From Rhizomicrobium sp. (GTDB lineage Bacteria > Pseudomonadota > Alphaproteobacteria > Micropepsales > Micropepsaceae): a DNA stretch of 64,000 nt. Every line of letters starts with the position of its first letter. Position 1 is the first letter of the stretch. Under the pieces are notes generated by a model. That model was not told the DNA's origin, did no database searches, and worked only from the letters and a program-made list of their open reading frames with translations. Where the stretch lies: the NCBI GenBank assembly GCA_037200865.1, contig JBBCIC010000009.1:153365-217364 (forward strand). Reading direction: 5' to 3'. The position numbers and the translations under genes are program-made. This document shows positions 1 to 64,000 of this stretch, piece after piece.

Positions 1-20
1 GGGAGCGTCAGACTTGTCAT
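1..20 (-). CDS. 5' end of a divergent gene running off the window (MTSLTL...)
   Basis: The minus strand reads GGAGGCAGGA-ATGACAAGTCTGACGCTCCC, a strong SD sequence followed by ATG at 20. The product cannot be identified from 6 codons. Confidence 0.5.
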
Positions 21-56
21 TCCTGCCTCCCCAAGACCAGCCGAACAAATAGTCCG

Positions 57-109
57 TCTTGAGAAAGACTCTCAAGACAACGAGTTCATCTTGAGAAAGA
101 GTCTCAAGA
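57..109. promoter_or_regulatory. Two tandem palindromic operators TCTTGAGA-N5-TCTCAAGA (57-77 and 89-109), Fur/IRO-box-like
   Basis: Both copies have perfect 8-bp inverted arms and start 32 bp apart. The core TGAGAAAGA(C/G)TCTCA fits the TGA-N9-TCA / 7-1-7 iron-box geometry. Confidence 0.6.
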
Positions 110-344
110 GAATATCGCAAGTTATCTTCTGTTGACGGATACACGCGTAAGCAATCGCGCTCGACACACGCGAGAAAACGCTATTAAGGCTATCATTCTC
201 AAATAGTCGATGCAACAATATACGCGTCTTCTCATCGTAGAAGCAGCGTGATCCTTATCGAAAAACAGAATCGACTTTTCTGATTTTGATTTTGGCGATA
301 GCGGAAGTATTGCGTTCCAGCGTTGTAAGTACAGGCGGGGACAT

Positions 345-2759
345 ATGTACGGAAGCGCTGCTAACATCTTGTCGACGGGCACGCCGCACAATCTCGAAAC
401 CGTCGAGATTCGCGTCCGCGGCACCGTGCAAGGGGTCGGCTTCCGGCCCACAGTGTGGCGCCTGGCGCGCGAAAACGATCTCGTCGGCCTCGTCCTGAAC
501 GACAATGCCGGCGTTCTCATCCGCGCCACGGGCGAGCGGGCGTGCATCGCCCGTTTCCTGCGCTGCCTTGAGAGCGATCCGCCGCCGCTGTCGCGAATCG
601 AAAGCCTCGACATCGCGCATCTCGCCGAGGTGATGGCGTTCGACGACTTTATTATAGCGGGCAGCGTCGGCGGCGAGACGCGCACCAACGTCACCGCCGA
701 TGCCGCCACCTGTCCGGCCTGCCGGGCCGAGGTGCTCGACCCGTCCGAGCGGCGCTATCGCTATCCCTTCGCGAATTGCACGCATTGCGGGCCGCGCCTC
801 TCGATCGTCCTGGGCGTGCCCTATGACCGGCAGCGCACCACCATGGCGCCGTTCGCCCTGTGCGACGCCTGCACCGCGGAATATCGCGATCCCGCGGATC
901 GCCGCTTCCATGCCCAGCCTATCGCCTGTCCGCAATGCGGACCGAAAATGTGGCTCGAGTCGCTCGACGGCACCGCATCCAGCGCCGCGATGCTGCGTGC
1001 GCCCATCGAGGCGGCGGTGCGGCAGTTGAAAGAAGGCAGGATCGTCGCCATTCGCGGCCTCGGCGGCTTTCATCTGGCATGCGATGCGACCAACGAGGCC
1101 GCGGTCGGCGGATTGCGCGCGCGCAAGCGGCGCTTTGGAAAGCCCTTCGCCCTGATGGCGCGCGATCTTTCCGTCGTGCGGCGCTTCGCGTCGGTGTCGC
1201 CGCAGGAAGCGGAGCTGCTGCAAAGCCCGGCGGCGCCGATCGTCCTGCTCGACGCCGCCGGCGCCGAGCGGCTGCCGCAGAGCGTGGCGCCGCGCCTCGC
1301 CACGCTGGGCTTCATGCTTCCCTACACGCCGCTTCATCTCCTGCTGCTGGAGCCATTCGACGTGCCGCTCGTCATGACCAGCGGCAATATCGCGCACGAA
1401 CCCCAGGTCACCGACAATGCCGAGGTTGGCGCCAAGCTCGGCAACATCGCCGACAGTGTGCTGCGCCACGACCGCGAAATCGCCAACCGGCTCGACGATT
1501 CGGTGGTGCGCGTGATGCGCGGGCGGCCGCGCCTGCTGCGGCGTGCGCGCGGCTTCGCGCCCAGCCCCATCGCCTTGCCGAAAAGTTTCGCGGATGCGCC
1601 GGACGTGCTGGCCTTCGGGGGCGAGCTGAAATCCACGTTCTGCCTGATCAAGAACGGAGTCGCCGTTCTGTCCCAGCATCAGGGCGATCTCGAAGACGCC
1701 GCCACCTTCGACGACTACCAGAAGAATCTAGCGCTCTATGGCGAGCTCTACAGCCACCGGCCGCATGTGTTCGCCGCGGATATGCATCCGGAATATCTCT
1801 CGAGCAAGCTGGCCAGGCAGCGTGCCCGCGACGAGGGTGCCACCCTGCACGAGATTCAGCACCACCACGCGCATGTCGCCAGCGCCCTGGCGGAGAACGG
1901 CCGCGAGCGCGACGCGCCGCCGGTCCTGGGCGTGGTGCTGGACGGCCTGGGTTTCGGCGCCGACGGCGCGATCTGGGGCGGCGAATTCCTCCGCGCCGAC
2001 TATAGGGGCTTCGAGCGGCTCGCGACGTTCAAGCCGGTGGCGATGATCGGCGGCGCGCAAGCCATCCGCGAACCCTGGCGCAACACCTACGCCCATCTGA
2101 TGGCGGCGTTCGGCTGGGACGCATTCCACGCGCGTTTCGGCGACCTCGACATCGCCCGCTATCTCACTGCCAAGCCGCGCCCGACTATCGATCGCATGCT
2201 GGCCCAGGGCATCAACGTGCCTGTCGCCAGCTCTTGCGGCCGCCTGTTCGATGCCGTCGCAGCCGCTCTTGGGCTTTGCGCCGATGCCGCGCTGTTCGAG
2301 GGCCAGGCCGCGATGGAATTGGAAGACCTGATCGACGATCGGGCGTGCGCCGCGGCGCGCGCCGCCGGCGTCTATCGCTTCGCAGACGAAGGCGATCCCG
2401 CAAGCGTTCTGCGCATCCTCGAACCGCGCCCGATGTGGCAGGCCTTGCTCGAGGATTTGCGCTTGGGAACGCCCCTGCCGGTCATCTCGGCCAAGTTCCA
2501 CCTCGGCCTTGCCGCGTCGGTTGCCGACCTGGCGGCTGTGCTGGCGCGCGGCGACGGGACGGCGCGGAGCGATACCGTCGTCCTCAGCGGAGGGTGTTTC
2601 CAGAACAAGGTGCTGTTCGAGGCCTGCGCGACGCGCATCGAGCAGCACGGCCTGACCTGCCTGGCCCAGGCGCAGGTTCCCGCCAATGACGGGGGACTTG
2701 CGTTGGGGCAGGGCGCCATAGCGGCCGCGCGCGAGATCGCCGCGCGATCGATCAACTGA
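345..2759 (+). CDS. hypF: Carbamoyltransferase HypF
   Basis: Acylphosphatase domain (GTVQGVGFRP), two CxxC-x18-CxxC zinc fingers, YrdC-like domain, QHHHAH, and C-terminal SGGCFQN and NDGGLALGQ motifs. Confidence 0.97.
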   Translation: MYGSAANILSTGTPHNLETVEIRVRGTVQGVGFRPTVWRLARENDLVGLVLNDNAGVLIRATGERACIARFLRCLESDPPPLSRIESLDIAHLAEVMAFDDFIIAGSVGGETRTNVTADAATCPACRAEVLDPSERRYRYPFANCTHCGPRLSIVLGVPYDRQRTTMAPFALCDACTAEYRDPADRRFHAQPIACPQCGPKMWLESLDGTASSAAMLRAPIEAAVRQLKEGRIVAIRGLGGFHLACDATNEAAVGGLRARKRRFGKPFALMARDLSVVRRFASVSPQEAELLQSPAAPIVLLDAAGAERLPQSVAPRLATLGFMLPYTPLHLLLLEPFDVPLVMTSGNIAHEPQVTDNAEVGAKLGNIADSVLRHDREIANRLDDSVVRVMRGRPRLLRRARGFAPSPIALPKSFADAPDVLAFGGELKSTFCLIKNGVAVLSQHQGDLEDAATFDDYQKNLALYGELYSHRPHVFAADMHPEYLSSKLARQRARDEGATLHEIQHHHAHVASALAENGRERDAPPVLGVVLDGLGFGADGAIWGGEFLRADYRGFERLATFKPVAMIGGAQAIREPWRNTYAHLMAAFGWDAFHARFGDLDIARYLTAKPRPTIDRMLAQGINVPVASSCGRLFDAVAAALGLCADAALFEGQAAMELEDLIDDRACAAARAAGVYRFADEGDPASVLRILEPRPMWQALLEDLRLGTPLPVISAKFHLGLAASVADLAAVLARGDGTARSDTVVLSGGCFQNKVLFEACATRIEQHGLTCLAQAQVPANDGGLALGQGAIAAAREIAARSIN

Positions 2760-2790
2760 ACCCGCGCCAGCGCGGAAGGGGAGCAAAGCG

Positions 2791-3066
2791 ATGTGTTTGG
2801 GAATTCCGGGCCGGATCGTCAAAATCACCGATGCCGCGCGCAAGCTTGCCATGGTCGACGTCAGCGGCGTGCAGCGCGAGGTGAACGTCGCCTGCGTCGT
2901 CGAGGACGGCGCGCCGGTTGAGGATTGCGTCGGCTATTGGGTGCTGGTGCATGTCGGCTTCGCCATGAGCCGGATCGACGAGGCCGAGGCCGCCGCGACC
3001 CTTCGGGTGCTCAACGAGCTCGGCGAGGTACAGCAGGAGCTGGCCGCCATGGCCGGCACGGCGTGA
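2791..3066 (+). CDS. hypC: Hydrogenase maturation chaperone HypC
   Basis: MCLGIPG N-terminus and WVLVHVGFAM motif. Confidence 0.97.
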   Translation: MCLGIPGRIVKITDAARKLAMVDVSGVQREVNVACVVEDGAPVEDCVGYWVLVHVGFAMSRIDEAEAAATLRVLNELGEVQQELAAMAGTA

Positions 3067-3079
3067 CACGGACCGCACC

Positions 3080-3769
3080 ATGGCAGCCGACAACAACACG
3101 CTGGAATCCCTCTATCCCTTCCTGCACGGCAGGAAGCAGGAGCCGCGCGCCATGAACGCGGCCCTGATGGAAGCGGTGGATGAGAAAGTCGGCCGTCACC
3201 GCGAGGTCATCGGCGCCTTCTTCGCCGCGAACAGCCAGGCCGTCATCGACGCTGCCGGCGCCATCGCCCGCATGTATCAGCGGCAGGGCCGGCTGTTCAC
3301 CATGGGCAATGGCGGCTCGAGCTGCGATGCCGCGCATGTCGCCGTGGAATTCCAGCATCCGGTGACGGCGGGCCGCCCGGCGCTGACGGCCATCGACCTC
3401 AGCGCCGACCGCACCATGCTGAGCGCGGTCGCCAACGACATCGGTTTCGATCACGTCTTCGTCCGCCAGATCATCGCGCAGGGCAGGGCGGGCGACGCGC
3501 TGATCGGCCTGTCGACCAGCGGCAATTCGCAGAACCTGCTGAAGGCCTTCACCAGGGCGCGGGAGATGGGATTGACCACCATCGGCCTTGCCGGCATGAG
3601 CGGCGGCGAGATGGCGAGGATCGGGCTCGATCACTGCCTGGTGGTGGATTCCGACAGCATCCACCGCATCCAGGAATGCCACGTCACGATCTATCACATT
3701 CTTTGGGACCTGGTGCATTCGCTGTTGGCGGACGACCGGGGCTCGCTGCCGGCTGCGGCGTGCGAATGA
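3080..3769 (+). CDS. SIS-domain protein, GmhA (phosphoheptose isomerase)-like
   Basis: GNGGSSCDAAH, AVANDIGFDHVF, STSGNS and RIQECH motifs. Confidence 0.9.
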   Translation: MAADNNTLESLYPFLHGRKQEPRAMNAALMEAVDEKVGRHREVIGAFFAANSQAVIDAAGAIARMYQRQGRLFTMGNGGSSCDAAHVAVEFQHPVTAGRPALTAIDLSADRTMLSAVANDIGFDHVFVRQIIAQGRAGDALIGLSTSGNSQNLLKAFTRAREMGLTTIGLAGMSGGEMARIGLDHCLVVDSDSIHRIQECHVTIYHILWDLVHSLLADDRGSLPAAACE

Positions 3770-3784
3770 AAAAAGGGGAATAGC

Positions 3785-4960
3785 GTGAAATATGTCGACG
3801 AATTCCGCGATCCGGAAAAGGCGCGCAGCCTGCTGAAGGAAATCACCGGCCTGTCGGCCAGGCTGCAGGCCGGCAAGGGCCGTCCGTTGCAGATCATGGA
3901 AGTCTGCGGCGGCCATACCCACGCGATCTTCCGCTACGGGATCGAGACCATGCTGCCCGAGGAGATCGAGCTGGTGCACGGCCCCGGCTGCCCGGTCTGC
4001 GTCTTGCCGATGGGGCGCGTCGACGATTGCGTCACGCTGGCGGAAATACCCGGCGTCATCTTCACGACCTTCGGCGATGCGATGCGCGTGCCGGGCTCCA
4101 AGAAAAGCCTTTTGCAGGCCAAGAGCGAAGGCGCCGACGTGCGCATGGTCTATTCGCCGCTCGATTCCCTGCGCATCGCGCGCGAGAATCCGGACCGCGA
4201 GGTGGTGTTCTTCGCGCTCGGCTTCGAGACCACCATGCCGAGCACGGCCATGACCGTGCTGCGGGCGGAAGCCGAGGGCGTCGCGAACTTCTCGCTGTTC
4301 TGCAACCACATCACCATCATCCCGACGGTCAAGGCGATCCTGGATTCGCCAGAGCTCCAGCTCGACGGCTTCCTCGGGCCCGGCCATGTCAGCATGGTGA
4401 TCGGCAACGCGCCCTATGAATTCATCGCCAGGCAATACGGCAAGCCGATCGTCGTCGCCGGCTTCGAGCCCTTGGACGTACTGCACGCGCTTTGGATGGT
4501 CCTGAAGCAACTCGACGAAGGACGCTCCGAAGTCGAGAACCAGTACGCCCGCGTGGTCCCGAGCGACGGCAACGCCGTCGCGCTGGATGCCATCGGGCGG
4601 GTGTTCGAGCTGCGCGAATTCTTCGAATGGCGGGGCCTCGGCTCGATCGACCATTCCGGCGTCAGGATGCGCAAGGGCTACGAGAGGTTCGACGCGGAAA
4701 AGAAGTTCGCCATCCGCTCGGTCAAGATCGCCGACCCCAAATCGTGCCAGTGCGGCGAGGTCCTGAAGGGCGTCATCAAGCCTTGGGAATGCAAGGTGTT
4801 CGGCACCGCCTGCACGCCGGAGATGCCGCTCGGCGCCCTGATGGTGTCTTCGGAAGGCGCCTGCGCCGCCTACTACCAGTTCGGCGACGTCGAAAAGATC
4901 CATTCCAAGCGGGCCGAAATCAAGCTCGCCGAACCCAGGCTCGCGGGGACACGGTCATGA
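3785..4960 (+). CDS. hypD: Hydrogenase formation protein HypD
   Basis: MEVCGGHTH, GPGCPVC, GFETT, PGHVS and MVSSEGAC motifs; GTG start. Confidence 0.97.
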   Translation: MKYVDEFRDPEKARSLLKEITGLSARLQAGKGRPLQIMEVCGGHTHAIFRYGIETMLPEEIELVHGPGCPVCVLPMGRVDDCVTLAEIPGVIFTTFGDAMRVPGSKKSLLQAKSEGADVRMVYSPLDSLRIARENPDREVVFFALGFETTMPSTAMTVLRAEAEGVANFSLFCNHITIIPTVKAILDSPELQLDGFLGPGHVSMVIGNAPYEFIARQYGKPIVVAGFEPLDVLHALWMVLKQLDEGRSEVENQYARVVPSDGNAVALDAIGRVFELREFFEWRGLGSIDHSGVRMRKGYERFDAEKKFAIRSVKIADPKSCQCGEVLKGVIKPWECKVFGTACTPEMPLGALMVSSEGACAAYYQFGDVEKIHSKRAEIKLAEPRLAGTRS

Positions 4961-6039
4961 CCGTCGTTCAGCTCTCGGCCGCCGCGCCCCGGAAGCGGCA
5001 CTCCCTGGGCACCGTCCATGTCCCCAAGGTCACGATGGCGCATGGCGGCGGCGGCAAGGCGATGCGCGACCTCATCGACGACGTCTTCGTCTCGGCCTTC
5101 GACAACGACGCGCTCGCGACGATGGAGGACCAGGCGCGCTTCCGCCTCTCGGACCTCGCGGCGCATGGCGACCGGCTGGCGATGACGACGGATTCCTATG
5201 TCATTCATCCGCTGGTGTTCCCCGGCGGCGACATCGGCAAGCTCGCCGTCTGCGGCACGATCAACGACCTGGCGGTCGGCGGGGCCAAGCCGCTCTATCT
5301 GAGCTGCGCGGTCATCATCGAAGAGGGCCTGGACGTCGACCTGCTGCGGCAGATCGCGGCGTCCATGGCGCGCACCGCCGCCGCAGCCGGCGTGACCATC
5401 GTGACCGGTGACACCAAGGTCGTCGACCGGGGTGCCTGCGACAAGCTCTTCATCAACACCACCGGGATCGGCGTCATCCGCGAAGGCATCGAGTTGGGCG
5501 TCGGCCGGGTGCGGCCGGGCGATGCCATCCTGGTGAACGGCCTGCTCGGCGATCACGGCGCCGCGATCCTGAACGCGCGCGGCGACATGGCGTTGTCCAC
5601 GCCGCTCGAAAGCGACTGCGCAGCGCTGCACGGCTTGATCGACGCGCTGCTGGCCGCGGCGCCGGGCACGCGCTTCATCCGCGACGCGACGCGCGGCGGC
5701 ATCGCCACCGTGCTGAACGAGCTTGCGGAGGCGTCCCAGGTCGGCGTCGAGATCCACGAAGACCGCACGCCGCTGCGCAGCGAGGTGCGCGGCTTCTGCG
5801 AGATCCTGGGCCTCGACCCGCTCTATCTCGCCAATGAGGGCAAGCTGGTCTGCGCCGTGCCGCCGGACGAGGCCGAGGCGGCGCTCGCGGCGCTCCGCGC
5901 CCATCCGCTGGGCCGCGACGGCGCGATCATCGGCCACGCGACCGACGGGCGGCCCGGCCGCGTCGTCATGCACACCGTGTTCGGCGGCCGCCGCATCGTC
6001 GACATGCTGGTCGGCGAGCAGCTGCCGCGTATCTGTTGA
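4957..6039 (+). CDS. hypE: Carbamoyl dehydratase HypE
   Basis: AHGGGG, TTDSY, GDIGKLAVCGT, RDATRGG and C-terminal PRIC. ATGA overlap with the hypD stop fixes the start at 4957. Confidence 0.97.
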   Translation: MTVVQLSAAAPRKRHSLGTVHVPKVTMAHGGGGKAMRDLIDDVFVSAFDNDALATMEDQARFRLSDLAAHGDRLAMTTDSYVIHPLVFPGGDIGKLAVCGTINDLAVGGAKPLYLSCAVIIEEGLDVDLLRQIAASMARTAAAAGVTIVTGDTKVVDRGACDKLFINTTGIGVIREGIELGVGRVRPGDAILVNGLLGDHGAAILNARGDMALSTPLESDCAALHGLIDALLAAAPGTRFIRDATRGGIATVLNELAEASQVGVEIHEDRTPLRSEVRGFCEILGLDPLYLANEGKLVCAVPPDEAEAALAALRAHPLGRDGAIIGHATDGRPGRVVMHTVFGGRRIVDMLVGEQLPRIC

Positions 6040-6066
6040 AGGGAAACGAGAAGAGGATGCAAGGAC

Positions 6067-6717
6067 ATGCCAAGCAAGAGCGCTGACAGTGTCGATCCCG
6101 TCGACGCGACCGTGGTGCGGATCAAGGATCGCGGCGAGATCAAGGAGCTCGACTACAACGGCGCCATGACCGAGCACATGGGCTCGCTGTGGTGGGGCAC
6201 CGCGGTCGGCTACCGCGCGATGCAGGCGGCGGCGCAGGCGCTGTCGAAGGACGGATTGTGGAGCCGCGACGATCTCTACGTCGTCAGCGCGCATCCCGGC
6301 CCCGGCGTCCAGGACGCCATCGACTATGTGACCGCCGCCGCCAAGCGCGACCGCTACAAGGTGGTGGAGGAAGCCGATTGCGGCATGAAGTGCAACAGTT
6401 CGATGAAATTCGAGTGGTGGGTCAGCGACGGGCGGCGGACCGCTTGCGTGAAGCTGCGCGAGGATTTCGTGCCGCGCGCGTTCTACGACCTCTCCGACCG
6501 CCTGGGCACGGACGCGGAGAGCGACGAAGACCGGCGCCAGTTCGAGATCTCCAAGGTCACGCTGTCGACGCGGATCTGGGCGGCGCCGCTGGAGCGCAAT
6601 TTCACCGTCGAAGTGAGCGACCGGGCGCTGGCGCCGGGTGAACTCCCGGCGGAGGTCCAGCGCACGGACTACTGGGACGATCTGAAGACCAAGCAACCCG
6701 AAAGCGCCGACGCCTGA
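6067..6717 (+). CDS. Hypothetical protein, FmdE-like putative metal-binding protein
   Basis: HMGSLWWGTAVGYRAM and HPGPGVQDAIDYVT resemble the FmdE N-terminal pattern; also has a CGMKC segment and an AAGGA SD. Confidence 0.6.
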   Translation: MPSKSADSVDPVDATVVRIKDRGEIKELDYNGAMTEHMGSLWWGTAVGYRAMQAAAQALSKDGLWSRDDLYVVSAHPGPGVQDAIDYVTAAAKRDRYKVVEEADCGMKCNSSMKFEWWVSDGRRTACVKLREDFVPRAFYDLSDRLGTDAESDEDRRQFEISKVTLSTRIWAAPLERNFTVEVSDRALAPGELPAEVQRTDYWDDLKTKQPESADA

Positions 6718-6738
6718 CCGGCGGCAGAGGAGGACGCG

Positions 6739-8805
6739 ATGAAATTCGATACGAGGTTCCGGAAATTCGTTTTGACGCCGCTTTTGGCGGTGGCCGGCAT
6801 CAGCGTGGCCGCGTCGTTGGGCGCTTTCTATTCCGATGCCGTCGCCAAGGCGGCCCCGCACAAGGCGGCGCCGCTGAAACCGCACCGGATGGGCGCGTTC
6901 GCGCAAGCCGCCCCCTACACGTTTCCGCCAATCAGCTACCAGCTGCCGGCCGACATTCCGGGCGGGGCGGGCAGCGCGACCATCACCCAGGCGGCGACCT
7001 TCGCCTGGCAGGAATTCATCGCGCTCAACTGGCCCGCCGCGCCTACCGGCGTGGTCGGCTCCGGCACGCGCGGCGCGCCGGACACGACGCAGAAGTTCGG
7101 CGCCGACAGTTCGGGGCCCAACCAGGCCAGCCAGTTCGTTGTCTGGGAGACCTATCGCGGCAAGGTCGAAACCTTCCCCGGGGTCGGCAACCCGCCGGGC
7201 TACGTCAACAATGCGTCGGTGGACTACGGCTTCGATGCCGGACCGCAATATGTATACGGCCCGCGTTCGACCGACTCGAACGGCTATCAGCAAAACCCGG
7301 GCGGCACGCCGATCAATGTGCCGGCCTGCCAGAATCCGGCGCAGGCTCCCGTCGCGACGCCGTCCTACGTCAATCTGGACGAGATCACCCAGATCGGCGT
7401 CGATTCGATGTTCGCCGGCATCCTGCCGGCTTCCGTCTCGGGTCCGTCGGCGGGGAACGCCAACGCGCAGCCGCAATTGATCCGGTTCCTCGCCAAGGGC
7501 AACCGCAATTTCTACGACTATGTCGCGGCCAACCAGTATTGGTACCAGGGTCAGGCCTTTGCGACGGCGCAGCAGAATTTCGCGAAGGCCGCCGTGTCCA
7601 ACATCTATCCCGCGCAGTCTCCCAACATCGTGCTGCCGCCCGGAACCGTGCTGGCCAAAGCGGCCTGGCGCCCGCTGGCGCCGGGCGAGAGCGCGGCGAA
7701 TTTCCACACCAAGACGGTGCGCTTCTACGATCAGAACGGCGGCGCAGCCACACCTTGCTATCGCGAGCAGACCTGGGCGCTGATCGCGCTGCACATCATC
7801 CAGAAGACGCCGTCAGCGCCTTATTTCATCTTCGCCACCTTCGAATATACGAGCAACATCCTCAATCCGAACGGCTCGCCGGTCGAAGACAACAACGGCG
7901 CACAGATCAACGCGCCGCCCGGCGACGGCATGGATCCGGCGGTGACCTATTACGCGCCGAGCAAGACCGCCTACACGCAATACAATCCGGCCAATCCCAA
8001 AGGAGTGAATGTGGGGCCGGTGCCCCCATCGCCACCGAACCTGCCGGTGCCGCTGGTCCTGCCGGGGAGGCCCTATTGCCAGGTGGCGGAGAACGCGCTG
8101 CCGCCGGCAACCAACCTGCGTCTCTACTATCAGGAGCTCAATGCCGATACGAGCGCGCCGGTTCCGCCGGCGAACAACGGCATTTGCGTGAACAAGCGCT
8201 ACTTCGCAATCCCGACGGCGATCCAGCAGGTGAACGCCGCGGCACATGCCGCGCTGCAGGCCTATGGCGCGCCGCCGCTGTGGCAGAACTACAAGCTGGT
8301 CAACGTCCAGTGGCAGCCCTTCAATATGGCCGCCATCGACACTACCGGCGGCAACACCGCCCGTCTGGTCTCGACGTACAGCCTGGCGAACAGCGTCGTG
8401 GAGACGGACAACTCGCTGCAGCAGTTCTTCGGCGGCCTGTTCGCGCCCGGCGATACGTTCTTCAAATCCGCGCTCGAGATCGATCCGGTGAGCGGCACGG
8501 CGATCCCGAGCATGCCGGCCTACAACATCTACCTTCCGCCCAGCGGCACCGTCCCGCCGGCGCAGTTCACGCGCACCCTCATGGGCGGCTGCATGGGCTG
8601 CCATGGACGGGCGCAAAAAACCGGGACCGATTTCAGCTTCACCTTGGGCGGCGGACCGGTCGCCACACCGGAGTTTGCGGTTCCCGCCACGCCGCCGCCG
8701 ACTTTGGAAGCACTCGGCGGGACGGCGCCGGTGCCAGCCGATGTGACGGCAGGGTTCGACAGGGAGCGTCTGAAGAAACTGCATCGCGCCTTGGCCGGAT
8801 ATTAG
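6739..8805 (+). CDS. Secreted 688-aa protein with one C-terminal CxxCH (monoheme cytochrome c-type)
   Basis: Signal-peptide-like N-terminus, GGAGGA SD, FAWQEFIALNWPA and LHIIQKT..FIFATFE blocks, and GCMGCHG at ~8587-8607. Confidence 0.75.
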   Translation: MKFDTRFRKFVLTPLLAVAGISVAASLGAFYSDAVAKAAPHKAAPLKPHRMGAFAQAAPYTFPPISYQLPADIPGGAGSATITQAATFAWQEFIALNWPAAPTGVVGSGTRGAPDTTQKFGADSSGPNQASQFVVWETYRGKVETFPGVGNPPGYVNNASVDYGFDAGPQYVYGPRSTDSNGYQQNPGGTPINVPACQNPAQAPVATPSYVNLDEITQIGVDSMFAGILPASVSGPSAGNANAQPQLIRFLAKGNRNFYDYVAANQYWYQGQAFATAQQNFAKAAVSNIYPAQSPNIVLPPGTVLAKAAWRPLAPGESAANFHTKTVRFYDQNGGAATPCYREQTWALIALHIIQKTPSAPYFIFATFEYTSNILNPNGSPVEDNNGAQINAPPGDGMDPAVTYYAPSKTAYTQYNPANPKGVNVGPVPPSPPNLPVPLVLPGRPYCQVAENALPPATNLRLYYQELNADTSAPVPPANNGICVNKRYFAIPTAIQQVNAAAHAALQAYGAPPLWQNYKLVNVQWQPFNMAAIDTTGGNTARLVSTYSLANSVVETDNSLQQFFGGLFAPGDTFFKSALEIDPVSGTAIPSMPAYNIYLPPSGTVPPAQFTRTLMGGCMGCHGRAQKTGTDFSFTLGGGPVATPEFAVPATPPPTLEALGGTAPVPADVTAGFDRERLKKLHRALAGY

Positions 8806-8809
8806 TCCG

Positions 8810-8845
8810 GCGGGCGGCATGCGCCCCGTGGCGCATGCCGCCTGC
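8810..8845 (+). terminator. Strong stem-loop after the cytochrome c gene
   Basis: GCGGGCGGCATGCGCC-CCGT-GGCGCATGCCGCCTGC, a 16-bp stem with one G-U pair and no U-tract. Confidence 0.5.
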
Positions 8846-8879
8846 GCGTCATGTGAGGCATGAGAGAGCGGCGAAAAAC

Positions 8880-9725
8880 GTGCTGTCGGCGCTGCACACC
8901 ATCGACACCTATCCATTCGACCTGGGCGCAGCGGCTTTCGCCCATTATCCGGCCATGAAACTCGGCCATCGCGCGAGCGTTCGTCATTTCGCCGAAAGGC
9001 TGGCGCCGGTCGTGCTGCGCTGGATCGCCGGTGCGGCGGATCGCGACTGGGTGCTGACCTCACCGCCGCGGCACGGCCTGCCGTGCGGCGCCAACTTCGT
9101 GTGCGAAGAGGTGTATGGCATTCTCTCCCAGGCCCTGCCGCAAGGAACGCGGCTGACCCTCGATCCGCTGGAGACCCGGCAGAGCAGGGCGCCGTTCGAC
9201 AACGAGGCCGATTTCCGCTGCTACAACGAGTACAGCAAGCAGGATGTCGATACGCGCCGGCGCTTCCGTATGGGCGGCGACGAGACCTGCACCTACGATC
9301 TGGCGAACTTCGCGGGCCGCCGCGCCATCTTCCTGAACGACATCAACGTCACCGGCACGCAGCTCGAATCGATGGAGAAGATTCTGGGCGGCGCGGTCCG
9401 CGCGCTCGATTTCCTCCTGATCGTGAACGTCGACCGCGGCGTCGGGCATGCCTTCCCCCAGCTTGAAAGCGAAATCAACATGTCCCGGCTCGCGGGCCGC
9501 GACGCGCTGGCCTGCTTCCTAAAGGACTGCGACTTCCGCTGCACCGGGAAATTGATCTCGCGGCTCATGGCCCACGAGGCCGGCGAGATCGAGAGGCTGC
9601 TGGCGGCCCTGGACCATTCGCGGCGCAACGCGATCCACCGCGCGATCCTGGAAGAGGGTTTGTACGGCGGCGCGCTCTTCGCAGCGAAGATGGACGTCGT
9701 GGCGCGCGCCGTTCGCGGCGGATGA
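8880..9725 (+). CDS. Phosphoribosyltransferase-like protein (PRTase_2-like)
   Basis: 3' part of ORF 7539..9725; YPAMKLG and PRPP-loop-like AIFLNDINVTGT. GTG start at 8880 is inferred (ATG at 8835 lies inside the hairpin). Confidence 0.6.
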   Translation: MLSALHTIDTYPFDLGAAAFAHYPAMKLGHRASVRHFAERLAPVVLRWIAGAADRDWVLTSPPRHGLPCGANFVCEEVYGILSQALPQGTRLTLDPLETRQSRAPFDNEADFRCYNEYSKQDVDTRRRFRMGGDETCTYDLANFAGRRAIFLNDINVTGTQLESMEKILGGAVRALDFLLIVNVDRGVGHAFPQLESEINMSRLAGRDALACFLKDCDFRCTGKLISRLMAHEAGEIERLLAALDHSRRNAIHRAILEEGLYGGALFAAKMDVVARAVRGG

Positions 9726-10555
9726 ATGGGAGGGAATTTGCGATGCCGGTCTCCCTGTTCGATCTCGACCACAAAGTCCCCATCATCGAGCCGGAGGTTT
9801 ACGCCGCCGACTACGCCGACATTCCCGTGGACCTGGCCGATCCGCGCCGCGACGAGCCGCTGGTCCGGCTGGAGACCATCGGCATCGCCTATGAGTCCCA
9901 TCACGCCCGGACCGACGGCGGAAACTGGCCCTACTTCGCGCCCGTGCCCGGCGCGCGCAAGGACGTTTGGCTGCGCAAGACGGTCGCCGCCATGCTGGCC
10001 AAGGTGAACGACAGGCTGCGGCCCTTCGGCGTCGAGGTGATCGTGCTGGACGGCTATCGCACGATCGCCTGCCAGCGCGGCATGTGGGATTTCTACTATG
10101 GCGAGGCGATGCGCGCGCTGCCGGAGGGGACGCAAGACGATTGGCGCGCCCACGCGTCGGAATACGCGGTCGATCCTTGCGATTTCAGCGAGAACGATTC
10201 CGCGACCTGGCCCACCCACACCACGGGCGCCGCCATCGACCTGTCGCTCCGCGATTTGGCAACCGGACGGCAATGCGATCTGGGTGGGCGGTTCGAAGAC
10301 ATCAACGATATCGCCGCCACCGACTATTTCGAACGCCGGCTTGCGGCCGGCGCGATCGCCGGCGACGACCGCCGCCTGTGGCTTCGCCGGCTGCTCCATT
10401 GGGCGATGCAGAGCGAGGGCTTCGAGAACGACCCCTTCACGTTCTGGCACTATGACTGGGGCAGCCAGCTCTATGTGAAGATGAGACGTCTCCTTCGCCC
10501 CGATCCGCCGGCGGCGGCGTGGTACGGCTACGTCCCCCCACCGGGAACGCCGTGA
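9722..10555 (+). CDS. D-Ala-D-Ala dipeptidase family (M15D, VanX/DdpX-like)
   Basis: WLRKTVA, LDGYR..Q, HTTGAAIDL, DLGGRF and FWHYD motifs. Confidence 0.85.
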   Translation: MNGREFAMPVSLFDLDHKVPIIEPEVYAADYADIPVDLADPRRDEPLVRLETIGIAYESHHARTDGGNWPYFAPVPGARKDVWLRKTVAAMLAKVNDRLRPFGVEVIVLDGYRTIACQRGMWDFYYGEAMRALPEGTQDDWRAHASEYAVDPCDFSENDSATWPTHTTGAAIDLSLRDLATGRQCDLGGRFEDINDIAATDYFERRLAAGAIAGDDRRLWLRRLLHWAMQSEGFENDPFTFWHYDWGSQLYVKMRRLLRPDPPAAAWYGYVPPPGTP

Positions 10556-10601
10556 GACGCAACGCCCGAGTGGTGGATGCAAGCAGGCCACTGTCGCGCA
10601 T

Positions 10602-10633
10602 AATATTAACTCACGCGTGAGTGAGTATTGACA
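10602..10633. promoter_or_regulatory. Palindromic operator (ACTCACGCGTGAGT, 10609-10622) next to a TTGACA -35 element
   Basis: Perfect 14-bp palindrome in an AT-rich intergenic region, upstream of an operon that ends in a TetR gene. Confidence 0.6.
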
Positions 10634-10710
10634 ACTCCAGCTTAATAGGTTGGCATCGCGGTGTTGCAAGCGTCGGCACTCATGATCGGCGCTCTGGGGA
10701 GGAAAAGCAG

Positions 10711-12888
10711 ATGAGGACGATTCTTCTCGCGTCGGCTGGTGCCGTCGCGTTATTGGCGACGTGCATGTCGGCGCAAGCGCAGACATCGTCGGCCGACGGG
10801 ACCAAGGAAGCCGATCAGCGGGCCGGCGGCCCGGTCGAGACGGTCCTCGTCACCGCCGAGCGGCGCAGCGAGAACCTGCAGACGACGGCGCTTTCCGCCA
10901 CGGTCCTGACCGGTCCCGACCTCTCCAACAAGGGCATCATCACGGTCGACCAGCTCCAATTCGCCGCGCCCGCCGTGGTGATCAACAATTTCGGCCAGGG
11001 CATCGATTTCAACATCCGCGGCATCGGCAAGGCCGAGCACAACAGCCAGACCACCACCGGCGTGATCACCTACCGCGACGGCGTCGCGACCTTCCCCGGC
11101 TACTTCACGGAAGAGCCCTATTACGACCTGGCGAGCGTCGAAATCCTGCGCGGCCCGCAAGGCACGTTCGTGGGCTCGAACGCGACCGGCGGCGCCGTCT
11201 TCGCCAACACCAACAACCCCATCATCGGTGGCGATTACAGCGGCTACGGCCAGGGCCAGGTCGGCAACTACACCGACTTCGCGCTGCAGGGCGCAGTCAA
11301 CGTGCCGATCAGCGATACCTTGGCGGCGCGCGTCGCGTTCTACGGCGAGGCGCGGGACAGCTTCTATTCCTTCAAGGGCCCGGGCGGCACCGAATACACC
11401 GGCAATCCCGGCCGCGCGCGCTGGGGCGCCGGGCGCGTCAGCCTTCTCTGGCAGCCCACCGAGTCGCTGACGGTCCTGTTCAAGACCGACGCCGACTATC
11501 TCGACAACGGCGCCTATGCCGCCGATCCGGTGCTCGCGACCAACGATCCGTTCAAGCTCACGGCCAACGCGCCGCAACTGGCGATCGACCGCTTCACGCG
11601 CTCGTCGCTCAAGATCGACTATGTGTTTCCGGGCGGCATCACGCTTCGCTCCGTCTCGGGCTATCAGAACGGCAATACCTCCTATACGGCGGACCTGGAC
11701 GGCACGAGCACCGGAATTTACACCTTCACCGACTCGGTGGACGAGACGACCTGGTCCCAGGAAATCAACCTGATCTCGCCCGACACCGGGATGGTGACCT
11801 GGGTGCTCGGCGCCTATGCGCAATCCGACAGCCTCAATTTCCTGCCGCCCTACCGGTTCGTGATCAACACGCCGTTCCCGGGACCCGGCGTATATGCGCT
11901 CCAGGGCACCAATCCGAAGACCTCCTTTGCCGGCTTCGGCCAGGTCAGCGTCAACCTGCCGGCGGGTTTCCAGGTCCAGGTCGGCGGCCGCTACTCCTTT
12001 GCCAGCACCAAGAACAACGTCGACGTCTTCCAATACGGCACGCCGATCGTCGACCAGCAGAGGGCGACCTTCAGCAACATCTCGTACAAGGCGGCTCTGA
12101 GCTGGAAGGCCAACGACAACAACTTCTTCTACGGCTTCGTCGCGACGGGCTTCCGGCCGGGCGGTCTCAACGTCCCGGTGGGCTTCGGCCTGCCGGCGCC
12201 GTTCAAGTCGGAAAAGGTGACGGAATACGAACTTGGCTACAAGACGACGGCGTTCGACGGGCATCTGCGCGCCCAGATCGACGGCTACTATAACCACTAC
12301 GAGAATTTCCAGGTCACCATCGGCTATCCCACCCTCCCGATCTTCGGCTTCGAGCTCAACAATCCCAACCCGACCGAGATGTACGGCATCGAGGCGGAGA
12401 CCCAGGCGGTGTTCGGGGCCTTCTCGTTCGACGCCGGTCTCGGCTGGATGCACAGCTCGCTGGGCGAGTTCTTCGCGACGGATCCCAGAGTGGCGACCTT
12501 CACGCCGTGCGATCCGGTGACCGGCCCCGCGAGCATCTCCTGCTTCAATCTGAAGGGGCATGAGCAGACCTATGCGCCGAACTTCACCTTCAATCTCGGG
12601 GCGCAATACGTCTTCAACCTCGATGGCGGCGACACGCTGACGCCCCGGGTCAATTTCGGGCACATCGCTTCGCAATGGGCGACGCTGTTCGAGAATCCGG
12701 CGCGCGGCGACCGGCTCACCGAGCGCAACATCCTGGGCGGGCAGATCGCCTGGACGCATGGCGGCTATATCTTCTCGCTCTACGGCACCAATCTGACGGA
12801 CCAGCATTATGTCGGAGCGCTCAACTCGGGCCTGCGCTTCGTCGGCCCGCCGCGGCAATACGGCGTCCGCATCTTCAAGGTGTTCTGA
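10711..12888 (+). CDS. TonB-dependent receptor
   Basis: Signal peptide MRTILLASAG.., TonB-box-like ETVLVTAERR, plug motif VEILRGPQGT, C-terminal Phe; GGGGAGG SD. Confidence 0.93.
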   Translation: MRTILLASAGAVALLATCMSAQAQTSSADGTKEADQRAGGPVETVLVTAERRSENLQTTALSATVLTGPDLSNKGIITVDQLQFAAPAVVINNFGQGIDFNIRGIGKAEHNSQTTTGVITYRDGVATFPGYFTEEPYYDLASVEILRGPQGTFVGSNATGGAVFANTNNPIIGGDYSGYGQGQVGNYTDFALQGAVNVPISDTLAARVAFYGEARDSFYSFKGPGGTEYTGNPGRARWGAGRVSLLWQPTESLTVLFKTDADYLDNGAYAADPVLATNDPFKLTANAPQLAIDRFTRSSLKIDYVFPGGITLRSVSGYQNGNTSYTADLDGTSTGIYTFTDSVDETTWSQEINLISPDTGMVTWVLGAYAQSDSLNFLPPYRFVINTPFPGPGVYALQGTNPKTSFAGFGQVSVNLPAGFQVQVGGRYSFASTKNNVDVFQYGTPIVDQQRATFSNISYKAALSWKANDNNFFYGFVATGFRPGGLNVPVGFGLPAPFKSEKVTEYELGYKTTAFDGHLRAQIDGYYNHYENFQVTIGYPTLPIFGFELNNPNPTEMYGIEAETQAVFGAFSFDAGLGWMHSSLGEFFATDPRVATFTPCDPVTGPASISCFNLKGHEQTYAPNFTFNLGAQYVFNLDGGDTLTPRVNFGHIASQWATLFENPARGDRLTERNILGGQIAWTHGGYIFSLYGTNLTDQHYVGALNSGLRFVGPPRQYGVRIFKVF

Positions 12889-12901
12889 GCACGGAACCCG
12901 A

Positions 12902-12945
12902 TCGGCCGCCGCGCCCGCACAATCGGCCGGCGGCCGAGCTTTTCC
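12902..12945 (+). terminator. Hairpin with a short U-tract after the TonB receptor
   Basis: TCGGCCGCCG...CGGCGGCCGA followed by GCTTTT. Confidence 0.4.
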
Positions 12946-12966
12946 CGGTCAAATTTCGCATGGACG

Positions 12967-14319
12967 ATGATTTCTGAGATGCGCGCCGGAGAAAAGGCAG
13001 CCCCGCCTGTCGCGGTTGGAAGTCCGAACCCCGGCCCGGTCGCGCCGGTTGCACCGCTGGGCGCGCGCGCCTGGATCGTGCTCGCCATCCTGTGTTTCGT
13101 CTATGTCCTGAACTTCCTGGACCGCTCGCTGCTCTCGATCCTGGCCAAGCCGATCCAGGACAGCCTGCACGTCTCCGACGGCCAGCTAGGCCTGATCGGC
13201 GGTCTCTACTTCGCGCTGTTCTACTGCTTCATCTCGATTCCGGTGGGGTGGATCGCCGACCGGACCAACCGGGTCTGGGTCCTGTCCATCGCCTGTGCGG
13301 TGTGGAGCGCCGCGACGATGGCGTGCGGCGCCGCCGCGACCTATCCCCAGCTCGTCGCCGCGCGGATGACGGTCGGCGTTGGCGAGGCCGGCGGCGTGCC
13401 GCCCTCCTACGCGATCGTCTCCGACTATTTCCCGCCCGGCCGCCGCGGCACGGCGCTCGGCATCTACAATCTGGGTCCGCCGATCGGCGCCGCGCTGGGC
13501 ACCGCCTTCGGGGCCGCTATCGCCGCGGCCTACAACTGGCGCACTGCGTTCGTCGTCCTGGGATCGATCGGCCTGTTCGCGGCCCTGCTGGTCATACTGG
13601 CGGTGCGCGAGCCCAGGCGTGGCGGCCTCGACGCGCCGTCCGTCGGGACCGCGGCGACCGGCTTCTGGCAGACGATCGTGATGTTCTTCTCCAAGCCGGC
13701 GCTGGTGCTCGCCGCGCTGGCGAGCGGGGTGACGCAGATCATCACCTATGGCGCGGGGAATTTCTCGACGCTTTTCCTCATGCGCGAAAAAGGCATGACG
13801 CTGCAGGAGGTCGCGATCTATCTCGCGCTGGTCATAGCAATCGCGATGAGCGCGGGCATCGTCGTCTCCGGACGCGTGATCGACCGCTTCACGCGGCGCT
13901 CGCGGCGCGCCTATGCCCTGGTTCCGGCCGCCTCCCTGACGCTCGCTGTCCCGTTCTTCATCGGCTTCATCTGGGCGCCGGGCTGGCCGCTCGCGCTGGC
14001 CTTCCTGATCGGCCCGTATTTCCTCAATTACTTCTACCTGTCCTCGGCGGTGACGCTGGTTCAGGAGGAGGTGCGGCCCGACCAGCGCGTCACCTCGGGG
14101 GCGCTGCTGCTCCTGGTCATGAACCTGATCGGCATGGGGGTCGGTCCGACCTTCGTCGGCGCCGCCAGCGATTTCTTCCTCGCGAACCATCCCCACAATT
14201 CCCTTCAGCTTGCCTACTACGCGCTGGTGCCGTTCTACGCGCTGGCGATCGTGCTGTTCCTGTGGCTGGCGCGCGTCCTGAGAAAGGAAGATCTCACGAT
14301 CGGAGCGTTACGCCGATGA
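12967..14319 (+). CDS. MFS transporter (spinster-like)
   Basis: LNFLDRSLL, GWIADRTNR and GVGEAG motifs; about 12 hydrophobic segments. Confidence 0.9.
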   Translation: MISEMRAGEKAAPPVAVGSPNPGPVAPVAPLGARAWIVLAILCFVYVLNFLDRSLLSILAKPIQDSLHVSDGQLGLIGGLYFALFYCFISIPVGWIADRTNRVWVLSIACAVWSAATMACGAAATYPQLVAARMTVGVGEAGGVPPSYAIVSDYFPPGRRGTALGIYNLGPPIGAALGTAFGAAIAAAYNWRTAFVVLGSIGLFAALLVILAVREPRRGGLDAPSVGTAATGFWQTIVMFFSKPALVLAALASGVTQIITYGAGNFSTLFLMREKGMTLQEVAIYLALVIAIAMSAGIVVSGRVIDRFTRRSRRAYALVPAASLTLAVPFFIGFIWAPGWPLALAFLIGPYFLNYFYLSSAVTLVQEEVRPDQRVTSGALLLLVMNLIGMGVGPTFVGAASDFFLANHPHNSLQLAYYALVPFYALAIVLFLWLARVLRKEDLTIGALRR

Positions 14320-15962
14320 CCGCCTTGCGCCGTCTCATTCTCTGTGTCGCCGCGGCCGCCGGCCTCGCCGTGTCCGCGCCCGCCGGCGTCGAGCCGGCGG
14401 CGGTCGTGAACGCCCCGGCCGGTCCGCTGAAAGGCCAGATCGAAGGCGCGCTGCGCGTCTTCAAGGGCATACCCTTCGCCTTGCCCCCGGTGGGCGCCCT
14501 GCGCTGGCGGCCGCCGGCGCCGCTGCCGCGCTGGACGGCGGTCCGGACCGCGACCGCCTACGGACCCGAATGCATCCAGCCTAAGGCCACGCTCTCGACG
14601 ATCTATTCCGCCGATCCGCTGCCGATGAGCGAGGATTGCCTGACGCTGAATATCTGGGCGCCTGCCGACGCGCGCAATGCGCCGGTGTTTTTCTGGATCT
14701 ATGGCGGCGCGCTGTGGGGCGGGTCGAGCCGCGATCCGCTCTATGACGGCGCCCGCCTGGCGGCGCAGGGCGTCGTTGTGGTCACGATCAACTACCGGGT
14801 CGGCGTTCTGGGCTGGCTGGCGCATCCCGAGCTCAGCGCCGAGTCGCCGCTCGGCATCTCCGGCAACTACGGCCTGCTCGACCAGATCGCGGCGCTGCGC
14901 TGGGTCAAGGACAATATCGGCGCTTTTGGCGGCGATCCGGCGAACGTGACCATCGCCGGCGAGTCGGCCGGCGGCCTCAGCGTGATGTATCTCATGGCGT
15001 CGCCCAACGCGCGCGGATTGTTCGCCAAGGCGATCGCACAAAGCGCCTACATGATCTCCACGCCGCAACTGCGCGACAGCCGCTTCGGCGATCTGCCGGC
15101 CGAAGGGGTCGGCACCTGGCTGGCCGGCAAGCTGGGCGCGGCCGGCATCGCGGGCCTGCGGGCGATGGACGCCACGGCGCTGACCGATGCGGCGGCGGAC
15201 GCGCGCTATGGCCCGTTCGGGACGATCGACGGCCATATCCTGCCGCGCCAGCTTGTCGAGGTGTTCGATCGCGGCGAGCAGGCGCCGGTGCCGGTCCTCG
15301 CGGGCTTCAACAGCGGCGAGATTCGCTCGCTGCGCATCCTCGCGCCGCCGCCGCCCGCCGATGCGGCAACCTACACGGCGCAGATCCGCGCCCGCTACGG
15401 CGACTTGGCGCACGACTTTCTCGCGCTCTATCCCGCGACCAACATGGCCGAGAGCATCCTCAAGACGACGCGGGACGGGCTGTACGGCTGGACCGCCGAA
15501 CGGCTGGTCGCCAAGCAGACGGCGCTCGGCGTGCCGGGCTTCCTTTACTACTTCGATCACGGCTATCCCGCCGCCGACGCCGCCGGCCTGCACGCCTTCC
15601 ACGCCAGCGAGCTCCCTTATGTGTTCGGCACCGCCGAGCGGACGGGGCCGCTGTGGCCGAAGGCGCCCGCGACGCCGGCGGAGTCGAACCTGACGGACGC
15701 GATGATCGGCTATTGGACCGCGTTCGCCCGCGACGGCGTCCCCAGCGCGGCGGGGCAGCCGTACTGGCAACCCTATGGCGCCGAGCGGGCCTATATGGCG
15801 TTCGAGGAGGGCCCACGGCCCGGCACGCATCTGCTGCCCGGCATGTATGAGCTCAACGAACAGGTCGTGTGCCGCCGCCGCGCCCAAGGCGGCGTCGCCT
15901 GGAACTGGAATGTCGGCCTCGTCTCGCCGCCGCTTCCCGCCGGGGCGCCGGAATGCCGATGA
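14316..15962 (+). CDS. Type-B carboxylesterase, secreted
   Basis: FKGIPFA, SEDCLTLNIW, GESAG nucleophile and HASEL catalytic His; ATGA overlap with the MFS stop. Confidence 0.92.
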   Translation: MTALRRLILCVAAAAGLAVSAPAGVEPAAVVNAPAGPLKGQIEGALRVFKGIPFALPPVGALRWRPPAPLPRWTAVRTATAYGPECIQPKATLSTIYSADPLPMSEDCLTLNIWAPADARNAPVFFWIYGGALWGGSSRDPLYDGARLAAQGVVVVTINYRVGVLGWLAHPELSAESPLGISGNYGLLDQIAALRWVKDNIGAFGGDPANVTIAGESAGGLSVMYLMASPNARGLFAKAIAQSAYMISTPQLRDSRFGDLPAEGVGTWLAGKLGAAGIAGLRAMDATALTDAAADARYGPFGTIDGHILPRQLVEVFDRGEQAPVPVLAGFNSGEIRSLRILAPPPPADAATYTAQIRARYGDLAHDFLALYPATNMAESILKTTRDGLYGWTAERLVAKQTALGVPGFLYYFDHGYPAADAAGLHAFHASELPYVFGTAERTGPLWPKAPATPAESNLTDAMIGYWTAFARDGVPSAAGQPYWQPYGAERAYMAFEEGPRPGTHLLPGMYELNEQVVCRRRAQGGVAWNWNVGLVSPPLPAGAPECR

Positions 15963-17551
15963 TCGAGGGCGACATGCAGCCCTTTGCGCTGACGCTCGAC
16001 AAATTCCTGGCGCACGCCGCCAAATGGCATCCGCGGGGCGAGGTCGTGACCGGGCGCGAAGGCGGCCGGATCGACCGCATCGGCTACGCCGAGCTCAGGG
16101 AGCGCAGCCTGCGGATTTCCGCCGTGCTCCAGGGCTTGCGGATTCGACCGGGCGATCGTGTCGCCACCCTGGCGTGGAACAGCCAGGCCCATGTCGAGGT
16201 CTGGTACGCGATCATGGGCATGGGAGCCGTCTGCCACACGCTCAATCCGCGCCTGACCGCGGCGCAGCTCGCAGCGATGGTGGGGCGCTCGCAAGCGCGC
16301 ATCCTCATCGCGAGCGCCGATCTTGCGCCGCTCGCCCGGCAGATCGTCGCGCGCGTGGCGGGAATCGAACGCATCCTGGTGATCGACGCCGTGCGCGACG
16401 CCGAAGACTCTCCCACGGACGCGGCGATGGTCGCTCCGCTCGAGCCACTGATCGCAGAAGCGGCCGGCGGCGCGATCTGGGGCGAATTCGCGGAGACCGC
16501 GGCCTGCGGCCTGTGCTTCACCTCTGGCACCACCGGCGCCCCCAAGGGCGTCACCTACACGCACCGGTCGAGCTACCTGCACACGCTGCGCCTGCTGCAG
16601 GCCGACGCGATGGCGATCGGCAGCGCCGACAGCGTGCTCGCGGTCGTGCCGATGTTCCATGCCAATGCCTGGGGCCTTCCCTTCGCGGTGCCGGCGGTCG
16701 GCGCCAAGCTGGTGTTGCCGGGCCGCCAGACCGATGGCGCCAGCCTGGCGCATCTGATCAATGCCGAAGCAGTGACCATCGCGGTGGGCGTCGCCACGGT
16801 TTGGCTCGGGCTTCTGGAGCACATCGAGGCCGGCAGCGGCGCGGTGCCGAGTTTGCGGCGCATCGTCGTGGGCGGCGCGCCCTTGCCCCCCGCCTTGATG
16901 GCGCGCCTCGAACGCCGCCTGGGCGTAACGGTCCAGACCAGTTGGGGCATGACCGAGCTGTCGCCGCTGGGCACGATTTCGCCGCCGGGCGATCCGGTGC
17001 GCTCGGCGGCGTCGTCGGGCCGTCCCGCGGCCGGCATCGACCTGCTGCTCACCGATGCGCAAGGCCGCCCGCTCCCCGACCAGCGCGGCGCCGAGGGCCA
17101 TTTGCGCGTGCGCGGCGCCGCCGTGGTCGCGCGCTATTTCGGCGAGGCGCAGCCGGCGACGGATTGCGACGGCTGGTTCCCGACCGGCGATCTCGCGCGA
17201 ATCGACCCCGACGGAAGCTTGATCATCACCGGCCGCGCCAAGGACCTGATCAAGTCGGGGGGCGAGTGGATCAACCCCGCCGAGATCGAGGCGCTCGTCA
17301 GCGCCCTTCCCGAAATCTCGCTCGCCGCGGTCATCGGGCGATCGGACGCCAAATGGGGGGAACGCCCCATCCTGCTGGTTGAAACGCGGGGGGCGGACGA
17401 AATCAGCGACGAGGCCTTGCTCGCCCCGTTGCGCGGCAATGTCGCGCCGTGGTGGATTCCGGATGCGATCATCCGTCTGCCGCGCATGCCTCTGGCGTCC
17501 ACCGGCAAGGTCGACAAGATACGTTTGAGGGCTGAATATGGCAGCAATTGA
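15959..17551 (+). CDS. Acyl-CoA ligase (AMP-binding; long-chain fatty acid/aryl-CoA ligase family)
   Basis: FTSGTTGAPKG, WGMTE, TGD and KDLIKSGGEW motifs; ATGA overlap at 15959. Confidence 0.92.
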   Translation: MIEGDMQPFALTLDKFLAHAAKWHPRGEVVTGREGGRIDRIGYAELRERSLRISAVLQGLRIRPGDRVATLAWNSQAHVEVWYAIMGMGAVCHTLNPRLTAAQLAAMVGRSQARILIASADLAPLARQIVARVAGIERILVIDAVRDAEDSPTDAAMVAPLEPLIAEAAGGAIWGEFAETAACGLCFTSGTTGAPKGVTYTHRSSYLHTLRLLQADAMAIGSADSVLAVVPMFHANAWGLPFAVPAVGAKLVLPGRQTDGASLAHLINAEAVTIAVGVATVWLGLLEHIEAGSGAVPSLRRIVVGGAPLPPALMARLERRLGVTVQTSWGMTELSPLGTISPPGDPVRSAASSGRPAAGIDLLLTDAQGRPLPDQRGAEGHLRVRGAAVVARYFGEAQPATDCDGWFPTGDLARIDPDGSLIITGRAKDLIKSGGEWINPAEIEALVSALPEISLAAVIGRSDAKWGERPILLVETRGADEISDEALLAPLRGNVAPWWIPDAIIRLPRMPLASTGKVDKIRLRAEYGSN

Positions 17552-18302
17552 GCCGGGGTCCGGCACGCGGTCGCCCAATGCCGTCAAATCAACAGGGAAG
17601 GCCCGCGTGGCGCATGAAGACGTGAAATCCCGCCGACGCCCGACCAAGGAGCAGCAGCGCGCCGACAAGATGGAGCAGATTCTCGACGGGGCGGAGCTGC
17701 TGTTCTCGAAACACGGCCTGCACGGCGTGACGCTCAAGGACGTCGCCAAGCTCGTCGGCGTCCATCACACGCTGCTGAACTACTATTTCGAGGACAAGAA
17801 GAAGCTGTTCGACGCCGTCTTCGCCCGCCGCGCCGTGGTCACCAGCACGCGGCGGATGGAGGCGCTCGACGAATACGACGCCGCGACCCAGGGGCGGCCG
17901 ACCGTCGAGGGCGCTCTGCGCGCCTTCCTCGACACCGACCTCGATCTTTACAGCCAGGGCGGCGAGAGCTGGAAGAATTACGGCGCGCTCGGCGCCAAGG
18001 CCGCCAATACGCCGGAGGGCGCCGCCCTGCTGGACGAGCATTTCGACCCCGTGGTGCTGCGCCTGATCGCGTTGCTGAAGAAGGCGCTGCCCGGCTGCGC
18101 CGACCAGGACATCTTCTGGGGCTATCACTTCGTGACCGGCGCGCTGATGCTCACGCTCGCGCGCACCGGGCGCATCGACAAGCTTTCGGCCGGCCTGTGC
18201 AAGTCGGACGACTTCGCCGCCGTCAAGGATCGCATGGCCTCGTTCATGGCCGCCGGCTTCCTCGCGATCTGCGAGCCCCGCAAGGACGGCGATTCGCGCT
18301 GA
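17538..18302 (+). CDS. TetR/AcrR family transcriptional regulator
   Basis: N-terminal HTH ILDGAELLFSKHGLHGVTLKDVAK...YYF. The true start may be the GTG near 17608. Confidence 0.9.
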   Translation: MAAIEPGSGTRSPNAVKSTGKARVAHEDVKSRRRPTKEQQRADKMEQILDGAELLFSKHGLHGVTLKDVAKLVGVHHTLLNYYFEDKKKLFDAVFARRAVVTSTRRMEALDEYDAATQGRPTVEGALRAFLDTDLDLYSQGGESWKNYGALGAKAANTPEGAALLDEHFDPVVLRLIALLKKALPGCADQDIFWGYHFVTGALMLTLARTGRIDKLSAGLCKSDDFAAVKDRMASFMAAGFLAICEPRKDGDSR

Positions 18303-18429
18303 GCCGGCGCGAACCGCGATAACACCCTTTTCCGGACTGCACCCGAAGCGGACCCACCGCGCGAACGCGCGCGCCGCCCGTCCATAGTGGCAAGACCGCA
18401 ACGCTGCCCGGCGATCCCACTTCCGATGC

Positions 18430-18485
18430 TTGACAAAAATATTGGTCTGACCAATATGACGTTTCTACAAAATGGCCTAGCCAAT
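18430..18485. promoter_or_regulatory. TTGACA -35 plus FadR/GntR-type operators (ATATTGGTCTGACCAATAT at 18439-18457; weaker copy at 18471-18485)
   Basis: Perfect 9-1-9 palindrome matching the FadR-subfamily TGGT-N3-ACCA pattern; the cognate regulator is probably at 21221. Confidence 0.75.
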
Positions 18486-18529
18486 AACAACTGGCCCAAA
18501 TAATGGCCAGACATCCGGGGGAACGGATC

Positions 18530-20956
18530 ATGAAGCTGAGAACGATTTTGCTCGCGACCGCCGCTTTCGCGACGTTCGCCAATGCCTCTGCGTCCTATGC
18601 CGAGAACATCGAGACCGTGGTCGTGACCGCGGAAAAACGCAGCGAAGACGTCCAGAACGTGCCGATCTCGCTGACGGTAATCGGCGCCGACCGCCTGGCC
18701 AACGCCAACGTCTCGTCCTTCGCCGACATCACGAAATTCGCCCCGTCGGTGACCATGACCGCAGGCGACCAGCCGGCGAACAACGCCATCGTCATCCGCG
18801 GCATCGGCACCTTCGCCTTCAGCATCGCGGTCGAGCCGAGCGTGCTCGCGGTGGTCGACGACGTCGCGGCGGGGTATCAGGCGCAGGCCTTCACCGATCT
18901 GGTCGACATCGACCGGGTGGAAGTGTTGAACGGGCCGCAAAGCACCTTGTACGGCAAGTCGGCCTCGGCCGGCCTGGTCGCGGTGACGACCAAGGCCCCG
19001 ACCGACACCTTCACCTATTTCGGCGACGTCCGGATCACCAATGACGGCGAGCAGCGCTTCAGCGCCAGCGTGTCCGGGCCGATTTCCGACACCGTGGCGT
19101 TCCGCCTCAGCGGCTCGGTGCGCGAATATGGCGGCAACGTCTTCAACCTCGCGACCCACACCAAGATCGACGACGACCATTCCGCTTCGGTTCGCGGCAA
19201 GATCCAGTGGAAGCCCAACGAGAATTTCGACGCGACGTTCACGGCGCATTTCAGCCAGGACAATTCCAAGTGCTGCGCCCAGCCGCTCACCCGGCTCGAT
19301 CCCGGCGCAGTGCTGTTCGGCCAGGCGGCGCTGACCCCGGCGGTCGCGATCCCAGGCATCACGCCCGGCCCAAACAACCGCACCGTGATCCTGGATACGG
19401 ACCCCGTCGCGAACGCGCAGGACTACGGCCTGTCCTCGCACATATCCTATGATTTCGGGGAACTGACCTTCTACTCGATCACCGCCCTCAACCGTTACGC
19501 CCTGCACGATCTGACGGACAACGACACGACGGCGGCCGATCCTCTGTTTTTCTACACGCCCTTCGTGAACGCGCAGCCGGCCGGCTCCAGTCCGCCGACC
19601 GTGGCGGCGCAGACCCATGGCGGTATCGACCAGGGCGGCCGCTTCAACGTGCGCACCCTTACCCAGGAATTCCGCCTGGTCTCAAACGGCGAGCACGACT
19701 TCAACTATCTCGTCGGCGTCTATTATTCGAACGAAGACCTCATCCGCGCCTTCGGCCGCGGCGGTGTCGCCGGCACGTCCTCGGCGCCCGCCGGCGGCCT
19801 CGGACAGGTCGTCACCAATGTGCCCGAATCCATGGGACCTCCCTTTCTCGGCAACGGCCGGGCGATCGCCAATTGGCGCGGCGAGACGCGCTATGAGAAC
19901 TACGCGCTGTTCGGGCAGGCGACCTGGAAGGTCTTCACCGACACCACGCTCATCGCCGGCTTGCGGTTCAACCGCGAGGACAGCACCTACACCTATGACG
20001 ACTACTACCGCGTCATCCATTTCCCGCTCATCACCGCGCCGAAGAACGACGTCAGCGACGTGATAACGGGCAAGGTCGGCCTGCAATACCAGGTGACGGA
20101 CGACATCATGGCCTTCGGCACGGTGTCCAAGGGCTACAAAGGCGTTGCCTACGACCTCGTCACCGGCCTCAGCGCGCTGGAAGCCTCGACCTTTCCGGTC
20201 GAGGCCGAGACCTCTTTCGACTACGAAGTCGGCGTCAGGAGCGCGTGGTTCGACCGGCGGCTGGTGCTGAACGCCACGCTCTACGACACCGAGTACAAGA
20301 ACTTCCAGATCCAGACGATCATCCCGGACATTCCCAACACCTTCATCCTCGCCAACATTCCCAAGGCGCGGACGCGGGGCCTGGAGCTCGAAGCCAACGC
20401 CCAGATCACCGACGACCTGTCGTTCAACGGCGGCTATGCCTACACCGACGCCGTCGCGGTCAATTATCCCCTGGGCCAGTGCTATGCCGGCCAGCAACTG
20501 CCCACCACCTGCACCACGACCTTCCTGCCGCCGCCCAACAACACGGCGCACGGCCAGGATCTCAGCGGGGCCAGGCTGCCCAACGCGCCGCTCAACAAAT
20601 TCTCCATCGGCGCGGACTATAAGATCGGCTTGGGCGACCTTCCGTTCTACGCCAAGGTGAATGCCAGCTTCGTCTGGCAGAGCACGATCAACTTCGGCAT
20701 CACCCACGATCCGGGCACGGTTCAGAAGGGCTATGGCCTGATGAACCTGAATGTCTCGCTGATCGAATCGGAGCACAGCCGCTACACGGTGGCCTTCTTC
20801 GTCAACAACCTGTTCGATCAGCACTACGCCTCGAACCGGAGCAACGTCCGCGGCAACTGGTTCGGCGGCTCCGCCCCGACCGAGGCCTATGCCCAGGAAA
20901 TCCCGCGCGACTACAACCGCTATGTCGGTTTCCGCCTCGCGGTTTCGAGCGAATGA
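18530..20956 (+). CDS. TonB-dependent receptor
   Basis: Signal peptide MKLRTILLAT.., IETVVVTAEKR, VEVLNGPQSTLYG and FFVNNLFD. Confidence 0.93.
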   Translation: MKLRTILLATAAFATFANASASYAENIETVVVTAEKRSEDVQNVPISLTVIGADRLANANVSSFADITKFAPSVTMTAGDQPANNAIVIRGIGTFAFSIAVEPSVLAVVDDVAAGYQAQAFTDLVDIDRVEVLNGPQSTLYGKSASAGLVAVTTKAPTDTFTYFGDVRITNDGEQRFSASVSGPISDTVAFRLSGSVREYGGNVFNLATHTKIDDDHSASVRGKIQWKPNENFDATFTAHFSQDNSKCCAQPLTRLDPGAVLFGQAALTPAVAIPGITPGPNNRTVILDTDPVANAQDYGLSSHISYDFGELTFYSITALNRYALHDLTDNDTTAADPLFFYTPFVNAQPAGSSPPTVAAQTHGGIDQGGRFNVRTLTQEFRLVSNGEHDFNYLVGVYYSNEDLIRAFGRGGVAGTSSAPAGGLGQVVTNVPESMGPPFLGNGRAIANWRGETRYENYALFGQATWKVFTDTTLIAGLRFNREDSTYTYDDYYRVIHFPLITAPKNDVSDVITGKVGLQYQVTDDIMAFGTVSKGYKGVAYDLVTGLSALEASTFPVEAETSFDYEVGVRSAWFDRRLVLNATLYDTEYKNFQIQTIIPDIPNTFILANIPKARTRGLELEANAQITDDLSFNGGYAYTDAVAVNYPLGQCYAGQQLPTTCTTTFLPPPNNTAHGQDLSGARLPNAPLNKFSIGADYKIGLGDLPFYAKVNASFVWQSTINFGITHDPGTVQKGYGLMNLNVSLIESEHSRYTVAFFVNNLFDQHYASNRSNVRGNWFGGSAPTEAYAQEIPRDYNRYVGFRLAVSSE

Positions 20957-21220
20957 GAAAAGGCGGCCCCGGAATGCGGCAACGCGTTCCGGGGAAGCGC
21001 CGTGCCGCCGCCGGGCGTCCGGCGGCGCCGCGCTTTAACGCAATTTTGTGACGGGCGTCCGCGACGCGGCGCCGCTGGCTGGGGCGGCTTGCGTCCGCCG
21101 TGGAATTTTCAAACACCGGCGCAAGGTTTCGCCCCGCACCGCGCCAACAGGCTGGCGCCGAACCGTTTGTCTTGCGTATCGTCCCCTGTCCACGGCCCGA
21201 TGAATATGTAGACTGTCGCC

Positions 21221-21988
21221 ATGCCCCCACCGTCCGCAAAGCAGCAAAAGCTCTATCAGCAGATCGCTGAGGCCATCGCCGGCTCGATCAAGAGCGGCAT
21301 ATACCGCCGCGGGCAGCGCCTTCCGTCGGAGCGGGACTTGGCCGAGGAGCTCAAGGTCAGCCGCCCCACGATCCGCGAAGCGATGATCGCCTTGGAAATT
21401 CGCGGCCTGGTGGAGGCCCATCATGGGTCGGGGGTCTATGTCACCAACCAGGCCGAAGGCATCGTCGCGGTCGAGGCGGGCGCAGCGCCCGAGCTCGACA
21501 TCGGCGCGTTCGAATTGACCGAGGCGCGCCGCCTGTTCGAGGGCGAAACGGCCGCCCTGGCGGCGTCGGTCATTGGGGAGCAGGAAATCAAGATTCTGGA
21601 GGACCTCGTCGCCCAGATGGAGGACCGAAATTCGACCGAGCTGGACGTCAACCGCGCCGACCGGCAATTCCACGTCGCGATCGCCGAGGCGACTAAGAAC
21701 AGCGCGATCGTGACGGTCGTGGAAAACCTATGGGACATGCGGCACAGCTCGCTTCTGTGCCGCGCGATGCTGGAGCGGGCCGCCGTCCGGCCGGTGGCGG
21801 AAGAGCATGGCGCCATATTGGACGCGCTCAAGACCCGCGATCCCAAGCTCGCCCGGCGCGCCATGCGGTCGCATCTCAACCACGTCATCGACGCGCTCTT
21901 CAAGGCGACGGAACTCGACTCGCTCGAACGCGCCAAATCCGACGTCGAAGCCAAACGCTCCGAATTCGCGCGGCGCTCGGCGTTTTGA
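21221..21988 (+). CDS. GntR/FadR family transcriptional regulator (FCD domain)
   Basis: LPSERDLAEELKVSRPTIREA winged HTH; DRQFHVAIA and EH..I FCD motifs. Confidence 0.93.
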   Translation: MPPPSAKQQKLYQQIAEAIAGSIKSGIYRRGQRLPSERDLAEELKVSRPTIREAMIALEIRGLVEAHHGSGVYVTNQAEGIVAVEAGAAPELDIGAFELTEARRLFEGETAALAASVIGEQEIKILEDLVAQMEDRNSTELDVNRADRQFHVAIAEATKNSAIVTVVENLWDMRHSSLLCRAMLERAAVRPVAEEHGAILDALKTRDPKLARRAMRSHLNHVIDALFKATELDSLERAKSDVEAKRSEFARRSAF

Positions 21989-21999
21989 TGGCCTGTCGC

Positions 22000-22070
22000 A
22001 ATTGGTAAGGACAATCTGAATCGCGGGTTGACGCAGCTGGCGCTTTGGGTTGAAGTGTCCTGACCAATTT
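22000..22070. promoter_or_regulatory. Two FadR-type boxes flanking a TTGACG -35 upstream of manD
   Basis: ATTGGTAAGGACAAT (22001-22015) and AAGTGTCCTGACCAATTT (22053-22070) resemble the 18439 operator. Confidence 0.6.
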
Positions 22071-22097
22071 TGGTTCGACTTCCAGCCGGCCTCGAGC

Positions 22098-23387
22098 ATG
22101 AAAAACGTCAAGCGAGACAGTCTTTTCCACGATGCGCCGTCGCCGCTCGACGCCCTGGAAGGCGCCGCGGACCGGCGCCTGCCGATCGCCCGGGCGAAGG
22201 TCATCGTCACCAGCCCGGGACGCAATTTCGTCACGCTCAAGATCGAAACCGCCGACGGTCTGTACGGCCTGGGCGACGCCACGCTGAACGGCCGTGAGCT
22301 CGCGGTCGTCAGCTATCTCGCCGATCACGTCGTGCCCTGCCTCATCGGCCGCGACGCCCACCGGATCGAGGACATCTGGCAGTACCTGTATCGCGGCGCC
22401 TATTGGCGGCGCGGGCCGGTGACGATGAGCGCGATCGCGGCCGTCGACATGGCGCTTTGGGACATCAAGGCCAAGGCGGCGGGTATGCCGCTTTACCAAT
22501 TGCTGGGCGGCGCCTGCCGCGACGCGGTGCGGGTCTACGGCCACGCCAACGGCGTGACGGCCGAAGAGACCGTGGAAGAGGCGCTGCGCTACAAGGAGAT
22601 GGGCTATTCCGCCATCCGGCTCCAGTCCGGCGTGCCGGGTCTCGCCTCGGCCTATGGCGTCTCGCACGACAAGATGTTCTACGAGCCGGCCGACGGCTCG
22701 CTGCCCAGCGAAAACACCTGGTCGACCGCCAGATATGTGAAGTCTGTCCCCAAGCTGTTCGATGCTGCGCGCGCCGCGCTCGGCTGGGACGTCGACCTGC
22801 TGCACGATTCACATCACCGCCTGACGCCGATCGAAGCCGGACGGCTGGGCAAGGATCTGGAGCCCTACCGCCTGTTCTGGCTGGAGGATCCGGTGCCGGC
22901 GGAGAACCAGGCGTCGTTCCGCCTGATCCGCCAGCACACCACCACGCCGCTCGCGGTCGGCGAGGTCTTCAACAGCATCTGGGATTGCAAGCAGCTCATC
23001 GAGGAGCAGCTCATCGACTATGTGCGGACCACCGTCGTGCACGCCGGCGGCATCACGCATCTGCGCCGCATCGCCGCGCTCGCCGATCTCTACAACGTCC
23101 GAACCGGCTGCCACGGCGCCACCGACCTGTCGCCGGTGTGCATGGCGGCGGCACTGCATTTCAATCTTTCGATCCCCAATTTCGGCCTCCAGGAATACAT
23201 GCGCCACAGCGAAGCGACCGACGAGGTGTTTCCCCACGCCTACAGCTTCGCCGACGGCGCCCTCCACCCCGGCGAAATGCCGGGCCTTGGCGTGGACATC
23301 GACGAGACGCTGGCCGCCAAATACCCCTATCGGCGGGCCTATCTTCCGATCAACCGGCTGGAAGACGGCACGATGACGAACTGGTAG
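22098..23387 (+). CDS. manD: D-mannonate dehydratase (enolase superfamily, ManD/RspA)
   Basis: [47 protein letters not shown] and RLEDGT motifs. Confidence 0.93.
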
Positions 23388-23448
23388 CCGCGAAAACGAG
23401 GGAGCCGGCAAGAGCTCCCGTGCAGGGCAAGACGGCGAGGAAGCGGCC

Positions 23449-26076
23449 ATGAAATTCATCGAGTCCAGACGCGGGCGTGCGCTCGTTTTTTCCGTCGTCG
23501 CAGCGCTCGGCTTGCTGGCGCAGCCTGCTGCCGGCGAAGCGCGCACCACCGTCGATCTCCAGCACGGCTGGCGCTTCAAGCAGGCCGAGGGCCTCGCGGG
23601 CGTCGAGGCCGCGCGCTTCAACGATGCGACCTGGTCGAAGATTTCCCTCCCGCACACCTGGAACCGGATCGGCAATGCGGGCACCGAACGCTCGCCCGAA
23701 TCCAACAGCGTGCAGGGCACCGGCTGGTACCGCCTGCGGTTCAAGGCGCCGGCCTCGGCGCACGGCCGCCGCGCTTTTCTCCAGTTCGACGGCGTCGGCG
23801 CCGTAGCGGATGTCTGGCTCAACGGGCGCTATCTGGGAAAGCACGAAGGCGCCTTTGCCCGCTTCCGCTTCGACGTGACGGCTGCGATCCGGCCGTCCCA
23901 GACGAATCTCCTGGTGGTGAAGTCCGACAACAGCCGCCCGCAGCCGGGATCGACGACGGCGAACGTCCTGCCGCTGGCGGGGGATTTCTTCGTTTTCGGC
24001 GGCCTCTATCGCAACGTCTCGCTGGTCGTGACCGATCCCGTGCATGTCGACATGATGGATTTCGGCAGCCCCGGGGTTTACGCCCATGCGGCGAGCATCG
24101 ACGCAGACGCGGCGACGGTCGAGGTCGTCGAGCGGCTGGTGAATGACGGCGCGCCGCGCAAGGACGTCCGGGTCGAAACGACGATCGAGGACGCCGGCGG
24201 CAAGGTGGTCGCGTCCTCGGCCGCACCCGCCGACCTGACCAAGCGCGCCTTCACCGGCAAGGCGAGCCTGCGGGTCGCGCATCCGCATCTGTGGCAAGGC
24301 GTCGAAGACCCGTATCTCTACCGCGTCGTTCTCACGCTGCGCGCCGGCAACGGCGCCGTCCTGGACCGGGTGATGCAGCCGCTCGGCCTGCGGACGATGC
24401 GCTTCGATCCCGACACCGGCTTCTTCCTGAACGGCCGGCACGTGCTCCTGAAAGGCGCGGCGCGGCACCAGGACCGGCCGGTGAAAGGCTGGGCGATCTC
24501 GCACGCCGATCAGGACGAGGACTACGCCCTCCTGAGCGACATGGGCGCCAACGCCGTGCGGCTGCCGCACTATCAATACGACCAATATGCCGTCGACCTC
24601 GCGGACGCCAAAGGCTTCGTGGTCTGGCCCGAGATTCCGCTGGTGAGCGAGGCCTCGTTCGACGGCCTGCCGCCGGCCTCGGCGCTGACCGCCAATGCGC
24701 GCCTGCAGCTCACCGAGCTGATCCGGCAGAACTACAATCACCCGTCGATCGCGCTGTGGTCGATCGCCAACGAGGTCGATCTCAAGCCGATCAAGCGCAA
24801 CGGTCCCAGCAAGGTCGCCGGCCTGCTGCGCGAGCTCAACGACCTGGCGCACCGCGAGGACCCGACGCGGCCGACCACGCTCGCCGATTGCTGCGAGCAG
24901 TCGGGCTCGCCGGAGCGCGACGTCATCACCGGCCTCACCGACACGCTCGGCTACAACCGCTATTTCGGCTGGTATTACGGCAAGCCCGCCGATCTCGGCG
25001 CGCTGCTCGACCGCGCCCATCTGGCGCATCCGCACAGCCCCTTGGCGGTGTCGGAATACGGCGCCGGCGCCGCGCTGACCCAGCACACCGACGATCCCAC
25101 CGGCGGCCCGATCAATCCGCACGGCCGGCCGCACCCCGAAGAGATGCAGAACTGGTATCACGAGAAATCCTGGGACGAGCTCAAGGACCGCGCCTATGTC
25201 TGGGGCGTGTTCATCTGGAACATGTTCGATTTCTCCAGTGACGAGCGCCAGGAAGGCGACCTCACCGACATCAATGAGAAAGGGCTCGTCTCCTACGACC
25301 GGAAGATCCGCAAGGACGCGTTCTATTTCTATCGTGCGCTGTGGAATCCGCGGCCGACCCTGCATCTCGTCGGCCGCCGCTATGTCGACCGGCCCTATGG
25401 CGTGATCGACGTGAAGGCCTACAGCAATGCGAAAGCGGCGCATCTCTGGCTGAACGGCGCTGATATCGGCGTCGCGCCCTGCGCGGGCGGCATCTGCCTG
25501 TGGCCGGCGGTTCATCTCGTGCCGGGCGCCAACACGGTCCTCGCCAAAGCGGATGTCGGCGGCGAGACGCTCAGCGACACGCTGCAATGGACCTATGCCG
25601 GCACGCCGGCGGTGGTCCGGATCAAGGCCGGCGACGTCACCGGCTATGTCGCCAAGGACGGCAGCCGCTACGGCTCCGACCTCTATTTCGACGGTGGCGA
25701 GGGCAGGGGGATCAACCCGCCCGACACCGCCGCCAAGGACCGTATCGCCGCCACCGCGGCCGACCCGCCGCTCTACGACAGTTTCCGCGAGGGCGACTTC
25801 TCCTACCGCATACCGGTGCGGGGCGGCCGCTATCGCATCGTTGCCCGCTTCGTCGAGCCGTCGGCGGACGCCGCGGAGCAGCGCGCCTTCGATGTGATCG
25901 TCAACGGCAAGACGGTGCTGAGCGGCTTCGACGTCTTCGCCGCCGCCGGCGGCCGCCTTAAGGGCGTGGACCGGACCTTCGATGCCACGGCGGTCGACGG
26001 CCGGATCGAGTTGCGCTTCCGGCCGCTGCGGGGCAAGGCGATCGTATCGGCGCTCGCCGTGACCGGCGCGCCCTGA
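23449..26076 (+). CDS. GH2 glycoside hydrolase (beta-glucuronidase/galactosidase-like) with C-terminal malectin domain
   Basis: Signal peptide, FFVFGGLYR, WSIANE (acid/base), VSEYG (nucleophile), WNMFDF; malectin-like RAFDVIVNG...FDVFAAAGG. Confidence 0.92.
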   Translation: MKFIESRRGRALVFSVVAALGLLAQPAAGEARTTVDLQHGWRFKQAEGLAGVEAARFNDATWSKISLPHTWNRIGNAGTERSPESNSVQGTGWYRLRFKAPASAHGRRAFLQFDGVGAVADVWLNGRYLGKHEGAFARFRFDVTAAIRPSQTNLLVVKSDNSRPQPGSTTANVLPLAGDFFVFGGLYRNVSLVVTDPVHVDMMDFGSPGVYAHAASIDADAATVEVVERLVNDGAPRKDVRVETTIEDAGGKVVASSAAPADLTKRAFTGKASLRVAHPHLWQGVEDPYLYRVVLTLRAGNGAVLDRVMQPLGLRTMRFDPDTGFFLNGRHVLLKGAARHQDRPVKGWAISHADQDEDYALLSDMGANAVRLPHYQYDQYAVDLADAKGFVVWPEIPLVSEASFDGLPPASALTANARLQLTELIRQNYNHPSIALWSIANEVDLKPIKRNGPSKVAGLLRELNDLAHREDPTRPTTLADCCEQSGSPERDVITGLTDTLGYNRYFGWYYGKPADLGALLDRAHLAHPHSPLAVSEYGAGAALTQHTDDPTGGPINPHGRPHPEEMQNWYHEKSWDELKDRAYVWGVFIWNMFDFSSDERQEGDLTDINEKGLVSYDRKIRKDAFYFYRALWNPRPTLHLVGRRYVDRPYGVIDVKAYSNAKAAHLWLNGADIGVAPCAGGICLWPAVHLVPGANTVLAKADVGGETLSDTLQWTYAGTPAVVRIKAGDVTGYVAKDGSRYGSDLYFDGGEGRGINPPDTAAKDRIAATAADPPLYDSFREGDFSYRIPVRGGRYRIVARFVEPSADAAEQRAFDVIVNGKTVLSGFDVFAAAGGRLKGVDRTFDATAVDGRIELRFRPLRGKAIVSALAVTGAP

Positions 26077-27386
26077 TGGCGGCGCCCGCGTATCCGGCGC
26101 GTGCCGGATCGGTGCGCTGGCTGGTCTGCGCGCTGCTCTTCGCCGCGATCGCGCTCAGCTATATCGACCGCCAGGTCCTCAGCGTCCTGAAGCCGACGCT
26201 CCAGGCCAGCTATTCCTGGAGCGAGACCGGCTATGGCGACATCGTCTTCTGGTTCCAGGCCGCCTATGGCATCGGCTACATCGCCTTCGGGCGGATCGTC
26301 GACCGCTTCGGTGCCCGCGCCGGCTACACGCTGGCGGTCAGCCTGTGGACCTTCGGACACGTCGCCTGCATCTTCTTCACCTCGACGGCGGGCTTCGCCC
26401 TGGCGCGCATTCCCCTGGCGCTGGGCGAGTCGGGCGCCTTTCCCTCCGCGCTCGCCGCGGTCGCCGAATGGTTTCCCCGGCGCGAGCGCACCCTGGCGAT
26501 CGGTCTGTTCAACGCCGGCTCCAATGTCGGCGCGATCCTGGCGCCGCTGATCGTGCCGGCGATCACGCTGGCCTTCGGCTGGCGCATGGCGTTCATCGTC
26601 ACCGGGCTGCTCACGCTCGTCTGGCTCGTGGCGTGGCTCCTGTTCTACCGCCGCCCGCGCCAGCACCCGCGGGTGTCGCCGCAGGAGCTGGCCTATATCG
26701 AATCCGATCCGGCCGAGGCTGAGGTTCCGGTGCCGTGGACGCGCCTGCTGCGGACGCGCGAGACCTGGGCCTATGTCGCCGGCCGCTTCCTCATCGATCC
26801 CGTGTGGTGGACGTTCCTGTTCTGGCTGCCGGATTTCTTTGGCAAGCGCTACGGCATCGACCTGAAGGGCTACGGCCCGCCGCTGGTGTCGATCTACATC
26901 TTGGCCGATATCGGCTCGGTGGTCGGCGGCTGGAGCTCGTCGGCCCTGTTGGGGCGCGGCTTCGGCCTCAACGCCGCGCGCAAGACCGCGATGCTGCTCT
27001 GCGCCCTCGCCGTGGTCCCGGTGGCCTTCGCCGTCGCTGCCCCCGGCGTGTGGATCGCCGTCGGACTGATCGGCCTCGCCTGTGCCGGCCATCAGGGCTT
27101 CTCCGCCAATCTCTACGCGCTGCCGTCCGATCTTTTCCCGCGCTGGGCCGCCGGTTCGGTGGTGGGCCTCGGCGGCGCCGCGGGCGCGCTCGGCGGCATG
27201 CTGATGGCCAAATATGCCGGTTGGGTGCTGCAAACCGTCGGCAGCTACGCGCCGATCTTCGTCGTGGCGGCCGGCGCCTATCTTGTCGCGCTGGCGGCCA
27301 TACACATCCTGACGCCGCGCTACGCGCCCGCCCGCATCGCGCCGGACTCGACCGGCACGACATCGACGCCCACTTCGACCAGGTGA
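26076..27386 (+). CDS. MFS hexuronate transporter (ExuT-like, ACS family)
   Basis: SYIDRQ, AEWFP.RER, FNAGSNVGA and WLPDFF motifs; uronate gene context. Confidence 0.88.
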   Translation: MAAPAYPARAGSVRWLVCALLFAAIALSYIDRQVLSVLKPTLQASYSWSETGYGDIVFWFQAAYGIGYIAFGRIVDRFGARAGYTLAVSLWTFGHVACIFFTSTAGFALARIPLALGESGAFPSALAAVAEWFPRRERTLAIGLFNAGSNVGAILAPLIVPAITLAFGWRMAFIVTGLLTLVWLVAWLLFYRRPRQHPRVSPQELAYIESDPAEAEVPVPWTRLLRTRETWAYVAGRFLIDPVWWTFLFWLPDFFGKRYGIDLKGYGPPLVSIYILADIGSVVGGWSSSALLGRGFGLNAARKTAMLLCALAVVPVAFAVAAPGVWIAVGLIGLACAGHQGFSANLYALPSDLFPRWAAGSVVGLGGAAGALGGMLMAKYAGWVLQTVGSYAPIFVVAAGAYLVALAAIHILTPRYAPARIAPDSTGTTSTPTSTR

Positions 27387-28219
27387 TCGCCGCCGCCGGT
27401 GACGATGCCGTTGATCGGCGCGACGTCGCTGTAGTCGCGGCCCCACGCGACCGTGACATGGCCTTCGCCCGAGCGCATGTCGTTGGTGGGGTCGAGATCG
27501 ACCCAGCCGAAGGGCGGCGCCCACACCGAGAACCAGGCGTGGCTGGCGTCGGCGCCGAGCAGCCGCTTCTGGCCCGGCGGCGGCCGGGTCAGCAGATAGC
27601 CGCTGACATAACGCCCCGCGAGCCCCAGCGAGCGCAGGCAGGCGATCCCGACATGCGCCAGGTCCTGGCAGACGCCGGAGCGGATCTGGAAGACACGGTC
27701 GACCGGCGTCGTCGCGTCGGTCACCGTTGTGTCGTACTGGAAATCCTTGTGGATGCGGTGCATGAGGTCGAGCGCGCCGGCCAGCACCGGGCGCGCGCGC
27801 GGAAAGCTGACCGCGGCATAGACCGCGATGTTCGAGCGCGCCGCGGTCAGCGGCGAGTCGAAGACGAACTGCGTCGCCTCGCGCGTCGCGTTGTCCTGGG
27901 TGTGGCCCAGCTGCGTCCGCACCTGCTCCCAGGGGAGGCTGTCCGCGGGCTTGAGCGGCGCGGCCGCCTGCACGCTGACCCGGCTGTCCGACACGATTTC
28001 CAGCACGGTGTGCGGCGAATCGATCGCGAACCATTCGGCCTTGTTGCCGAAATAGTCCTCGATCCCGTAGCGCCGTGCCGGCGCCTGCGAGATCTTCAGC
28101 TTGCTGGCGGCGACGCGCTGCGCTGCCGTCTCGCGCGGCGTCAGATGCGCGAGGTGGCAGGAATAGGAGACGCTCTGCAAATAGCGGTAGGTCGTGCGGT
28201 GGCGGACCTCGTATTCCAT
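27320..28219 (-). CDS. Transglutaminase family protein
   Basis: YEVRHRTTYRY N-terminal domain; catalytic GVCQD, SHAW and DPTN; GRDYSDV. Confidence 0.92.
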   Translation of the reverse strand: MEYEVRHRTTYRYLQSVSYSCHLAHLTPRETAAQRVAASKLKISQAPARRYGIEDYFGNKAEWFAIDSPHTVLEIVSDSRVSVQAAAPLKPADSLPWEQVRTQLGHTQDNATREATQFVFDSPLTAARSNIAVYAAVSFPRARPVLAGALDLMHRIHKDFQYDTTVTDATTPVDRVFQIRSGVCQDLAHVGIACLRSLGLAGRYVSGYLLTRPPPGQKRLLGADASHAWFSVWAPPFGWVDLDPTNDMRSGEGHVTVAWGRDYSDVAPINGIVTGGGDHLVEVGVDVVPVESGAMRAGA

Positions 28220-30753
28220 CACGGCGCCTCGCGCGACGGCGCCGCGCCGGTGCGCCGGCGCATCGAGTGCTGGAAATACGCGTCGGTGATGGCGTTCGTG
28301 ACATGTGTCATCGCGCGCTCGACGCGGCCGGTGAACTTGGCGAGTGCCGCCCGCCGCCCAGTCTCGTCCGCCTGGGCCAGGATAAGCGAATTGGCGCCGG
28401 TGACCGCGAGGCGGATGTCGCCGGCGATGTTGATCGCGCTGTCGTGCCGCTGGGCCGGCGTGATGCGCGGCAATTCGCGCAGGTTGCGCTCGATCGCGAC
28501 CAGCTGGAACGCCAGGCTGCGCGGATTGCTGTCGTCGAGCAGCAAGAGGTCGATCAGCGGCGGCGTGTCGAACAGGTTCAGATAGCGCGAGCGATAGGTC
28601 ATCGCGCTGTCGGCGATCTCCAGCGCAGCGCGCATGCGCTGGGTTTCGGCGTCGGACGCCTCGCCCGCCGCCTGCGCCACCAGCCAGCTCAGATCGGCGG
28701 CGCGCTCGATGCGCCGGCCGAGGTCGACGAACAGCCAGTTCGGGCCGCGCGTCATGTTCTCGGCGCAGAGGCCCGAGAATGCCGCGGCCCGCCGCACAAG
28801 CTGGTCGAGATAGGTCTGCGCCGCGGGCGGATCGAAGGCCTTTTCGGCGCGCTCCTCCTCGCTTTCGGTCAGGATGCGGATGGTGCGCCAGGTGTCGAGC
28901 GACAGCCGGTCGCGCGCCGACCAGGCGGTCTGCCGCACGCGCGCCAGCAGGCGCGGCAGGCCCGCCGGCAGGGCGCGGTCGTAGAGCAGCGCGCGCAGCT
29001 CGGCGACCAGCTTGGCGTCGTCGCCGGCGGCGGCGCTGGTGATGGCGCCGCTGTTCGCTTGCGCCGCGCGGAACAGGAAGCGTTCGGCAATGTCGGCGAC
29101 GACCGCGGCGTCCTCGCCCAGCCGCGCCGTCACCGTGCGCAGGACGCGGACTGTGCGCTCGGCACGCTCGGTGTAGCGGCCGAGCCAGAACAGGTTGTCC
29201 ATCGCCCGGCTCGGCGGCGCCTCGCCGGTGCGGCGGATCTCCACCGCGCTGGCGGTGCCCTTGAGCAGGCTGAACGTGTCGGCCGCCGCCTGCCCACACA
29301 CCCAGACGTCCTTGCTCGTTGCGCCGGACTGTATAGAGAGCGAGCGGGCATGATCGTCCTGCGCCACGCGCACCAGCCCGCCCGGCATCGCGACATAACC
29401 TTGCGGCGTCCAGGCGGCGAAGACGCGCAGGTTCACCGGCCGCGTGCCGAATTTTCCGTCTTCGTAGACCGGCGCAAGGCCGAGCGGCACCGCGTCCTGC
29501 GTCACCACGGTGGCGCCGCGGCGCGCGATGCGGTCCTTGAGCGTGATGATGTCGCTCAGCGACAGTTCGGCACCCAGCCGGGCGCTCGACTGGCGCGAGA
29601 ACAGCGGCCGGGCGTCGAAGGCGTCGCGCACCACGACGCGTTCGAGGCGCGCCAGCGCCTCCTTGCGTCCCCATTCGGTGCCGCACCACACCGTCGGTAT
29701 GTCGGGAATCTTGAGCTCTTCGCCGAGCAGCACGCGCGCCAGCCCGGGCAGATAGGCGTCCATCGCCGGCGATTCCATCACGCCGCCGCCCAGCGCATTG
29801 GCGAGCACGACGCTTCCGGCCCGCACCGCATCGGTCAGACCGGGCACGCCGAGCGCGGAATCGCCGCGGAATTCCAAGGGGTCGCAATAGTCGGAATCGA
29901 TGCGCCGGAAGATCACCCCGACGCGCTCCAGCCCCAGCAGCGTCTTCAGGAACACCTGTCCGTCGCGCACCGCCAGGTCGTCGCCCTCGGCCAGCGTGAA
30001 GCCCAGATAGTGCGCGAGATAGGCGTGCTCGAAATAGGCCTCGTTGTGCGGCCCCGGCGTCAGGAGGACGACGCGGCCGCGGCGGCTGCTCGCCAGCGAC
30101 AGGATCTGCTCGCGGCAGGTGTTGAAGAACGAGGCCAGGCGCCGGATGCGCATATCGCCGAACAGGTCCTGGAAGGTCTGGCCGACGACGATGCGATTCT
30201 CCAGCGCATAGCCGATGCCGCTCGGCGCGTCGGCGCGGCTCGCAAGCACCCGCCACGAACCGTCCGGCATGCGCGCGAGATCGGCGGAATACAGATGCAC
30301 ATGCACGCCGCCCGGCGGCGTCACGCCGACCAGCGGGCGGAGGAATTGCGGATGGCCGAGCACCAGATGCGCCGGCAGATGGCCTTGCGCCATCAGCTTC
30401 TGCGGCCCGTAGATGTCCTGCAGGATGAGATTGTTCAGGCGCGCGCGCTGCACCACCGCGGCCTCGATCACGCGCCAGTCCGCCGCGTCGATGACGAACG
30501 GCACGATGTCGAGCTGCCAGAGCCGGGCCTGGCCCTCGGCGTCGTCATAGACGTTGTAGGTGACGCCGTTGTCCCGGATCATCGCCTGCGCCGTCGCGCC
30601 GCGCCGGGCATAATCCTCCGCCGGCATCGCGATCAGCGCGTCGGCGAGGGGCTTCCACGCCGGCCGCACCGCCCCGGCGGCGTCGCGCAATTCGTCATAG
30701 CGCGGCGGGTCCGTCGCCCCGTCGGGCGGGAGCGTGGCGTCGATCTGGCTCAT
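28219..30753 (-). CDS. Circularly permuted type-2 ATP-grasp protein fused to an alpha-E domain
   Basis: [27 protein letters not shown] and SKDVW; alpha-E ER motifs [10 protein letters not shown] and LGRRIER. Confidence 0.92.
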
Positions 30754-33700
30754 GGCCGGCGCGACGCCCGCCGGAGATCGAGGGTGTGGGGAAAGTCGGG
30801 ATTGATGTCTTCGGGCGGCGGCTCGAAGATGCCGCCGGTAAATCCGAACGGCTCGAAGCGCGCCAGGCGGCGTCCTTCGGCTTCATAGGCGTTGACCGGA
30901 ATCGTCACGTAGTTGCGTCCCCCCGGATGCGCGACGTGATAGGTGCAGCCGCCCAGCGAACGCCTGCGCCAGCCATCCCACACCTCGCAAACGAGCGGCG
31001 CGTGGCTGGGAATCGTCGGATGCAGCGTACTCGTCGGCTGCCAGGCGCGGAAGCGCACGCCGCCCACCGCTTCGTCGAGCGAGACGGGCGTGAGCGGCAC
31101 GGCGCGGCCGTTGACGAGAATCTTGTGCCGTCCGGCGACCAGGCCCTTGACCTTTACTTCCAGCCGCTCGACCGAACTGTCGACGAAGCGCACCGTGCCG
31201 CCGACCGTCCCTTCTTCGCCCATCACGTTCCAGGGTTCCAGCGCCTGGCGCAGCTCCAGGTTCACGCCGCCATACTGGACCTTGCCGGCCAGCGGAAAGC
31301 GGAACGCCCAGTGCGGCCGGAACCATTCCGCGTCGAAGGCGAAGCCGGCGGCGTTTAGGTCGGCGATCACGTCGGCGAGATCGGCCCAAACGAAATGCGG
31401 CAGCATGAAGCTGTCATGCAGCCTCGTGCCCCAGCGCACGAGGCCGGTCTGGTACGGTGCCTCCCAGAACCGGGCCACCAGCGCGCGCAGCAAGAGGCCC
31501 TGCGCCAAGCTCATCTCGGGATGCGGCGGCATCTCGAAGCCGCGGAATTCGACGAGACCCAGCCGCCCGGTCGGTCCGTCCGGCGAATAGAGCTTGTCGA
31601 TGCAGATCTCGGCGCGGTGCGTGTTGCCGGTCACGTCGATCAGAAGATTGCGGAAGACGCGGTCGACCAGCCACGGCGGGAGATAGCCGGCATTGCGCTC
31701 CGGGATCTGCGCGAAGGCGATTTCCATTTCGTAGAGCGTGTCCAGCCGTGCTTCGTCGATGCGCGGCGCCTGGCTGGTCGGCCCGATGAACATGCCGGAG
31801 AAGAGATAGGACAGCGACGGATGGTTCTGCCAATAGCCGATCAGGCTGCGCAGCAGGTCGGGTCGCCTGAGGAACGGGCTGTCGGCCGGCGTCGCCGCGC
31901 CCAGCACGATGTGGTTGCCGCCGCCGGTGCCGGTATGGCGGCCGTCGAGCATGAATTTCTCGGTGCCCAGCCGCGTCTGCCGCGCCTCCTCATAAAGCGC
32001 CTCGGTGATCGCGACCTGCTCGTCCCACGACTTGGCGGGATGGATGTTGACCTCGATCACGCCGGGATCGGGCGTCACCTTGATGACGTTGATGCGCGGA
32101 TCGTAGGGCGGGCCGTAACCTTCGACATGGATCGCCACGTCGAGCTCGGCCGCCGCGTCCTCGACCGCCGACAAGAGGTCGAGATAGTCCGCGGCGCTTT
32201 CGGTCGGCGGCATGAACACGCTGAGGCGGCCGTCGCGCGGCTCGACCGTCATCGCGGTGCGTACGCTGGCGCCTTCGATCGGCGGCTCTTGTTCGATGCG
32301 CGCGCGGCGCTCGACCCAGGCGGCGTCGCGCAGCGCGCCCGCCAGATAGGGCTGCCGGTAGGCGTCGCGCTCGGGCAGGGGCGGCAGCTTCTCGAACGGA
32401 TCGGGCGGCGGCACGAAGGGCCGCGCCGTCGCCGGCAGCCAGGGCAGGGCTTCGAGCGGCAGGCGATATCCCGCCGGTGAGTCGCCGGGAATGAGCTGCA
32501 GCCGTCCGGCGCGCGTCACCCAGCGTTCGGAGCGCCAGCGCCGTTTGTCCGGCGCATTCCAGCGCTGCACCGGCAGCACGAAGCCGGTCGGCTTGCCCAG
32601 TCCCCGCTCGAACACGCGCGCCAGGCGGGCCCGCATCTCCGGATCGTCGAGTTTGGAATTCAGGGGATCGACATTGACCGGCAGCATCCGTTCCTTGCCG
32701 ATGTAGTGCCAGGGATCCTCATAGGCCTCCATCGCATGGTCGGGATTGATGTCGAGGCGCCGTGCGATGCCGGTGACGAGGTTGCGCGCGTCGCCCGCCG
32801 TCGGCTTGTAATCGTCGCGCTCGCGCGCGATCCGCCCGGCGTCGCGCCACAAGGGCACGCCATCGCCGCGCCAGTATAGAGCGAAGGCCCAGCGCGGCAG
32901 GCTCTCGCCCGGATACCACTTGCCCTGACCGTAATGCAGGAAGCCGCCCGGCGCGAAGCGGTCGCGCAATCGGCGGATCAGCGTGTCGGCCAGCCCGCGC
33001 TTGTTGGGCCCGACCGCCGCCGTGGTCCATTCCGCCCCGTCCATGTCGTCGATCGAGACGAAGGTCGGCTCGCCGCCCATGGTCAGGCGCACGTCGCCGT
33101 TCTTCAGCAGCGAATCGACGCGGTCGCCCAGCGCGTCGATCGCCCGCCATTGCTCGTCGCTATAGGGCTTGGTCACGCGCGGCGGCTCGACCACGCGCCG
33201 GATCGACATCTCGAACTCGAAGCTGACTTCGCACTCTTCCAGCGCGCCGCTGATCGGCGCGGCATGGGTCGGGTTGGCGGCGCAGGCCAGCGGGATATGT
33301 CCCTCGCCGGCGAACAGGCCGGAGGTCGGATCGAGCCCGACCCAGCCCGCGCCCGGCAGGTAGACCTCGCACCAGGCGTGCAGGTCGGTGAAATCCTGCT
33401 CGGCGCCGGACGGCCCGTCGAGCGACTTCTGGTCCGGCTTCAGCTGGATGAGATAGCCGGAGGCGAAACGCGCCGCGAGCCCCAGATGCCGCAGCAACTG
33501 CACCAGCAGCCAGGCGGAGTCGCGGCACGAGCCGGCGCGCGTCTCCAGCGTCTGGTCCGGCGTCTGGATGCCGGGCTCCATGCGGATCAGGTAATTGATG
33601 TCGCGCTGAAGCAGCGCATTCAGGTCGAACAGGAATCCCGTCGTCGGCTTCTCGATGCGCGGGATCGCGGCGAGATAGGCGGCGAAGCGCGGCCCGACTT

Positions 33701-34064
33701 TCGCCGTCTGGAAGAACGGCTTGAGGTCCTCCAGCACTTCCGGCGCATAGGCGAAGGGAAAGACCTCGGCTTCCGGCTCCAGGAAGAAGTCGAACGGATT
33801 GATGACGTTCATCTCCGCCGTCAGGTCGACCGTCACCGTCAGGTGCTCGGTCTTCTCCGGCACGACGATGCGCGCCAGCCAGTTGGACTGCGGATCCTGT
33901 TGCCAGTTCAGGAAATGCTGCTCGGGGCCGATCTTCAGGCTGTAGGCCAGGATGGGCGTGCGGCAATGCGGGGCGGGGCGCAGGCGGACAAGCTGCGGGC
34001 CGAGGGTGATCGGCTTGTCGTAGCGGTAGCGGGTGGAATGGTGGAGGGCGACCTGGATGCTCAT
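30750..34064 (-). CDS. Transglutaminase fused to a DUF2126-type putative amidoligase
   Basis: [40 protein letters not shown] and GNTHRAE motifs. Confidence 0.92.
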
Positions 34065-34192
34065 GCCGGCACTCTGCCGCAACTGCGAAATAGCCGCCAC
34101 CCGTCCTTGACGGGCGCGTCAACAGGCGCCGGAACCGGTCCCGAAGCCTTGGCGTTCCTAGGGGCCTCCAACCGCGTGTTTCCGGGAAAGCC

Positions 34193-35296
34193 ATGAAGGT
34201 CTTTAGCTGTCAGGCCTGCGGCCAGGTCCTCTATTTCGAGAATATCCGCTGCGAAAAATGCGGCCATATCCTGGGCTATCTGCCTGACCGGACTACGATA
34301 ACCGCCCTGGAGCCGCTCGACGGCGACGGCTGGCTGGCGTTCGGCACCAAGACCCGGCGCTACCGCTTCTGCAAGAACCAGCAATTCGGCGTCTGCAACT
34401 GGCTGGTGCCGGCGCGGAGCCGGGAGGAATATTGCACCGCCTGTCGCCACAACCACATCATCCCCGATCTCGTGGAGGGCGAGAACCAAGCCCTCTGGGC
34501 GCGAATCGAGGCGGCGAAGCACCGCCTGTTCTACGCCCTGCTGCGCCTGGAGCTGCCGCTGGCCAATCGCGGCGACGATCCGGCGCACGGCCTCGCCTTC
34601 GATTTTCTCAGCGAGCCGCCGCAAACCCACGGCCAGAACGTGATGACCGGCCACGACAGCGGCCTCATCACGCTCGCGGTCCGCGAAGCCGACGATGCCG
34701 AGCGCGAACGCGTGCGCACCGCGATGGGCGAGCCCTATCGCACCCTGCTCGGACATTTCCGCCACGAAGTCGGCCATTATTTCTGGGACGTGCTGGTGCG
34801 CGACGCGGGCAGCGTGGAGTCCTTCCGCGCCCTGTTCGGCGACGAGCGGCAGGACTATGCCGCGGCGCTGCAATGCCACTATTCCAACGGCCCGCCGCCG
34901 AACTGGCAGGAGAATTTCGTCAGCGCCTACGCGAGTTCCCATCCCTGGGAGGATTTCGCCGAGACCTGGGCGCACTATCTGCACATCATCGACACGCTGG
35001 AGACCGGCGCGTCGTTCGGCCTGCGCATACGCGTGAAGCCGGGTTGGGCAACCAAGCTGTCGGCCACGCTGGCGATGGATGCCTATGGCGCCGCCGACTT
35101 CGGCGACCTGATCGACGCCTGGCTGCCGCTGACCTTCGCCGTCAACAGCCTCAACCGCAGCATGGGCCTTTCCGACATCTACCCCTTCATCCTGTCGCCG
35201 GCCGCGATAGCGAAGCTGGGCTATGTCCACGACCTGATGGGACGTTCGCGCCGGGACAGCCGGATTGCCGTACCGGCAGAATTGCATGCGGGATAG
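34193..35296 (+). CDS. Zinc-ribbon plus putative zinc metallopeptidase
   Basis: Multiple CxxC at the N-terminus; EPYRTLLGHFRHEVGH (HExxH) and HPWEDFAETWAH. Confidence 0.9.
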   Translation: MKVFSCQACGQVLYFENIRCEKCGHILGYLPDRTTITALEPLDGDGWLAFGTKTRRYRFCKNQQFGVCNWLVPARSREEYCTACRHNHIIPDLVEGENQALWARIEAAKHRLFYALLRLELPLANRGDDPAHGLAFDFLSEPPQTHGQNVMTGHDSGLITLAVREADDAERERVRTAMGEPYRTLLGHFRHEVGHYFWDVLVRDAGSVESFRALFGDERQDYAAALQCHYSNGPPPNWQENFVSAYASSHPWEDFAETWAHYLHIIDTLETGASFGLRIRVKPGWATKLSATLAMDAYGAADFGDLIDAWLPLTFAVNSLNRSMGLSDIYPFILSPAAIAKLGYVHDLMGRSRRDSRIAVPAELHAG

Positions 35297-35362
35297 ACGC
35301 GCCTCCCCACGGCGATACACTCCGGTTCTCGTCCGTCGCACCGATAGAAAGCGAGCCGCGCA

Positions 35363-36802
35363 CTGTCCGCCGCAAACGTAGTTCCGGTCCCGCCCTCCGC
35401 GGCGGTCAAGCGGCTGCTGCCCTGGCTGGTGGCGGTCGCCTTCTTCATGGAATCGCTCGACACGACCATCCTCAACACCGCCGTGCCCGCCATTTCCAAG
35501 GCCTTGATGGTGTCGCCGCTCAGCATGAAATCGGTTCTGGCCAGCTATACGTTGAGCCTCGCCGTCTTCATTCCGATCAGCGGCTGGATGGCCGACCGCT
35601 TCGGGACCCGGCGGGTCTTCACCTCCGCGATCGCGGTTTTCACCCTCGGCTCGCTGCTTTGCGGGCTGTCGAGCGACATCGACCTGCTCGTCGCCTGCCG
35701 CATCCTGCAAGGCTGCGGCGGCGCGATGATGGTGCCGGTCGGCCGGCTCACCCTGGTGCGGACCTTTCCGAAATCCGAACTGGTGCGTGCCATGAGCTTC
35801 GTCGCCATTCCGGGCCTGATCGGCCCGATGCTCGGCCCGCTCGCCGGCGGCCTCGTCGTCGACTATTTCCACTGGCGCGCGATCTTCTTCATCAACATCC
35901 CGGTCGGGATCATCGGCCTGGTGCTGGTCTATCTGCATCTGCCCGATTACCGCGAAGCCGACACCAAGCCGCTCGACGTCATCGGCCTCATCCTGTTCGG
36001 CTCCGGTATCGCGCTCCTGTCCTATGTGCTCGAGATTTTCGGCGAGCACACGCTGACCACGATCGAAATCCTCGGCCTTCTGGCGCTCTCCCTGGCCTTG
36101 ATCTTCGGCTATGGCCTGCATGCGCGGCGGACGGCCTATCCGTTGCTGCAACTGGGCCTCTTCCGGGTCCGGACCTTCGCAGCGGCGGTGAGCGGAAGCT
36201 TCGTGACCCGCCTGGGCATCGGCGGCGTGCCGTTTCTCCTGCCGCTGCTCTACCAGGTCGGGCTCGGCCTGACGCCGCTCCAATCGGGCCTTCTCATCAT
36301 GCCGCAGGCGATGGCGGCGATGAGCACGAAGATCTTCATGCCGGCGGTCCTGAGGCGCATCGGCTATCGCGGCGTGCTGGTCTCGAACACGATCGCCCTG
36401 GGCGTCCTGCTGATGCTGTTCGCGACCATCGGCCCCGGCACGCCGATCTGGCTGATCGTCTTGCAGGCCTTCTGCTACGGCGCGCTGACCTCGACGCAAT
36501 ATACGAGCATGAACACCCTGGTCTATGCCGACGTCCCGCCGCACGCCGCGAGCAATGCGAGCTCCATCGCCAGCACGATGCAGCAATTGTCGCTGAGCTT
36601 CGGCGTCGCGGTCGCCGGCCTGACGACTGTGTTCTTCGTCCCGGCCAGCCTGCGTGCCAATCCCACCGAACTGATCGGGGGATTGCACGAAGCCTTTCTC
36701 CTGCTGGGCGGCTTCACGATCCTGTCCACGACGGTCTTCAGCCGGCTGAAACGCGACGATGGCGCCGACGAGACGCAGCAGTCCGACATCCACTTGGGAT
36801 GA
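35363..36802 (+). CDS. DHA2-family MFS efflux transporter
   Basis: FFMESLDTTI, GWMADRFG and GPMLGP, ~14 TMs. The frame is open to a TAG at 35345, so a CTG start at 35363 is likely; GTG 35429 cuts into TM1. Confidence 0.85.
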   Translation: MSAANVVPVPPSAAVKRLLPWLVAVAFFMESLDTTILNTAVPAISKALMVSPLSMKSVLASYTLSLAVFIPISGWMADRFGTRRVFTSAIAVFTLGSLLCGLSSDIDLLVACRILQGCGGAMMVPVGRLTLVRTFPKSELVRAMSFVAIPGLIGPMLGPLAGGLVVDYFHWRAIFFINIPVGIIGLVLVYLHLPDYREADTKPLDVIGLILFGSGIALLSYVLEIFGEHTLTTIEILGLLALSLALIFGYGLHARRTAYPLLQLGLFRVRTFAAAVSGSFVTRLGIGGVPFLLPLLYQVGLGLTPLQSGLLIMPQAMAAMSTKIFMPAVLRRIGYRGVLVSNTIALGVLLMLFATIGPGTPIWLIVLQAFCYGALTSTQYTSMNTLVYADVPPHAASNASSIASTMQQLSLSFGVAVAGLTTVFFVPASLRANPTELIGGLHEAFLLLGGFTILSTTVFSRLKRDDGADETQQSDIHLG

Positions 36803-36816
36803 CTCGGTGATGCCGT

Positions 36817-37605
36817 CTATGCGCCCGCCAGGGAGTCGGCCGCGATCTTGCGCGCCCGTGGCGATTCGTCGAGCAGCAGATGACCGGCTTCGTCGATCAT
36901 CGCCACGGTCGCGCCGGGGATCGTCTCGCCCCAATGCCGCGCCAGGCCTGGCAGCAGGATGCGGTCCTTGCCGCCCCATAGAATAAGCGTCGGCACGGCG
37001 AGACGCGGCAGCCGCCGGCGCAGCTTGCGGTCCGCCGCCTCCATGTCGGCGAGCACCCGCCCGGTCGAGACGCGCTCGCGCGCCCGCGCGGCGAGGAACG
37101 CGGCATCGGCGTCCTGCGGCCACCAGCGCGCGATGACGGCCGGATCGGCGACCAGCAGCTTGGGCACCTCTTCGGGCGGGATCGCAGGCCAGTTCGGCGG
37201 CGGACACTCCGGCGCCAGTAGTCCAGCCGGCGCCGCCAGAGCCAGCCGGCTGACCTTGTCGCTATGCGTCAGCGCGAACTCCGTCGCCAGCCTTCCGCCG
37301 AGCGACGCGCCCGACAGTCCGAAGCGTTTCAAGCCCAGGGCGTCGAACAGCACGGTATAGTGCACGACGTAATCGGCCATCCCCGTGATGTCGTCATCGT
37401 CGGCGCTTTCCCCGAAGCCGGGATGATAAGGCAGGATGACGCGAAAGCGGTCCAGCCAGTCGCGTGCCCATTCGAAGCCGTGGAATGTGCCGCCGCCGTG
37501 GAAGAAGACCACGGTCGGTCCAGTGCCGGCGCTGTAGACGACGCTGCGCACGCCATCGACCACATATTCGTCGCGCGTGAATCCTTCGGTGCTATAGCCC
37601 GTCAT
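36817..37605 (-). CDS. Alpha/beta hydrolase
   Basis: FHGGG, HPGFGES, GASLG nucleophile, WGGKD and AGH. Confidence 0.88.
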   Translation of the reverse strand: MTGYSTEGFTRDEYVVDGVRSVVYSAGTGPTVVFFHGGGTFHGFEWARDWLDRFRVILPYHPGFGESADDDDITGMADYVVHYTVLFDALGLKRFGLSGASLGGRLATEFALTHSDKVSRLALAAPAGLLAPECPPPNWPAIPPEEVPKLLVADPAVIARWWPQDADAAFLAARARERVSTGRVLADMEAADRKLRRRLPRLAVPTLILWGGKDRILLPGLARHWGETIPGATVAMIDEAGHLLLDESPRARKIAADSLAGA

Positions 37606-37615
37606 CTTGTCCGCC

Positions 37616-38803
37616 TCATACCGGCATCGGCTTGCCGAAGATCAGCTTGCTCAGCGACGTCGAGGTCACCGAATTGTCCACCCGCTCGGCGTTGGTGCGG
37701 AACCCCGTCCGGTCCGCCTCGCGCCGCGCCGGGTCCTTTTCCGACAGCGTGCGCTTGAAATTGGTGGCGAGCGGCGAGGTCACCTCATGGAAGACGCGCT
37801 TGCGCTCCGCGGCATAGAAGTCGAGCACGTCCTCGCTGGCGCGGCCCTCGATGACCGCGGACAGCACGGCGATGAGGCAGTCGGCATCGATCACGCCGGT
37901 GGTCAGCCCCAACCCGCCACACGGGTTGCAGGCATGCGCCGCGTCGCCGGCCAGCAGCGCCCGCCCGACGCGGAAATTCGGCGCGCAGCGCTCCTGCACG
38001 CGATAGGGCGACCAGGCGACGATGCGATAGGGCTCCTTGCCCGGAAAGATCGCGGCGTAATGCTCGGGGATGCGCGCGAAGACGTCGTCCTCGGCCAGGT
38101 CGGCATCCTCGCCATAGGTGACGCGCCACAGATTTTCGCGCCCCAGCCGCGCCACCACCGCCCAGTTGACGGGATCGGCGATCATATTGGCGAGCTCGAA
38201 GCCGTATTTCTCGAAGTCGAACTCGACATTGGTGGCGACGAAGCGGTCGGGCCAGGTGTGCCCGTCGAAGGACAGTCCGAGCAGCGGGCGCACCGCGCTG
38301 CGCGCGCCGTCGGTCCCCACCACCCAATCGGCGCGCAGTTCGCGCGGCCCTTCCGGCGTCGCGATGTTCAGCGTCACGCCGCCCGCGTCCTGCGACAGGC
38401 CGACGACCCGATGGCTCCACAGCACCTGCGCATTGGGCAGGCGCGCGAGATGGTCCGACACCAGCTTGGCCAGGATATGCTGGCCGAAATGCAGGTTGTG
38501 GTCGTACCGGCTCCCCGGCGGCAGCGTGTTGCGCAGGTCGGAGCGGATGATCTCCCCGCGATCGAGAAAGCGCATCGAGAATCCCGTGCTGGGAAGCCCG
38601 ATGGCCTCGGCGTCTTCGAGCAGCCCCAGGCGGTCGACGATCTCCAGCGTCGTCGGAAAATAGATCGCGGCGCGCGGCGATCTGTTGATGCCGGCCTCCG
38701 CCTCCAGCAGCGTCACCCGGATGCCCCGCCGTGCCAGCCCCAGCGCGGTCAGGAACCCGACCGGGCCTGCGCCCACCACGATCACGTCGGCCGACTTCTC
38801 CAT
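37616..38803 (-). CDS. FAD-dependent aromatic monooxygenase (PnpA/HspB-like group A)
   Basis: GAGPVG, DGARS and LAGDAAH..NP.GGLG motifs. Confidence 0.88.
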   Translation of the reverse strand: MEKSADVIVVGAGPVGFLTALGLARRGIRVTLLEAEAGINRSPRAAIYFPTTLEIVDRLGLLEDAEAIGLPSTGFSMRFLDRGEIIRSDLRNTLPPGSRYDHNLHFGQHILAKLVSDHLARLPNAQVLWSHRVVGLSQDAGGVTLNIATPEGPRELRADWVVGTDGARSAVRPLLGLSFDGHTWPDRFVATNVEFDFEKYGFELANMIADPVNWAVVARLGRENLWRVTYGEDADLAEDDVFARIPEHYAAIFPGKEPYRIVAWSPYRVQERCAPNFRVGRALLAGDAAHACNPCGGLGLTTGVIDADCLIAVLSAVIEGRASEDVLDFYAAERKRVFHEVTSPLATNFKRTLSEKDPARREADRTGFRTNAERVDNSVTSTSLSKLIFGKPMPV

Positions 38804-38808
38804 GATGC

Positions 38809-39195
38809 CTAGTTCCTCTTGCGCGTCAGATAGGCGGCGATGGCCTTCAGCTCGGCATCGCTGATCTCGGTCTTGCGCATCGACGGCATGACGCTGATGC
38901 CGTGGCGCACCGTGGCGGTGATGAAGCCGACGTTGAGGTCGCTGCGCTGGTCGAGCCGCGCCGGCACCGCACCCTGATACTTCGCCTCAAGCGCCAGCGT
39001 GCCCGGCCGATCCGGCCCGTCGCCATGGCATTCCCAGCAATAGCGGTGGAACACCTGTTCGCCGCCGCTGCCGGGAACCGGAACGCGCGACCAGCCGGCG
39101 CCGGGAACCGCGCGCTGCGGCGTAAGGGCCACATGCGCCGCCAAAGCGGGCACGCCCAGCAGCACCGCCAGCACCATCGGCAGCGCGCGCCTCAC
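38809..39195 (-). CDS. Cytochrome c subunit of a PCMH-like flavocytochrome (PchC-like)
   Basis: Signal peptide, CWECH, PGT..L and VRHGISVMP; GTGA overlap with the flavoprotein stop. Confidence 0.85.
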   Translation of the reverse strand: MRRALPMVLAVLLGVPALAAHVALTPQRAVPGAGWSRVPVPGSGGEQVFHRYCWECHGDGPDRPGTLALEAKYQGAVPARLDQRSDLNVGFITATVRHGISVMPSMRKTEISDAELKAIAAYLTRKRN

Positions 39196-40796
39196 GTCTT
39201 CTTCTCCCGCAGATGCTTCGGCCACACGCCATAGCGGCCGGCGGATATGATGCCGTTGGGATCGACCGCATCCTTCACCGCTTCGTGGAAGCGCAGCAGC
39301 GCGTGATTGTTGAAGCTGTAGGTCGCCATCACGTCGTCCTGGAAGGCCGGCGCGGTGCGGTATTCGCCATAGCCGGCATCGGCCAGAATCTTCACCATCT
39401 CGCGGAAGGCGGCGCGGGTGCGCTTGTTCTTTTCGGGTTCGTGCGTCACCGCCATCATCACCAGGATCACGAAGGTCCGCGCCCAGCAACCGATGGGCGG
39501 CGTCAGCACCGTGACCGGCAGCTCCAGCCGCTTGGCGGTCTTCTGGATCAGCTCATAGGCCGCGACGATGCCTTCGCCGGTGCGCGGCACGATCGGCGAG
39601 CAGGTGATGTGCCCCTCGGTCGGATCGGAATAGGGGCTGCGCGCCCCGATGGAGAAGATCGCCAGCGCCGGAATGCCGAACGGCGACTTGCTCAGCATGC
39701 CCTTCAACTCGTCGGCCTTCGGCGGCATGGCGATCACCTCGCCGCCGCTGAAACTGGCGCCCGGGATCGCGGCGGCGGCCTTCTTCTTTGTGTATTCCCA
39801 CTGGGCCTTCACCACTTCGGGCCCGCCGTAATAGGACACCGTGACGGTCCAGAACGGCGTGCCGGTCCGCGCCGCATAGGCTTCCTGCTCCGCCACACTG
39901 GCCTCGGCCGACGGCATGCCGGGTGGCTGCGGCACCGGGAAGCCGAGCGGCAGGAAGGGGCTGGCGAACACCGGCATGCCCTGCATCGCGACGGTGTTCT
40001 CGAGATAGTTGATGACGTCGACCAGCGCGTTGATGTCGGCTTTCTTCGGCACCCCGATCACGCCCGCGACATAGGCCTCCGGCGCGGGATAGAGCCAGAA
40101 CCCCATCTTGGTGACGGCCCCGAGGCTCGACTGCTTGAACAATCCGTCCACGAACGGTCCGTAGCCGTATTTGTTCTGCTGCCAGGTCTTGGCGCCGGGC
40201 AGGGCGCCCATCCCGGTGCGCAGCACCTCGCCGCTCGCCAGCACCACTTCCATGCCGCAATGGGCGTCGAAGTGATTGCGATACCAGGAATGGGTGTAGC
40301 CGCCACCGTAATCGAGCGCGTTGCCGATCACGCTGCCCCAGCCCGGATCGGGGCAGTCGATCCACAAATTGAGCTTCTTGTCCTGGATGTGGCGGTAGAG
40401 ATCGAAATAGGTGACGCCCGGCTCGACCAGCACATAGGCGTTGCGCTCGTCGATCTCCAGGATGCGGTTCATGCGCTTGAGGTCGAGCACGACGCTGCCG
40501 GACAGCACCGGCGCTGCGCCGCCATAGCCGAGATTCTTCCCGGTCGAAATCGGATAGATCGGGATGCGCTTTTCGTTGGCGATCCGCATCACCGCCTGCA
40601 CCTCCTCGGCGGTGAACGGCGCGACCGCGGCCGACGCGATCCGCTCATCGGCCTCGCTCCACAGGATGGAATAGGCGTCGCGATAGGGCTCCAGGTCCTC
40701 GTCGGAGGTGAACACCCAATCCTTGCCCACCACGGCCGTGAATCCCGCGAGCGCGTCGGCGAAGTCGGCGGCGCTCACGCCCGGCGGCGTTCTCAT
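39192..40796 (-). CDS. VAO/PCMH-family flavoprotein (PchF-like)
   Basis: STGKNLGYGG, EPGVTYFDL, CGMEVVLASGE, YGEYRT and DAVDPNGII motifs. Confidence 0.9.
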   Translation of the reverse strand: MRTPPGVSAADFADALAGFTAVVGKDWVFTSDEDLEPYRDAYSILWSEADERIASAAVAPFTAEEVQAVMRIANEKRIPIYPISTGKNLGYGGAAPVLSGSVVLDLKRMNRILEIDERNAYVLVEPGVTYFDLYRHIQDKKLNLWIDCPDPGWGSVIGNALDYGGGYTHSWYRNHFDAHCGMEVVLASGEVLRTGMGALPGAKTWQQNKYGYGPFVDGLFKQSSLGAVTKMGFWLYPAPEAYVAGVIGVPKKADINALVDVINYLENTVAMQGMPVFASPFLPLGFPVPQPPGMPSAEASVAEQEAYAARTGTPFWTVTVSYYGGPEVVKAQWEYTKKKAAAAIPGASFSGGEVIAMPPKADELKGMLSKSPFGIPALAIFSIGARSPYSDPTEGHITCSPIVPRTGEGIVAAYELIQKTAKRLELPVTVLTPPIGCWARTFVILVMMAVTHEPEKNKRTRAAFREMVKILADAGYGEYRTAPAFQDDVMATYSFNNHALLRFHEAVKDAVDPNGIISAGRYGVWPKHLREKKT

Positions 40797-41212
40797 GCGG
40801 CTGCTCCCGGCTTGGACGCGATCGCCCACGAGATCAACACGGGCGCGCCGCGATGTTCGCGCTTGAACGCCACGCGCAGGCCGCGATCCATCGCCAGCCT
40901 TTCGAGGCAGAAGAACGCGCCATAGGCCGTGAGCCCGGAGACCGTGACCTTCTCGCGGCGCCATAGAAGATCGAGTTCGTTATATACGACCGTCACGTCG
41001 CCATCGATCCATGCAATGCGCGCCGCTCCGGCCGCGAAGGCGCGGCTGGCCGCGAAGCGCGTATCGGCCACGATGATGGAAGACAAAAGCAAGGACGCAG
41101 CCTTGGCGACACCCGTTCCTACCGCGACGCCGCCGGCCACCGCGCCGGCCGCCGTCAGGAATTCGCGTCTGTCCCACCGAGTCCAGGTCGGTTCGGTGCC
41201 CGCGCTGCCCAC
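40793..41212 (-). CDS. Tat-signal accessory protein (PchX-like)
   Basis: DRREFL twin-arginine leader; overlaps the flavoprotein start; IAWIDGDVT..LDLLW..GLT..FCLE pattern. Confidence 0.65.
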   Translation of the reverse strand: MGSAGTEPTWTRWDRREFLTAAGAVAGGVAVGTGVAKAASLLLSSIIVADTRFAASRAFAAGAARIAWIDGDVTVVYNELDLLWRREKVTVSGLTAYGAFFCLERLAMDRGLRVAFKREHRGAPVLISWAIASKPGAAA

Positions 41213-41440
41213 GTTTTCCCTCCCGGTTCCTTGTTGTTTTGCAAAATAGTCGAGCGGGCGAAGCGTCCTGTCAACGATTGCAGGTTCTCGCGTGGTTGAC
41301 GTCCGATCACCACCGTCAGGGCTGCAATTGCGTGCTCAAAGAGAACGGCATCGGACGATACGCGACCGGCCCGCCGGGGATATTTCGACAGCGGTCCAAG
41401 AATATGAGAAGGTCGGTGAGGGGAAACGCACACGGAAACC

Positions 41441-42838
41441 GTGACCGACGCCGCGCCGATCATCGATACGCTTGCGCCGGGCGTGCCGCTCGCCGCGCCC
41501 CACCCGCCCACGTCCACGGCGGCGCAGGTCGCCTGGCTGCTGCTCGACGCGTCGCGCAGCCCCTATGTGGTGTTCGTCAATATCTTCGTATTTTCCGCCT
41601 ACTTCACGACCGTCGTGGTGCCCGATCCGGTCCGTGGCCAGATCCTGTGGAGCTACATCACGGTCGCGACCGCGATCGGGCTCGCGCTGGGCGCGCCGCT
41701 GCTCGGCGCCATCGCCGATGCCGGCGGCCGGCGCAAGCCCTGGATCGCCGGCTGCATCGTCGTCGGCATCCCCTGCATGAGCGCGCTGTGGTTCGCGACG
41801 CCCGGCATGACGCTCGGTATCGGCTGGGTGATCGCGGCCCTGGTCGTCTCGAACCTGGCGTTCGAATTCTCCGCCGTTTTTTGCAACGCGATGCTGACCT
41901 CGATTGCGCCGCCCGGCGGCATCGGGCGTCTGTCCGGCTTCGGTCTGGCGATGGGCAATCTCGTCGGCATCGTCCTGTTCTTGTTTTTCCTTTATGCCTG
42001 GCTGTGGAACCCGCATCCGTTGTTCGGGCTGAGCCTTTCCATGCACGAGCCGGAGCGTGCCGTCGGCTTCATCGCCGCCCTGTCGCTCGCGCTGTTCGGC
42101 CTTCCGGTGTTCTTCGCCGCGCCCGACACCGCGGGCACCCGCATCGGCGCGGTCGCCGCGATCCAGCGCGGCGCCCGTGCGCTCGGCCACACCATCATCA
42201 AGGTGCGCGAATACCGCAACATCGTGCTGTTCCTTCTGGCGCGCGTCGTCTTCAATGAAGGCTTCGTCGTGATGGTCATCTTCACCGGCGTGTTCGCGGC
42301 CGGCATCCTGCACTGGACGGCCGACATGGTGATCATGCAGGGCATCTTCAACAGCATCACCGCGCTGCTCGGGGCCCTGGTCGCCGGCTGGATGGACACG
42401 CGCTTCGGGTCCAAGCGCAGCACGATGGTGTTTCTTGGCCTCATCATGCTGCTGAACGTGGTTCTGTTGTCGCTGGCGCCCGGCCGGATGTTCTTCCTCG
42501 ACGTTTCGCATCTGGGCGGTCCGGGCGGCATGTATCCGACCTGGCCCGACGTCGTGTTCTTCGGCACCCAGTTGCTGGTCGCTTTTTCCGTCACCGGCGG
42601 CTTCACGACGTCGCGCGCCCTGATGGCGAAGCTGTCGCCGCCCGACATGATGAGCGAGTTCTTCGGTCTTTATGCGCTGTCCGGCACCGCGACGTCGTTC
42701 GTGGCGCCGCTCGCGATCGGCGTCATCACCGATGTCTTCCAGAGCCAGCGTGCCGGCGTCGCGGTGGGCATCGTGTTCCTCGTCGGCGGGCTCCTGATGA
42801 TGCTGCCGGTTCGCGAAGAGCGGATCGCCGCGTCCTGA
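41441..42838 (+). CDS. MFS transporter (UMF1/Atg22-like)
   Basis: FSAYF, LGAIAD.GRRK, SRALMAKL and EFFGLY motifs. Confidence 0.87.
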   Translation: MTDAAPIIDTLAPGVPLAAPHPPTSTAAQVAWLLLDASRSPYVVFVNIFVFSAYFTTVVVPDPVRGQILWSYITVATAIGLALGAPLLGAIADAGGRRKPWIAGCIVVGIPCMSALWFATPGMTLGIGWVIAALVVSNLAFEFSAVFCNAMLTSIAPPGGIGRLSGFGLAMGNLVGIVLFLFFLYAWLWNPHPLFGLSLSMHEPERAVGFIAALSLALFGLPVFFAAPDTAGTRIGAVAAIQRGARALGHTIIKVREYRNIVLFLLARVVFNEGFVVMVIFTGVFAAGILHWTADMVIMQGIFNSITALLGALVAGWMDTRFGSKRSTMVFLGLIMLLNVVLLSLAPGRMFFLDVSHLGGPGGMYPTWPDVVFFGTQLLVAFSVTGGFTTSRALMAKLSPPDMMSEFFGLYALSGTATSFVAPLAIGVITDVFQSQRAGVAVGIVFLVGGLLMMLPVREERIAAS

Positions 42839-42851
42839 GACCGCGATTTCC

Positions 42852-43238
42852 CTATTTGGGCTCTGCCTCGTATTCGGCAATTGCTTCCTTGGCGATGCGG
42901 AAGCTGTCGACCCCGGCGGGGATGCCGGCATAGCACCCGACCTGGAGGAAGATCTCGGCGATCTCCTTCTTGGTGACGCCGTTGCGCAGCGCCGCCTTGA
43001 CGTGGATCTTGAGCTCGTGCGGACGGTTGAGCACGCTGATCATCGCGAGATTGACGACGCTGCGGTCGCGCCGCGCCAGGCCCTCGCGGCCCCAGATATA
43101 GCCCCAGCAGGTCTCGGTCGTCATTTCCTGCAAGGGCATGCTGAACTCGTCGGCGGCGGCGAGCGCCTTCTCGACATATTCCTTGCCCAGCACTTCCTTG
43201 CGGATCTTCAGGCCCTTGTCGAACAGTTCCTTGATCAT
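42852..43238 (-). CDS. Carboxymuconolactone decarboxylase family protein
   Basis: GLKIRKEVLG, WGYIWGREGL..RDRS and YAGIPAG; ATGA overlap. Confidence 0.9.
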   Translation of the reverse strand: MIKELFDKGLKIRKEVLGKEYVEKALAAADEFSMPLQEMTTETCWGYIWGREGLARRDRSVVNLAMISVLNRPHELKIHVKAALRNGVTKKEIAEIFLQVGCYAGIPAGVDSFRIAKEAIAEYEAEPK

Positions 43239-44146
43239 GTCGGTGCTTCCTTCTTGGATGTGTCGGAGTCGAGACCGGCCCAGGATTCGAGAAGTCTGGC
43301 GGTATCGCTGACATCCGAATCCGGGCCGTAGGTGTTGAGGGTGATCGCCAGCATCTGCCGCACGACGCTGCCCACGACCATCGGCACCCCCATCGCCTCG
43401 GCCTCGTCGAGGCAGAGCCGCACGTCCTTGAACGACAGCGCGGTAGCGAAGCCGACATCGAAGGTCCGCGGCAGCACGGCCCGCGGCCACTTCTCCAGCG
43501 TGGCGCTGCTGCGCCCGCTCGATACGTTGAGTACGTCCATCATCGTCTTGGGGTCGAGGCCGGCCTTGAGGCCCATGGCGACGCCTTCGCTGGTGATCGC
43601 CATCGAGCATGCGGCCAGCAAATTGTTCACCAGCTTCATGGTCTGGCCGAGCCCCGGCTTCTCGCCCATGAAGAACAGCTTGCCGAAATTCCGCAGGATG
43701 CTCTCGGCGTTGTCATAGGCGGCGCGTGGCCCCGACACCATCACCGAAAGCGTGCCTTTCTCGGCGCCGGTGACGCCGCCGGAAACCGGCGCATCGAGCG
43801 CCGCGATGCCTTTCGCGGCCAATACATTGGCAACCGATGTCGCGACGCGTGGGCCGGTGGTCGACAGATCGACGAAGGTTTTGATCGCCTTGCCGTGGAT
43901 CGCGCCCGATGCGCCGATGGCGGCTTCCTGCACGATGGCGGGCGAGGGCAGGCTCGCGAGCACGATCTCGGCCGCGTCCGCAACGCCGGCCGGCGAACCC
44001 GCCTTGTCGGCGCCATGCGCGACCAGCGGCGCGACGGCGGCATCGCTGACGTCGAAGACCGTGAGCCGGTGTCCCGCGTCGAGCAGGCGGACGCACATGC
44101 GCGCTCCCATGCGTCCCAGACCGACAAAGCCGACATGTTCGCTCAT
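43235..44146 (-). CDS. NAD(P)-dependent beta-hydroxyacid dehydrogenase (3-hydroxyisobutyrate DH family)
   Basis: GLGRMG, DAPVSGG and KLVNN motifs. Confidence 0.9.
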   Translation of the reverse strand: MSEHVGFVGLGRMGARMCVRLLDAGHRLTVFDVSDAAVAPLVAHGADKAGSPAGVADAAEIVLASLPSPAIVQEAAIGASGAIHGKAIKTFVDLSTTGPRVATSVANVLAAKGIAALDAPVSGGVTGAEKGTLSVMVSGPRAAYDNAESILRNFGKLFFMGEKPGLGQTMKLVNNLLAACSMAITSEGVAMGLKAGLDPKTMMDVLNVSSGRSSATLEKWPRAVLPRTFDVGFATALSFKDVRLCLDEAEAMGVPMVVGSVVRQMLAITLNTYGPDSDVSDTARLLESWAGLDSDTSKKEAPT

Positions 44147-44149
44147 GCA

Positions 44150-44944
44150 TCAACCTTTCGGCTCGGCGTCGAGCCGGACAATCCCGGCGAGTCCGGTCTT
44201 CGACAGGGGATAGCGTTGCAGCACCAGCGGATCGTGTCCCGGCACGATATGCGCCTCCGAGCTCGCCAGCTTGCGGATGGTCGCGAATGCTTCGAGGTAG
44301 TCGTCGACGTCGACCACGATGGGGAAGGGGTGCATGCGCTCCATATTGGCATAGAGATGCGCCGCGTCCGATGCCAGCACGACCCAGCCGCGCGGTGTCT
44401 TCACACGCACGACCTGCAAGCCCTTGGTGTGGCCGCCGACCTTGTGCAGCGTGATCCCCGGCGCCAGCTCCGACACGCCGTCGTGGAACTGCACCCGTCC
44501 GTCGAACACGTTGTGGACCATCTGCGCCGCATGTTCGGCCTCGAAGGCGCCGCGCAGCGCCGCATGGCACATTGACCGCCCGGTGACGTAGCTCATCTCC
44601 GCATCCTGGATATGGAAGCGCGCCTTGGGAAACAGCGGCAGATTGCCGGCATGGTCGTAATGCATATGCGACAGGATCACGTCGCCGACCGTGGCCGGAT
44701 CGACCCCGATGGCCCTCAGGCCGTCGGCGACGGGCCGCACCATCTGCCGGCCGCGCTTCTTCGCCATGTCCGGCGCGAAGCCGGTGTCGAGCAGGAAGGT
44801 CCGGTCCGCGCCGACGATCGCCCAGACGAAATAGTCGAGCGGCATGTCGCCGTCGTCGTGGGGATCGCCGCCGATGAAATTCTCATGCGCCTTGCGGTCG
44901 TGGTGACCGTAATGGACGGCGTAGATTTCATACGTATCCGGCAT
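44150..44944 (-). CDS. Metallo-beta-lactamase fold hydrolase (AHL-lactonase-like)
   Basis: SHMHYDHAG, GHTKG, ASDAAH and PGHD motifs. Confidence 0.88.
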   Translation of the reverse strand: MPDTYEIYAVHYGHHDRKAHENFIGGDPHDDGDMPLDYFVWAIVGADRTFLLDTGFAPDMAKKRGRQMVRPVADGLRAIGVDPATVGDVILSHMHYDHAGNLPLFPKARFHIQDAEMSYVTGRSMCHAALRGAFEAEHAAQMVHNVFDGRVQFHDGVSELAPGITLHKVGGHTKGLQVVRVKTPRGWVVLASDAAHLYANMERMHPFPIVVDVDDYLEAFATIRKLASSEAHIVPGHDPLVLQRYPLSKTGLAGIVRLDAEPKG

Positions 44945-44949
44945 CGCGC

Positions 44950-46131
44950 TCAGGCCGCGTGCAGGCGCACGGGCACCTTGATGGGGCCGTGACCGATGGT
45001 TGTCATCCAGGGCTCGGGCTCGCCCGCCTTCTCGATCCGCGCTACCCGCTTGACGATCTCGCCGAGCAGCGCGTCGGCCTCCGCCTGTGCCAGTGCCTTG
45101 CCGACACACATATGGATGCCCTGGCCCCATCCCACCTGGCCGCGCAGGTCGCGCTTGAGGTCGTAACTCTCCGGCGCCTCCCATTTGCGCGGATCGCGGT
45201 TGGCCGCCGAGAACATCAAGCCGCAGCGCGTGCCCGCCGGGATCACATAATCTTCGATCTCGATATCCTGCTTGGCGATGCGCCCGGCCATGCGCGACGG
45301 CGAATCCCAGCGCAGCGCCTCATCGAAGGCGTTGCGCAGCAGCGAGGGATCGCCGCGCAGCAGCTTGTATTGCTCGGGGAATTGCGCAAAGGCGTTGATC
45401 GCGTTGGCCATGGTGATCACGGTCGTGTCGGCGCCGGCCGACAGGATCGTCAGCGTCAGCAGCTTGGCGTCCTGCTCGCTGATCTCGCGGCGATCCGCCG
45501 CCGCGTACATCTCGCCGCCCAGGCTGTCCGGCCTTATGTTTTCGCGGTTGCACGCCTGGTCGACCCATTCGAAGCTGTTGCCGGCCTGCGCCATCGCCGC
45601 CTCGAACAGATCGTTGGCCGGCCCCATCGTCGCCCACACCGCATTGCCGAACGGCGTCATCGCCTCGCGGCCCTCTTCCGGCAACCCCATCAGGTCGGGC
45701 AACACCTTGTGGACATAGCGCGCCGTCACGTCCTTCACCGCGTCGATCGCCGCGCCGGCTTCGACCATCAATCCGTCGACCAGGACCTCGGCCTCGCGCC
45801 GGAATGCGTCCTCCATCGCCTTCATCGCCTTGGGCGACAGCGCCCGCCCGATCACCGCGCGCACCTGGGTATGGCGCGGCGGATCGTCGGTCAAAAGGAT
45901 CTCCGGCCGCACCGAATTGGGATCGTGCCACGGGCGCGACGTGCTCGAAAACGCCTTCCAGTCCACCAGCCCCTTGGCGACATGCTCATGGCGCCCCAGC
46001 ATCACGATGTCCTCGCGCGCCAGACGCACGACCGGCGCCATCTCGCGGAGGCCGTCGTCGACCGCCCGCGCATTGCGCACGGACTCCGCGCTGAACATGT
46101 CGATGTCGGTGGAAGGAATGGCCTTGGCCAT
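44950..46131 (-). CDS. Cytochrome P450 (CYP199-like)
   Basis: DPPRHT, AGADTT I-helix, EALR, AANRDP and heme loop WGQGIHMCVG. Confidence 0.92.
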   Translation of the reverse strand: MAKAIPSTDIDMFSAESVRNARAVDDGLREMAPVVRLAREDIVMLGRHEHVAKGLVDWKAFSSTSRPWHDPNSVRPEILLTDDPPRHTQVRAVIGRALSPKAMKAMEDAFRREAEVLVDGLMVEAGAAIDAVKDVTARYVHKVLPDLMGLPEEGREAMTPFGNAVWATMGPANDLFEAAMAQAGNSFEWVDQACNRENIRPDSLGGEMYAAADRREISEQDAKLLTLTILSAGADTTVITMANAINAFAQFPEQYKLLRGDPSLLRNAFDEALRWDSPSRMAGRIAKQDIEIEDYVIPAGTRCGLMFSAANRDPRKWEAPESYDLKRDLRGQVGWGQGIHMCVGKALAQAEADALLGEIVKRVARIEKAGEPEPWMTTIGHGPIKVPVRLHAA

Positions 46132-46135
46132 GGCG

Positions 46136-46339
46136 CTATCTCCGGAACGGAAACGTCAGTAGGAACAGAAACAGCTTGAAATTCAGCAGGCCGAAGCCCT
46201 TGCGGAATTCCGCCGGCGAGAGTTTGGCCGTCATCGGCATCGCACCGAAAATCTTGCCCTTGATCACCAACAGGTTGCCGTCGCGCTCCAGCGCGCTGAC
46301 GTTCATGAGCTCCGATTTGTCGGCGGAGGTCAGCTTCAT
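46136..46339 (-). CDS. 67-aa hypothetical protein coupled to the flavoprotein
   Basis: MKLTSADKSELMNV...FPFRR; ATGA overlap with the upstream gene's stop; fills the operon gap exactly. Confidence 0.7.
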   Translation of the reverse strand: MKLTSADKSELMNVSALERDGNLLVIKGKIFGAMPMTAKLSPAEFRKGFGLLNFKLFLFLLTFPFRR

Positions 46340-47910
46340 TTCCGGACGCCGATCTTGTCGAAGTCGATCTTCAGGTCCTCGCACATCCGCATCGCCGCGG
46401 CGCGGCCGGCGCCGAACACGCCGCCGCCGGGATGCTGGAACGGCCCCACGAGATAAAGTCGGTCGCAGCCCGGCACCACGTTCATGCCAAGGTCGGGCGT
46501 CGGCCGGTGCGCGCCGGACTGATAGGTCGTCGACGCCACGCCATGCAGGTCGCCATGCTGGAAGCTCGCCGAGGTCCGCTCCATGTCCAGCGGGCTGTCG
46601 CACAGATAGGCGATGATGTTCTCCGGTCCGACATTGGAGATGTACTTGCCCATATGCGCCAGCATGCGCTCGGCATAGGGCTTCTTGGCCACGTCCCAGT
46701 CCGCGCCGTCGGCGCGGCTGTAGGGCACATAGTCCCAGACATGCATCGTCGCCTTGCCCGCCGGCGCCCGCGACGGATCGTGCATCGAGATCGAGCCCAG
46801 CCCGATCAGCGGCGGCTCGGTGAAGCCGCCATAGCGCAGATTGTCGAAGCTCTTGCGCAGCGCGTTGTAGGAATTGGGCAGAAGCTCGATCATCACCGCC
46901 TTGACGTGATCGCCGGCGCGGAATTTCAGCGGTTCGTTCAGCGCCGCGTGGATCGTGATGCAGCCCATCTCCGAGATCTGCGTCGCCTCGGCGTCGTGCA
47001 CCACCTGCGGATCGAGCCCCGACACCATCTTGCCCAACAGGTGCGGATGGATCGCGCCGATCACGCCGTCCTTGGCGGTGAATTCGCGGCCGTCCCGCGT
47101 CGCGACGCCGGTGGCGCGGCCGTTCTTGGTCGTGACGCGCGCGACATCGACCCCGGCCAGAACCTCGCCGCCGTTCGATTCGATCGAGGCGATCAACGCC
47201 TCGGTCAGCTTGCCAGAGCCGCCGAGCGGCACGCCGATGCCGTAAGCCTCCAGGAAGCCGACGAAGACGAAGGGCCCCATGCCGGTCGATTTCTCGTCCG
47301 GCGAGACCAGGTTCTCGCCCGCGATGCGGCCGAAATGCATGATGACCTTTTCGTTCTCGAACAGGCCGGTCAAAAGGTCGTGGCAGGAGAGCTGCATGAT
47401 GCGCCACATCTCGCGCCCTTCGCGGCTCTGGTCCATCAGCGCATAGCTCGCGCCCAGCGGCACCGGCGGCGAATAGAGCTGCGACTGGATCATCGGCAGG
47501 AAGGTCTGCGCCATGTCGGCGAAGCCGCGATAGGCCTCGGCATCCTTCTTGGAGAATTTGGCGATGTCGGCGACGGTGCGCTCGCGGTCGCGGTACATGC
47601 CCAGCGTCGTGCCGTCCTCGAACACGCTGATCATCGGCATTTCGGGAAACACATAGCGCAGGCCGAATTTCGACTTGAGGCCGAGGTCGTCGTTCTTCAG
47701 GAGCGGATTGCCCTGGATGAAGATGTGCGCCATCGAATGCTGGTCGTGCAAAAAGCCCGGCACCGTCAGCGCGCGCGTCACCACGCCGCCGCCGTGCCAG
47801 GCATTGCGCTCCAGCACCAGGACCTTCTTGCCCGCCTGCGCCATATAGGCCGCGGCCACCAGGCCGTTATGGCCCGAACCGATCGCTATGACGTCGTAAT
47901 TGCCGGCCAT
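46336..47910 (-). CDS. Phytoene desaturase-like FAD/NAD(P)-dependent oxidoreductase
   Basis: IGSGHNGLVAAAY, SPLDMER and HPGGGV.G motifs. Confidence 0.88.
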   Translation of the reverse strand: MAGNYDVIAIGSGHNGLVAAAYMAQAGKKVLVLERNAWHGGGVVTRALTVPGFLHDQHSMAHIFIQGNPLLKNDDLGLKSKFGLRYVFPEMPMISVFEDGTTLGMYRDRERTVADIAKFSKKDAEAYRGFADMAQTFLPMIQSQLYSPPVPLGASYALMDQSREGREMWRIMQLSCHDLLTGLFENEKVIMHFGRIAGENLVSPDEKSTGMGPFVFVGFLEAYGIGVPLGGSGKLTEALIASIESNGGEVLAGVDVARVTTKNGRATGVATRDGREFTAKDGVIGAIHPHLLGKMVSGLDPQVVHDAEATQISEMGCITIHAALNEPLKFRAGDHVKAVMIELLPNSYNALRKSFDNLRYGGFTEPPLIGLGSISMHDPSRAPAGKATMHVWDYVPYSRADGADWDVAKKPYAERMLAHMGKYISNVGPENIIAYLCDSPLDMERTSASFQHGDLHGVASTTYQSGAHRPTPDLGMNVVPGCDRLYLVGPFQHPGGGVFGAGRAAAMRMCEDLKIDFDKIGVRK

Positions 47911-47926
47911 CGCTTCGACTCCTGCC

Positions 47927-48340
47927 TCAGCTCGTGACGGATGCGATATAGGCCGTGTCCATGTATTCGCGGATTGCGAAGATCATGTCATCCTTGATCT
48001 CGACGATCCAGGCATAGCGGTTGTCGTAGCTGCGCCCGTTGCGGAACGTGCCGGTGCCGTGCGTCTCCACCGCCACGACGGCGCCCTTGCCGAACAGGTT
48101 CTCGATTGTGTTCTTGGGATCGCCCTCGACGAACAGCCCGCGCACCGGCGCCAGGAACTCGTCCACGATGCCCTTGCGGCCGCGGTGCACGCCAGCGCCG
48201 GGAATCCCGGTCTTCGCCATCGGCGTCCAGCTCGCATCGGGATGGAAGCAGACGCGTATCTTTTCGAGATCGCCGGTGTTCAGCACCTCTTCGAAGAAGC
48301 GGCGAACCAGTTTTTCGTTGTGGCTTTCCGTTTCGGCCAT
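47927..48340 (-). CDS. SnoaL/NTF2-like (ketosteroid isomerase-like) protein
   Basis: LVRRFFE, YDNRY and IREYMDT; GGGGAG SD before ATG at 48340. Confidence 0.85.
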   Translation of the reverse strand: MAETESHNEKLVRRFFEEVLNTGDLEKIRVCFHPDASWTPMAKTGIPGAGVHRGRKGIVDEFLAPVRGLFVEGDPKNTIENLFGKGAVVAVETHGTGTFRNGRSYDNRYAWIVEIKDDMIFAIREYMDTAYIASVTS

Positions 48341-48353
48341 CGCACTCTCCCCG

Positions 48354-49256
48354 TCAAATTGCTTTGGGCGCCGGCTTGGCGCTCTGTTCGTCATAGATCG
48401 GAACGTCGTAGAGGAACCGCGCCGACTTCGCGCGCGCCGGCGGGATCGGCTCGTCCGGCAGCGCCGCCAGCACCGCCTTCATCCGCGCTTCCAGCACGTT
48501 GCGGATTTCCCCATGCGTGATGATGTAGAGGTCGTTGCGCTTCACGCCTTGCATCACCTTGCGCCCGACTTCGTCGATCGACATGGCGCCGGCAAAGATT
48601 TCCTGCGAAACGGGGTCTCTTTCGTCCGTCTTCACGAGATGCGCGCCGCTGTCGCTCAGTTCCTTCGGCCGGACCGCCGGCGTGCTTTCGAACAGGTCGG
48701 ACGCGACCGGCCCCGGGCACAGGATCGAGACGCCGATGCCGTGCGGCGCGAGGTTCATTCGCAGGCACTCGCCGATCGCGGTCGTCGCGAATTTCGACGC
48801 GGTATAAGGCCCGACCGCGCCGCTCGCGAACAGCCCGTTGATCGAGGAGGTCAGCACGATGTGCCCGCCTTCGCCTTGCGCGATCAGGCGCGGCACGAAG
48901 GTCCGCACCGCGTTGACCGTGCCGCCCAAATTCACGCCTAAGCAGAAATCCCAATCGTCATAGGTCGCGTCCTGGGTCGGGCCGCCGATGAAGATGCCGG
49001 CATTGCTGCACAGGATATGGACCTTGCCGACCGCGTCCGCCGCGCGCGCGAAAGCGGCGCGGTCCGTCACATCGAGGCGCACGGCGCGCAGCCTGTCGCC
49101 GCCGCCCAGCGTCTGCACCGCCTTGCCGAGCGCTTCCTGCCGGATGTCGGCGATCACGACGCGCGCGCCGGCTTTCAGGAACTCCCGCGCCATCGCAAGC
49201 CCGATGCCGGCGGCGCCGCCGGTGATGAAGGCCGTCTTGTCCTTGAAGTCGTCCAT
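48354..49256 (-). CDS. Short-chain dehydrogenase/reductase
   Basis: TGGAAGIG, NAG and YTASK motifs. Confidence 0.92.
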   Translation of the reverse strand: MDDFKDKTAFITGGAAGIGLAMAREFLKAGARVVIADIRQEALGKAVQTLGGGDRLRAVRLDVTDRAAFARAADAVGKVHILCSNAGIFIGGPTQDATYDDWDFCLGVNLGGTVNAVRTFVPRLIAQGEGGHIVLTSSINGLFASGAVGPYTASKFATTAIGECLRMNLAPHGIGVSILCPGPVASDLFESTPAVRPKELSDSGAHLVKTDERDPVSQEIFAGAMSIDEVGRKVMQGVKRNDLYIITHGEIRNVLEARMKAVLAALPDEPIPPARAKSARFLYDVPIYDEQSAKPAPKAI

Positions 49257-49265
49257 GTCGTGTTC

Positions 49266-50021
49266 CTAACCCGCGGCCGCGATGCCGCCGTCGACGTGCA
49301 GAATTTCACCGTTGACGAACGACGCCGCCGGCGACAGCAGGAACGCCACCGCCTGTGCGTTGTCGTCGGCATTGCCCAGCCGGCGCAGCGGGATCGTCCG
49401 CGTCCGCCGCGCATATTCTTCCTGGCTGTTGAGACCGAGCGCGCCCGGCGTCGGCACCGAGCCCGGCGCCACCGCATTGACCCGCACCTTTTTCGGCCCG
49501 AGCTCCGCCGCCAGCGTCTTGGTCAGCGTCACGATCGCGCCTTTCACCAGGCTGTAGACGGCGGTGTTGGGAAAGCCTTTCTCCGCCACCGGCGAGGCCA
49601 TGTTCACGATGGCGCCGCCGCGCCCCTTGTCCATGTGCAGGAGCAGAGCCTGCGCCCCCCAGAGCGAGCCTTTGATCCCGACCCCCAGCATGCGGTCGAC
49701 CACGTCGTCGCGCACGTCTTCGATGGGCTCGTAGCGCAACAGCATGGCGTTGTTGACCACCGCGTCGATGCGGCCGCTGTGCTCCGCGAAGCGCGCCGCG
49801 GCGGCGTGGAAGGCGTCGCGGTCCGCCGCGTCGAAGGCGAAGTCCGCGGCGCGGCCGCCGCTTTCGCGGATCGCCTCGACGGTGTCCGCGCAATTGGCGG
49901 CATCGATATCGCAGACGCCGACCCGCGCGCCGCAGCGCGCCAGGAGCTCTGCCGCGGCGCGGCCGAGGCCGCGTCCCGCGCCGGTGATCAATATCGCCTG
50001 GTCCTTCAGATCCCAGTCCAT
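49266..50021 (-). CDS. Short-chain dehydrogenase/reductase
   Basis: TGAGRGLG, NNA, YSLVK and VDGG motifs. Confidence 0.92.
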   Translation of the reverse strand: MDWDLKDQAILITGAGRGLGRAAAELLARCGARVGVCDIDAANCADTVEAIRESGGRAADFAFDAADRDAFHAAAARFAEHSGRIDAVVNNAMLLRYEPIEDVRDDVVDRMLGVGIKGSLWGAQALLLHMDKGRGGAIVNMASPVAEKGFPNTAVYSLVKGAIVTLTKTLAAELGPKKVRVNAVAPGSVPTPGALGLNSQEEYARRTRTIPLRRLGNADDNAQAVAFLLSPAASFVNGEILHVDGGIAAAG

Positions 50022-50899
50022 CACACCGCCTTCAGCTTCCAGCTCTTCGCATCGCTCACGACATAGCCCGACGAGGGGTGGCAGAAATGCGTCCCGATCA
50101 CGAGCACCTTCTTGTCCGCCACCCGCTCGATCATCGCCCTCCGCGTCATGATGCCCGCGTCCTTGTCCATGTCGAAATTGACCCGCCGGTCGTGCTCGGC
50201 GAACTGGATCGGGTGATGCATCATGTCGCCGGTGATGACCGCTTCCTCGCCCTTGGATTTGATCAGCACGCTGACATGGCCGGGCGTGTGGCCGGGCGTC
50301 GGAAAGACGCTGACCTCGTCGGTGATCCTCGCCGTCGGCCCGATGAGATCGACCAGTCCGGCGTCGACCACCGGCCCGATGGCATCGTTCATATGCGTGA
50401 GATCGTGATAGTCGCCGGTCCGCTCCAGCATTTTCCAATGCTCGTATTCCGCGTCGCCGAACAGATAGCGCGCCTGAGGGAAGGTCGGCACCCATTTGCC
50501 TTCGACCTTCATCGTGTTCCAGCCGACGTGATCGAAATGCAGATGCGTGCACAGCACCTTGGTGATGCTCTCGCGCGGGAAGCCGGCGAGCTTGAGGTCG
50601 TCGAGGAAGCTGGTGTGCATGTTGGTGAAGATGTCGAATTCCCGCTCCCGGCCGTTGCCGATGCAGGTGTCGATCATCACGCGGTCCTTGCCCGCACTCA
50701 GGACGAAGCACTGGAAGGAAATCTTCATCCGCCCGTCGGGCGTGATGAAATGCGGCTGCAGCCAGTCATATTGCAGCGCGGTTTCCGCCGTCATGCCTTC
50801 CGACAGCATGCTGAACGGGTCGGTGTGGTCGTTGACCTCGACGATGCGCGCGATCTCGACGTCGCCCACCTGCCATTTCCTGATGTGTTCGGCGGCCAT
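50021..50899 (-). CDS. Metallo-beta-lactamase fold hydrolase
   Basis: THLHFDHVG, PGHTPGH, TGD and GTHF motifs. Confidence 0.9.
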   Translation of the reverse strand: MAAEHIRKWQVGDVEIARIVEVNDHTDPFSMLSEGMTAETALQYDWLQPHFITPDGRMKISFQCFVLSAGKDRVMIDTCIGNGREREFDIFTNMHTSFLDDLKLAGFPRESITKVLCTHLHFDHVGWNTMKVEGKWVPTFPQARYLFGDAEYEHWKMLERTGDYHDLTHMNDAIGPVVDAGLVDLIGPTARITDEVSVFPTPGHTPGHVSVLIKSKGEEAVITGDMMHHPIQFAEHDRRVNFDMDKDAGIMTRRAMIERVADKKVLVIGTHFCHPSSGYVVSDAKSWKLKAV

Positions 50900-50913
50900 G
50901 GCGTTCTCCCGTT

Positions 50914-52545
50914 TCAGTTCATTTGCAGATGGAGCGGCGCCGGTGCCGCCCTGCCCAGGATCATATCAGCGGCTTTCTCCGCCACCATCATCACGGGCGC
51001 GTTGGTGTTGCCCCCCATCAGCTTGGGGAAGACCGAGGCATCGGCAACCCGCAACCCCTCGATCCCGCGCACTTTCAGCTCGGGCGTCACCACGGCATCG
51101 TCGTCGACCCCCATGCGGCAGCTTCCGGCCGGATGGTGCACCGTCGCGGCAGTGGCGCGGACATAGTCCCGCCATTGCGCGTCGCCCGCGACGGTCGCGC
51201 CGGGCAGGAACTCCGTCGCGCGATAGGGTGCAAAAACGGGGGTCGCGAACACCCGCCGGGCGAGATCGAGGCCGCGCACCAGGGGGTCGATATCCTCCGG
51301 TGCGCTCAGCAGCCTCGGATCGACGAGCGGCAGGGCGCGCGGATCGGCGCTCTTGAGCGTCACGCTGCCGCGGCTCTTGGGATGCAGCAGCACGATGCTG
51401 ATCGCGAAGCCATGACCGAGGGGCAGGGGAAACAGGTTCTGGTTGCGCCGCGCCGGCTGGAACACGACCTGGATATCCGGCCGGTCGAGCCCGGCGGTCG
51501 AGCGCAGCACGGCATGCGACTCGAACACATTGCTCGCGAACGGCCCCTGGCGCGCCAGCAGATACTGCAACACGTTCCACGCCCCGCGCGGCAGCGCTTT
51601 CAGCGAGATACCGTAGGATTGCGCATTCGCCGTCCACATCTGCACATTGGCGGCGATGTGATCATGGTAGTTTGCGCCGACCGCGGGCAGGTCGTGCTGC
51701 ACCGCGATGCCCAGCGCCCGGAGCGCGGCGCCGTCCCCGATGCCCGACAGCAGCAGCATCTGCGGCGAGCCGATGGCGCCGCCGCTCAGGATCACCTCGC
51801 GCCGCGCCGCGATGCGCCGCGTCTCGCTGCCGCGCAGGACATCGACACCGACGGCGCGCCTGTTCTCGACGGCAATGCGGGCGACCGGCGCGTCGGTCAT
51901 CACCGTCAGGTTGGGGCGATGGACTGCGGGTTTGAGGAACGCGGTCACGCCGGATTCGCGCCGCCCGCCCCGAATGGCCCCTTGGCGCAGGCCGTAGCCT
52001 TCGGGGTCGGGCCCGTTGAAGTCGTCGCAGTGACGGAACTGCAAGGCGCGCATCGCGTCCGCGAACACCGCGTTGAGCGGATTGGGATTGCGGATGCTGC
52101 CGACATGCATCGGCCCGCCATGACCGTGGAACGGCGAGCCGGCATAATCCGCATTGTCCTCTGAGCGCAGGAAATAGGGCAGCACCTCGGCCCAGCTCCA
52201 GCCACGGTTACCCGCCGCCGCCCAGTCGTCGTAGTCCTTGGGGTGGCCGCGAAAATAGACCATGCCGTTGACCGAACTCGATCCGCCAAGCACCCGGCCG
52301 CGCGGGATCGGGATGCGCCGCCCGTTCAGGTTCTCCTGCGGCACGGTCTCCAGGCCCCAGCTCAGCTCCTTGAGCGTCAGCGCCGCGCCGACCAGGGCGG
52401 GCACCTTGATGAACGGGTGGGCATCGCGGCCGCCGGCTTCGATCAGGCACACTCTATTACCGGGGTCCTCGGACAGCCGGTTGGCCAGCACGCAGCCCGC
52501 CGTGCCGGCGCCCGCGATCACATAGTCGAAGGACGGATCGCCCAT
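50914..52545 (-). CDS. GMC family oxidoreductase
   Basis: GAGTAG, LGGSSSVNGM, HPAGSCRMG and GNTNAP motifs. Confidence 0.93.
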   Translation of the reverse strand: MGDPSFDYVIAGAGTAGCVLANRLSEDPGNRVCLIEAGGRDAHPFIKVPALVGAALTLKELSWGLETVPQENLNGRRIPIPRGRVLGGSSSVNGMVYFRGHPKDYDDWAAAGNRGWSWAEVLPYFLRSEDNADYAGSPFHGHGGPMHVGSIRNPNPLNAVFADAMRALQFRHCDDFNGPDPEGYGLRQGAIRGGRRESGVTAFLKPAVHRPNLTVMTDAPVARIAVENRRAVGVDVLRGSETRRIAARREVILSGGAIGSPQMLLLSGIGDGAALRALGIAVQHDLPAVGANYHDHIAANVQMWTANAQSYGISLKALPRGAWNVLQYLLARQGPFASNVFESHAVLRSTAGLDRPDIQVVFQPARRNQNLFPLPLGHGFAISIVLLHPKSRGSVTLKSADPRALPLVDPRLLSAPEDIDPLVRGLDLARRVFATPVFAPYRATEFLPGATVAGDAQWRDYVRATAATVHHPAGSCRMGVDDDAVVTPELKVRGIEGLRVADASVFPKLMGGNTNAPVMMVAEKAADMILGRAAPAPLHLQMN

Positions 52546-52554
52546 GCCCGGCGT

Positions 52555-53715
52555 CTAGGTGGCTGCCGAGACGGCGATGTCCGACAGGCGCCGCCAGCGC
52601 AGATAGTTGGCGTCGGCGTTCATGACCCCGGTCATCAGCCCGACGAAGGTCAGATCAAGCTCGGGATCGACCCACCAGATCGTCGTGCCGGCGCCATAGC
52701 CGCCGAAAGTGCTGGGCGACGTCATCGCGCCGTAGAGATTGACGCCGACGGTTTCGCCGCGCAGCGGAAAGCCGAGCCCGATATAGGCGGGGATGACCGG
52801 CCAGCCGCGGTCGAGGCACAGCTTCTTGAAGACCTCGTTGGGCTTGTCGCCGGTCCAGTTGCGCCGCGCCAGCTTGACGCTGGTCGGCGAGAGAATGCGC
52901 ACGCCGTTGCCCTCGCCCTGCCGCCGCAGCATCTCGGCGAAGCGGTACATGTCGAGCGCCGTCGACACGATGCCGACCCACGGCATCTCGGCGTCTTCCT
53001 CCTCGAAGGCGCCGTTGGGGCCGAGATTGCTGTGCCCCAGATGCTGGGTCGGCGAGTTGCCGCGGAATTCGGGAACGAGATGACGCTCTTTGAGATCGCG
53101 GCGGCGGCCGACCGAGGTGTCCTTGAGGCCCAGCGGGAACAGCAGCTCCTCGTTCGCGATGTCGCGGAAACGCCGCCCCTTGGGATCGGTCTTGACCAGC
53201 ATGTAGCCGAGCATCGAATGGCTGACGAGCGCGGAATAGGCGACGACCTCGTTCGGCCGGTGCTCGGCGGCGATGCGCTCGCAGATCGTCATCACCATGT
53301 CTTCGAGCACGTCGATATACATGCCCTCGTTCGGCGTATAGATCGGCGGCATGCCGGACGAGTGCGTCAGCAGGTGCAGCACCGTGATGTCGTCGCGGCC
53401 CTTGCCGGCGAACTGCGGGACGACGTCCTTCACCTTGGTGTGGAAGGCGAACTGGCCCTTTTCGATGGCGCGCAGCACCAGCACGTTGGTGAACGACTTG
53501 GTGACCGAGAACAGGCTGAAGACCGAATCCTTCTTCACCGGCCGCGTCTTCTTGGAATCGGCATGGCCGAACGCCTCGTACAGGCCGATCTCGCCGTGCC
53601 GCGCGACGATCATCGCGCCGCCGAAATAGAGGTCCTTGGCGATGTCGTCTTCGATGACGGCTTTGAGATGCTGAAGCCGCTCGGCGTTCAGTCCATGAGT
53701 CCCGGCAGCGTTCAT
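52555..53715 (-). CDS. Serine hydrolase, beta-lactamase family (family VIII esterase/amidase-like)
   Basis: SxxK (FSVTK), LLTHSSG, YS motif and WVDP. Confidence 0.88.
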   Translation of the reverse strand: MNAAGTHGLNAERLQHLKAVIEDDIAKDLYFGGAMIVARHGEIGLYEAFGHADSKKTRPVKKDSVFSLFSVTKSFTNVLVLRAIEKGQFAFHTKVKDVVPQFAGKGRDDITVLHLLTHSSGMPPIYTPNEGMYIDVLEDMVMTICERIAAEHRPNEVVAYSALVSHSMLGYMLVKTDPKGRRFRDIANEELLFPLGLKDTSVGRRRDLKERHLVPEFRGNSPTQHLGHSNLGPNGAFEEEDAEMPWVGIVSTALDMYRFAEMLRRQGEGNGVRILSPTSVKLARRNWTGDKPNEVFKKLCLDRGWPVIPAYIGLGFPLRGETVGVNLYGAMTSPSTFGGYGAGTTIWWVDPELDLTFVGLMTGVMNADANYLRWRRLSDIAVSAAT

Positions 53716-53977
53716 GGCACTCCCTGTGCATGCTCTCGCGGCGTCGCTTGCCGCGCGCTACGAACGCTTTTTCAGCGCGTTTGATCAATCGGTTATTCGG
53801 AATTTAAGGACGGTTGAGATCGCCTGTCCAGCCGCGCGCGACGCGTGCGCGCTCGAATGCGCGCGTTGCGCCGAACTATTGCGCGCAGAGTGCAGGCGAC
53901 GCGCGCCGTCGCGGCCGGCGCTGGCAGGTTGTTGAAAAACCATGACGGGCGAGGTTGGAAAGTCTACTCTGCTCTTT

Positions 53978-54004
53978 TGACCGCTATCGGACCCAAAGCG
54001 GACA
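53978..54004. repeat. Short palindromic element TGACCGCT-N11-AGCGGACA
   Basis: Imperfect inverted repeat just downstream of the APH-like gene; resembles GTCCGCT...AGCGGAC extragenic repeats of alphaproteobacteria. Confidence 0.35.
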
Positions 54005-54061
54005 CGCGGCCGAGCCGTCTATGCGTATGCACCGAGCGCGCTGCGATTGTCGAAAGGCCTG

Positions 54062-54874
54062 CTACTCGTCCTCCGAGCGCAGGTATGCCTCGACGCGCCG
54101 GATCAGGCGCTCCCGCTGGGCAGGCGCCACCCCCCGCGAGGAGGTGGACACGGGCGAGGGGCAGATATGGCTCATCGCCGCTGTCAGTGCCGCGGGGGAC
54201 ATGCCGGCGAGCCGTGCATATTCGGACTGCAAGGCCGCATTGACCGCACGCGGCCGCTCCGGATTGTCGACGACTTCCGGGGCGAGCTCGGAAAGGCTGA
54301 TATGGCAGCACCCAAGGTCCAAGGCGGCGGACGCTTGGACGGCACCGCTCCAGTCGATGATCCTCGGACCATCCGCCGTCATGATCACGTTGCCGGGGTG
54401 AAGGTCGCAATGGCATAGGCGGTTCCCCGGCGGCAGGCGCTCGATCAGGGAGAGGATACCGGTGCCGATGTGCTTCGGAAGCATTCCGCCGTAGAGCCGC
54501 AAACTGCCGTCCATCCAGTCGCGCAAGGAGGGTACGTCCGGTGGCGGGGGCGTCTTGTGAACGGAGATACAGACCGTCGCGAGGATCGCCCCCGTCTGCT
54601 CGAACGTTGTGGCGCCGCTCCGCGAAAGCTGCAGCAGGGTCGGTCCGTCGAAGCGCGTCAGCACGATGCCGAAGCGCCCCTCCAAGTTCACCTCGTCGAA
54701 CACCTCCGGCGCCGGGACGCCGGCAGCGAAGGCGGCACGGGTCATTCGCGCCTCGTGCCGGCTGACCCGCCGCGGGACGCCGGCCTTAAACAGCTTCAGG
54801 GCTTGACCGGGCGCCCAGGCGTGGACGTCGGCAAAGGCGCCTTCGCCGATCTTCTCTCCGAGGAATCCCCGCAT
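54062..54874 (-). CDS. Aminoglycoside phosphotransferase/choline kinase-like protein
   Basis: IGEGAFADV, LKLF, HCDLHPGNV (Brenner motif) and IIDW. Confidence 0.85.
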   Translation of the reverse strand: MRGFLGEKIGEGAFADVHAWAPGQALKLFKAGVPRRVSRHEARMTRAAFAAGVPAPEVFDEVNLEGRFGIVLTRFDGPTLLQLSRSGATTFEQTGAILATVCISVHKTPPPPDVPSLRDWMDGSLRLYGGMLPKHIGTGILSLIERLPPGNRLCHCDLHPGNVIMTADGPRIIDWSGAVQASAALDLGCCHISLSELAPEVVDNPERPRAVNAALQSEYARLAGMSPAALTAAMSHICPSPVSTSSRGVAPAQRERLIRRVEAYLRSEDE

Positions 54875-55091
54875 CGCCGTCTTCCGCCGCCAGGCAAAGA
54901 TACCGCCTCCCGTTGCGGCCGCCGGGAGTAGTGGGCCTTCACTCTTGCAGCAGCGGCCTGCAACCAGATTCGGTTACCGAATCTCATGCTGCAACATGAA
55001 TGCGAACACAACCGGCAACCGCAGTGCGGCGCAGCAGCACCGTGACCAGCCGGCAAGTTGCGCCTGAAACGACTACTTCTTCAACAACCTG

Positions 55092-55809
55092 CTAGATGTG
55101 GAGCTTGGCGTTGCGCTTGCACAAGGCCAGGAGCGCAGTGCGGTTATGGATGTGCAGGCCGGTGTGATTGATCTCGATCCAGTTCTCGCGCCGCCAGCGT
55201 TCGAGCTTGCGGTTCACCGCTTCGCGCGACGCGCCGATATGATGGGCGATCTCCGAACTGATTGTAGATGATCCGGCCGTTGACCGATTCGATGAGCACG
55301 AAGCGCGCCAGCCGCTTGCCCAGCTCCATGGGCGAGGTCCGCTCGACCAGCGCATCGGTCTCGCGCAGCCGTTTCGTCAGGACGCGCACCAGCGCCAGCG
55401 CCGCTTCCGGTTCCGCCAGCAGGGCGTCGTGGATCGGCGCGCGGTCGATCCGCAGCAGCTCGCATTTGCGCGTGGCGTTGGCGTTGGTGACGCGCGGCGC
55501 GCCGTCCAGCGCCCCCATTTCGCCGATCACCGACCCGGCGCCGATGCGCGCCAGCCACACCGCGCGTCCGTCCAGGCCGGGTATGGTGATCTCGATCTCG
55601 CCCGCGAACAGCGCGAAGGCGGCGTCGGAGCGGTCGCCGTGGCCGAACAGCTTCTGGCCCTTTTCGAGGTGGAGGATCGTTCCCGATTCCGCCAGCACCA
55701 GCCGGCGGGCGGGCGAGAGCGCGGCGAACACGCTGTCGCGCGCCAGGGCGGCCGCGATTTTCGCTGGTTTTCCACCATCCGCCTTGGTGAACGTCGAATC
55801 CCCACTCAT
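55092..55809 (-). CDS. Crp/Fnr family transcriptional regulator (one +1 frameshift at ~55256)
   Basis: cNMP-binding domain (IGEMGALDGAPRVTNA) in one frame and HTH (EIAHHIGASREAVNRKL) in another. Removing one A at 55256-57 gives a 238-aa protein. Confidence 0.88.
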
Positions 55810-55873
55810 CGCGTTGAAATTAACAATCGCGCATCGCGGTGCAAGGGACCGGATCGCCGCGTCGCAGGTCGAA

Positions 55874-55920
55874 ATACCCATATTGGGTATATGTAGACGC
55901 TTCCCGAGAGGAAGGTCTAC
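55874..55920. promoter_or_regulatory. Two adjacent inverted repeats in the divergent promoter region
   Basis: ATACCCA-TAT-TGGGTAT (55874-55890) and GTAGAC.CTTCC-N5-GGAAG-GTCTAC (55893-55920). Confidence 0.45.
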
Positions 55921-56039
55921 CGTTCGGCTACCATCGATTTTTCGAGTGTGGCGGTTTTGCGCTGTGATCGACTTGTCTTGACGGTTCGGGCGGGCCGGCC
56001 CAAATGTTGCGCGTCTTATCCATCGGGGGAGTTCCGCTT

Positions 56040-57320
56040 ATGAACAGTTCCGGATTCAGCAGGGGCAAGCTGCTCCTTGGCGCCGCCGCTCTTGCGGTCG
56101 TCGCCGGCGGCGTCCTCATCGGAAGCCAGTACTATCCGGCCAAGCCGGGCCACACGTCCGGCACCATCGTGCCGATGGAACGCTATCATGAAGGTCAGGT
56201 CCAGCAGGGTGACGTCGTCACCGGCGACACCCAGATCCCGAACATGATGCAGACCGACTCGTTCCAGGATCTGACCAAGAACACCCAGGCCGCGTCGCAA
56301 GCCGCCTCGCAGGCCGCCAGCCAGGCCGCCAGCCAGGCTGCTTCGCAAGCCGCGGCGCTCGCCGCGTCGCAGGCCGCAAGCCAGTCGGCAAGCCACGCCG
56401 CCAGCCAGGCCGCGTCGCTCGCCGCGTCGCAGGCCGCACTCACCGCCGCCTCGCACGCTGCCTCGCAAGCCGCCTCGGCCGCTTCGCAGGCGGCGAGCGG
56501 CGCCAGCGCCGCCAATCAGGCCGCGCTGAATGCAGCATCGCATGCGGCATCGCAGGCCGCGGCTCTGGCCGCCAGCGCGGCGTCCTCGCAGGCCGCGGCT
56601 TTGGCGGCTTCCCAGGCGGCGTCTCAGGCGGCGGCTCGCGCGGCGTCTCAGGCGGCGGCGCTCGCCGCCTCCCAGGCGGCGTCGCAGGCTGCTTCCCACG
56701 CCGCTTCGCAAGCTGCGGCGCTCGCCGCCTCGCAGGCTGCCTCGCACGCCTCATCTCAGGCCGCCTCGCAGGCGGCGTCGCTCGCCGCTTCGCAGGCTGC
56801 GTCGCATGCAGCTTCCCAGGCCGCCTCTCAGGCCGCGTCGCAAGCCGCGGCGCTTGCCGCCTCCCAGGCCGCTTCGCAGGCTGCGTCTCAAGCGGCCTCG
56901 CAGGCCGCCAGCCAGGCCGCGGCGGCCCAGGCCGCCTTGAATGCTGCGTCGCAGGCGGCGTCAGCAGCGGCCTCTTCGCAGGCCGCATCGGCCTCGGCGG
57001 CGTCCTTCGCGGCGTCGCAGGCGGCCTTGACCGCCGCTTCGCAGGCGGCGTCGCAGGCCGCTTCGCAGGCTGCTTCCCACGCCGCGTCGCAAGCCGCCGC
57101 TCTCGCGGCGTCCCAGGCGGCGAGCCAGGCTGCTTCGCAGGCGGCTTCTCAGGCCGCTTCCCAGGCCGCGTCGCAGGCCGCCGCGCTCGCGGCGTCCCAG
57201 GCGGCGAGCCAAGCGGCTTCGCAGGCTGCCTCGCAAGCTGCATCCCAGGCCGCGTCGCAGGCTGCTTCCCAAGCCGCGAGCGCCGCTGCCGCGTCCCAGG
57301 CGGCTTCGCAGCAACACTAA
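56040..57320 (+). CDS. 426-aa N-terminally anchored protein with ~340-aa (AASQ)n low-complexity repeat
   Basis: GGGGGAG SD before ATG at 56040; hydrophobic segment at residues 11-28; ~55-aa unique spacer; then AASQ/AAAL/AASH tetrads to the C-terminus. Confidence 0.9.
   Translation: MNSSGFSRGKLLLGAAALAVVAGGVLIGSQYYPAKPGHTSGTIVPMERYHEGQVQQGDVVTGDTQIPNMMQTDSFQDLTKNTQAASQAASQAASQAASQAASQAAALAASQAASQSASHAASQAASLAASQAALTAASHAASQAASAASQAASGASAANQAALNAASHAASQAAALAASAASSQAAALAASQAASQAAARAASQAAALAASQAASQAASHAASQAAALAASQAASHASSQAASQAASLAASQAASHAASQAASQAASQAAALAASQAASQAASQAASQAASQAAAAQAALNAASQAASAAASSQAASASAASFAASQAALTAASQAASQAASQAASHAASQAAALAASQAASQAASQAASQAASQAASQAAALAASQAASQAASQAASQAASQAASQAASQAASAAAASQAASQQH
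56289..57311 (+). repeat. Degenerate 12-nt tandem repeat (GCN GCN TCN CAR) encoding AASQ
   Basis: Visible 12-nt periodicity with heavy third-position variation. Confidence 0.95.
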
Positions 57321-57336
57321 GACAAGAACGATCCAC

Positions 57337-57375
57337 AACAACCACCGTCCCCTGGACGGTGGTTGTTTCTTTTTG
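57337..57375 (+). terminator. Intrinsic terminator after the repeat gene
   Basis: Perfect 14-bp stem AACAACCACCGTCC-CCT-GGACGGTGGTTGTT followed by TCTTTTT. Confidence 0.85.
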
Positions 57376-57418
57376 TGTCTAGATGCCAATCTGAGTCGTA
57401 GGGCATCGGGGGTCGATC

Positions 57419-60376
57419 GTGGATTTCACAAGGCTGCGCCGTGTGGCGCTTTGCCTGGGCATATTGGTGTTCGCGCGCGGACAGGCGCTATCGCCGTCGG
57501 TGGGGCTCAGCCGGATCGAGACCAAGGATCTGGAGCTCCTCTACTACGATCCCATCCAGACCTATCTGACGCCCTATGCGGCGCGCTCCTACGAGAACTC
57601 GTTCGCCTTCCAGCGCCGGATGTTCGACTGGACGCCGTTCGACCGTCCCGTCGTCCTCCCTGCGCGACCTGTCGGACAACGGCCGCGCCACGGTGCGCGC
57701 CGCCCCCAGCAATGCGCTCACCCTCGACGTGGCGCCGATCTACATCCCGTTCGAGACCTTCAGCCCGGGCGAGCGCTTCTTCACCCTGATGAACCACGAG
57801 CTCGTCCACATCGCGACGATGGACGTCGCCGACGACTCGGACAACTGGTGGCGCAAGGTGTTCCACGGCAAGCCGCTGCCGATCGTCGACCACCCCGAAT
57901 CGATCCTCTACAACTACCTCGCCGCGCCGCGCACCACGGTGCCGCGCTGGTATCTCGAAGGCAGCGCCGTGTTCATGGAGACCTGGATGGCCGGCGGCCT
58001 CGGCCGCGCCCAGGGCGCCTATGACGAGATGGTGTTCCGCGCCAAGGTCCGCGACAACGCCGAATTCTACACCCCGCTGGGGCTGGAGGCGGAAGGCAAC
58101 TCGATCGACTTCCAGGTCGGCGCCAACGACTACCTCTACGGCACACGGTTCGATTCCTATCTCGCCCTGACCTACGGACCGCAAAAGGTCATCGACTGGC
58201 TCAAGCGCCAGCAAGGCAGCGAGCCCTATTACGCCAGCGACTTCGAGCGGGTGTTCGGCAAGCCGCTGGACGACGCCTGGGCCGACTGGATCAAGTGGGA
58301 GCACGACTTCCAGGCCAAGAACCTCAAGGCCGTGCAGCAATATCCGGTGACGCCGACCAAGCCGCTCACCGACCACGCCCTGGGCTCGGTGTCGCGTACC
58401 TATTACGACGCCAAGACCGACAGCCTGATCGCCGGCTTCCGCGCCCCCGGCGTGATCGCGAATATCGGCATGATCTCGCTGAAGGACGGCAGCATCCGCA
58501 AGCTGACCAACCTGAAAGGCCCGGCGCTCTACCGCGTCACCCTCGCTCGCCTATGACGAGACGGAAAACAAGGTCTACTACACCACCGACAACAACGACT
58601 ACCGCGACCTGATGGAGATCGACCTCGCCGGCGGCGTGACGAAGATGCTGATTCACGACGGCCGCGCCGGCGATATCGCGCTCAATCCGGTGGATCACTC
58701 GCTGTGGGGGGTGCGGCCGCTCAACGGTCTGGCGTCGCTGGTCCGCGTCGGGCCCGAGCACGACAGTTGGAAGCTGGTCCACGCCTTTCCCTATGGGCGT
58801 ATCCTGTTCGACCTCGACATCTCGCCCCGACGGCCAATACCTCGCCGCCTCGATCGGCGAGATCAACGGCGACCAGCGGATCGGGGTGTTCCGCACCGCC
58901 GAACTCCAGGCCGGCATCGTCAACGAGATCGCCACCTTGAAGCGCGATCCGGCGGTGCCGGAGGGCGGCGTGTTCTCGCCGGACGGCAAGTACCTCTACG
59001 CCACCGCCTATTACACGGGCGTGTCGAACATCTACCGGCTCGAACTGGCGACCGGCAAGATCGAGGCGGTCAGCAACGCGGTCACCGGCTTCTTCCGGCC
59101 GCTGCCGATGACCGACGGCTCGCTGATCGCCTATGAATACACCGGCCAGGGGTTTCTTCCGGTGCGCATCGCGCCCAAGCCGCTCGATGATCTGGGCAAT
59201 GTCAGCTTCCTCGGCACCGAGATCGCGAACAAATATCCCATCGTGAAGAGCTGGGCGGTCGGGCCGCCGTCGAAGATCCCGCTGGAATCGATGATCACCG
59301 GGCAGGGCGCTTATATCCCGCGCGACGAGTTGCGCCTGATGTCGCTCTATCCCACGGTCATGGGCTACAAGGGCCATGCCGCGCTCGGCCTTTACGCCGA
59401 GCTCGAAGATCCGCTCGGCTACAACGAGCTCACCGCAAACGTCTCCTACTCGCCGGCCGGCAACATCACCGCCGGCGAGCAGTTCCACGCCGACGTCGCC
59501 TACCGCACGCTCTACTGGCACGTGCGCTATTGGCACAACAGCGCGAATTTCTACGACCTGTTCGGACCCGTCGACCGCAGCCGCAAGGGCGACGCGCTGC
59601 TCGGCGGTTACAACACGGTGCTGATCTACGATATGCCGCGCCGCCTCGACTTCTCCGCCGACCTCGAACTCTATTCCGGCCTCGACACGCTGCCGGGGGC
59701 GCAAAACGTGGCGACTGCGGCGCCGAGCCTGGGCACGCTGCGCCTGGCGCTCAACTATGACAACATCGACAAGTCGCTGGGCGCGGTGGACTACGAGGAA
59801 GGCTATCACCTGCGCGGCGTGCTGCGTTCCGACTACACGCGCGGGACCTTCTTCCCCAAGGCGCGGCTGGATGCGAGCGCCGGCCTGGCGCTGCCGTGGA
59901 AGCATTCTTCGCTCTGGGGCTATGCCTCGGTGGGGTACGGCACCGGCGACCCGAATGACGGGCTCGACTATTTCTACTTCGGCTCCTTCGGCAACAACTA
60001 TGTCGACGACGGGGAGGTCAAGCGCTACCGCGAGTTCGACAGCTTCCCCGGCTTCGACATCGACGCGATCAGTGCCAAGAGCTTCGTCAAGGCGCTCGGC
60101 GAATGGAATTTCCCGCCCGTGCGCTTCAACGACGTCGGTTCGGCCGGATTCTATTTGAGCTCGGTCCGCCCGGCGCTGTTCGCCGGCGTGCTGTGGGGCG
60201 ACCCGGGCCTTTCCGCGTTGCACACTTACGAGACCGTGGGCTTCCAGCTCGACTGGAACTTCACCGTCGCGGTGCGCCTGCCGATGACGCTGTCGGTCGG
60301 CTATGCCCGGGGGTTCAGCGACAGCAGCATCACCGGCCGCCACGACGAGATCCTGGTGTCGCTCAAGATTCTCTGA
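57419..60376 (+). CDS. ~984-aa outer-membrane protein: HExxH metallopeptidase-like domain + beta-propeller + C-terminal beta-barrel (Omp85-like); three +1 frameshifts
   Basis: ORF pieces 57419-, 57576-, 58612- and 58793- join after removing one C at 57658-60, 58540-42 and 58825-28. Motifs: NHELVH, PRWYLEGSAVFME, PD40-like SPDGQY/FSPDGKY, and amphipathic beta-strands at the C-terminus. Confidence 0.8.
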
Positions 60377-60392
60377 AGGACGCGAGGCGCCC

Positions 60393-61409
60393 ATGGCGAC
60401 GCAATTTCTCATCGAAGCGCCCATCGCCCTGGTGCCGGTTCTCGTCTTCCTCGTGACGCTGCACCTTTTCGATTCCTATCGCCTCACCAGCCTTGCCGAA
60501 ATGGCCGAGACGATGATCACCGGCGCGGTGCTGGCGGCGGCGGCTTATTTCGCCAACGGCTATCTGCTTGGCGCGCTCGGCATCGACTACGCGGTCTACA
60601 GCCATGTCGTCGGGCCGGCGGTCGAGGAAGCGCTCAAGGCCGCGGCGCTGGTCGTGTTCTTCGCGCGCAACCGCATCGGCTTCATGATCGACGCGCTGAT
60701 CATGGGCTTCGCCGTCGGCACGGGGTTCGGGGTCTTCGAGAACCTCTATTATCTCTATGCCTTCCAGGACGCGGGCCTGGGCGACTGGATTATCCGCGGC
60801 TTCGGCACCGCGATCCTGCATGGCGGCGCGACCGCGATCTTCGCGGTGCTGTCGCAATCGCTGATCGAGAAGCGCGGCGCCCTGCGGCCCTGGCACTTCG
60901 TTCCCGGCCTCGCCATCGCGATCGCCGCGCATGTCGCCTACAACCTGCTCCAGGACACGCCCTTGATCGCGGCGCTGGCGATCCTCGTCGGCCTGCCGCC
61001 GCTGTTCTATCTCGTCTTCACCAAGAGCGAGCACGCCGTGCACCAATGGCTGGTGCACGATTATGCCTCGCACGAGCAGCTCCTGGCCGACATCGAATCG
61101 GGGCGTTTCCTGCACACCGAGGCCGGGCGGTTCATCCTCAGCCTGACCCGCAAGTTCAGCAAGGCGGTGGTCGAGGACATCTTCGCCTATCTGAAGCTCC
61201 ACACCCAACTCGTACTGCTGGCCGAGAAGCTCAGCCTGGCGCGCGAAAAGGGCGAATCGCTGGCGCCGGTCCCCGGCGTCCGCGACGACCTCAAGCGGCT
61301 GAAGGAGCTCGAACGGCGCATCGGCCGCTCGGCGATGATGGCGCTATGGCCGCATCTGCATTTCAGTCGGCGCGAGTTGTGGGAGCTCCACGAGATGCAC
61401 GGCCTCTGA
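60393..61409 (+). CDS. prsW: PrsW-family glutamic-type intramembrane protease
   Basis: GPAVEEALK, GFGVFEN, LHGGAT and AHVAYN motifs with multiple TMs; GAGG SD before ATG at 60393. Confidence 0.85.
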   Translation: MATQFLIEAPIALVPVLVFLVTLHLFDSYRLTSLAEMAETMITGAVLAAAAYFANGYLLGALGIDYAVYSHVVGPAVEEALKAAALVVFFARNRIGFMIDALIMGFAVGTGFGVFENLYYLYAFQDAGLGDWIIRGFGTAILHGGATAIFAVLSQSLIEKRGALRPWHFVPGLAIAIAAHVAYNLLQDTPLIAALAILVGLPPLFYLVFTKSEHAVHQWLVHDYASHEQLLADIESGRFLHTEAGRFILSLTRKFSKAVVEDIFAYLKLHTQLVLLAEKLSLAREKGESLAPVPGVRDDLKRLKELERRIGRSAMMALWPHLHFSRRELWELHEMHGL

Positions 61410-61428
61410 CGGCGGCAGGACTGCCGCG

Positions 61429-64000
61429 TCAGAAGCCCATGCGGAACTGCGCCCCGACCGACACCGACAGCGGCGTCTCGACGAAGCCCGGCGGGTTGAG
61501 GTCGACCAAGCCGAAGGCGGCGACCTCGCCGCGGCCTTCGAGGACGGTGAGGCCGTACAGCGCCTCCATCCGGTATTCGCGCTTGCCGGCGATGTTCCAG
61601 GCCTGCGTCACCAGGCCCAGCGCGCCGGTGTCGCGGTCGATCACCTCGATCGAGGTGTAGTTCAGCGCGCCGCTTTCGACGTGCAGCGGCTGGGTGACCG
61701 ACAGGCGCAGGGAGTCGAGTTCGGCGAACAGGCCCGTCTTGGCCGCGACGAATTCGAAGGCGGTCGATTGCAGGCCGTTCTCGTCGAGCGTCAGGCCGGA
61801 CGGCACCGATCGCGCCATGGTCGTGTGGGCAAGCGTCGCCGAAACCGGACAGCGTCCAGCCGCCGGACAACGCCGCCGTCAGGCCCAGCGTGGTGCCTTC
61901 GGTGCGCGCGCCGTTGGCGAGCGCGAAGCTGCCGCTGCCCTGCGCGCCGAGCAGGCCGTCGGCCTCGTTCAGCAGCGTGTAGGACGCGTTGAGCGCCAGA
62001 CCCTTGGCAAGCGTGTAGTCGATGCCGGCGACCGATGCCGAGGCCCTTGCGGGGGCGAGCGGAACCGTCTGCAAGGGCCCGAAGGTCGGATCGTAGTACA
62101 GATGGTCGTCCGTCTTCTGGCTGAAACCCAGGCTGACATGGAGGTCGCGGGTGACCGCGATGCCGCCGCTGGCATAAGCGCCGCCCGAGGCGAAGCCGAG
62201 CACCGGATTGACGCCGCCGGTCTCGGGATCGAAGTCGGTGCGCAGGCCAAAGCCGCTCGTCGCCATCAGGGCATAGGCGCCGCTGCCTTCGCCCAGGCGC
62301 ATGTCGATGCCGGCCTCGCGGTTGGAGGCGACGAACTCGGCATGGAACGGCCCTTCGCCGCCGCGCGTCTCGTCGGGCGAAGACGGCGTCGCCACCATCT
62401 CCAGCGCCCAGGCGCCGTCGCGCAGCGGCATGGACTGCGAGCCGAAGTTCAGCGTGTTCACGCCGTGCGCCCAGTCGATCAGGCGCTGATAGAGATAAGT
62501 CTGGAATGGATTGGTGTTGCCGTTCACGCGCTGGTCCTTGCCGGCGAGCAGCGAGCTCAGCGGGATCGTGAAGTCGCGATAGGTCGAGCCGATCGACTCG
62601 AAGGCCACGACATAGGCGCTGCGCTGCTGCCACAGATTGAGCTGGCCGGGATTGAGGACGGCGGATTTGAGGCTCGACGGCGACCAGTTCGCGAACAGCG
62701 GCGTGGTGGTCTGTTTGCCGTTATAGGTGTTGGGCTGATAGACGGTGAGCTTGTTGAAATCGAGCGGCGACTGCGACGCCTCGATGTCGAGCTCGCCCCA
62801 ACCATAGACGGGGTCGACGCCCGGCGCGCCCAGATCCTTCGCCGAGCGGAAGATGATCTGCGCCGTTTCCTCGGCATGTTGCTGCAGCCACGGCCAGCGG
62901 TCCTGCAGCAGGGCGACCGCGCCCGTCACCAGCGGCGCCGCGAACGAGGTGCCGCTCATCCGCGTGACGCCGCCATGGTTGTCGGAGACCAGGATGAGCT
63001 CGCCCGGCGCCACGACGAAGCGGTATTTGAGCTTGTTCTGCTCCAGGCAAAGGCCGAGCAGCGTGAAGCAGGATTCGCCCGGGGTGTTGGAGAACGGCGA
63101 GATCACGCCGGTCGGGCCGACCGAGCCGACCACGATCAGGTTGTTGGGCGCTTCGAGGCCGAGCAGCCACGGCAACGTTCTGCGTCTGCTTGACGCCTTC
63201 ATTGCCGGCTGCCTTGACGATGACGAGGCTGTCCTTGCGGCTGCTGAGCAGCGGACCGCTCAGGATATTGACCCATTCGTTCGACACCGTCGTGCCCGGC
63301 ACGCCGAGCGAGGCGTTCACGACATGGGCGCCCGAATCGTACAGCTTGGCGATGCCGGAGGCGACGTCGTTCCAGCTCGCAGTGCCGCTGGCGTCGAACG
63401 GATTGTAGAGATGGACCTCGGCGTTGGGGTCGACGCCCATCACGCCCTGGCCGTCATGCTCGGCCGCGATCAGGCTGGCGACGGCGGCGCCGTGGTCGTT
63501 CACGTAGTATTTGTAGCCGCCGACGAATTTGAGCCTGTCGACATTGGCGCCGTCCGCGCTCACCGACGAGTCGAGGATGCCGACGATGGCGCGGCCCTCG
63601 CCGCCCTGGATCTGCGTCAGCGACGGCGACCAGTGCACCGCCGGCATCCACCAGTCGACATGGTCGACGCCGGTGAAGTTCATCAGCCCGTCATACCAGT
63701 TCAGGAAGAAGAACGAGCGCGTCGCCGCATCGGTGCCGGCGAGCGAGGCCGGATCGTTGGGGTCGATGCCGTATTTCGCCAGCATGTCGTTGGCGAAGCC
63801 GTCGGCGAAGCTCTTATGGGTGTATTTGCCGACCGCCGGGCTCCAGAACGCCGCGGCCTTGCCGAGGAAGCTGCGGATCTGCGATTGCAGGCTGGAATAG
63901 TCGGTGGCGTTCGCGGCCTGGAGTTTCGTCCAGGTGTCGTTGATCGCGCCCCATTGCGGGCCGGCGGTCTCCCAATAGGGTCCGACCGTCCCCCAGAAGG
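61429..64000 (-). CDS. S8 subtilisin-like serine protease with C-terminal beta-barrel-like domain; 5' end outside the window; two +1 frameshifts
   Basis: Triad VGILDSS / NDHGAAVAS / SGTSFAAP, oxyanion AAGN, ending VGAQFRMGF. Frames join after removing one A at 63174-75 and one at 61842-44. Confidence 0.88.

Follow-up and report, generated by a model that had tools for sequence, protein, structure and literature searches.

The window, that is, the whole 64,000-nucleotide stretch of Rhizomicrobium sp. DNA analysed here, carries genes for a membrane-anchored Ala/Ser/Gln-repeat protein (the cargo), an outer-membrane barrel protein and a PrsW-family protease, which form one conserved three-gene unit across GTDB and metagenome loci, as the earlier note had supposed from this locus. 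We lean towards reading the trio as a dedicated cleave-and-export protein-sorting system with sigma feedback. The cargo would sit in the inner membrane by its anchor until PrsW, as seems likely, cuts it at a Gly-Thr motif about 10 residues beyond the membrane. Docking of the released leader is predicted to involve the peptidase/propeller face of the Omp85 protein, after which the cargo domain would pass through the barrel to the surface of the cell. Cleavage of the cargo by PrsW appears quite probable, and its passage through the barrel slightly favoured.

The locus, its conservation and its regulation

All five genes were confirmed where the earlier note had placed them (Table 1). Short-read contigs from the same sample have one base fewer at 55256 in the Crp gene, at 57658, 58540 and 58825 in the barrel gene, and at 61842 and 63174; therefore, the frameshifts in the Crp, barrel and S8 genes are assembly errors (two of the six places are also covered by one other sample of the study), and a pseudogene reading of these genes is ruled out. 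The four pieces of the barrel gene match intact 984-aa homologues at 81-90%. RNA contigs overlap parts of the cargo 5' end, the barrel gene and prsW, and are uninformative on expression level.

Table 1. Features of the locus, in window coordinates
Feature	Position	Strand	Remark
Crp/Fnr regulator	55092..55809	-	cNMP_binding E 8e-15; divergent, lineage-specific accessory
Conserved promoter	55963..56007	+	TGTGA half-site, TTGAC -35, -10-like hexamer
Cargo gene (leader + Ala/Ser/Gln repeat domain)	56040..57320	+	426 aa
Cargo transmembrane anchor (hydrophobic helix), residues 11-29	56070..56126	+	mean hydropathy 2.25
S-G-T-I-V motif of cargo	56157..56171	+	common to cognate anti-sigma factors; inferred protease site
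Predicted cargo-specific docking segment RY..Q..DVxxGD..MQTDxF	56178..56264	+	
(AASQ)n repeat domain	56286..57317	+	344 aa, nearly uncharged
Intrinsic-terminator-like hairpin, cargo/barrel intergenic	57337..57377	+	
Outer-membrane protein: gluzincin domain, TolB-like propeller, divergent Omp85 barrel	57419..60376	+	
PrsW-family intramembrane glutamic protease with C-terminal extension	60393..61409	+	
S8 protease	61429..64358	-	start codon beyond window end (64000)

The trio stays adjacent in proteobacteria and Bacteroidales, with a gene order that varies among loci. A cargo gene lies beside 64/64 GTDB barrels with at least 2.2 kb of upstream sequence and beside 41 of 42 metagenome barrels, and PrsW beside 71/72 GTDB and 48/50 metagenome barrels with at least 1.1 kb downstream, these loci having been chosen as best matches and not being independent. 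No cargo gene was seen within 4.5 kb at L175 (upstream side only) and no PrsW at L058 (1.5 kb downstream) or L170 (2.1 kb upstream); at L209, a short lipoprotein cargo stands without a neighbouring PrsW. L145, the sole locus with 10 kb on either side and no PrsW, has a leader of signal-peptidase type and no anti-sigma.

We also asked how the unit is regulated. Control by cyclic nucleotides, proposed earlier for the system as a whole, is supported only in part, being confined to Rhizomicrobium-like loci, where a divergent Crp is found (9/80 GTDB loci, and also L250 and L251). At other loci, regulation falls to an ECF sigma with its anti-sigma. The window's promoter consists of TGTGA (55963-55967), the -35 element TTGAC (55978-55982) and a -10-like hexamer near 56002-56007, a geometry that resembles a class II CRP promoter. 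Of 67 regions upstream of cargo genes, 11 contain TGTGA-N7-10-TTGAC, and a divergent Crp accompanies 10 of these 11; a stricter form occurs once in the window's genome (85% complete). Divergent Crp is the likely driver of this promoter in this alphaproteobacterium. Behind the cargo gene, a terminator stem (57337-57367) is followed by a T tail, and like hairpins stand at the same place in L250, L251 and L252; the terminator scan alone is not evidence, since it found 6 against 4.3 in shuffles.

The S8 protease had been counted as part of the system. It adjoins the unit in 0/80 GTDB loci, the barrel is present in only 6 of the 26 S8-bearing genomes of the genus, always on another contig, and this absent linkage rules it out as a member. 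It belongs to a separate kinase-protease module with an upstream TPR histidine kinase; that kinase is the next gene beyond 64000, where an adenylate cyclase had been suggested and is not there.

A variable cargo and its predicted receptor

The cargo starts at a Shine-Dalgarno-preceded ATG at 56040 and has no Pfam match. Its C-terminal 344 aa contain 182 Ala, 75 Ser and 57 Gln, and the 50 AASQ units are encoded by 29 different DNA 12-mers. The invariant part is the leader, made of the transmembrane helix, the G-T-I motif and an RY..Q..DVxL segment, while relatives replace the (AASQ)n domain by repeats with units of 6 to 19 residues or by domains without repeats. Among 126 cargo ORFs, repeats were of the 10/20-mer (50), 9/18-mer (38) or Ala-rich 4/8-mer (11) class, the remainder having other periods (10), non-repeat domains (16) or a short domain (1). 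A single-sequence search with the leader gave no matches, profiles being required. The 10-mer cargo of a relative gave a helical model, with a disordered leader when the cargo was folded alone; Foldseek returned no match at E<=0.001 and the best structural comparison was VIA (Z 4.5), absent fold matches that do not establish a new fold. A surface coat or fibre role of the AASQ helix is a rather doubtful suggestion. Atlas matches were all under 0.9, and some clusters carry STI1/DP labels on 10-33% of their members, which we take as a lead only.

The barrel protein has the hallmark of gluzincin metallopeptidases, HExxH with a downstream Glu ligand. The HELVH lies at 57795-57809, and H126, E127, H130, E180 and Y238 show no variation in either of two sets, of 30 and of 84 sequences; trimming of the cargo by this domain is conceivable, if somewhat less than an even prospect. 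Residues 311-566 of the model align with TolB (1c5k; Z 22.5, rmsd 2.8, 239 aligned), and the barrel, within the larger model, with BamA (8xnb; Z 19.4, rmsd 4.0, 285 aligned). Barrels of BamA/TamA type have 16 strands; in the model, DSSP assigns 16-17 long strands to residues 625-983, a figure from the secondary-structure listing and not from the 3D barrel. PF19143 matches 14 of 42 barrel members (best 7.7e-7, the first member below the curated cut-off), and PDB sequence searches with the barrel profile gave chance matches only. This clade scores above 1000 bits on profile A3, whereas general WD40-Omp85 members reach at most 223 bits, leaving a gap between the two groups; a middle-distance clade (Thiomargarita and others) scores 500-680 bits.

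Some of these features would also suit a periplasm-facing degrading protease, which captures the released cargo through its leader and destroys it, as quality control or a timer, with the barrel merely an anchor. The invariant gluzincin residues point this way, as does the loop-6 motif, which is FPG in place of the VRG[FY] of BamA. Moreover, the protein has no Pfam match to POTRA and a propeller-barrel linker of only about 40 residues; according to a passage of PMC13067283, the Omp85 superfamily (BamA/TamA type) carries one to seven POTRA domains. Neither cargo nor PrsW accompanies distant peptidase-Omp85 relatives at 27 gammaproteobacterial loci (flanks of about 1.5 kb; 7 loci gave the same outcome with 6-7 kb) or on a Vibrio plasmid, which also weighs against the cleave-and-export reading. 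Degradation leaves unexplained, however, a cargo domain that is long, strongly selected and often exchanged, and barrel positions that are invariant among 42 diverse members, and we consider it very improbable.

Complex modelling, as the earlier note had advised, predicted that the leader docks on the barrel protein with a score of 0.79, against 0.02 for the best of 3 controls. The complex-score mark is reached by 116 of 157 solved pairs and by 2 of 215 mismatched pairs. At least 95% of contacts agree between runs, and partner pLDDT is at least 81. The predicted site is formed by the periplasmic domains of the barrel protein, begins on the leader side at the Thr following the Gly of the cargo motif and does not include the catalytic H101, E102, H105 and E155. 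At 0.66, conservation of the interface does not stand out from the periplasmic average of 0.64. These last two points count against the cleave-and-export reading.

Probable cleavage and the link with sigma factors

PrsW is well defined by PF13367 (62.9 bits, cut-off 23.5) and by the motifs E78-E79-x2-K82, F112-x3-E116-N117, H143 and H180, which are 99-100% conserved in 130 sequences; the equivalog of Bacillus type, NF033739, gives 26.5 bits, under its 225-bit mark. It stands alone here, and the sole fusion seen joins PrsW to the barrel protein in one ORF (P0142). We looked for a cognate anti-sigma/ECF sigma pair in the 85%-complete genome of the window and found none, and anti-sigma scores are at most 27 bits in 4 alphaproteobacterial genomes, compared with 214 in Haliea. 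As PrsW is nonetheless kept, the cargo is the likely PrsW substrate in this genome, in line with the earlier proposal.

Outside Alphaproteobacteria, the ECF sigma/anti-sigma pair joins the operon in gammaproteobacterial, Bacteroidales and many further loci. The sigma has SigW as its best NCBIfam match, under cut-off, and zf-HC2 matches on the anti-sigmas are weak (4/27). A juxtamembrane motif of G-T-[MI] type is present in 24 of 28 stand-alone anti-sigmas, against 2.6 expected from downstream windows, and G[TS][MILVF] stands 3-26 aa past the transmembrane helix in 97 of 108 cargo leaders. Alignment of the two profiles with hhalign covers the motif only (E 5e-4, probability 32%). The putative protease site within S-G-T-I-V is most likely Gly41/Thr42. 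In the gammaproteobacterial, Bacteroidales and many further loci, the cognate anti-sigma that carries the motif is a likely second target of PrsW, and a single protease would thereby couple cargo processing to operon transcription.

Another enzyme might free the cargo. Signal peptidase I could act at the small-x-Gly site, in which case PrsW would work on the anti-sigma, on the anchor left behind or on some other partner, and the barrel would still take the leader. The enzyme follows a -3/-1 rule, which the cargo site fits (-1 is Gly in 97%, -3 often T/S/A/V), and cargos of lipoprotein and signal-peptide type exist at L145, L209 and L210. The spacing of the putative site (mostly 10-11 residues past the helix in cargos, 10-19 in anti-sigmas), the frequent L/I/M at -3 of anti-sigmas and the conserved +1/+2 (T, I/M) exceed, on the contrary, what this enzyme needs, which to our knowledge includes neither conserved +1/+2 residues, nor a 10-19-residue spacing, nor L/I/M at -3. 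For RsiV and RsiP, a section of PMC10202637 gives signal peptidases as the site-1 enzymes. PrsW is kept where the anti-sigma was not found; overall, this alternative has a small probability.

The sigma link also allows the trio to be seen as a trans-envelope sensing or tether device instead of an exporter. The cargo, still anchored or already released, would dock on the Omp85 receptor, and this docking or undocking would govern whether PrsW reaches the Gly-Thr site and thereby whether sigma is activated, much as in FecA-FecR-FecI; in Alphaproteobacteria the trio would be a periplasmic tether or remnant. Consistent with this are the upstream ECF sigma gene of 26/31 metagenome and 6/61 GTDB loci, the 15 fusions with an anti-sigma domain among 126 cargo ORFs, RsbU/RsbV/RsbW-type genes near gammaproteobacterial and Bacteroidales loci, a predicted docking that avoids the peptidase active site, and the known PrsW role, given in PMC10202637 where it treats site-1 cleavage, of cutting RsiW. 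Yet the 55 of 61 GTDB loci without the sigma pair keep all three genes under strong conservation, and their cargo has no cytoplasmic domain; with only about 10 cytoplasmic residues here, a released cytoplasmic domain is impossible as output. In addition, separate and second cargo genes (L104, L167), the terminator and internal fusion starts point to a cargo product made in excess; in 14 analysable fusions an internal ATG and a purine-rich run stand right before the transmembrane helix (by inspection, with no control). We therefore judge sensing unlikely, though worth keeping in mind, and retain the cleave-and-export reading.

A broader form of that reading is a new secretion class, where an N-terminal sorting signal of about 45 residues (the transmembrane helix, G-T-I and RY..Q..DVxL) directs cargos of unrelated structure first to cleavage by PrsW and then, by way of a peptidase/propeller Omp85 that lacks POTRA, to the cell surface, and a single protease site would couple export load to transcription. 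As part of it, the cargo gene and its controlling anti-sigma may have a common origin. We give both the class and the shared origin slightly less than an even chance. The motif common to anti-sigma and cargo, with natural fusions, suggests a route from a stress-signalling cascade to a protein-sorting pathway.

Relation to known systems and distribution

Two-partner secretion relies on a TPS domain, a beta-helical cargo and a TpsB with two POTRAs. Likewise, the cargo gene here adjoins an Omp85-superfamily barrel, and a conserved N-terminal recognition segment precedes a variable remainder; but there is no POTRA, TPS domain or beta-helix, the cargos are mostly helical, the anchor is uncleaved and has a likely dedicated protease, and peptidase and propeller would serve as receptor. 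FecA, the outer-membrane protein that contacts the periplasmic part of the anti-sigma in FecA-FecR-FecI, is a TonB-dependent transporter. Fused loci resemble that arrangement in that an outer-membrane protein would touch the anti-sigma periplasmic part, and differ in the Omp85 barrel, PrsW as site-1 protease and the sigma-free form of Alphaproteobacteria. Curli and Fap combine a beta-forming repeat subunit with a CsgG or FapF pore; neither cargo nor barrel has Pfam matches of this type, and the barrel is Omp85-like.

The closest layout of the barrel protein is that of WD40-Omp85 proteins, with a TolB-like propeller N-terminal to an Omp85 barrel, which were proposed to be a BamA-BamB-like fusion (Heinz & Lithgow 2014, PMC4104836); the main text of that article does not use the word 'peptidase', and its passages on these proteins name no cargo, PrsW or sigma partner. 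In the regulated proteolysis by sigmaW-RsiW-PrsW of B. subtilis, too, PrsW accompanies an ECF sigma and an anti-sigma with one membrane pass (sections of PMC10202637 and PMC3482391). Here the host is diderm, the sigma pair is absent in Alphaproteobacteria, and there is in addition an outer-membrane barrel, along with a further substrate-like protein that bears the juxtamembrane motif of the anti-sigma. PrsW was also proposed as the processing enzyme of variable exported domains in polymorphic toxin export, where it forms the N-terminal part of fusions with toxin domains, for the most part in Gram-positives (Zhang et al. 2012, in the PrsW passages of PMC3482391); here the cargo gene is separate, no toxin domain was detected and the Omp85 is dedicated. 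The supplement of the ECF re-classification (PMC7826278), in its searchable part, mentions PrsW only in two clostridial passages.

Our literature search found no description of the cargo-barrel-PrsW unit, which would be an undescribed protein-sorting route, a novelty on which subscription papers may bear. If true, this would give the first function and substrate for a clade of catalogued, unstudied WD40-Omp85 proteins, and a Gram-negative PrsW role beyond anti-sigma cleavage. The short portable leader appears to accept very different cargos and could serve surface display.

Leader profile A2 was found in 0 of 400 drawn Pseudomonadota genomes, thus the unit is rare; its absence from 40 genomes with barrel relatives is weak, having no positive control and missing the lipoprotein cargos of G488. 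Viral contigs showed no occurrence. L027, titled Binatia, was not counted as another phylum, the phylum draw overlapped the gammaproteobacterial draw, and a quick-version tree was used only for query choice. Four named carriers are not MAGs: Sphingomonas chungangi, Croceicoccus ponticola, Sphingomonas sp. URHD0057 and Haliea sp. E17.

A conserved gene trio around an Omp85 barrel protein

We confirmed the five genes of the earlier note as described. The sample of origin is a wood-decay metagenome, and the closest named barrel homologues come from Rhizomicrobium. Six single extra bases interrupt the Crp, barrel and S8 genes, and because short-read contigs lack each of them, these frameshifts are assembly errors. 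The repeat protein (the cargo) has a single hydrophobic helix at residues 11-29; its unique segment extends until about residue 82, and an Ala/Ser/Gln part of 344 residues comes after it. The 50 AASQ units are encoded by 29 different codon strings, a sign of selection acting on the protein. The genome holds one PrsW gene, one barrel gene and one leader, the leader being the conserved N-terminal part of cargos.

Coordinates of the features discussed (in the window unless a locus, L, is named)
Feature	Position	Strand	Remark
APH gene	54062-54874		aminoglycoside-phosphotransferase-like, downstream of crp; in no related locus
Crp	55092-55809	-
Extra bases	55256, 57658, 58540, 58825, 61842, 63174
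Inverted repeat	55892-55919		Crp-cargo intergenic; not kept in alignment of relatives
Stricter promoter pattern	55963		single occurrence in the genome
Cargo	56040-57320	+	ATG at 56040, G-rich SD in front
Barrel	57419-60376	+
PrsW	60393-61409	+
S8	61429-64358	-	start beyond window end (64000)
TPR histidine kinase/S8 module	61429-64000, on to ~66640		conserved unit of its own; ~980-aa S8 with N-terminal 7-residue PF[YW]G repeats, barrel-like tail
L005 (also L006, L007)	14378-21445		downstream of prsW: mechanosensitive channel with cNMP domain, CHASE2 adenylate/guanylate cyclase, CHAT/TPR protein
L008; L017	8103; 7850		cargo ORFs run upstream in frame into HTH-like region
L128	3-620		cargo with beta-type 9-residue repeat after the same leader
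L209; L210 (genome G488)	11619-11945; 12041-12352		two barrel copies, each behind a ~100-aa lipoprotein with shortened leader motif; PrsW and sigma pair with one only
L081 (also L078, L080, L071, L114, L167)	5644-7733		GAF-SpoIIE phosphatase, RsbW-like kinase and STAS genes beside operon; loci gammaproteobacterial and Bacteroidales-like

Gene neighbourhoods were compared in the best 80 GTDB loci, found with a profile of close barrels, and the best 80 metagenome loci, for which the profile was built from more distant barrels; both are related, non-independent samples. Within these, a leader-bearing gene adjoins 64/64 GTDB and 41/42 metagenome barrels with at least 2.2 kb upstream, PrsW adjoins 71/72 and 48/50 barrels with at least 1.1 kb downstream, and the long-flank loci hold all three genes in 49/50 and 17/18 cases. 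It is nearly certain that cargo, barrel and PrsW act as one unit. Gene order varies: PrsW lies upstream in several loci, and in L177 the cargo lies downstream; L104 and L167 have two cargos each; and one 1365-aa ORF (P0142) runs from PrsW through a signal-peptide-like stretch into an entire barrel protein, an apparent fusion or a read-through. Every gene is present in the named Bacteroidales locus L101, and sequence names place barrel or cargo homologues also in Cloacimonetes, Thiomargarita and Thermoanaerobaculia. As exceptions, L175 has no cargo upstream of the barrel, L209 has no adjacent PrsW, and neither do L058 and L170, where the flank is limited; L145 has none within 10 kb on each side.

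The structure model of an intact barrel homologue, P0003 (pLDDT 79.6, pTM 0.79), shows a domain of gluzincin type, in which H126/E127/H130/E180/Y238 are invariant. It also has a TolB-like propeller (Z 22.5), and its barrel aligns with BamA of Deinococcus (Z 19.4, rmsd 4.0, 285 aligned); no POTRA was found in the protein, and PF19143 matched weakly in 14/42 barrels. Two homologues, P0149 and P0157, carry about 270 extra N-terminal residues. The same architecture, propeller plus Omp85 barrel, defines the WD40-Omp85 subfamily in the accessible text of PMC4104836. General members of that subfamily, present in 37/400 gammaproteobacterial genomes, score at most 223 bits against more than 1000 for the clade studied. 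The earlier note held that barrels without a repeat-protein neighbour would speak against the system: such barrels exist among distant relatives, with neither cargo nor PrsW at 27 loci of general members or beside a Vibrio plasmid copy, but the clade itself keeps its partners. The component families are already known; homologues of cargo and barrel bear only 'hypothetical' or generic names, and we found no description of the unit in the literature, including the accessible parts of PMC4104836, PMC3482391, PMC13067283, PMC10202637 and the PMC7826278 supplement.

Flanking genes: Crp and S8

The S8 protease, also proposed as a member, drops out. It occurs in 0/80 of the best GTDB loci, 64 of them with at least 2.5 kb downstream, and is absent beside the loci of the two closest relatives; among 150 genomes of the genus 26 have S8, of which 6 have the barrel, on a different contig every time. 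Upstream of S8, 17/19 loci carry a TPR kinase and one more gives a weak match. In the window's contig the S8 start and a TPR histidine kinase occupy the place past 64000 where an adenylate cyclase had been suggested.

Control by cyclic nucleotides was retained in part. A divergent Crp gene accompanies 9/80 of the best GTDB loci, and a TGTGA-N7-10-TTGAC promoter precedes 11/67 cargos, 10 of them with divergent Crp; given these counts and the single strict site in the genome, Crp control is likely but local to certain loci. The CHASE2 cyclase of L005-L007 is a possible cyclic-nucleotide source for Crp there, and the HTH-like extensions in L008 and L017 may be a second type of regulator fusion.

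Leader, PrsW and the route of the cargo

The leader is the constant part of the cargo: a basic N-terminus, a TM helix, PP and then a motif (per cent of 107: G97-T91-I78, A78, R81-Y91, Q92, D100-V90, L89). Behind it stand AASQ, AASN or AANN runs, 6-, 7-, 9-, 10-, 11-, 12- or 19-mers, or non-repeat helical domains. AlphaFold modelled the 10-mer cargo of L064 as a chain of helices, mostly of 7-9 residues (mean pLDDT 76.5), with a disordered leader. Two short lipoprotein cargos of G488 retain the start of the motif.

An ECF sigma gene lies upstream in 26/31 metagenome and 6/61 GTDB loci (among the best 80 each; all 6 gammaproteobacterial), in most cases with a single-pass anti-sigma gene after it. 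Of 28 stand-alone anti-sigmas, 24 carry G[TS][MILVF] 3-26 residues past their TM helix, where 2.6 would be expected; 97/108 leaders do so too, and profile-profile alignment of the two recovered this motif only (E 5e-4, probability 32%). Considering that RsiW is cut at site 1 by PrsW (accessible text of PMC10202637 and PMC3482391), the juxtamembrane motif common to leaders and anti-sigmas is best taken as a putative PrsW site. The anti-sigma family is absent from our genome and four other alphaproteobacteria (Haliea as positive control), all of which retain PrsW with all motifs intact. L145, a single case with neither PrsW nor anti-sigma, has a leader of signal-peptide type that looks cleavable. 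Cleavage of the cargo by signal peptidase I instead of PrsW appears quite unlikely.

ESMFold2, given the L002 barrel (956 aa), 43 leader residues and alignments built in this analysis, scored the complex at 0.79 versus 0.02 for the best control; the score mark was reached by 116/157 solved and 2/215 mismatched pairs. Contacts agreed by at least 95% between runs, with partner pLDDT of at least 81. In the model, leader residues 4-39 stretch over the peptidase domain, the propeller and the segment linking these to the barrel, with the interface beginning at the Thr that follows the conserved Gly. Conservation of the interface is at background level (0.66 versus 0.64). The prediction supports binding of the leader to the barrel protein. 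None of the confident contacts involves a catalytic residue.

The most likely reading, which we favour by a modest measure, is that an anchored cargo is cut by PrsW, captured by the Omp85 protein and passed on or displayed, with feedback. The cargo would be inserted by Sec with its anchor uncleaved, PrsW would cut at G/T, the barrel protein is predicted to capture the leader, and the cargo would pass through the barrel or be displayed at the surface, with possible trimming; anti-sigma, where present, would provide feedback. A sensing or tether device is rather unlikely, since 55/61 of the GTDB loci (among the best 80) lack sigma and have a cargo without cytoplasmic domain, cargos are exchangeable behind a fixed leader, and a terminator follows the cargo gene. 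That the barrel protein is a degrading protease seems very improbable. An anti-sigma cytoplasmic domain is joined in frame to 15/126 cargo ORFs; in the 14 fusions that parsed, inspection found an internal ATG and a purine-rich run ahead of the TM helix.

Follow-up and report, generated by a model that had tools for sequence, protein, structure and literature searches.

What does an alphaproteobacterium do with a protein built almost wholly from alanine, serine and glutamine, and what do the genes around it tell us about its role? The gene in question lies on the forward strand at 56040-57320 of a 64,000-nucleotide stretch of Rhizomicrobium DNA, which we call the window, and encodes 426 residues. 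A preliminary description of this DNA had divided the product into an 83-residue head and a repetitive tail with a single Arg and no Asp, Glu, Lys, Pro or Cys, and the residue count agrees: the 343-residue tail (residues 84-426, 56289-57317) holds 182 A, 75 S, 56 Q, 14 L, 8 H, 3 N, 2 T and one each of G, R and F, arranged in units among which are 50 AASQ, 9 AAAL and 6 AASH. The four-residue period is just as plain, with an autocorrelation of 0.70 at lag 4 against 0.10-0.30 at lags 1-3 and a Fourier peak at 4.0. The repeat DNA has a period of 12 that matches at just 66%, and its Ala and Ser codons are mixed. A Shine-Dalgarno-like GGGGGAG (56025-56031, forward strand) precedes the ATG at 56040, and a G-rich tract occupies the same place in orthologues. 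Across the 4.2-Mb genome a scan finds no second (AAS[QH])n array. Tetrads repeated five times occur in just one other place, a (GGGH)5 in one reading frame near 1413724 of G000:C9, outside the window.

The (AASQ)n open reading frame is real. A 1902-nt contig of run X1 spans 55758-57659 with zero differences from the window, a match that tests the assembly and not independent occurrence, as X1 is possibly the window's own sample. Cover in the RNA runs X3 and X4 is low and even across genes of both strands; within the repeat it comes to one 170-nt piece at depth 2, too thin to indicate expression either way. Neither an Rfam family nor a tRNA turned up when the window was scanned. Against same-sample contigs the window has seven one-base indels in 8.5 kb (54130, 54172, 55256, 57658, 58540, 58825 and 61842). 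Since those contigs are without the extra bases at 55256, 57658, 58540, 58825 and 61842, the neighbouring genes described below are intact, and we reject pseudogenisation of the barrel, CRP and S8 genes by frameshift. Apparent pseudogenes elsewhere in this assembly should be distrusted.

The head begins with a basic N-terminus followed by one predicted transmembrane segment (residues 11-28, 56070-56123, forward strand), as the preliminary description had it. The 19-residue hydropathy mean from residue 11 is 2.25 against a tail maximum of 1.18, and the pattern is kept in the family alignment. That description also saw no clear AxA cleavage site. AxA is indeed absent, but the rule for signal-peptidase sites is the wider -3/-1 rule, which T39-S40-G41|T42, 13 residues past the hydrophobic stretch, does fit; the -3 position across the family is T in 22, A in 17, V in 14, S in 8, L in 7 and I in 3 (n=73). 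The G41|T42 site would thus also be compatible with signal peptidase I. It falls within a conserved motif, P..G41-T42-(I/V)xPxxRY..QV...DV..GD......MQTD.FQ (56136-56267, forward strand), in which G41, T42, R48, Y49, Q53, V54, D58, V59, G62 and Q71 are invariant in 29 of 29 aligned sequences, so the expectation of a conserved head was right. AlphaFold2 (AF2) predicts the head alone to be unfolded (pLDDT 42-54). Being conserved yet unfolded alone is what one would expect of a recognition signal, and we regard the head as a candidate cleavage and docking signal.

How widely is this head spread? A search of 301 genomes of the window's own family gave 61 matches, 59 of them clear and two weak ones, with no barrel match beside them, that were set aside. 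The class sample gave 2 of 301 genomes. The phylum sample of 401 added one weak match (E 7.5e-4), rejected since it covers the transmembrane segment only. With so few in the class sample and no accepted extra match in the phylum sample, the head family is patchy. An HMMER search with the head returned 1074 representatives (50% clustering, E<=0.001); together with the genome searches this overturned a word-index protein search with the head that had given 0 matches. The closest named relatives are in Rhizomicrobium (Micropepsaceae), then Caulobacteraceae, Sphingomicrobium, Hyphomonadaceae and Halieaceae. Neither head nor tail has a credible Pfam family, with none at E<=0.01, and an NCBIfam match to ser_rich_anae_1 (24 bits against a cut-off of 650) was dismissed as compositional only. 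The Atlas gave the window protein no feature match and structure matches of TM<=0.35 by query.

Two genes follow downstream. The first (57419-60376, forward strand) encodes an outer-membrane protein of about 985 residues that combines an HExxH peptidase (HELVH at 57795-57809), a TolB-like beta-propeller and a 16-strand Omp85-like barrel, as judged from an orthologue model; the window's copy carries one-base assembly errors at 57658, 58540 and 58825, where the same-sample contigs are without the extra bases. The second (60393-61409, forward strand) encodes a PrsW-family intramembrane metalloprotease. An intrinsic-terminator-like hairpin of 14 bp with a U tract lies between the repeat and barrel genes (57337-57377, forward strand). 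Among 49 genome loci the next gene is the barrel gene in all 41 that reach that far (eight end too early) and the gene after it encodes PrsW in all 36 that do. Related loci among these do not count as independent cases, and there is overlap between L002-L030 and L031-L059. Where they extend far enough, the best 80 of 546 metagenome loci have the barrel gene next in 29 of 29 and then PrsW in 15 of 15. The same association appears in the 301 whole genomes of the window's family, which hold 59 clear heads and 65 barrels, with both in 58. The barrel is thus present in 58 of 59 genomes with the head, and the head in 58 of 65 genomes with the barrel. Of 65 distinct loci, 45 have a terminator-like element after the repeat gene, compared with 13 of 325 random windows; such an element would let the substrate greatly outnumber its two enzymes. 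The conserved neighbourhood contains no gene for a modifying enzyme, and the plasmid collection gave no barrel match.

The orthologue barrel-protein model is of high quality (pLDDT 88, pTM 0.88). Its propeller superposes on TolB with Z 22.5 and rmsd 2.8 over 240, and its 16 long strands (residues 625-970) superpose on D. radiodurans BamA with Z 19.1 and rmsd 4.3 over 295 aligned, so the model has the 16-strand, C-terminal, BamA-like barrel by which the Omp85 superfamily is defined. By sequence, the Omp85 Pfam profile gives no match at E<=0.1 to an intact orthologue, and a PDB search with the barrel protein returns a TolB-like chain only. By fold, there are propellers only among the Foldseek matches listed. 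The peptidase domain is Peptidase_MA_2-like by Atlas features, and all 51 sequences compared (51 of 51) keep its H113, E114, H117 and E167. The product of 60393-61409 scores 62.7 bits against PF13367 (cut-off 23.5) and has the EExxK, FxxxE and His motifs of PrsW, with E80, E81, K84, F114/E118 and H146 invariant in 48 of 48. In this PrsW subfamily the last 110 or so residues lie past the Pfam domain and are conserved as a C-terminal extension (W222, Y269, L276, G290 and G314 in L033 numbering).

The preliminary description had counted three neighbouring proteases. The barrel-fused HExxH peptidase and PrsW are conserved partners, but the third, an S8 protease, is not: it has 0 real matches in 49 loci, the sole match being a 72-nt overlap with the end of PrsW. 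This large subtilase, with a beta-rich C-terminal part, lies on the reverse strand at 61187-64000, convergent with PrsW, and is broken by the assembly error at 61842 and apparently by a second shift near 63200.

Is the tail itself a conserved product? Its identity to four close orthologues is 81-86%, and where a four-fold residue is the same, the third codon position has changed in 65-72% of cases. Judged by this comparison, the tail is under selection as protein. Low complexity inflates such identities, so we also shuffled the units. Real alignments of unit order with the four close orthologues score 1098-1195 against shuffled maxima of 811-905, and 7-13 of 15 hydrophobic landmarks match against shuffled means of 1.5-3.4. 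Four more distant orthologues also beat all 100 shuffles in score, but only 2-5 of their 15 landmarks match, which is not above the shuffles. The period of 4.0 persists in a divergent clade without exact repeats, and tail length stays at 340-380 residues in 11 close relatives.

A helical tail, as proposed earlier, is upheld as a prediction. AF2 with 19 sequences gives four long helices of 74-104 residues with block pLDDT 51-88 and breaks near residues 152-157, 236-240 and 315-321. In orthologues, inserts that contain Pro or are rich in Gly fall at predicted breaks one and three. The orthologue L003:1501-2883 has an insert of about 20 residues containing Pro, Gly and Trp at the third break, its AASQ tail being otherwise collinear. 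The model is a monomer with pTM 0.27, and the packing of the helices is predicted at no confidence. A right-handed coiled coil, one form of the right-handed bundle that had been suggested, has a core periodicity of 11/3 or 15/4 and is an oligomer; the tail has a period of 4.0, and a fibre or a right-handed bundle may or may not form.

Conservation of this kind does not extend to the whole family. The comparison of repeat motifs among homologues proposed in the preliminary description has a divided outcome: the head is fixed, but the tails are unconserved and their motif changes by lineage. Of 91 distinct tails, 49 have a dominant period of 10, 17 of 4, 14 of 8 and 11 of 3, 5, 6, 9, 12 or 15; those that are complete measure 105-494 residues; and relatives have Gly-rich units such as SGGA, AGN and NAS as well as 10-mers. 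Tails with periods of 3-15 and Gly-rich tails cannot form the same helix, so there is no single product fold for the family. On a tree of 51 barrel proteins (midpoint root, quick search, tail labels assigned by hand) the short-period tails of small residues fall into two separate supported clades, one of 14 Rhizomicrobium-type rows (SH-aLRT 100) and one of 8 rows of the fused type discussed below (SH-aLRT 99). Each adjoins relatives with 10-mers, so the tetrad tail was probably derived twice.

The window locus appears to be wired to a regulator of the CRP family. The gene upstream (55092-55881, reverse strand), divergent from the repeat gene, encodes a cNMP-binding domain (Pfam cNMP_binding, 1e-14), a GE...R motif and the recognition helix SREAVNR. 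Its start codon is uncertain, and it contains the one-base assembly error at 55256, the extra base being absent in the X1 and X4 contigs. Such a gene lies head to head with the repeat gene in 21 of 49 genome loci. Between the two in the window (55963-56007, forward strand) a TGTGA box abuts a -35-like TTGACG (55978-55983), with a weak -10-like hexamer near 56001-56007, and alignments point to a CRP-dependent promoter. A class II CRP promoter has TGTGA-N6-TCACA overlapping the -35, and in E. coli CRP the residues R-E-x-x-x-R, which the window's recognition helix retains, read TGTGA. Here the TGTGA half-site and its spacing are conserved and the second half is degenerate. The box is found at the -35 in 21 of 21 CRP-adjacent loci, 3 of 28 others and 52 of 9800 random windows; 16 of the 21 were in the alignments that supplied the pattern, and the remaining five match but are close kin. 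A stricter form of it occurs once in the genome, at the repeat gene. We infer that a cNMP-responsive CRP-family protein activates this promoter.

What the window lacks becomes clear only by comparison with distant homologues, many of which have an anti-sigma-like domain of about 70 residues and a variable linker ahead of the head. The window protein has 10 residues ahead of its transmembrane segment, so this N-terminal cytoplasmic domain is absent from it. By its sequence it is the short, anti-sigma-less form of an anti-sigma-like family, which the preliminary description had overlooked. We studied the fused form in 80 metagenome loci, which are the best 80 of 546 ranked against a fused protein and hence selected for that form. 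The anti-sigma-like domain is in the same reading frame in 78 of these best 80, the other two giving no match, and it matches NF052375 at E 1.7e-4 to 5.6e-9, below the curated cut-off. An ECF sigma gene is directly upstream in 76 of the best 80, and three of the four misses have less than 500 nt upstream; the best NCBIfam matches of these sigmas include SigW, below cut-off. Fused homologues thus have the layout of class I anti-sigmas of the RsiW/RskA type, namely an anti-sigma-like domain, one transmembrane segment and an ECF sigma upstream, and an inhibitory role is predicted for them. The ECF loci are accompanied by SpoIIE-like (56), RsbW-like (64) and STAS-like (70) genes.

These fused genes are predicted to make the short form as well. 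An in-frame ATG stands at the window-protein start position in all of the best 80, and 78 of them have an internal Shine-Dalgarno score of at least 5; up to two ATGs were considered per locus and the better one kept. Such a score occurs at 11% of 1716 codons in the linkers and at 4.5% of 444 ATGs further downstream. The linker carries a promoter-like cCAACyTT-N-YGTA (AAC, 16 nt, YGTA; a spacing we take to be SigW-like) in 69 of 78 of these loci, or 41 of 45 clusters at 70% identity, against codon shuffles of at most 1, with the reservation that the pattern was read from these linkers themselves. A matrix trained on the linkers finds the same site before the ECF gene in 67 of 67 cases among the best 80 and between the separate anti-sigma and repeat genes of three of three Halieaceae loci; in the long loci the site is nowhere else. 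The same promoter at a sigma gene and its target is how autoregulation by an ECF sigma typically looks. The internal ECF-type promoter with its Shine-Dalgarno and ATG leads us to predict two products of one gene, a long inhibitor and a short isoform, and the ancestral arrangement was probably one in which the ECF sigma transcribed both itself and the short form. The ECF-proximal promoter (L081, L083, L109 and others) usually ends YGTAATTGTG very near the ECF start, and the sigma mRNA may be leaderless. Short-linker fusions (L105 and L120, also L101 and L104) keep the internal Shine-Dalgarno and ATG and have lost the internal promoter while retaining the ECF-proximal one. The separate anti-sigmas of Halieaceae have a similar P-x(6-8)-VGS motif after the transmembrane segment in three of three related genomes, which hhalign places on the PP..GT head motif with a probability of only 6.8.

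In the window this sigma arm is missing. The gene directly upstream of the repeat gene is the divergent CRP gene and not an ECF gene. In the window genome, which is 85% complete, the closest match to the ECF is 28% identical, tblastn finds no fused-type anti-sigma domain, and no AAC-N16-YGTA promoter scores at least 14; nor is there such a site in the well-assembled relatives G352 (100% complete) and G471. More generally, none of the 46 non-Halieaceae genome loci has an ECF, anti-sigma or partner-switch (SpoIIE-, RsbW- or STAS-like) gene. Since the triad of repeat protein, barrel and PrsW persists in these 46 loci, it must have a job apart from signalling. The window lineage appears to have lost the sigma feedback and kept the cargo with its machinery. 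As the three sigma-less genes act by themselves, the possible functions of the wider system narrow to exporting or processing this repeat protein.

Since the triad survives the loss of the signalling arm, we take the repeat protein to be a cargo and the two proteases to be the machinery that would handle it. The CRP-family protein would activate the promoter and the terminator would keep the substrate in excess of the enzymes. The repeat protein would be inserted through Sec by its transmembrane segment and anchored N-in in the inner membrane until PrsW frees it near G41-T42. The outer-membrane barrel protein would then capture the freed conserved head, trim the protein and export the largely intact tail as a helical polymer of the surface or matrix. 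At sigma-bearing loci the same cut, in an anti-sigma with the same juxtamembrane motif, would release sigma. For the whole of this model, an abundant anchored substrate cut by PrsW, captured by the barrel and exported largely intact, we would put the chances at about even. Its larger version we hold only tentatively and think rather doubtful: a new two-membrane export route in which a PrsW-released subunit with a short sorting signal passes through its own peptidase-propeller-Omp85 channel to form an alpha-helical surface polymer, its sequence swapped between lineages, and in which one gene at sigma loci makes both the subunit and an upstream-start anti-sigma bearing that subunit, so that the machine reports its activity to transcription.

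An intact peptidase fused to the barrel would suit degradation or chopping as well as trimming. The preliminary description had already raised a polyprotein. In the version considered here, the barrel-fused peptidase would chop the freed tail into short lineage-specific peptides (AASQ, AASN, AAKS/AADS, DRAG and so on), which would exit by way of the barrel and serve for signalling or for marking kin. An intact HExxH peptidase gated by a propeller fits this, as does a tail motif that shifts by lineage while the head stays fixed. Peptidase position 71, about 40 residues before HExxH, even seems to follow the tail, being F in 27 of 27 long-period loci and L in 14 of 14 and 6 of 8 of the two short-period clades; this is a weak lead, for it concerns one column with two origins, a single base suffices for the change, and the crossed controls yielded 2 and 1 one-way columns. 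However, no cleavage motif is common to all tails, the conserved neighbourhood has no modifying enzymes, and a bag of peptides needs none of the unit order, helix breaks and length that orthologues conserve. It is this conservation of order, breaks and period that favours a long, intact product, and we consider the polyprotein unlikely. Degradation is the fate of the tail if the short form is instead a periplasmic decoy or timer, a sacrificial substrate that competes with the anti-sigma for PrsW and the outer-membrane peptidase. The ECF-type promoter of fused loci, which would drive a form that lacks just the inhibitor domain, would be a natural negative-feedback design for this. Yet short form, barrel and PrsW are retained in dozens of genomes without an adjacent ECF or anti-sigma gene, the window genome and the two relatives noted above included, and the decoy seems to us quite improbable.

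Two further readings can be weighed. An uncut tether or ruler, anchored in the inner membrane and spanning the periplasm to bind the barrel, could report or set the spacing of the membranes, and the single transmembrane segment, the long predicted helices and the narrow range of lengths in the 11 close relatives would all suit it. But complete tails range from 105 to 494 residues across the family, the conserved signal adjoins the inner membrane and not the far end, and two intact proteases accompany the gene; we find this very unlikely. Least credible of all, and by our estimate hardly to be entertained, is a stand-alone silk-like or ice-binding secreted protein independent of its neighbours. 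Only the composition favours it, the AASQ tail sharing with tubuliform spidroins and type I antifreeze proteins an Ala/Ser/Gln-rich, helix-forming make-up. The resemblance, which the preliminary description drew by analogy only, does not amount to membership on either side. Spidroins flank their repeats with conserved N- and C-terminal domains, whereas Pfam finds no spidroin domain here (E<=0.01) and the tail runs to the stop without a terminal domain; type I antifreeze proteins place Thr every 11 residues on an Ala-rich helix, whereas this tail has a period of 4.0, 2 Thr in 343 and 53% Ala. The family is also unlike both in being bacterial, membrane-anchored and variable in its tails, and its strict linkage to barrel and PrsW speaks against independence.

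Known systems resemble the module in part. Pseudomonas Fap and E. coli curli have a repeat subunit and a dedicated outer-membrane channel in one operon, and Fap also a peptidase; the export form can also be likened to two-partner secretion. The module would work like Fap and curli in bringing together a repeat subunit, a dedicated outer-membrane protein and a peptidase, the export role being predicted, but there is no sequence match, the subunit is membrane-anchored and predicted to be helical, the presumed channel is Omp85-like and the peptidases are metallo-peptidases. The signalling form resembles B. subtilis SigW/RsiW/PrsW/RasP, in which PrsW is given as the site-1 protease of RsiW (PMC10202637): the PrsW motifs are intact, and relatives have the ECF sigma, the one-transmembrane anti-sigma-like protein and the AAC-N16-YGTA promoter. 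Unlike that system, these are two-membrane cells with a dedicated outer-membrane peptidase-barrel, the outside part of the relatives' anti-sigma is a repeat protein predicted to be made also alone from the internal promoter and start, and the window is without sigma and inhibitor domain altogether. By analogy, then, the signalling form would work like RsiW/PrsW and the export form like Fap or two-partner secretion, but the module belongs to neither.

The proteases have precedents of their own. A TolB-like propeller before an Omp85-like barrel, with no POTRA in our model, is the arrangement of WD40-Omp85 proteins (PMC4104836). The barrel protein differs from these and from Metallo-Omp85 in its extra N-terminal HExxH peptidase, whose fold is not that of PF00149, the 'Metallo' domain; the main text of Heinz and Lithgow 2014 (PMC4104836) does not contain the word 'peptidase', lists WD40-Omp85 proteins without peptidase or substrate, and, as far as we found, links them to neither a substrate gene nor PrsW. 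An orphan Omp85 architecture thereby gains a candidate substrate. PrsW has been proposed by Zhang et al. 2012 (PMC3482391) as a release or export peptidase for polymorphic toxins, cutting and freeing cargo across the membrane much as we propose; there it is fused in cis to the toxin domain, mainly in Gram-positives, while here it would act in trans on a cargo without an enzyme domain and with an outer-membrane partner. Among the entries covered of the supplement of an ECF classification (PMC7826278), PrsW is named only for Firmicute groups, and from these no ECF group can be assigned to the relatives' sigma. Proteobacterial PrsW would gain a candidate role beyond anti-sigma cleavage.

We found no description of this module in the literature searched, which lies outside subscription journals. 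The window contributes a triad that lacks sigma and is wired to CRP, a tetrad tail whose unit order is under selection, and two probable independent origins of that tail. If true, an ECF promoter and ribosome site inside a coding sequence, yielding inhibitor and cargo, would be an unusual feedback design, and materials research would take an interest in an Ala-rich helical polymer that is secreted and can be swapped genetically. The carriers in culture, Sphingomonas hankyongi SE220 with the sigma-less form and Haliea sp. E17 with the sigma form, make the module directly testable. Sphingomicrobium-type loci (L060, L063, L064, L067, L069, L072 and L075) have no CRP gene upstream of the repeat gene; in that place they have a conserved protein of about 1000 residues and a small secreted-looking open reading frame on the opposite strand.
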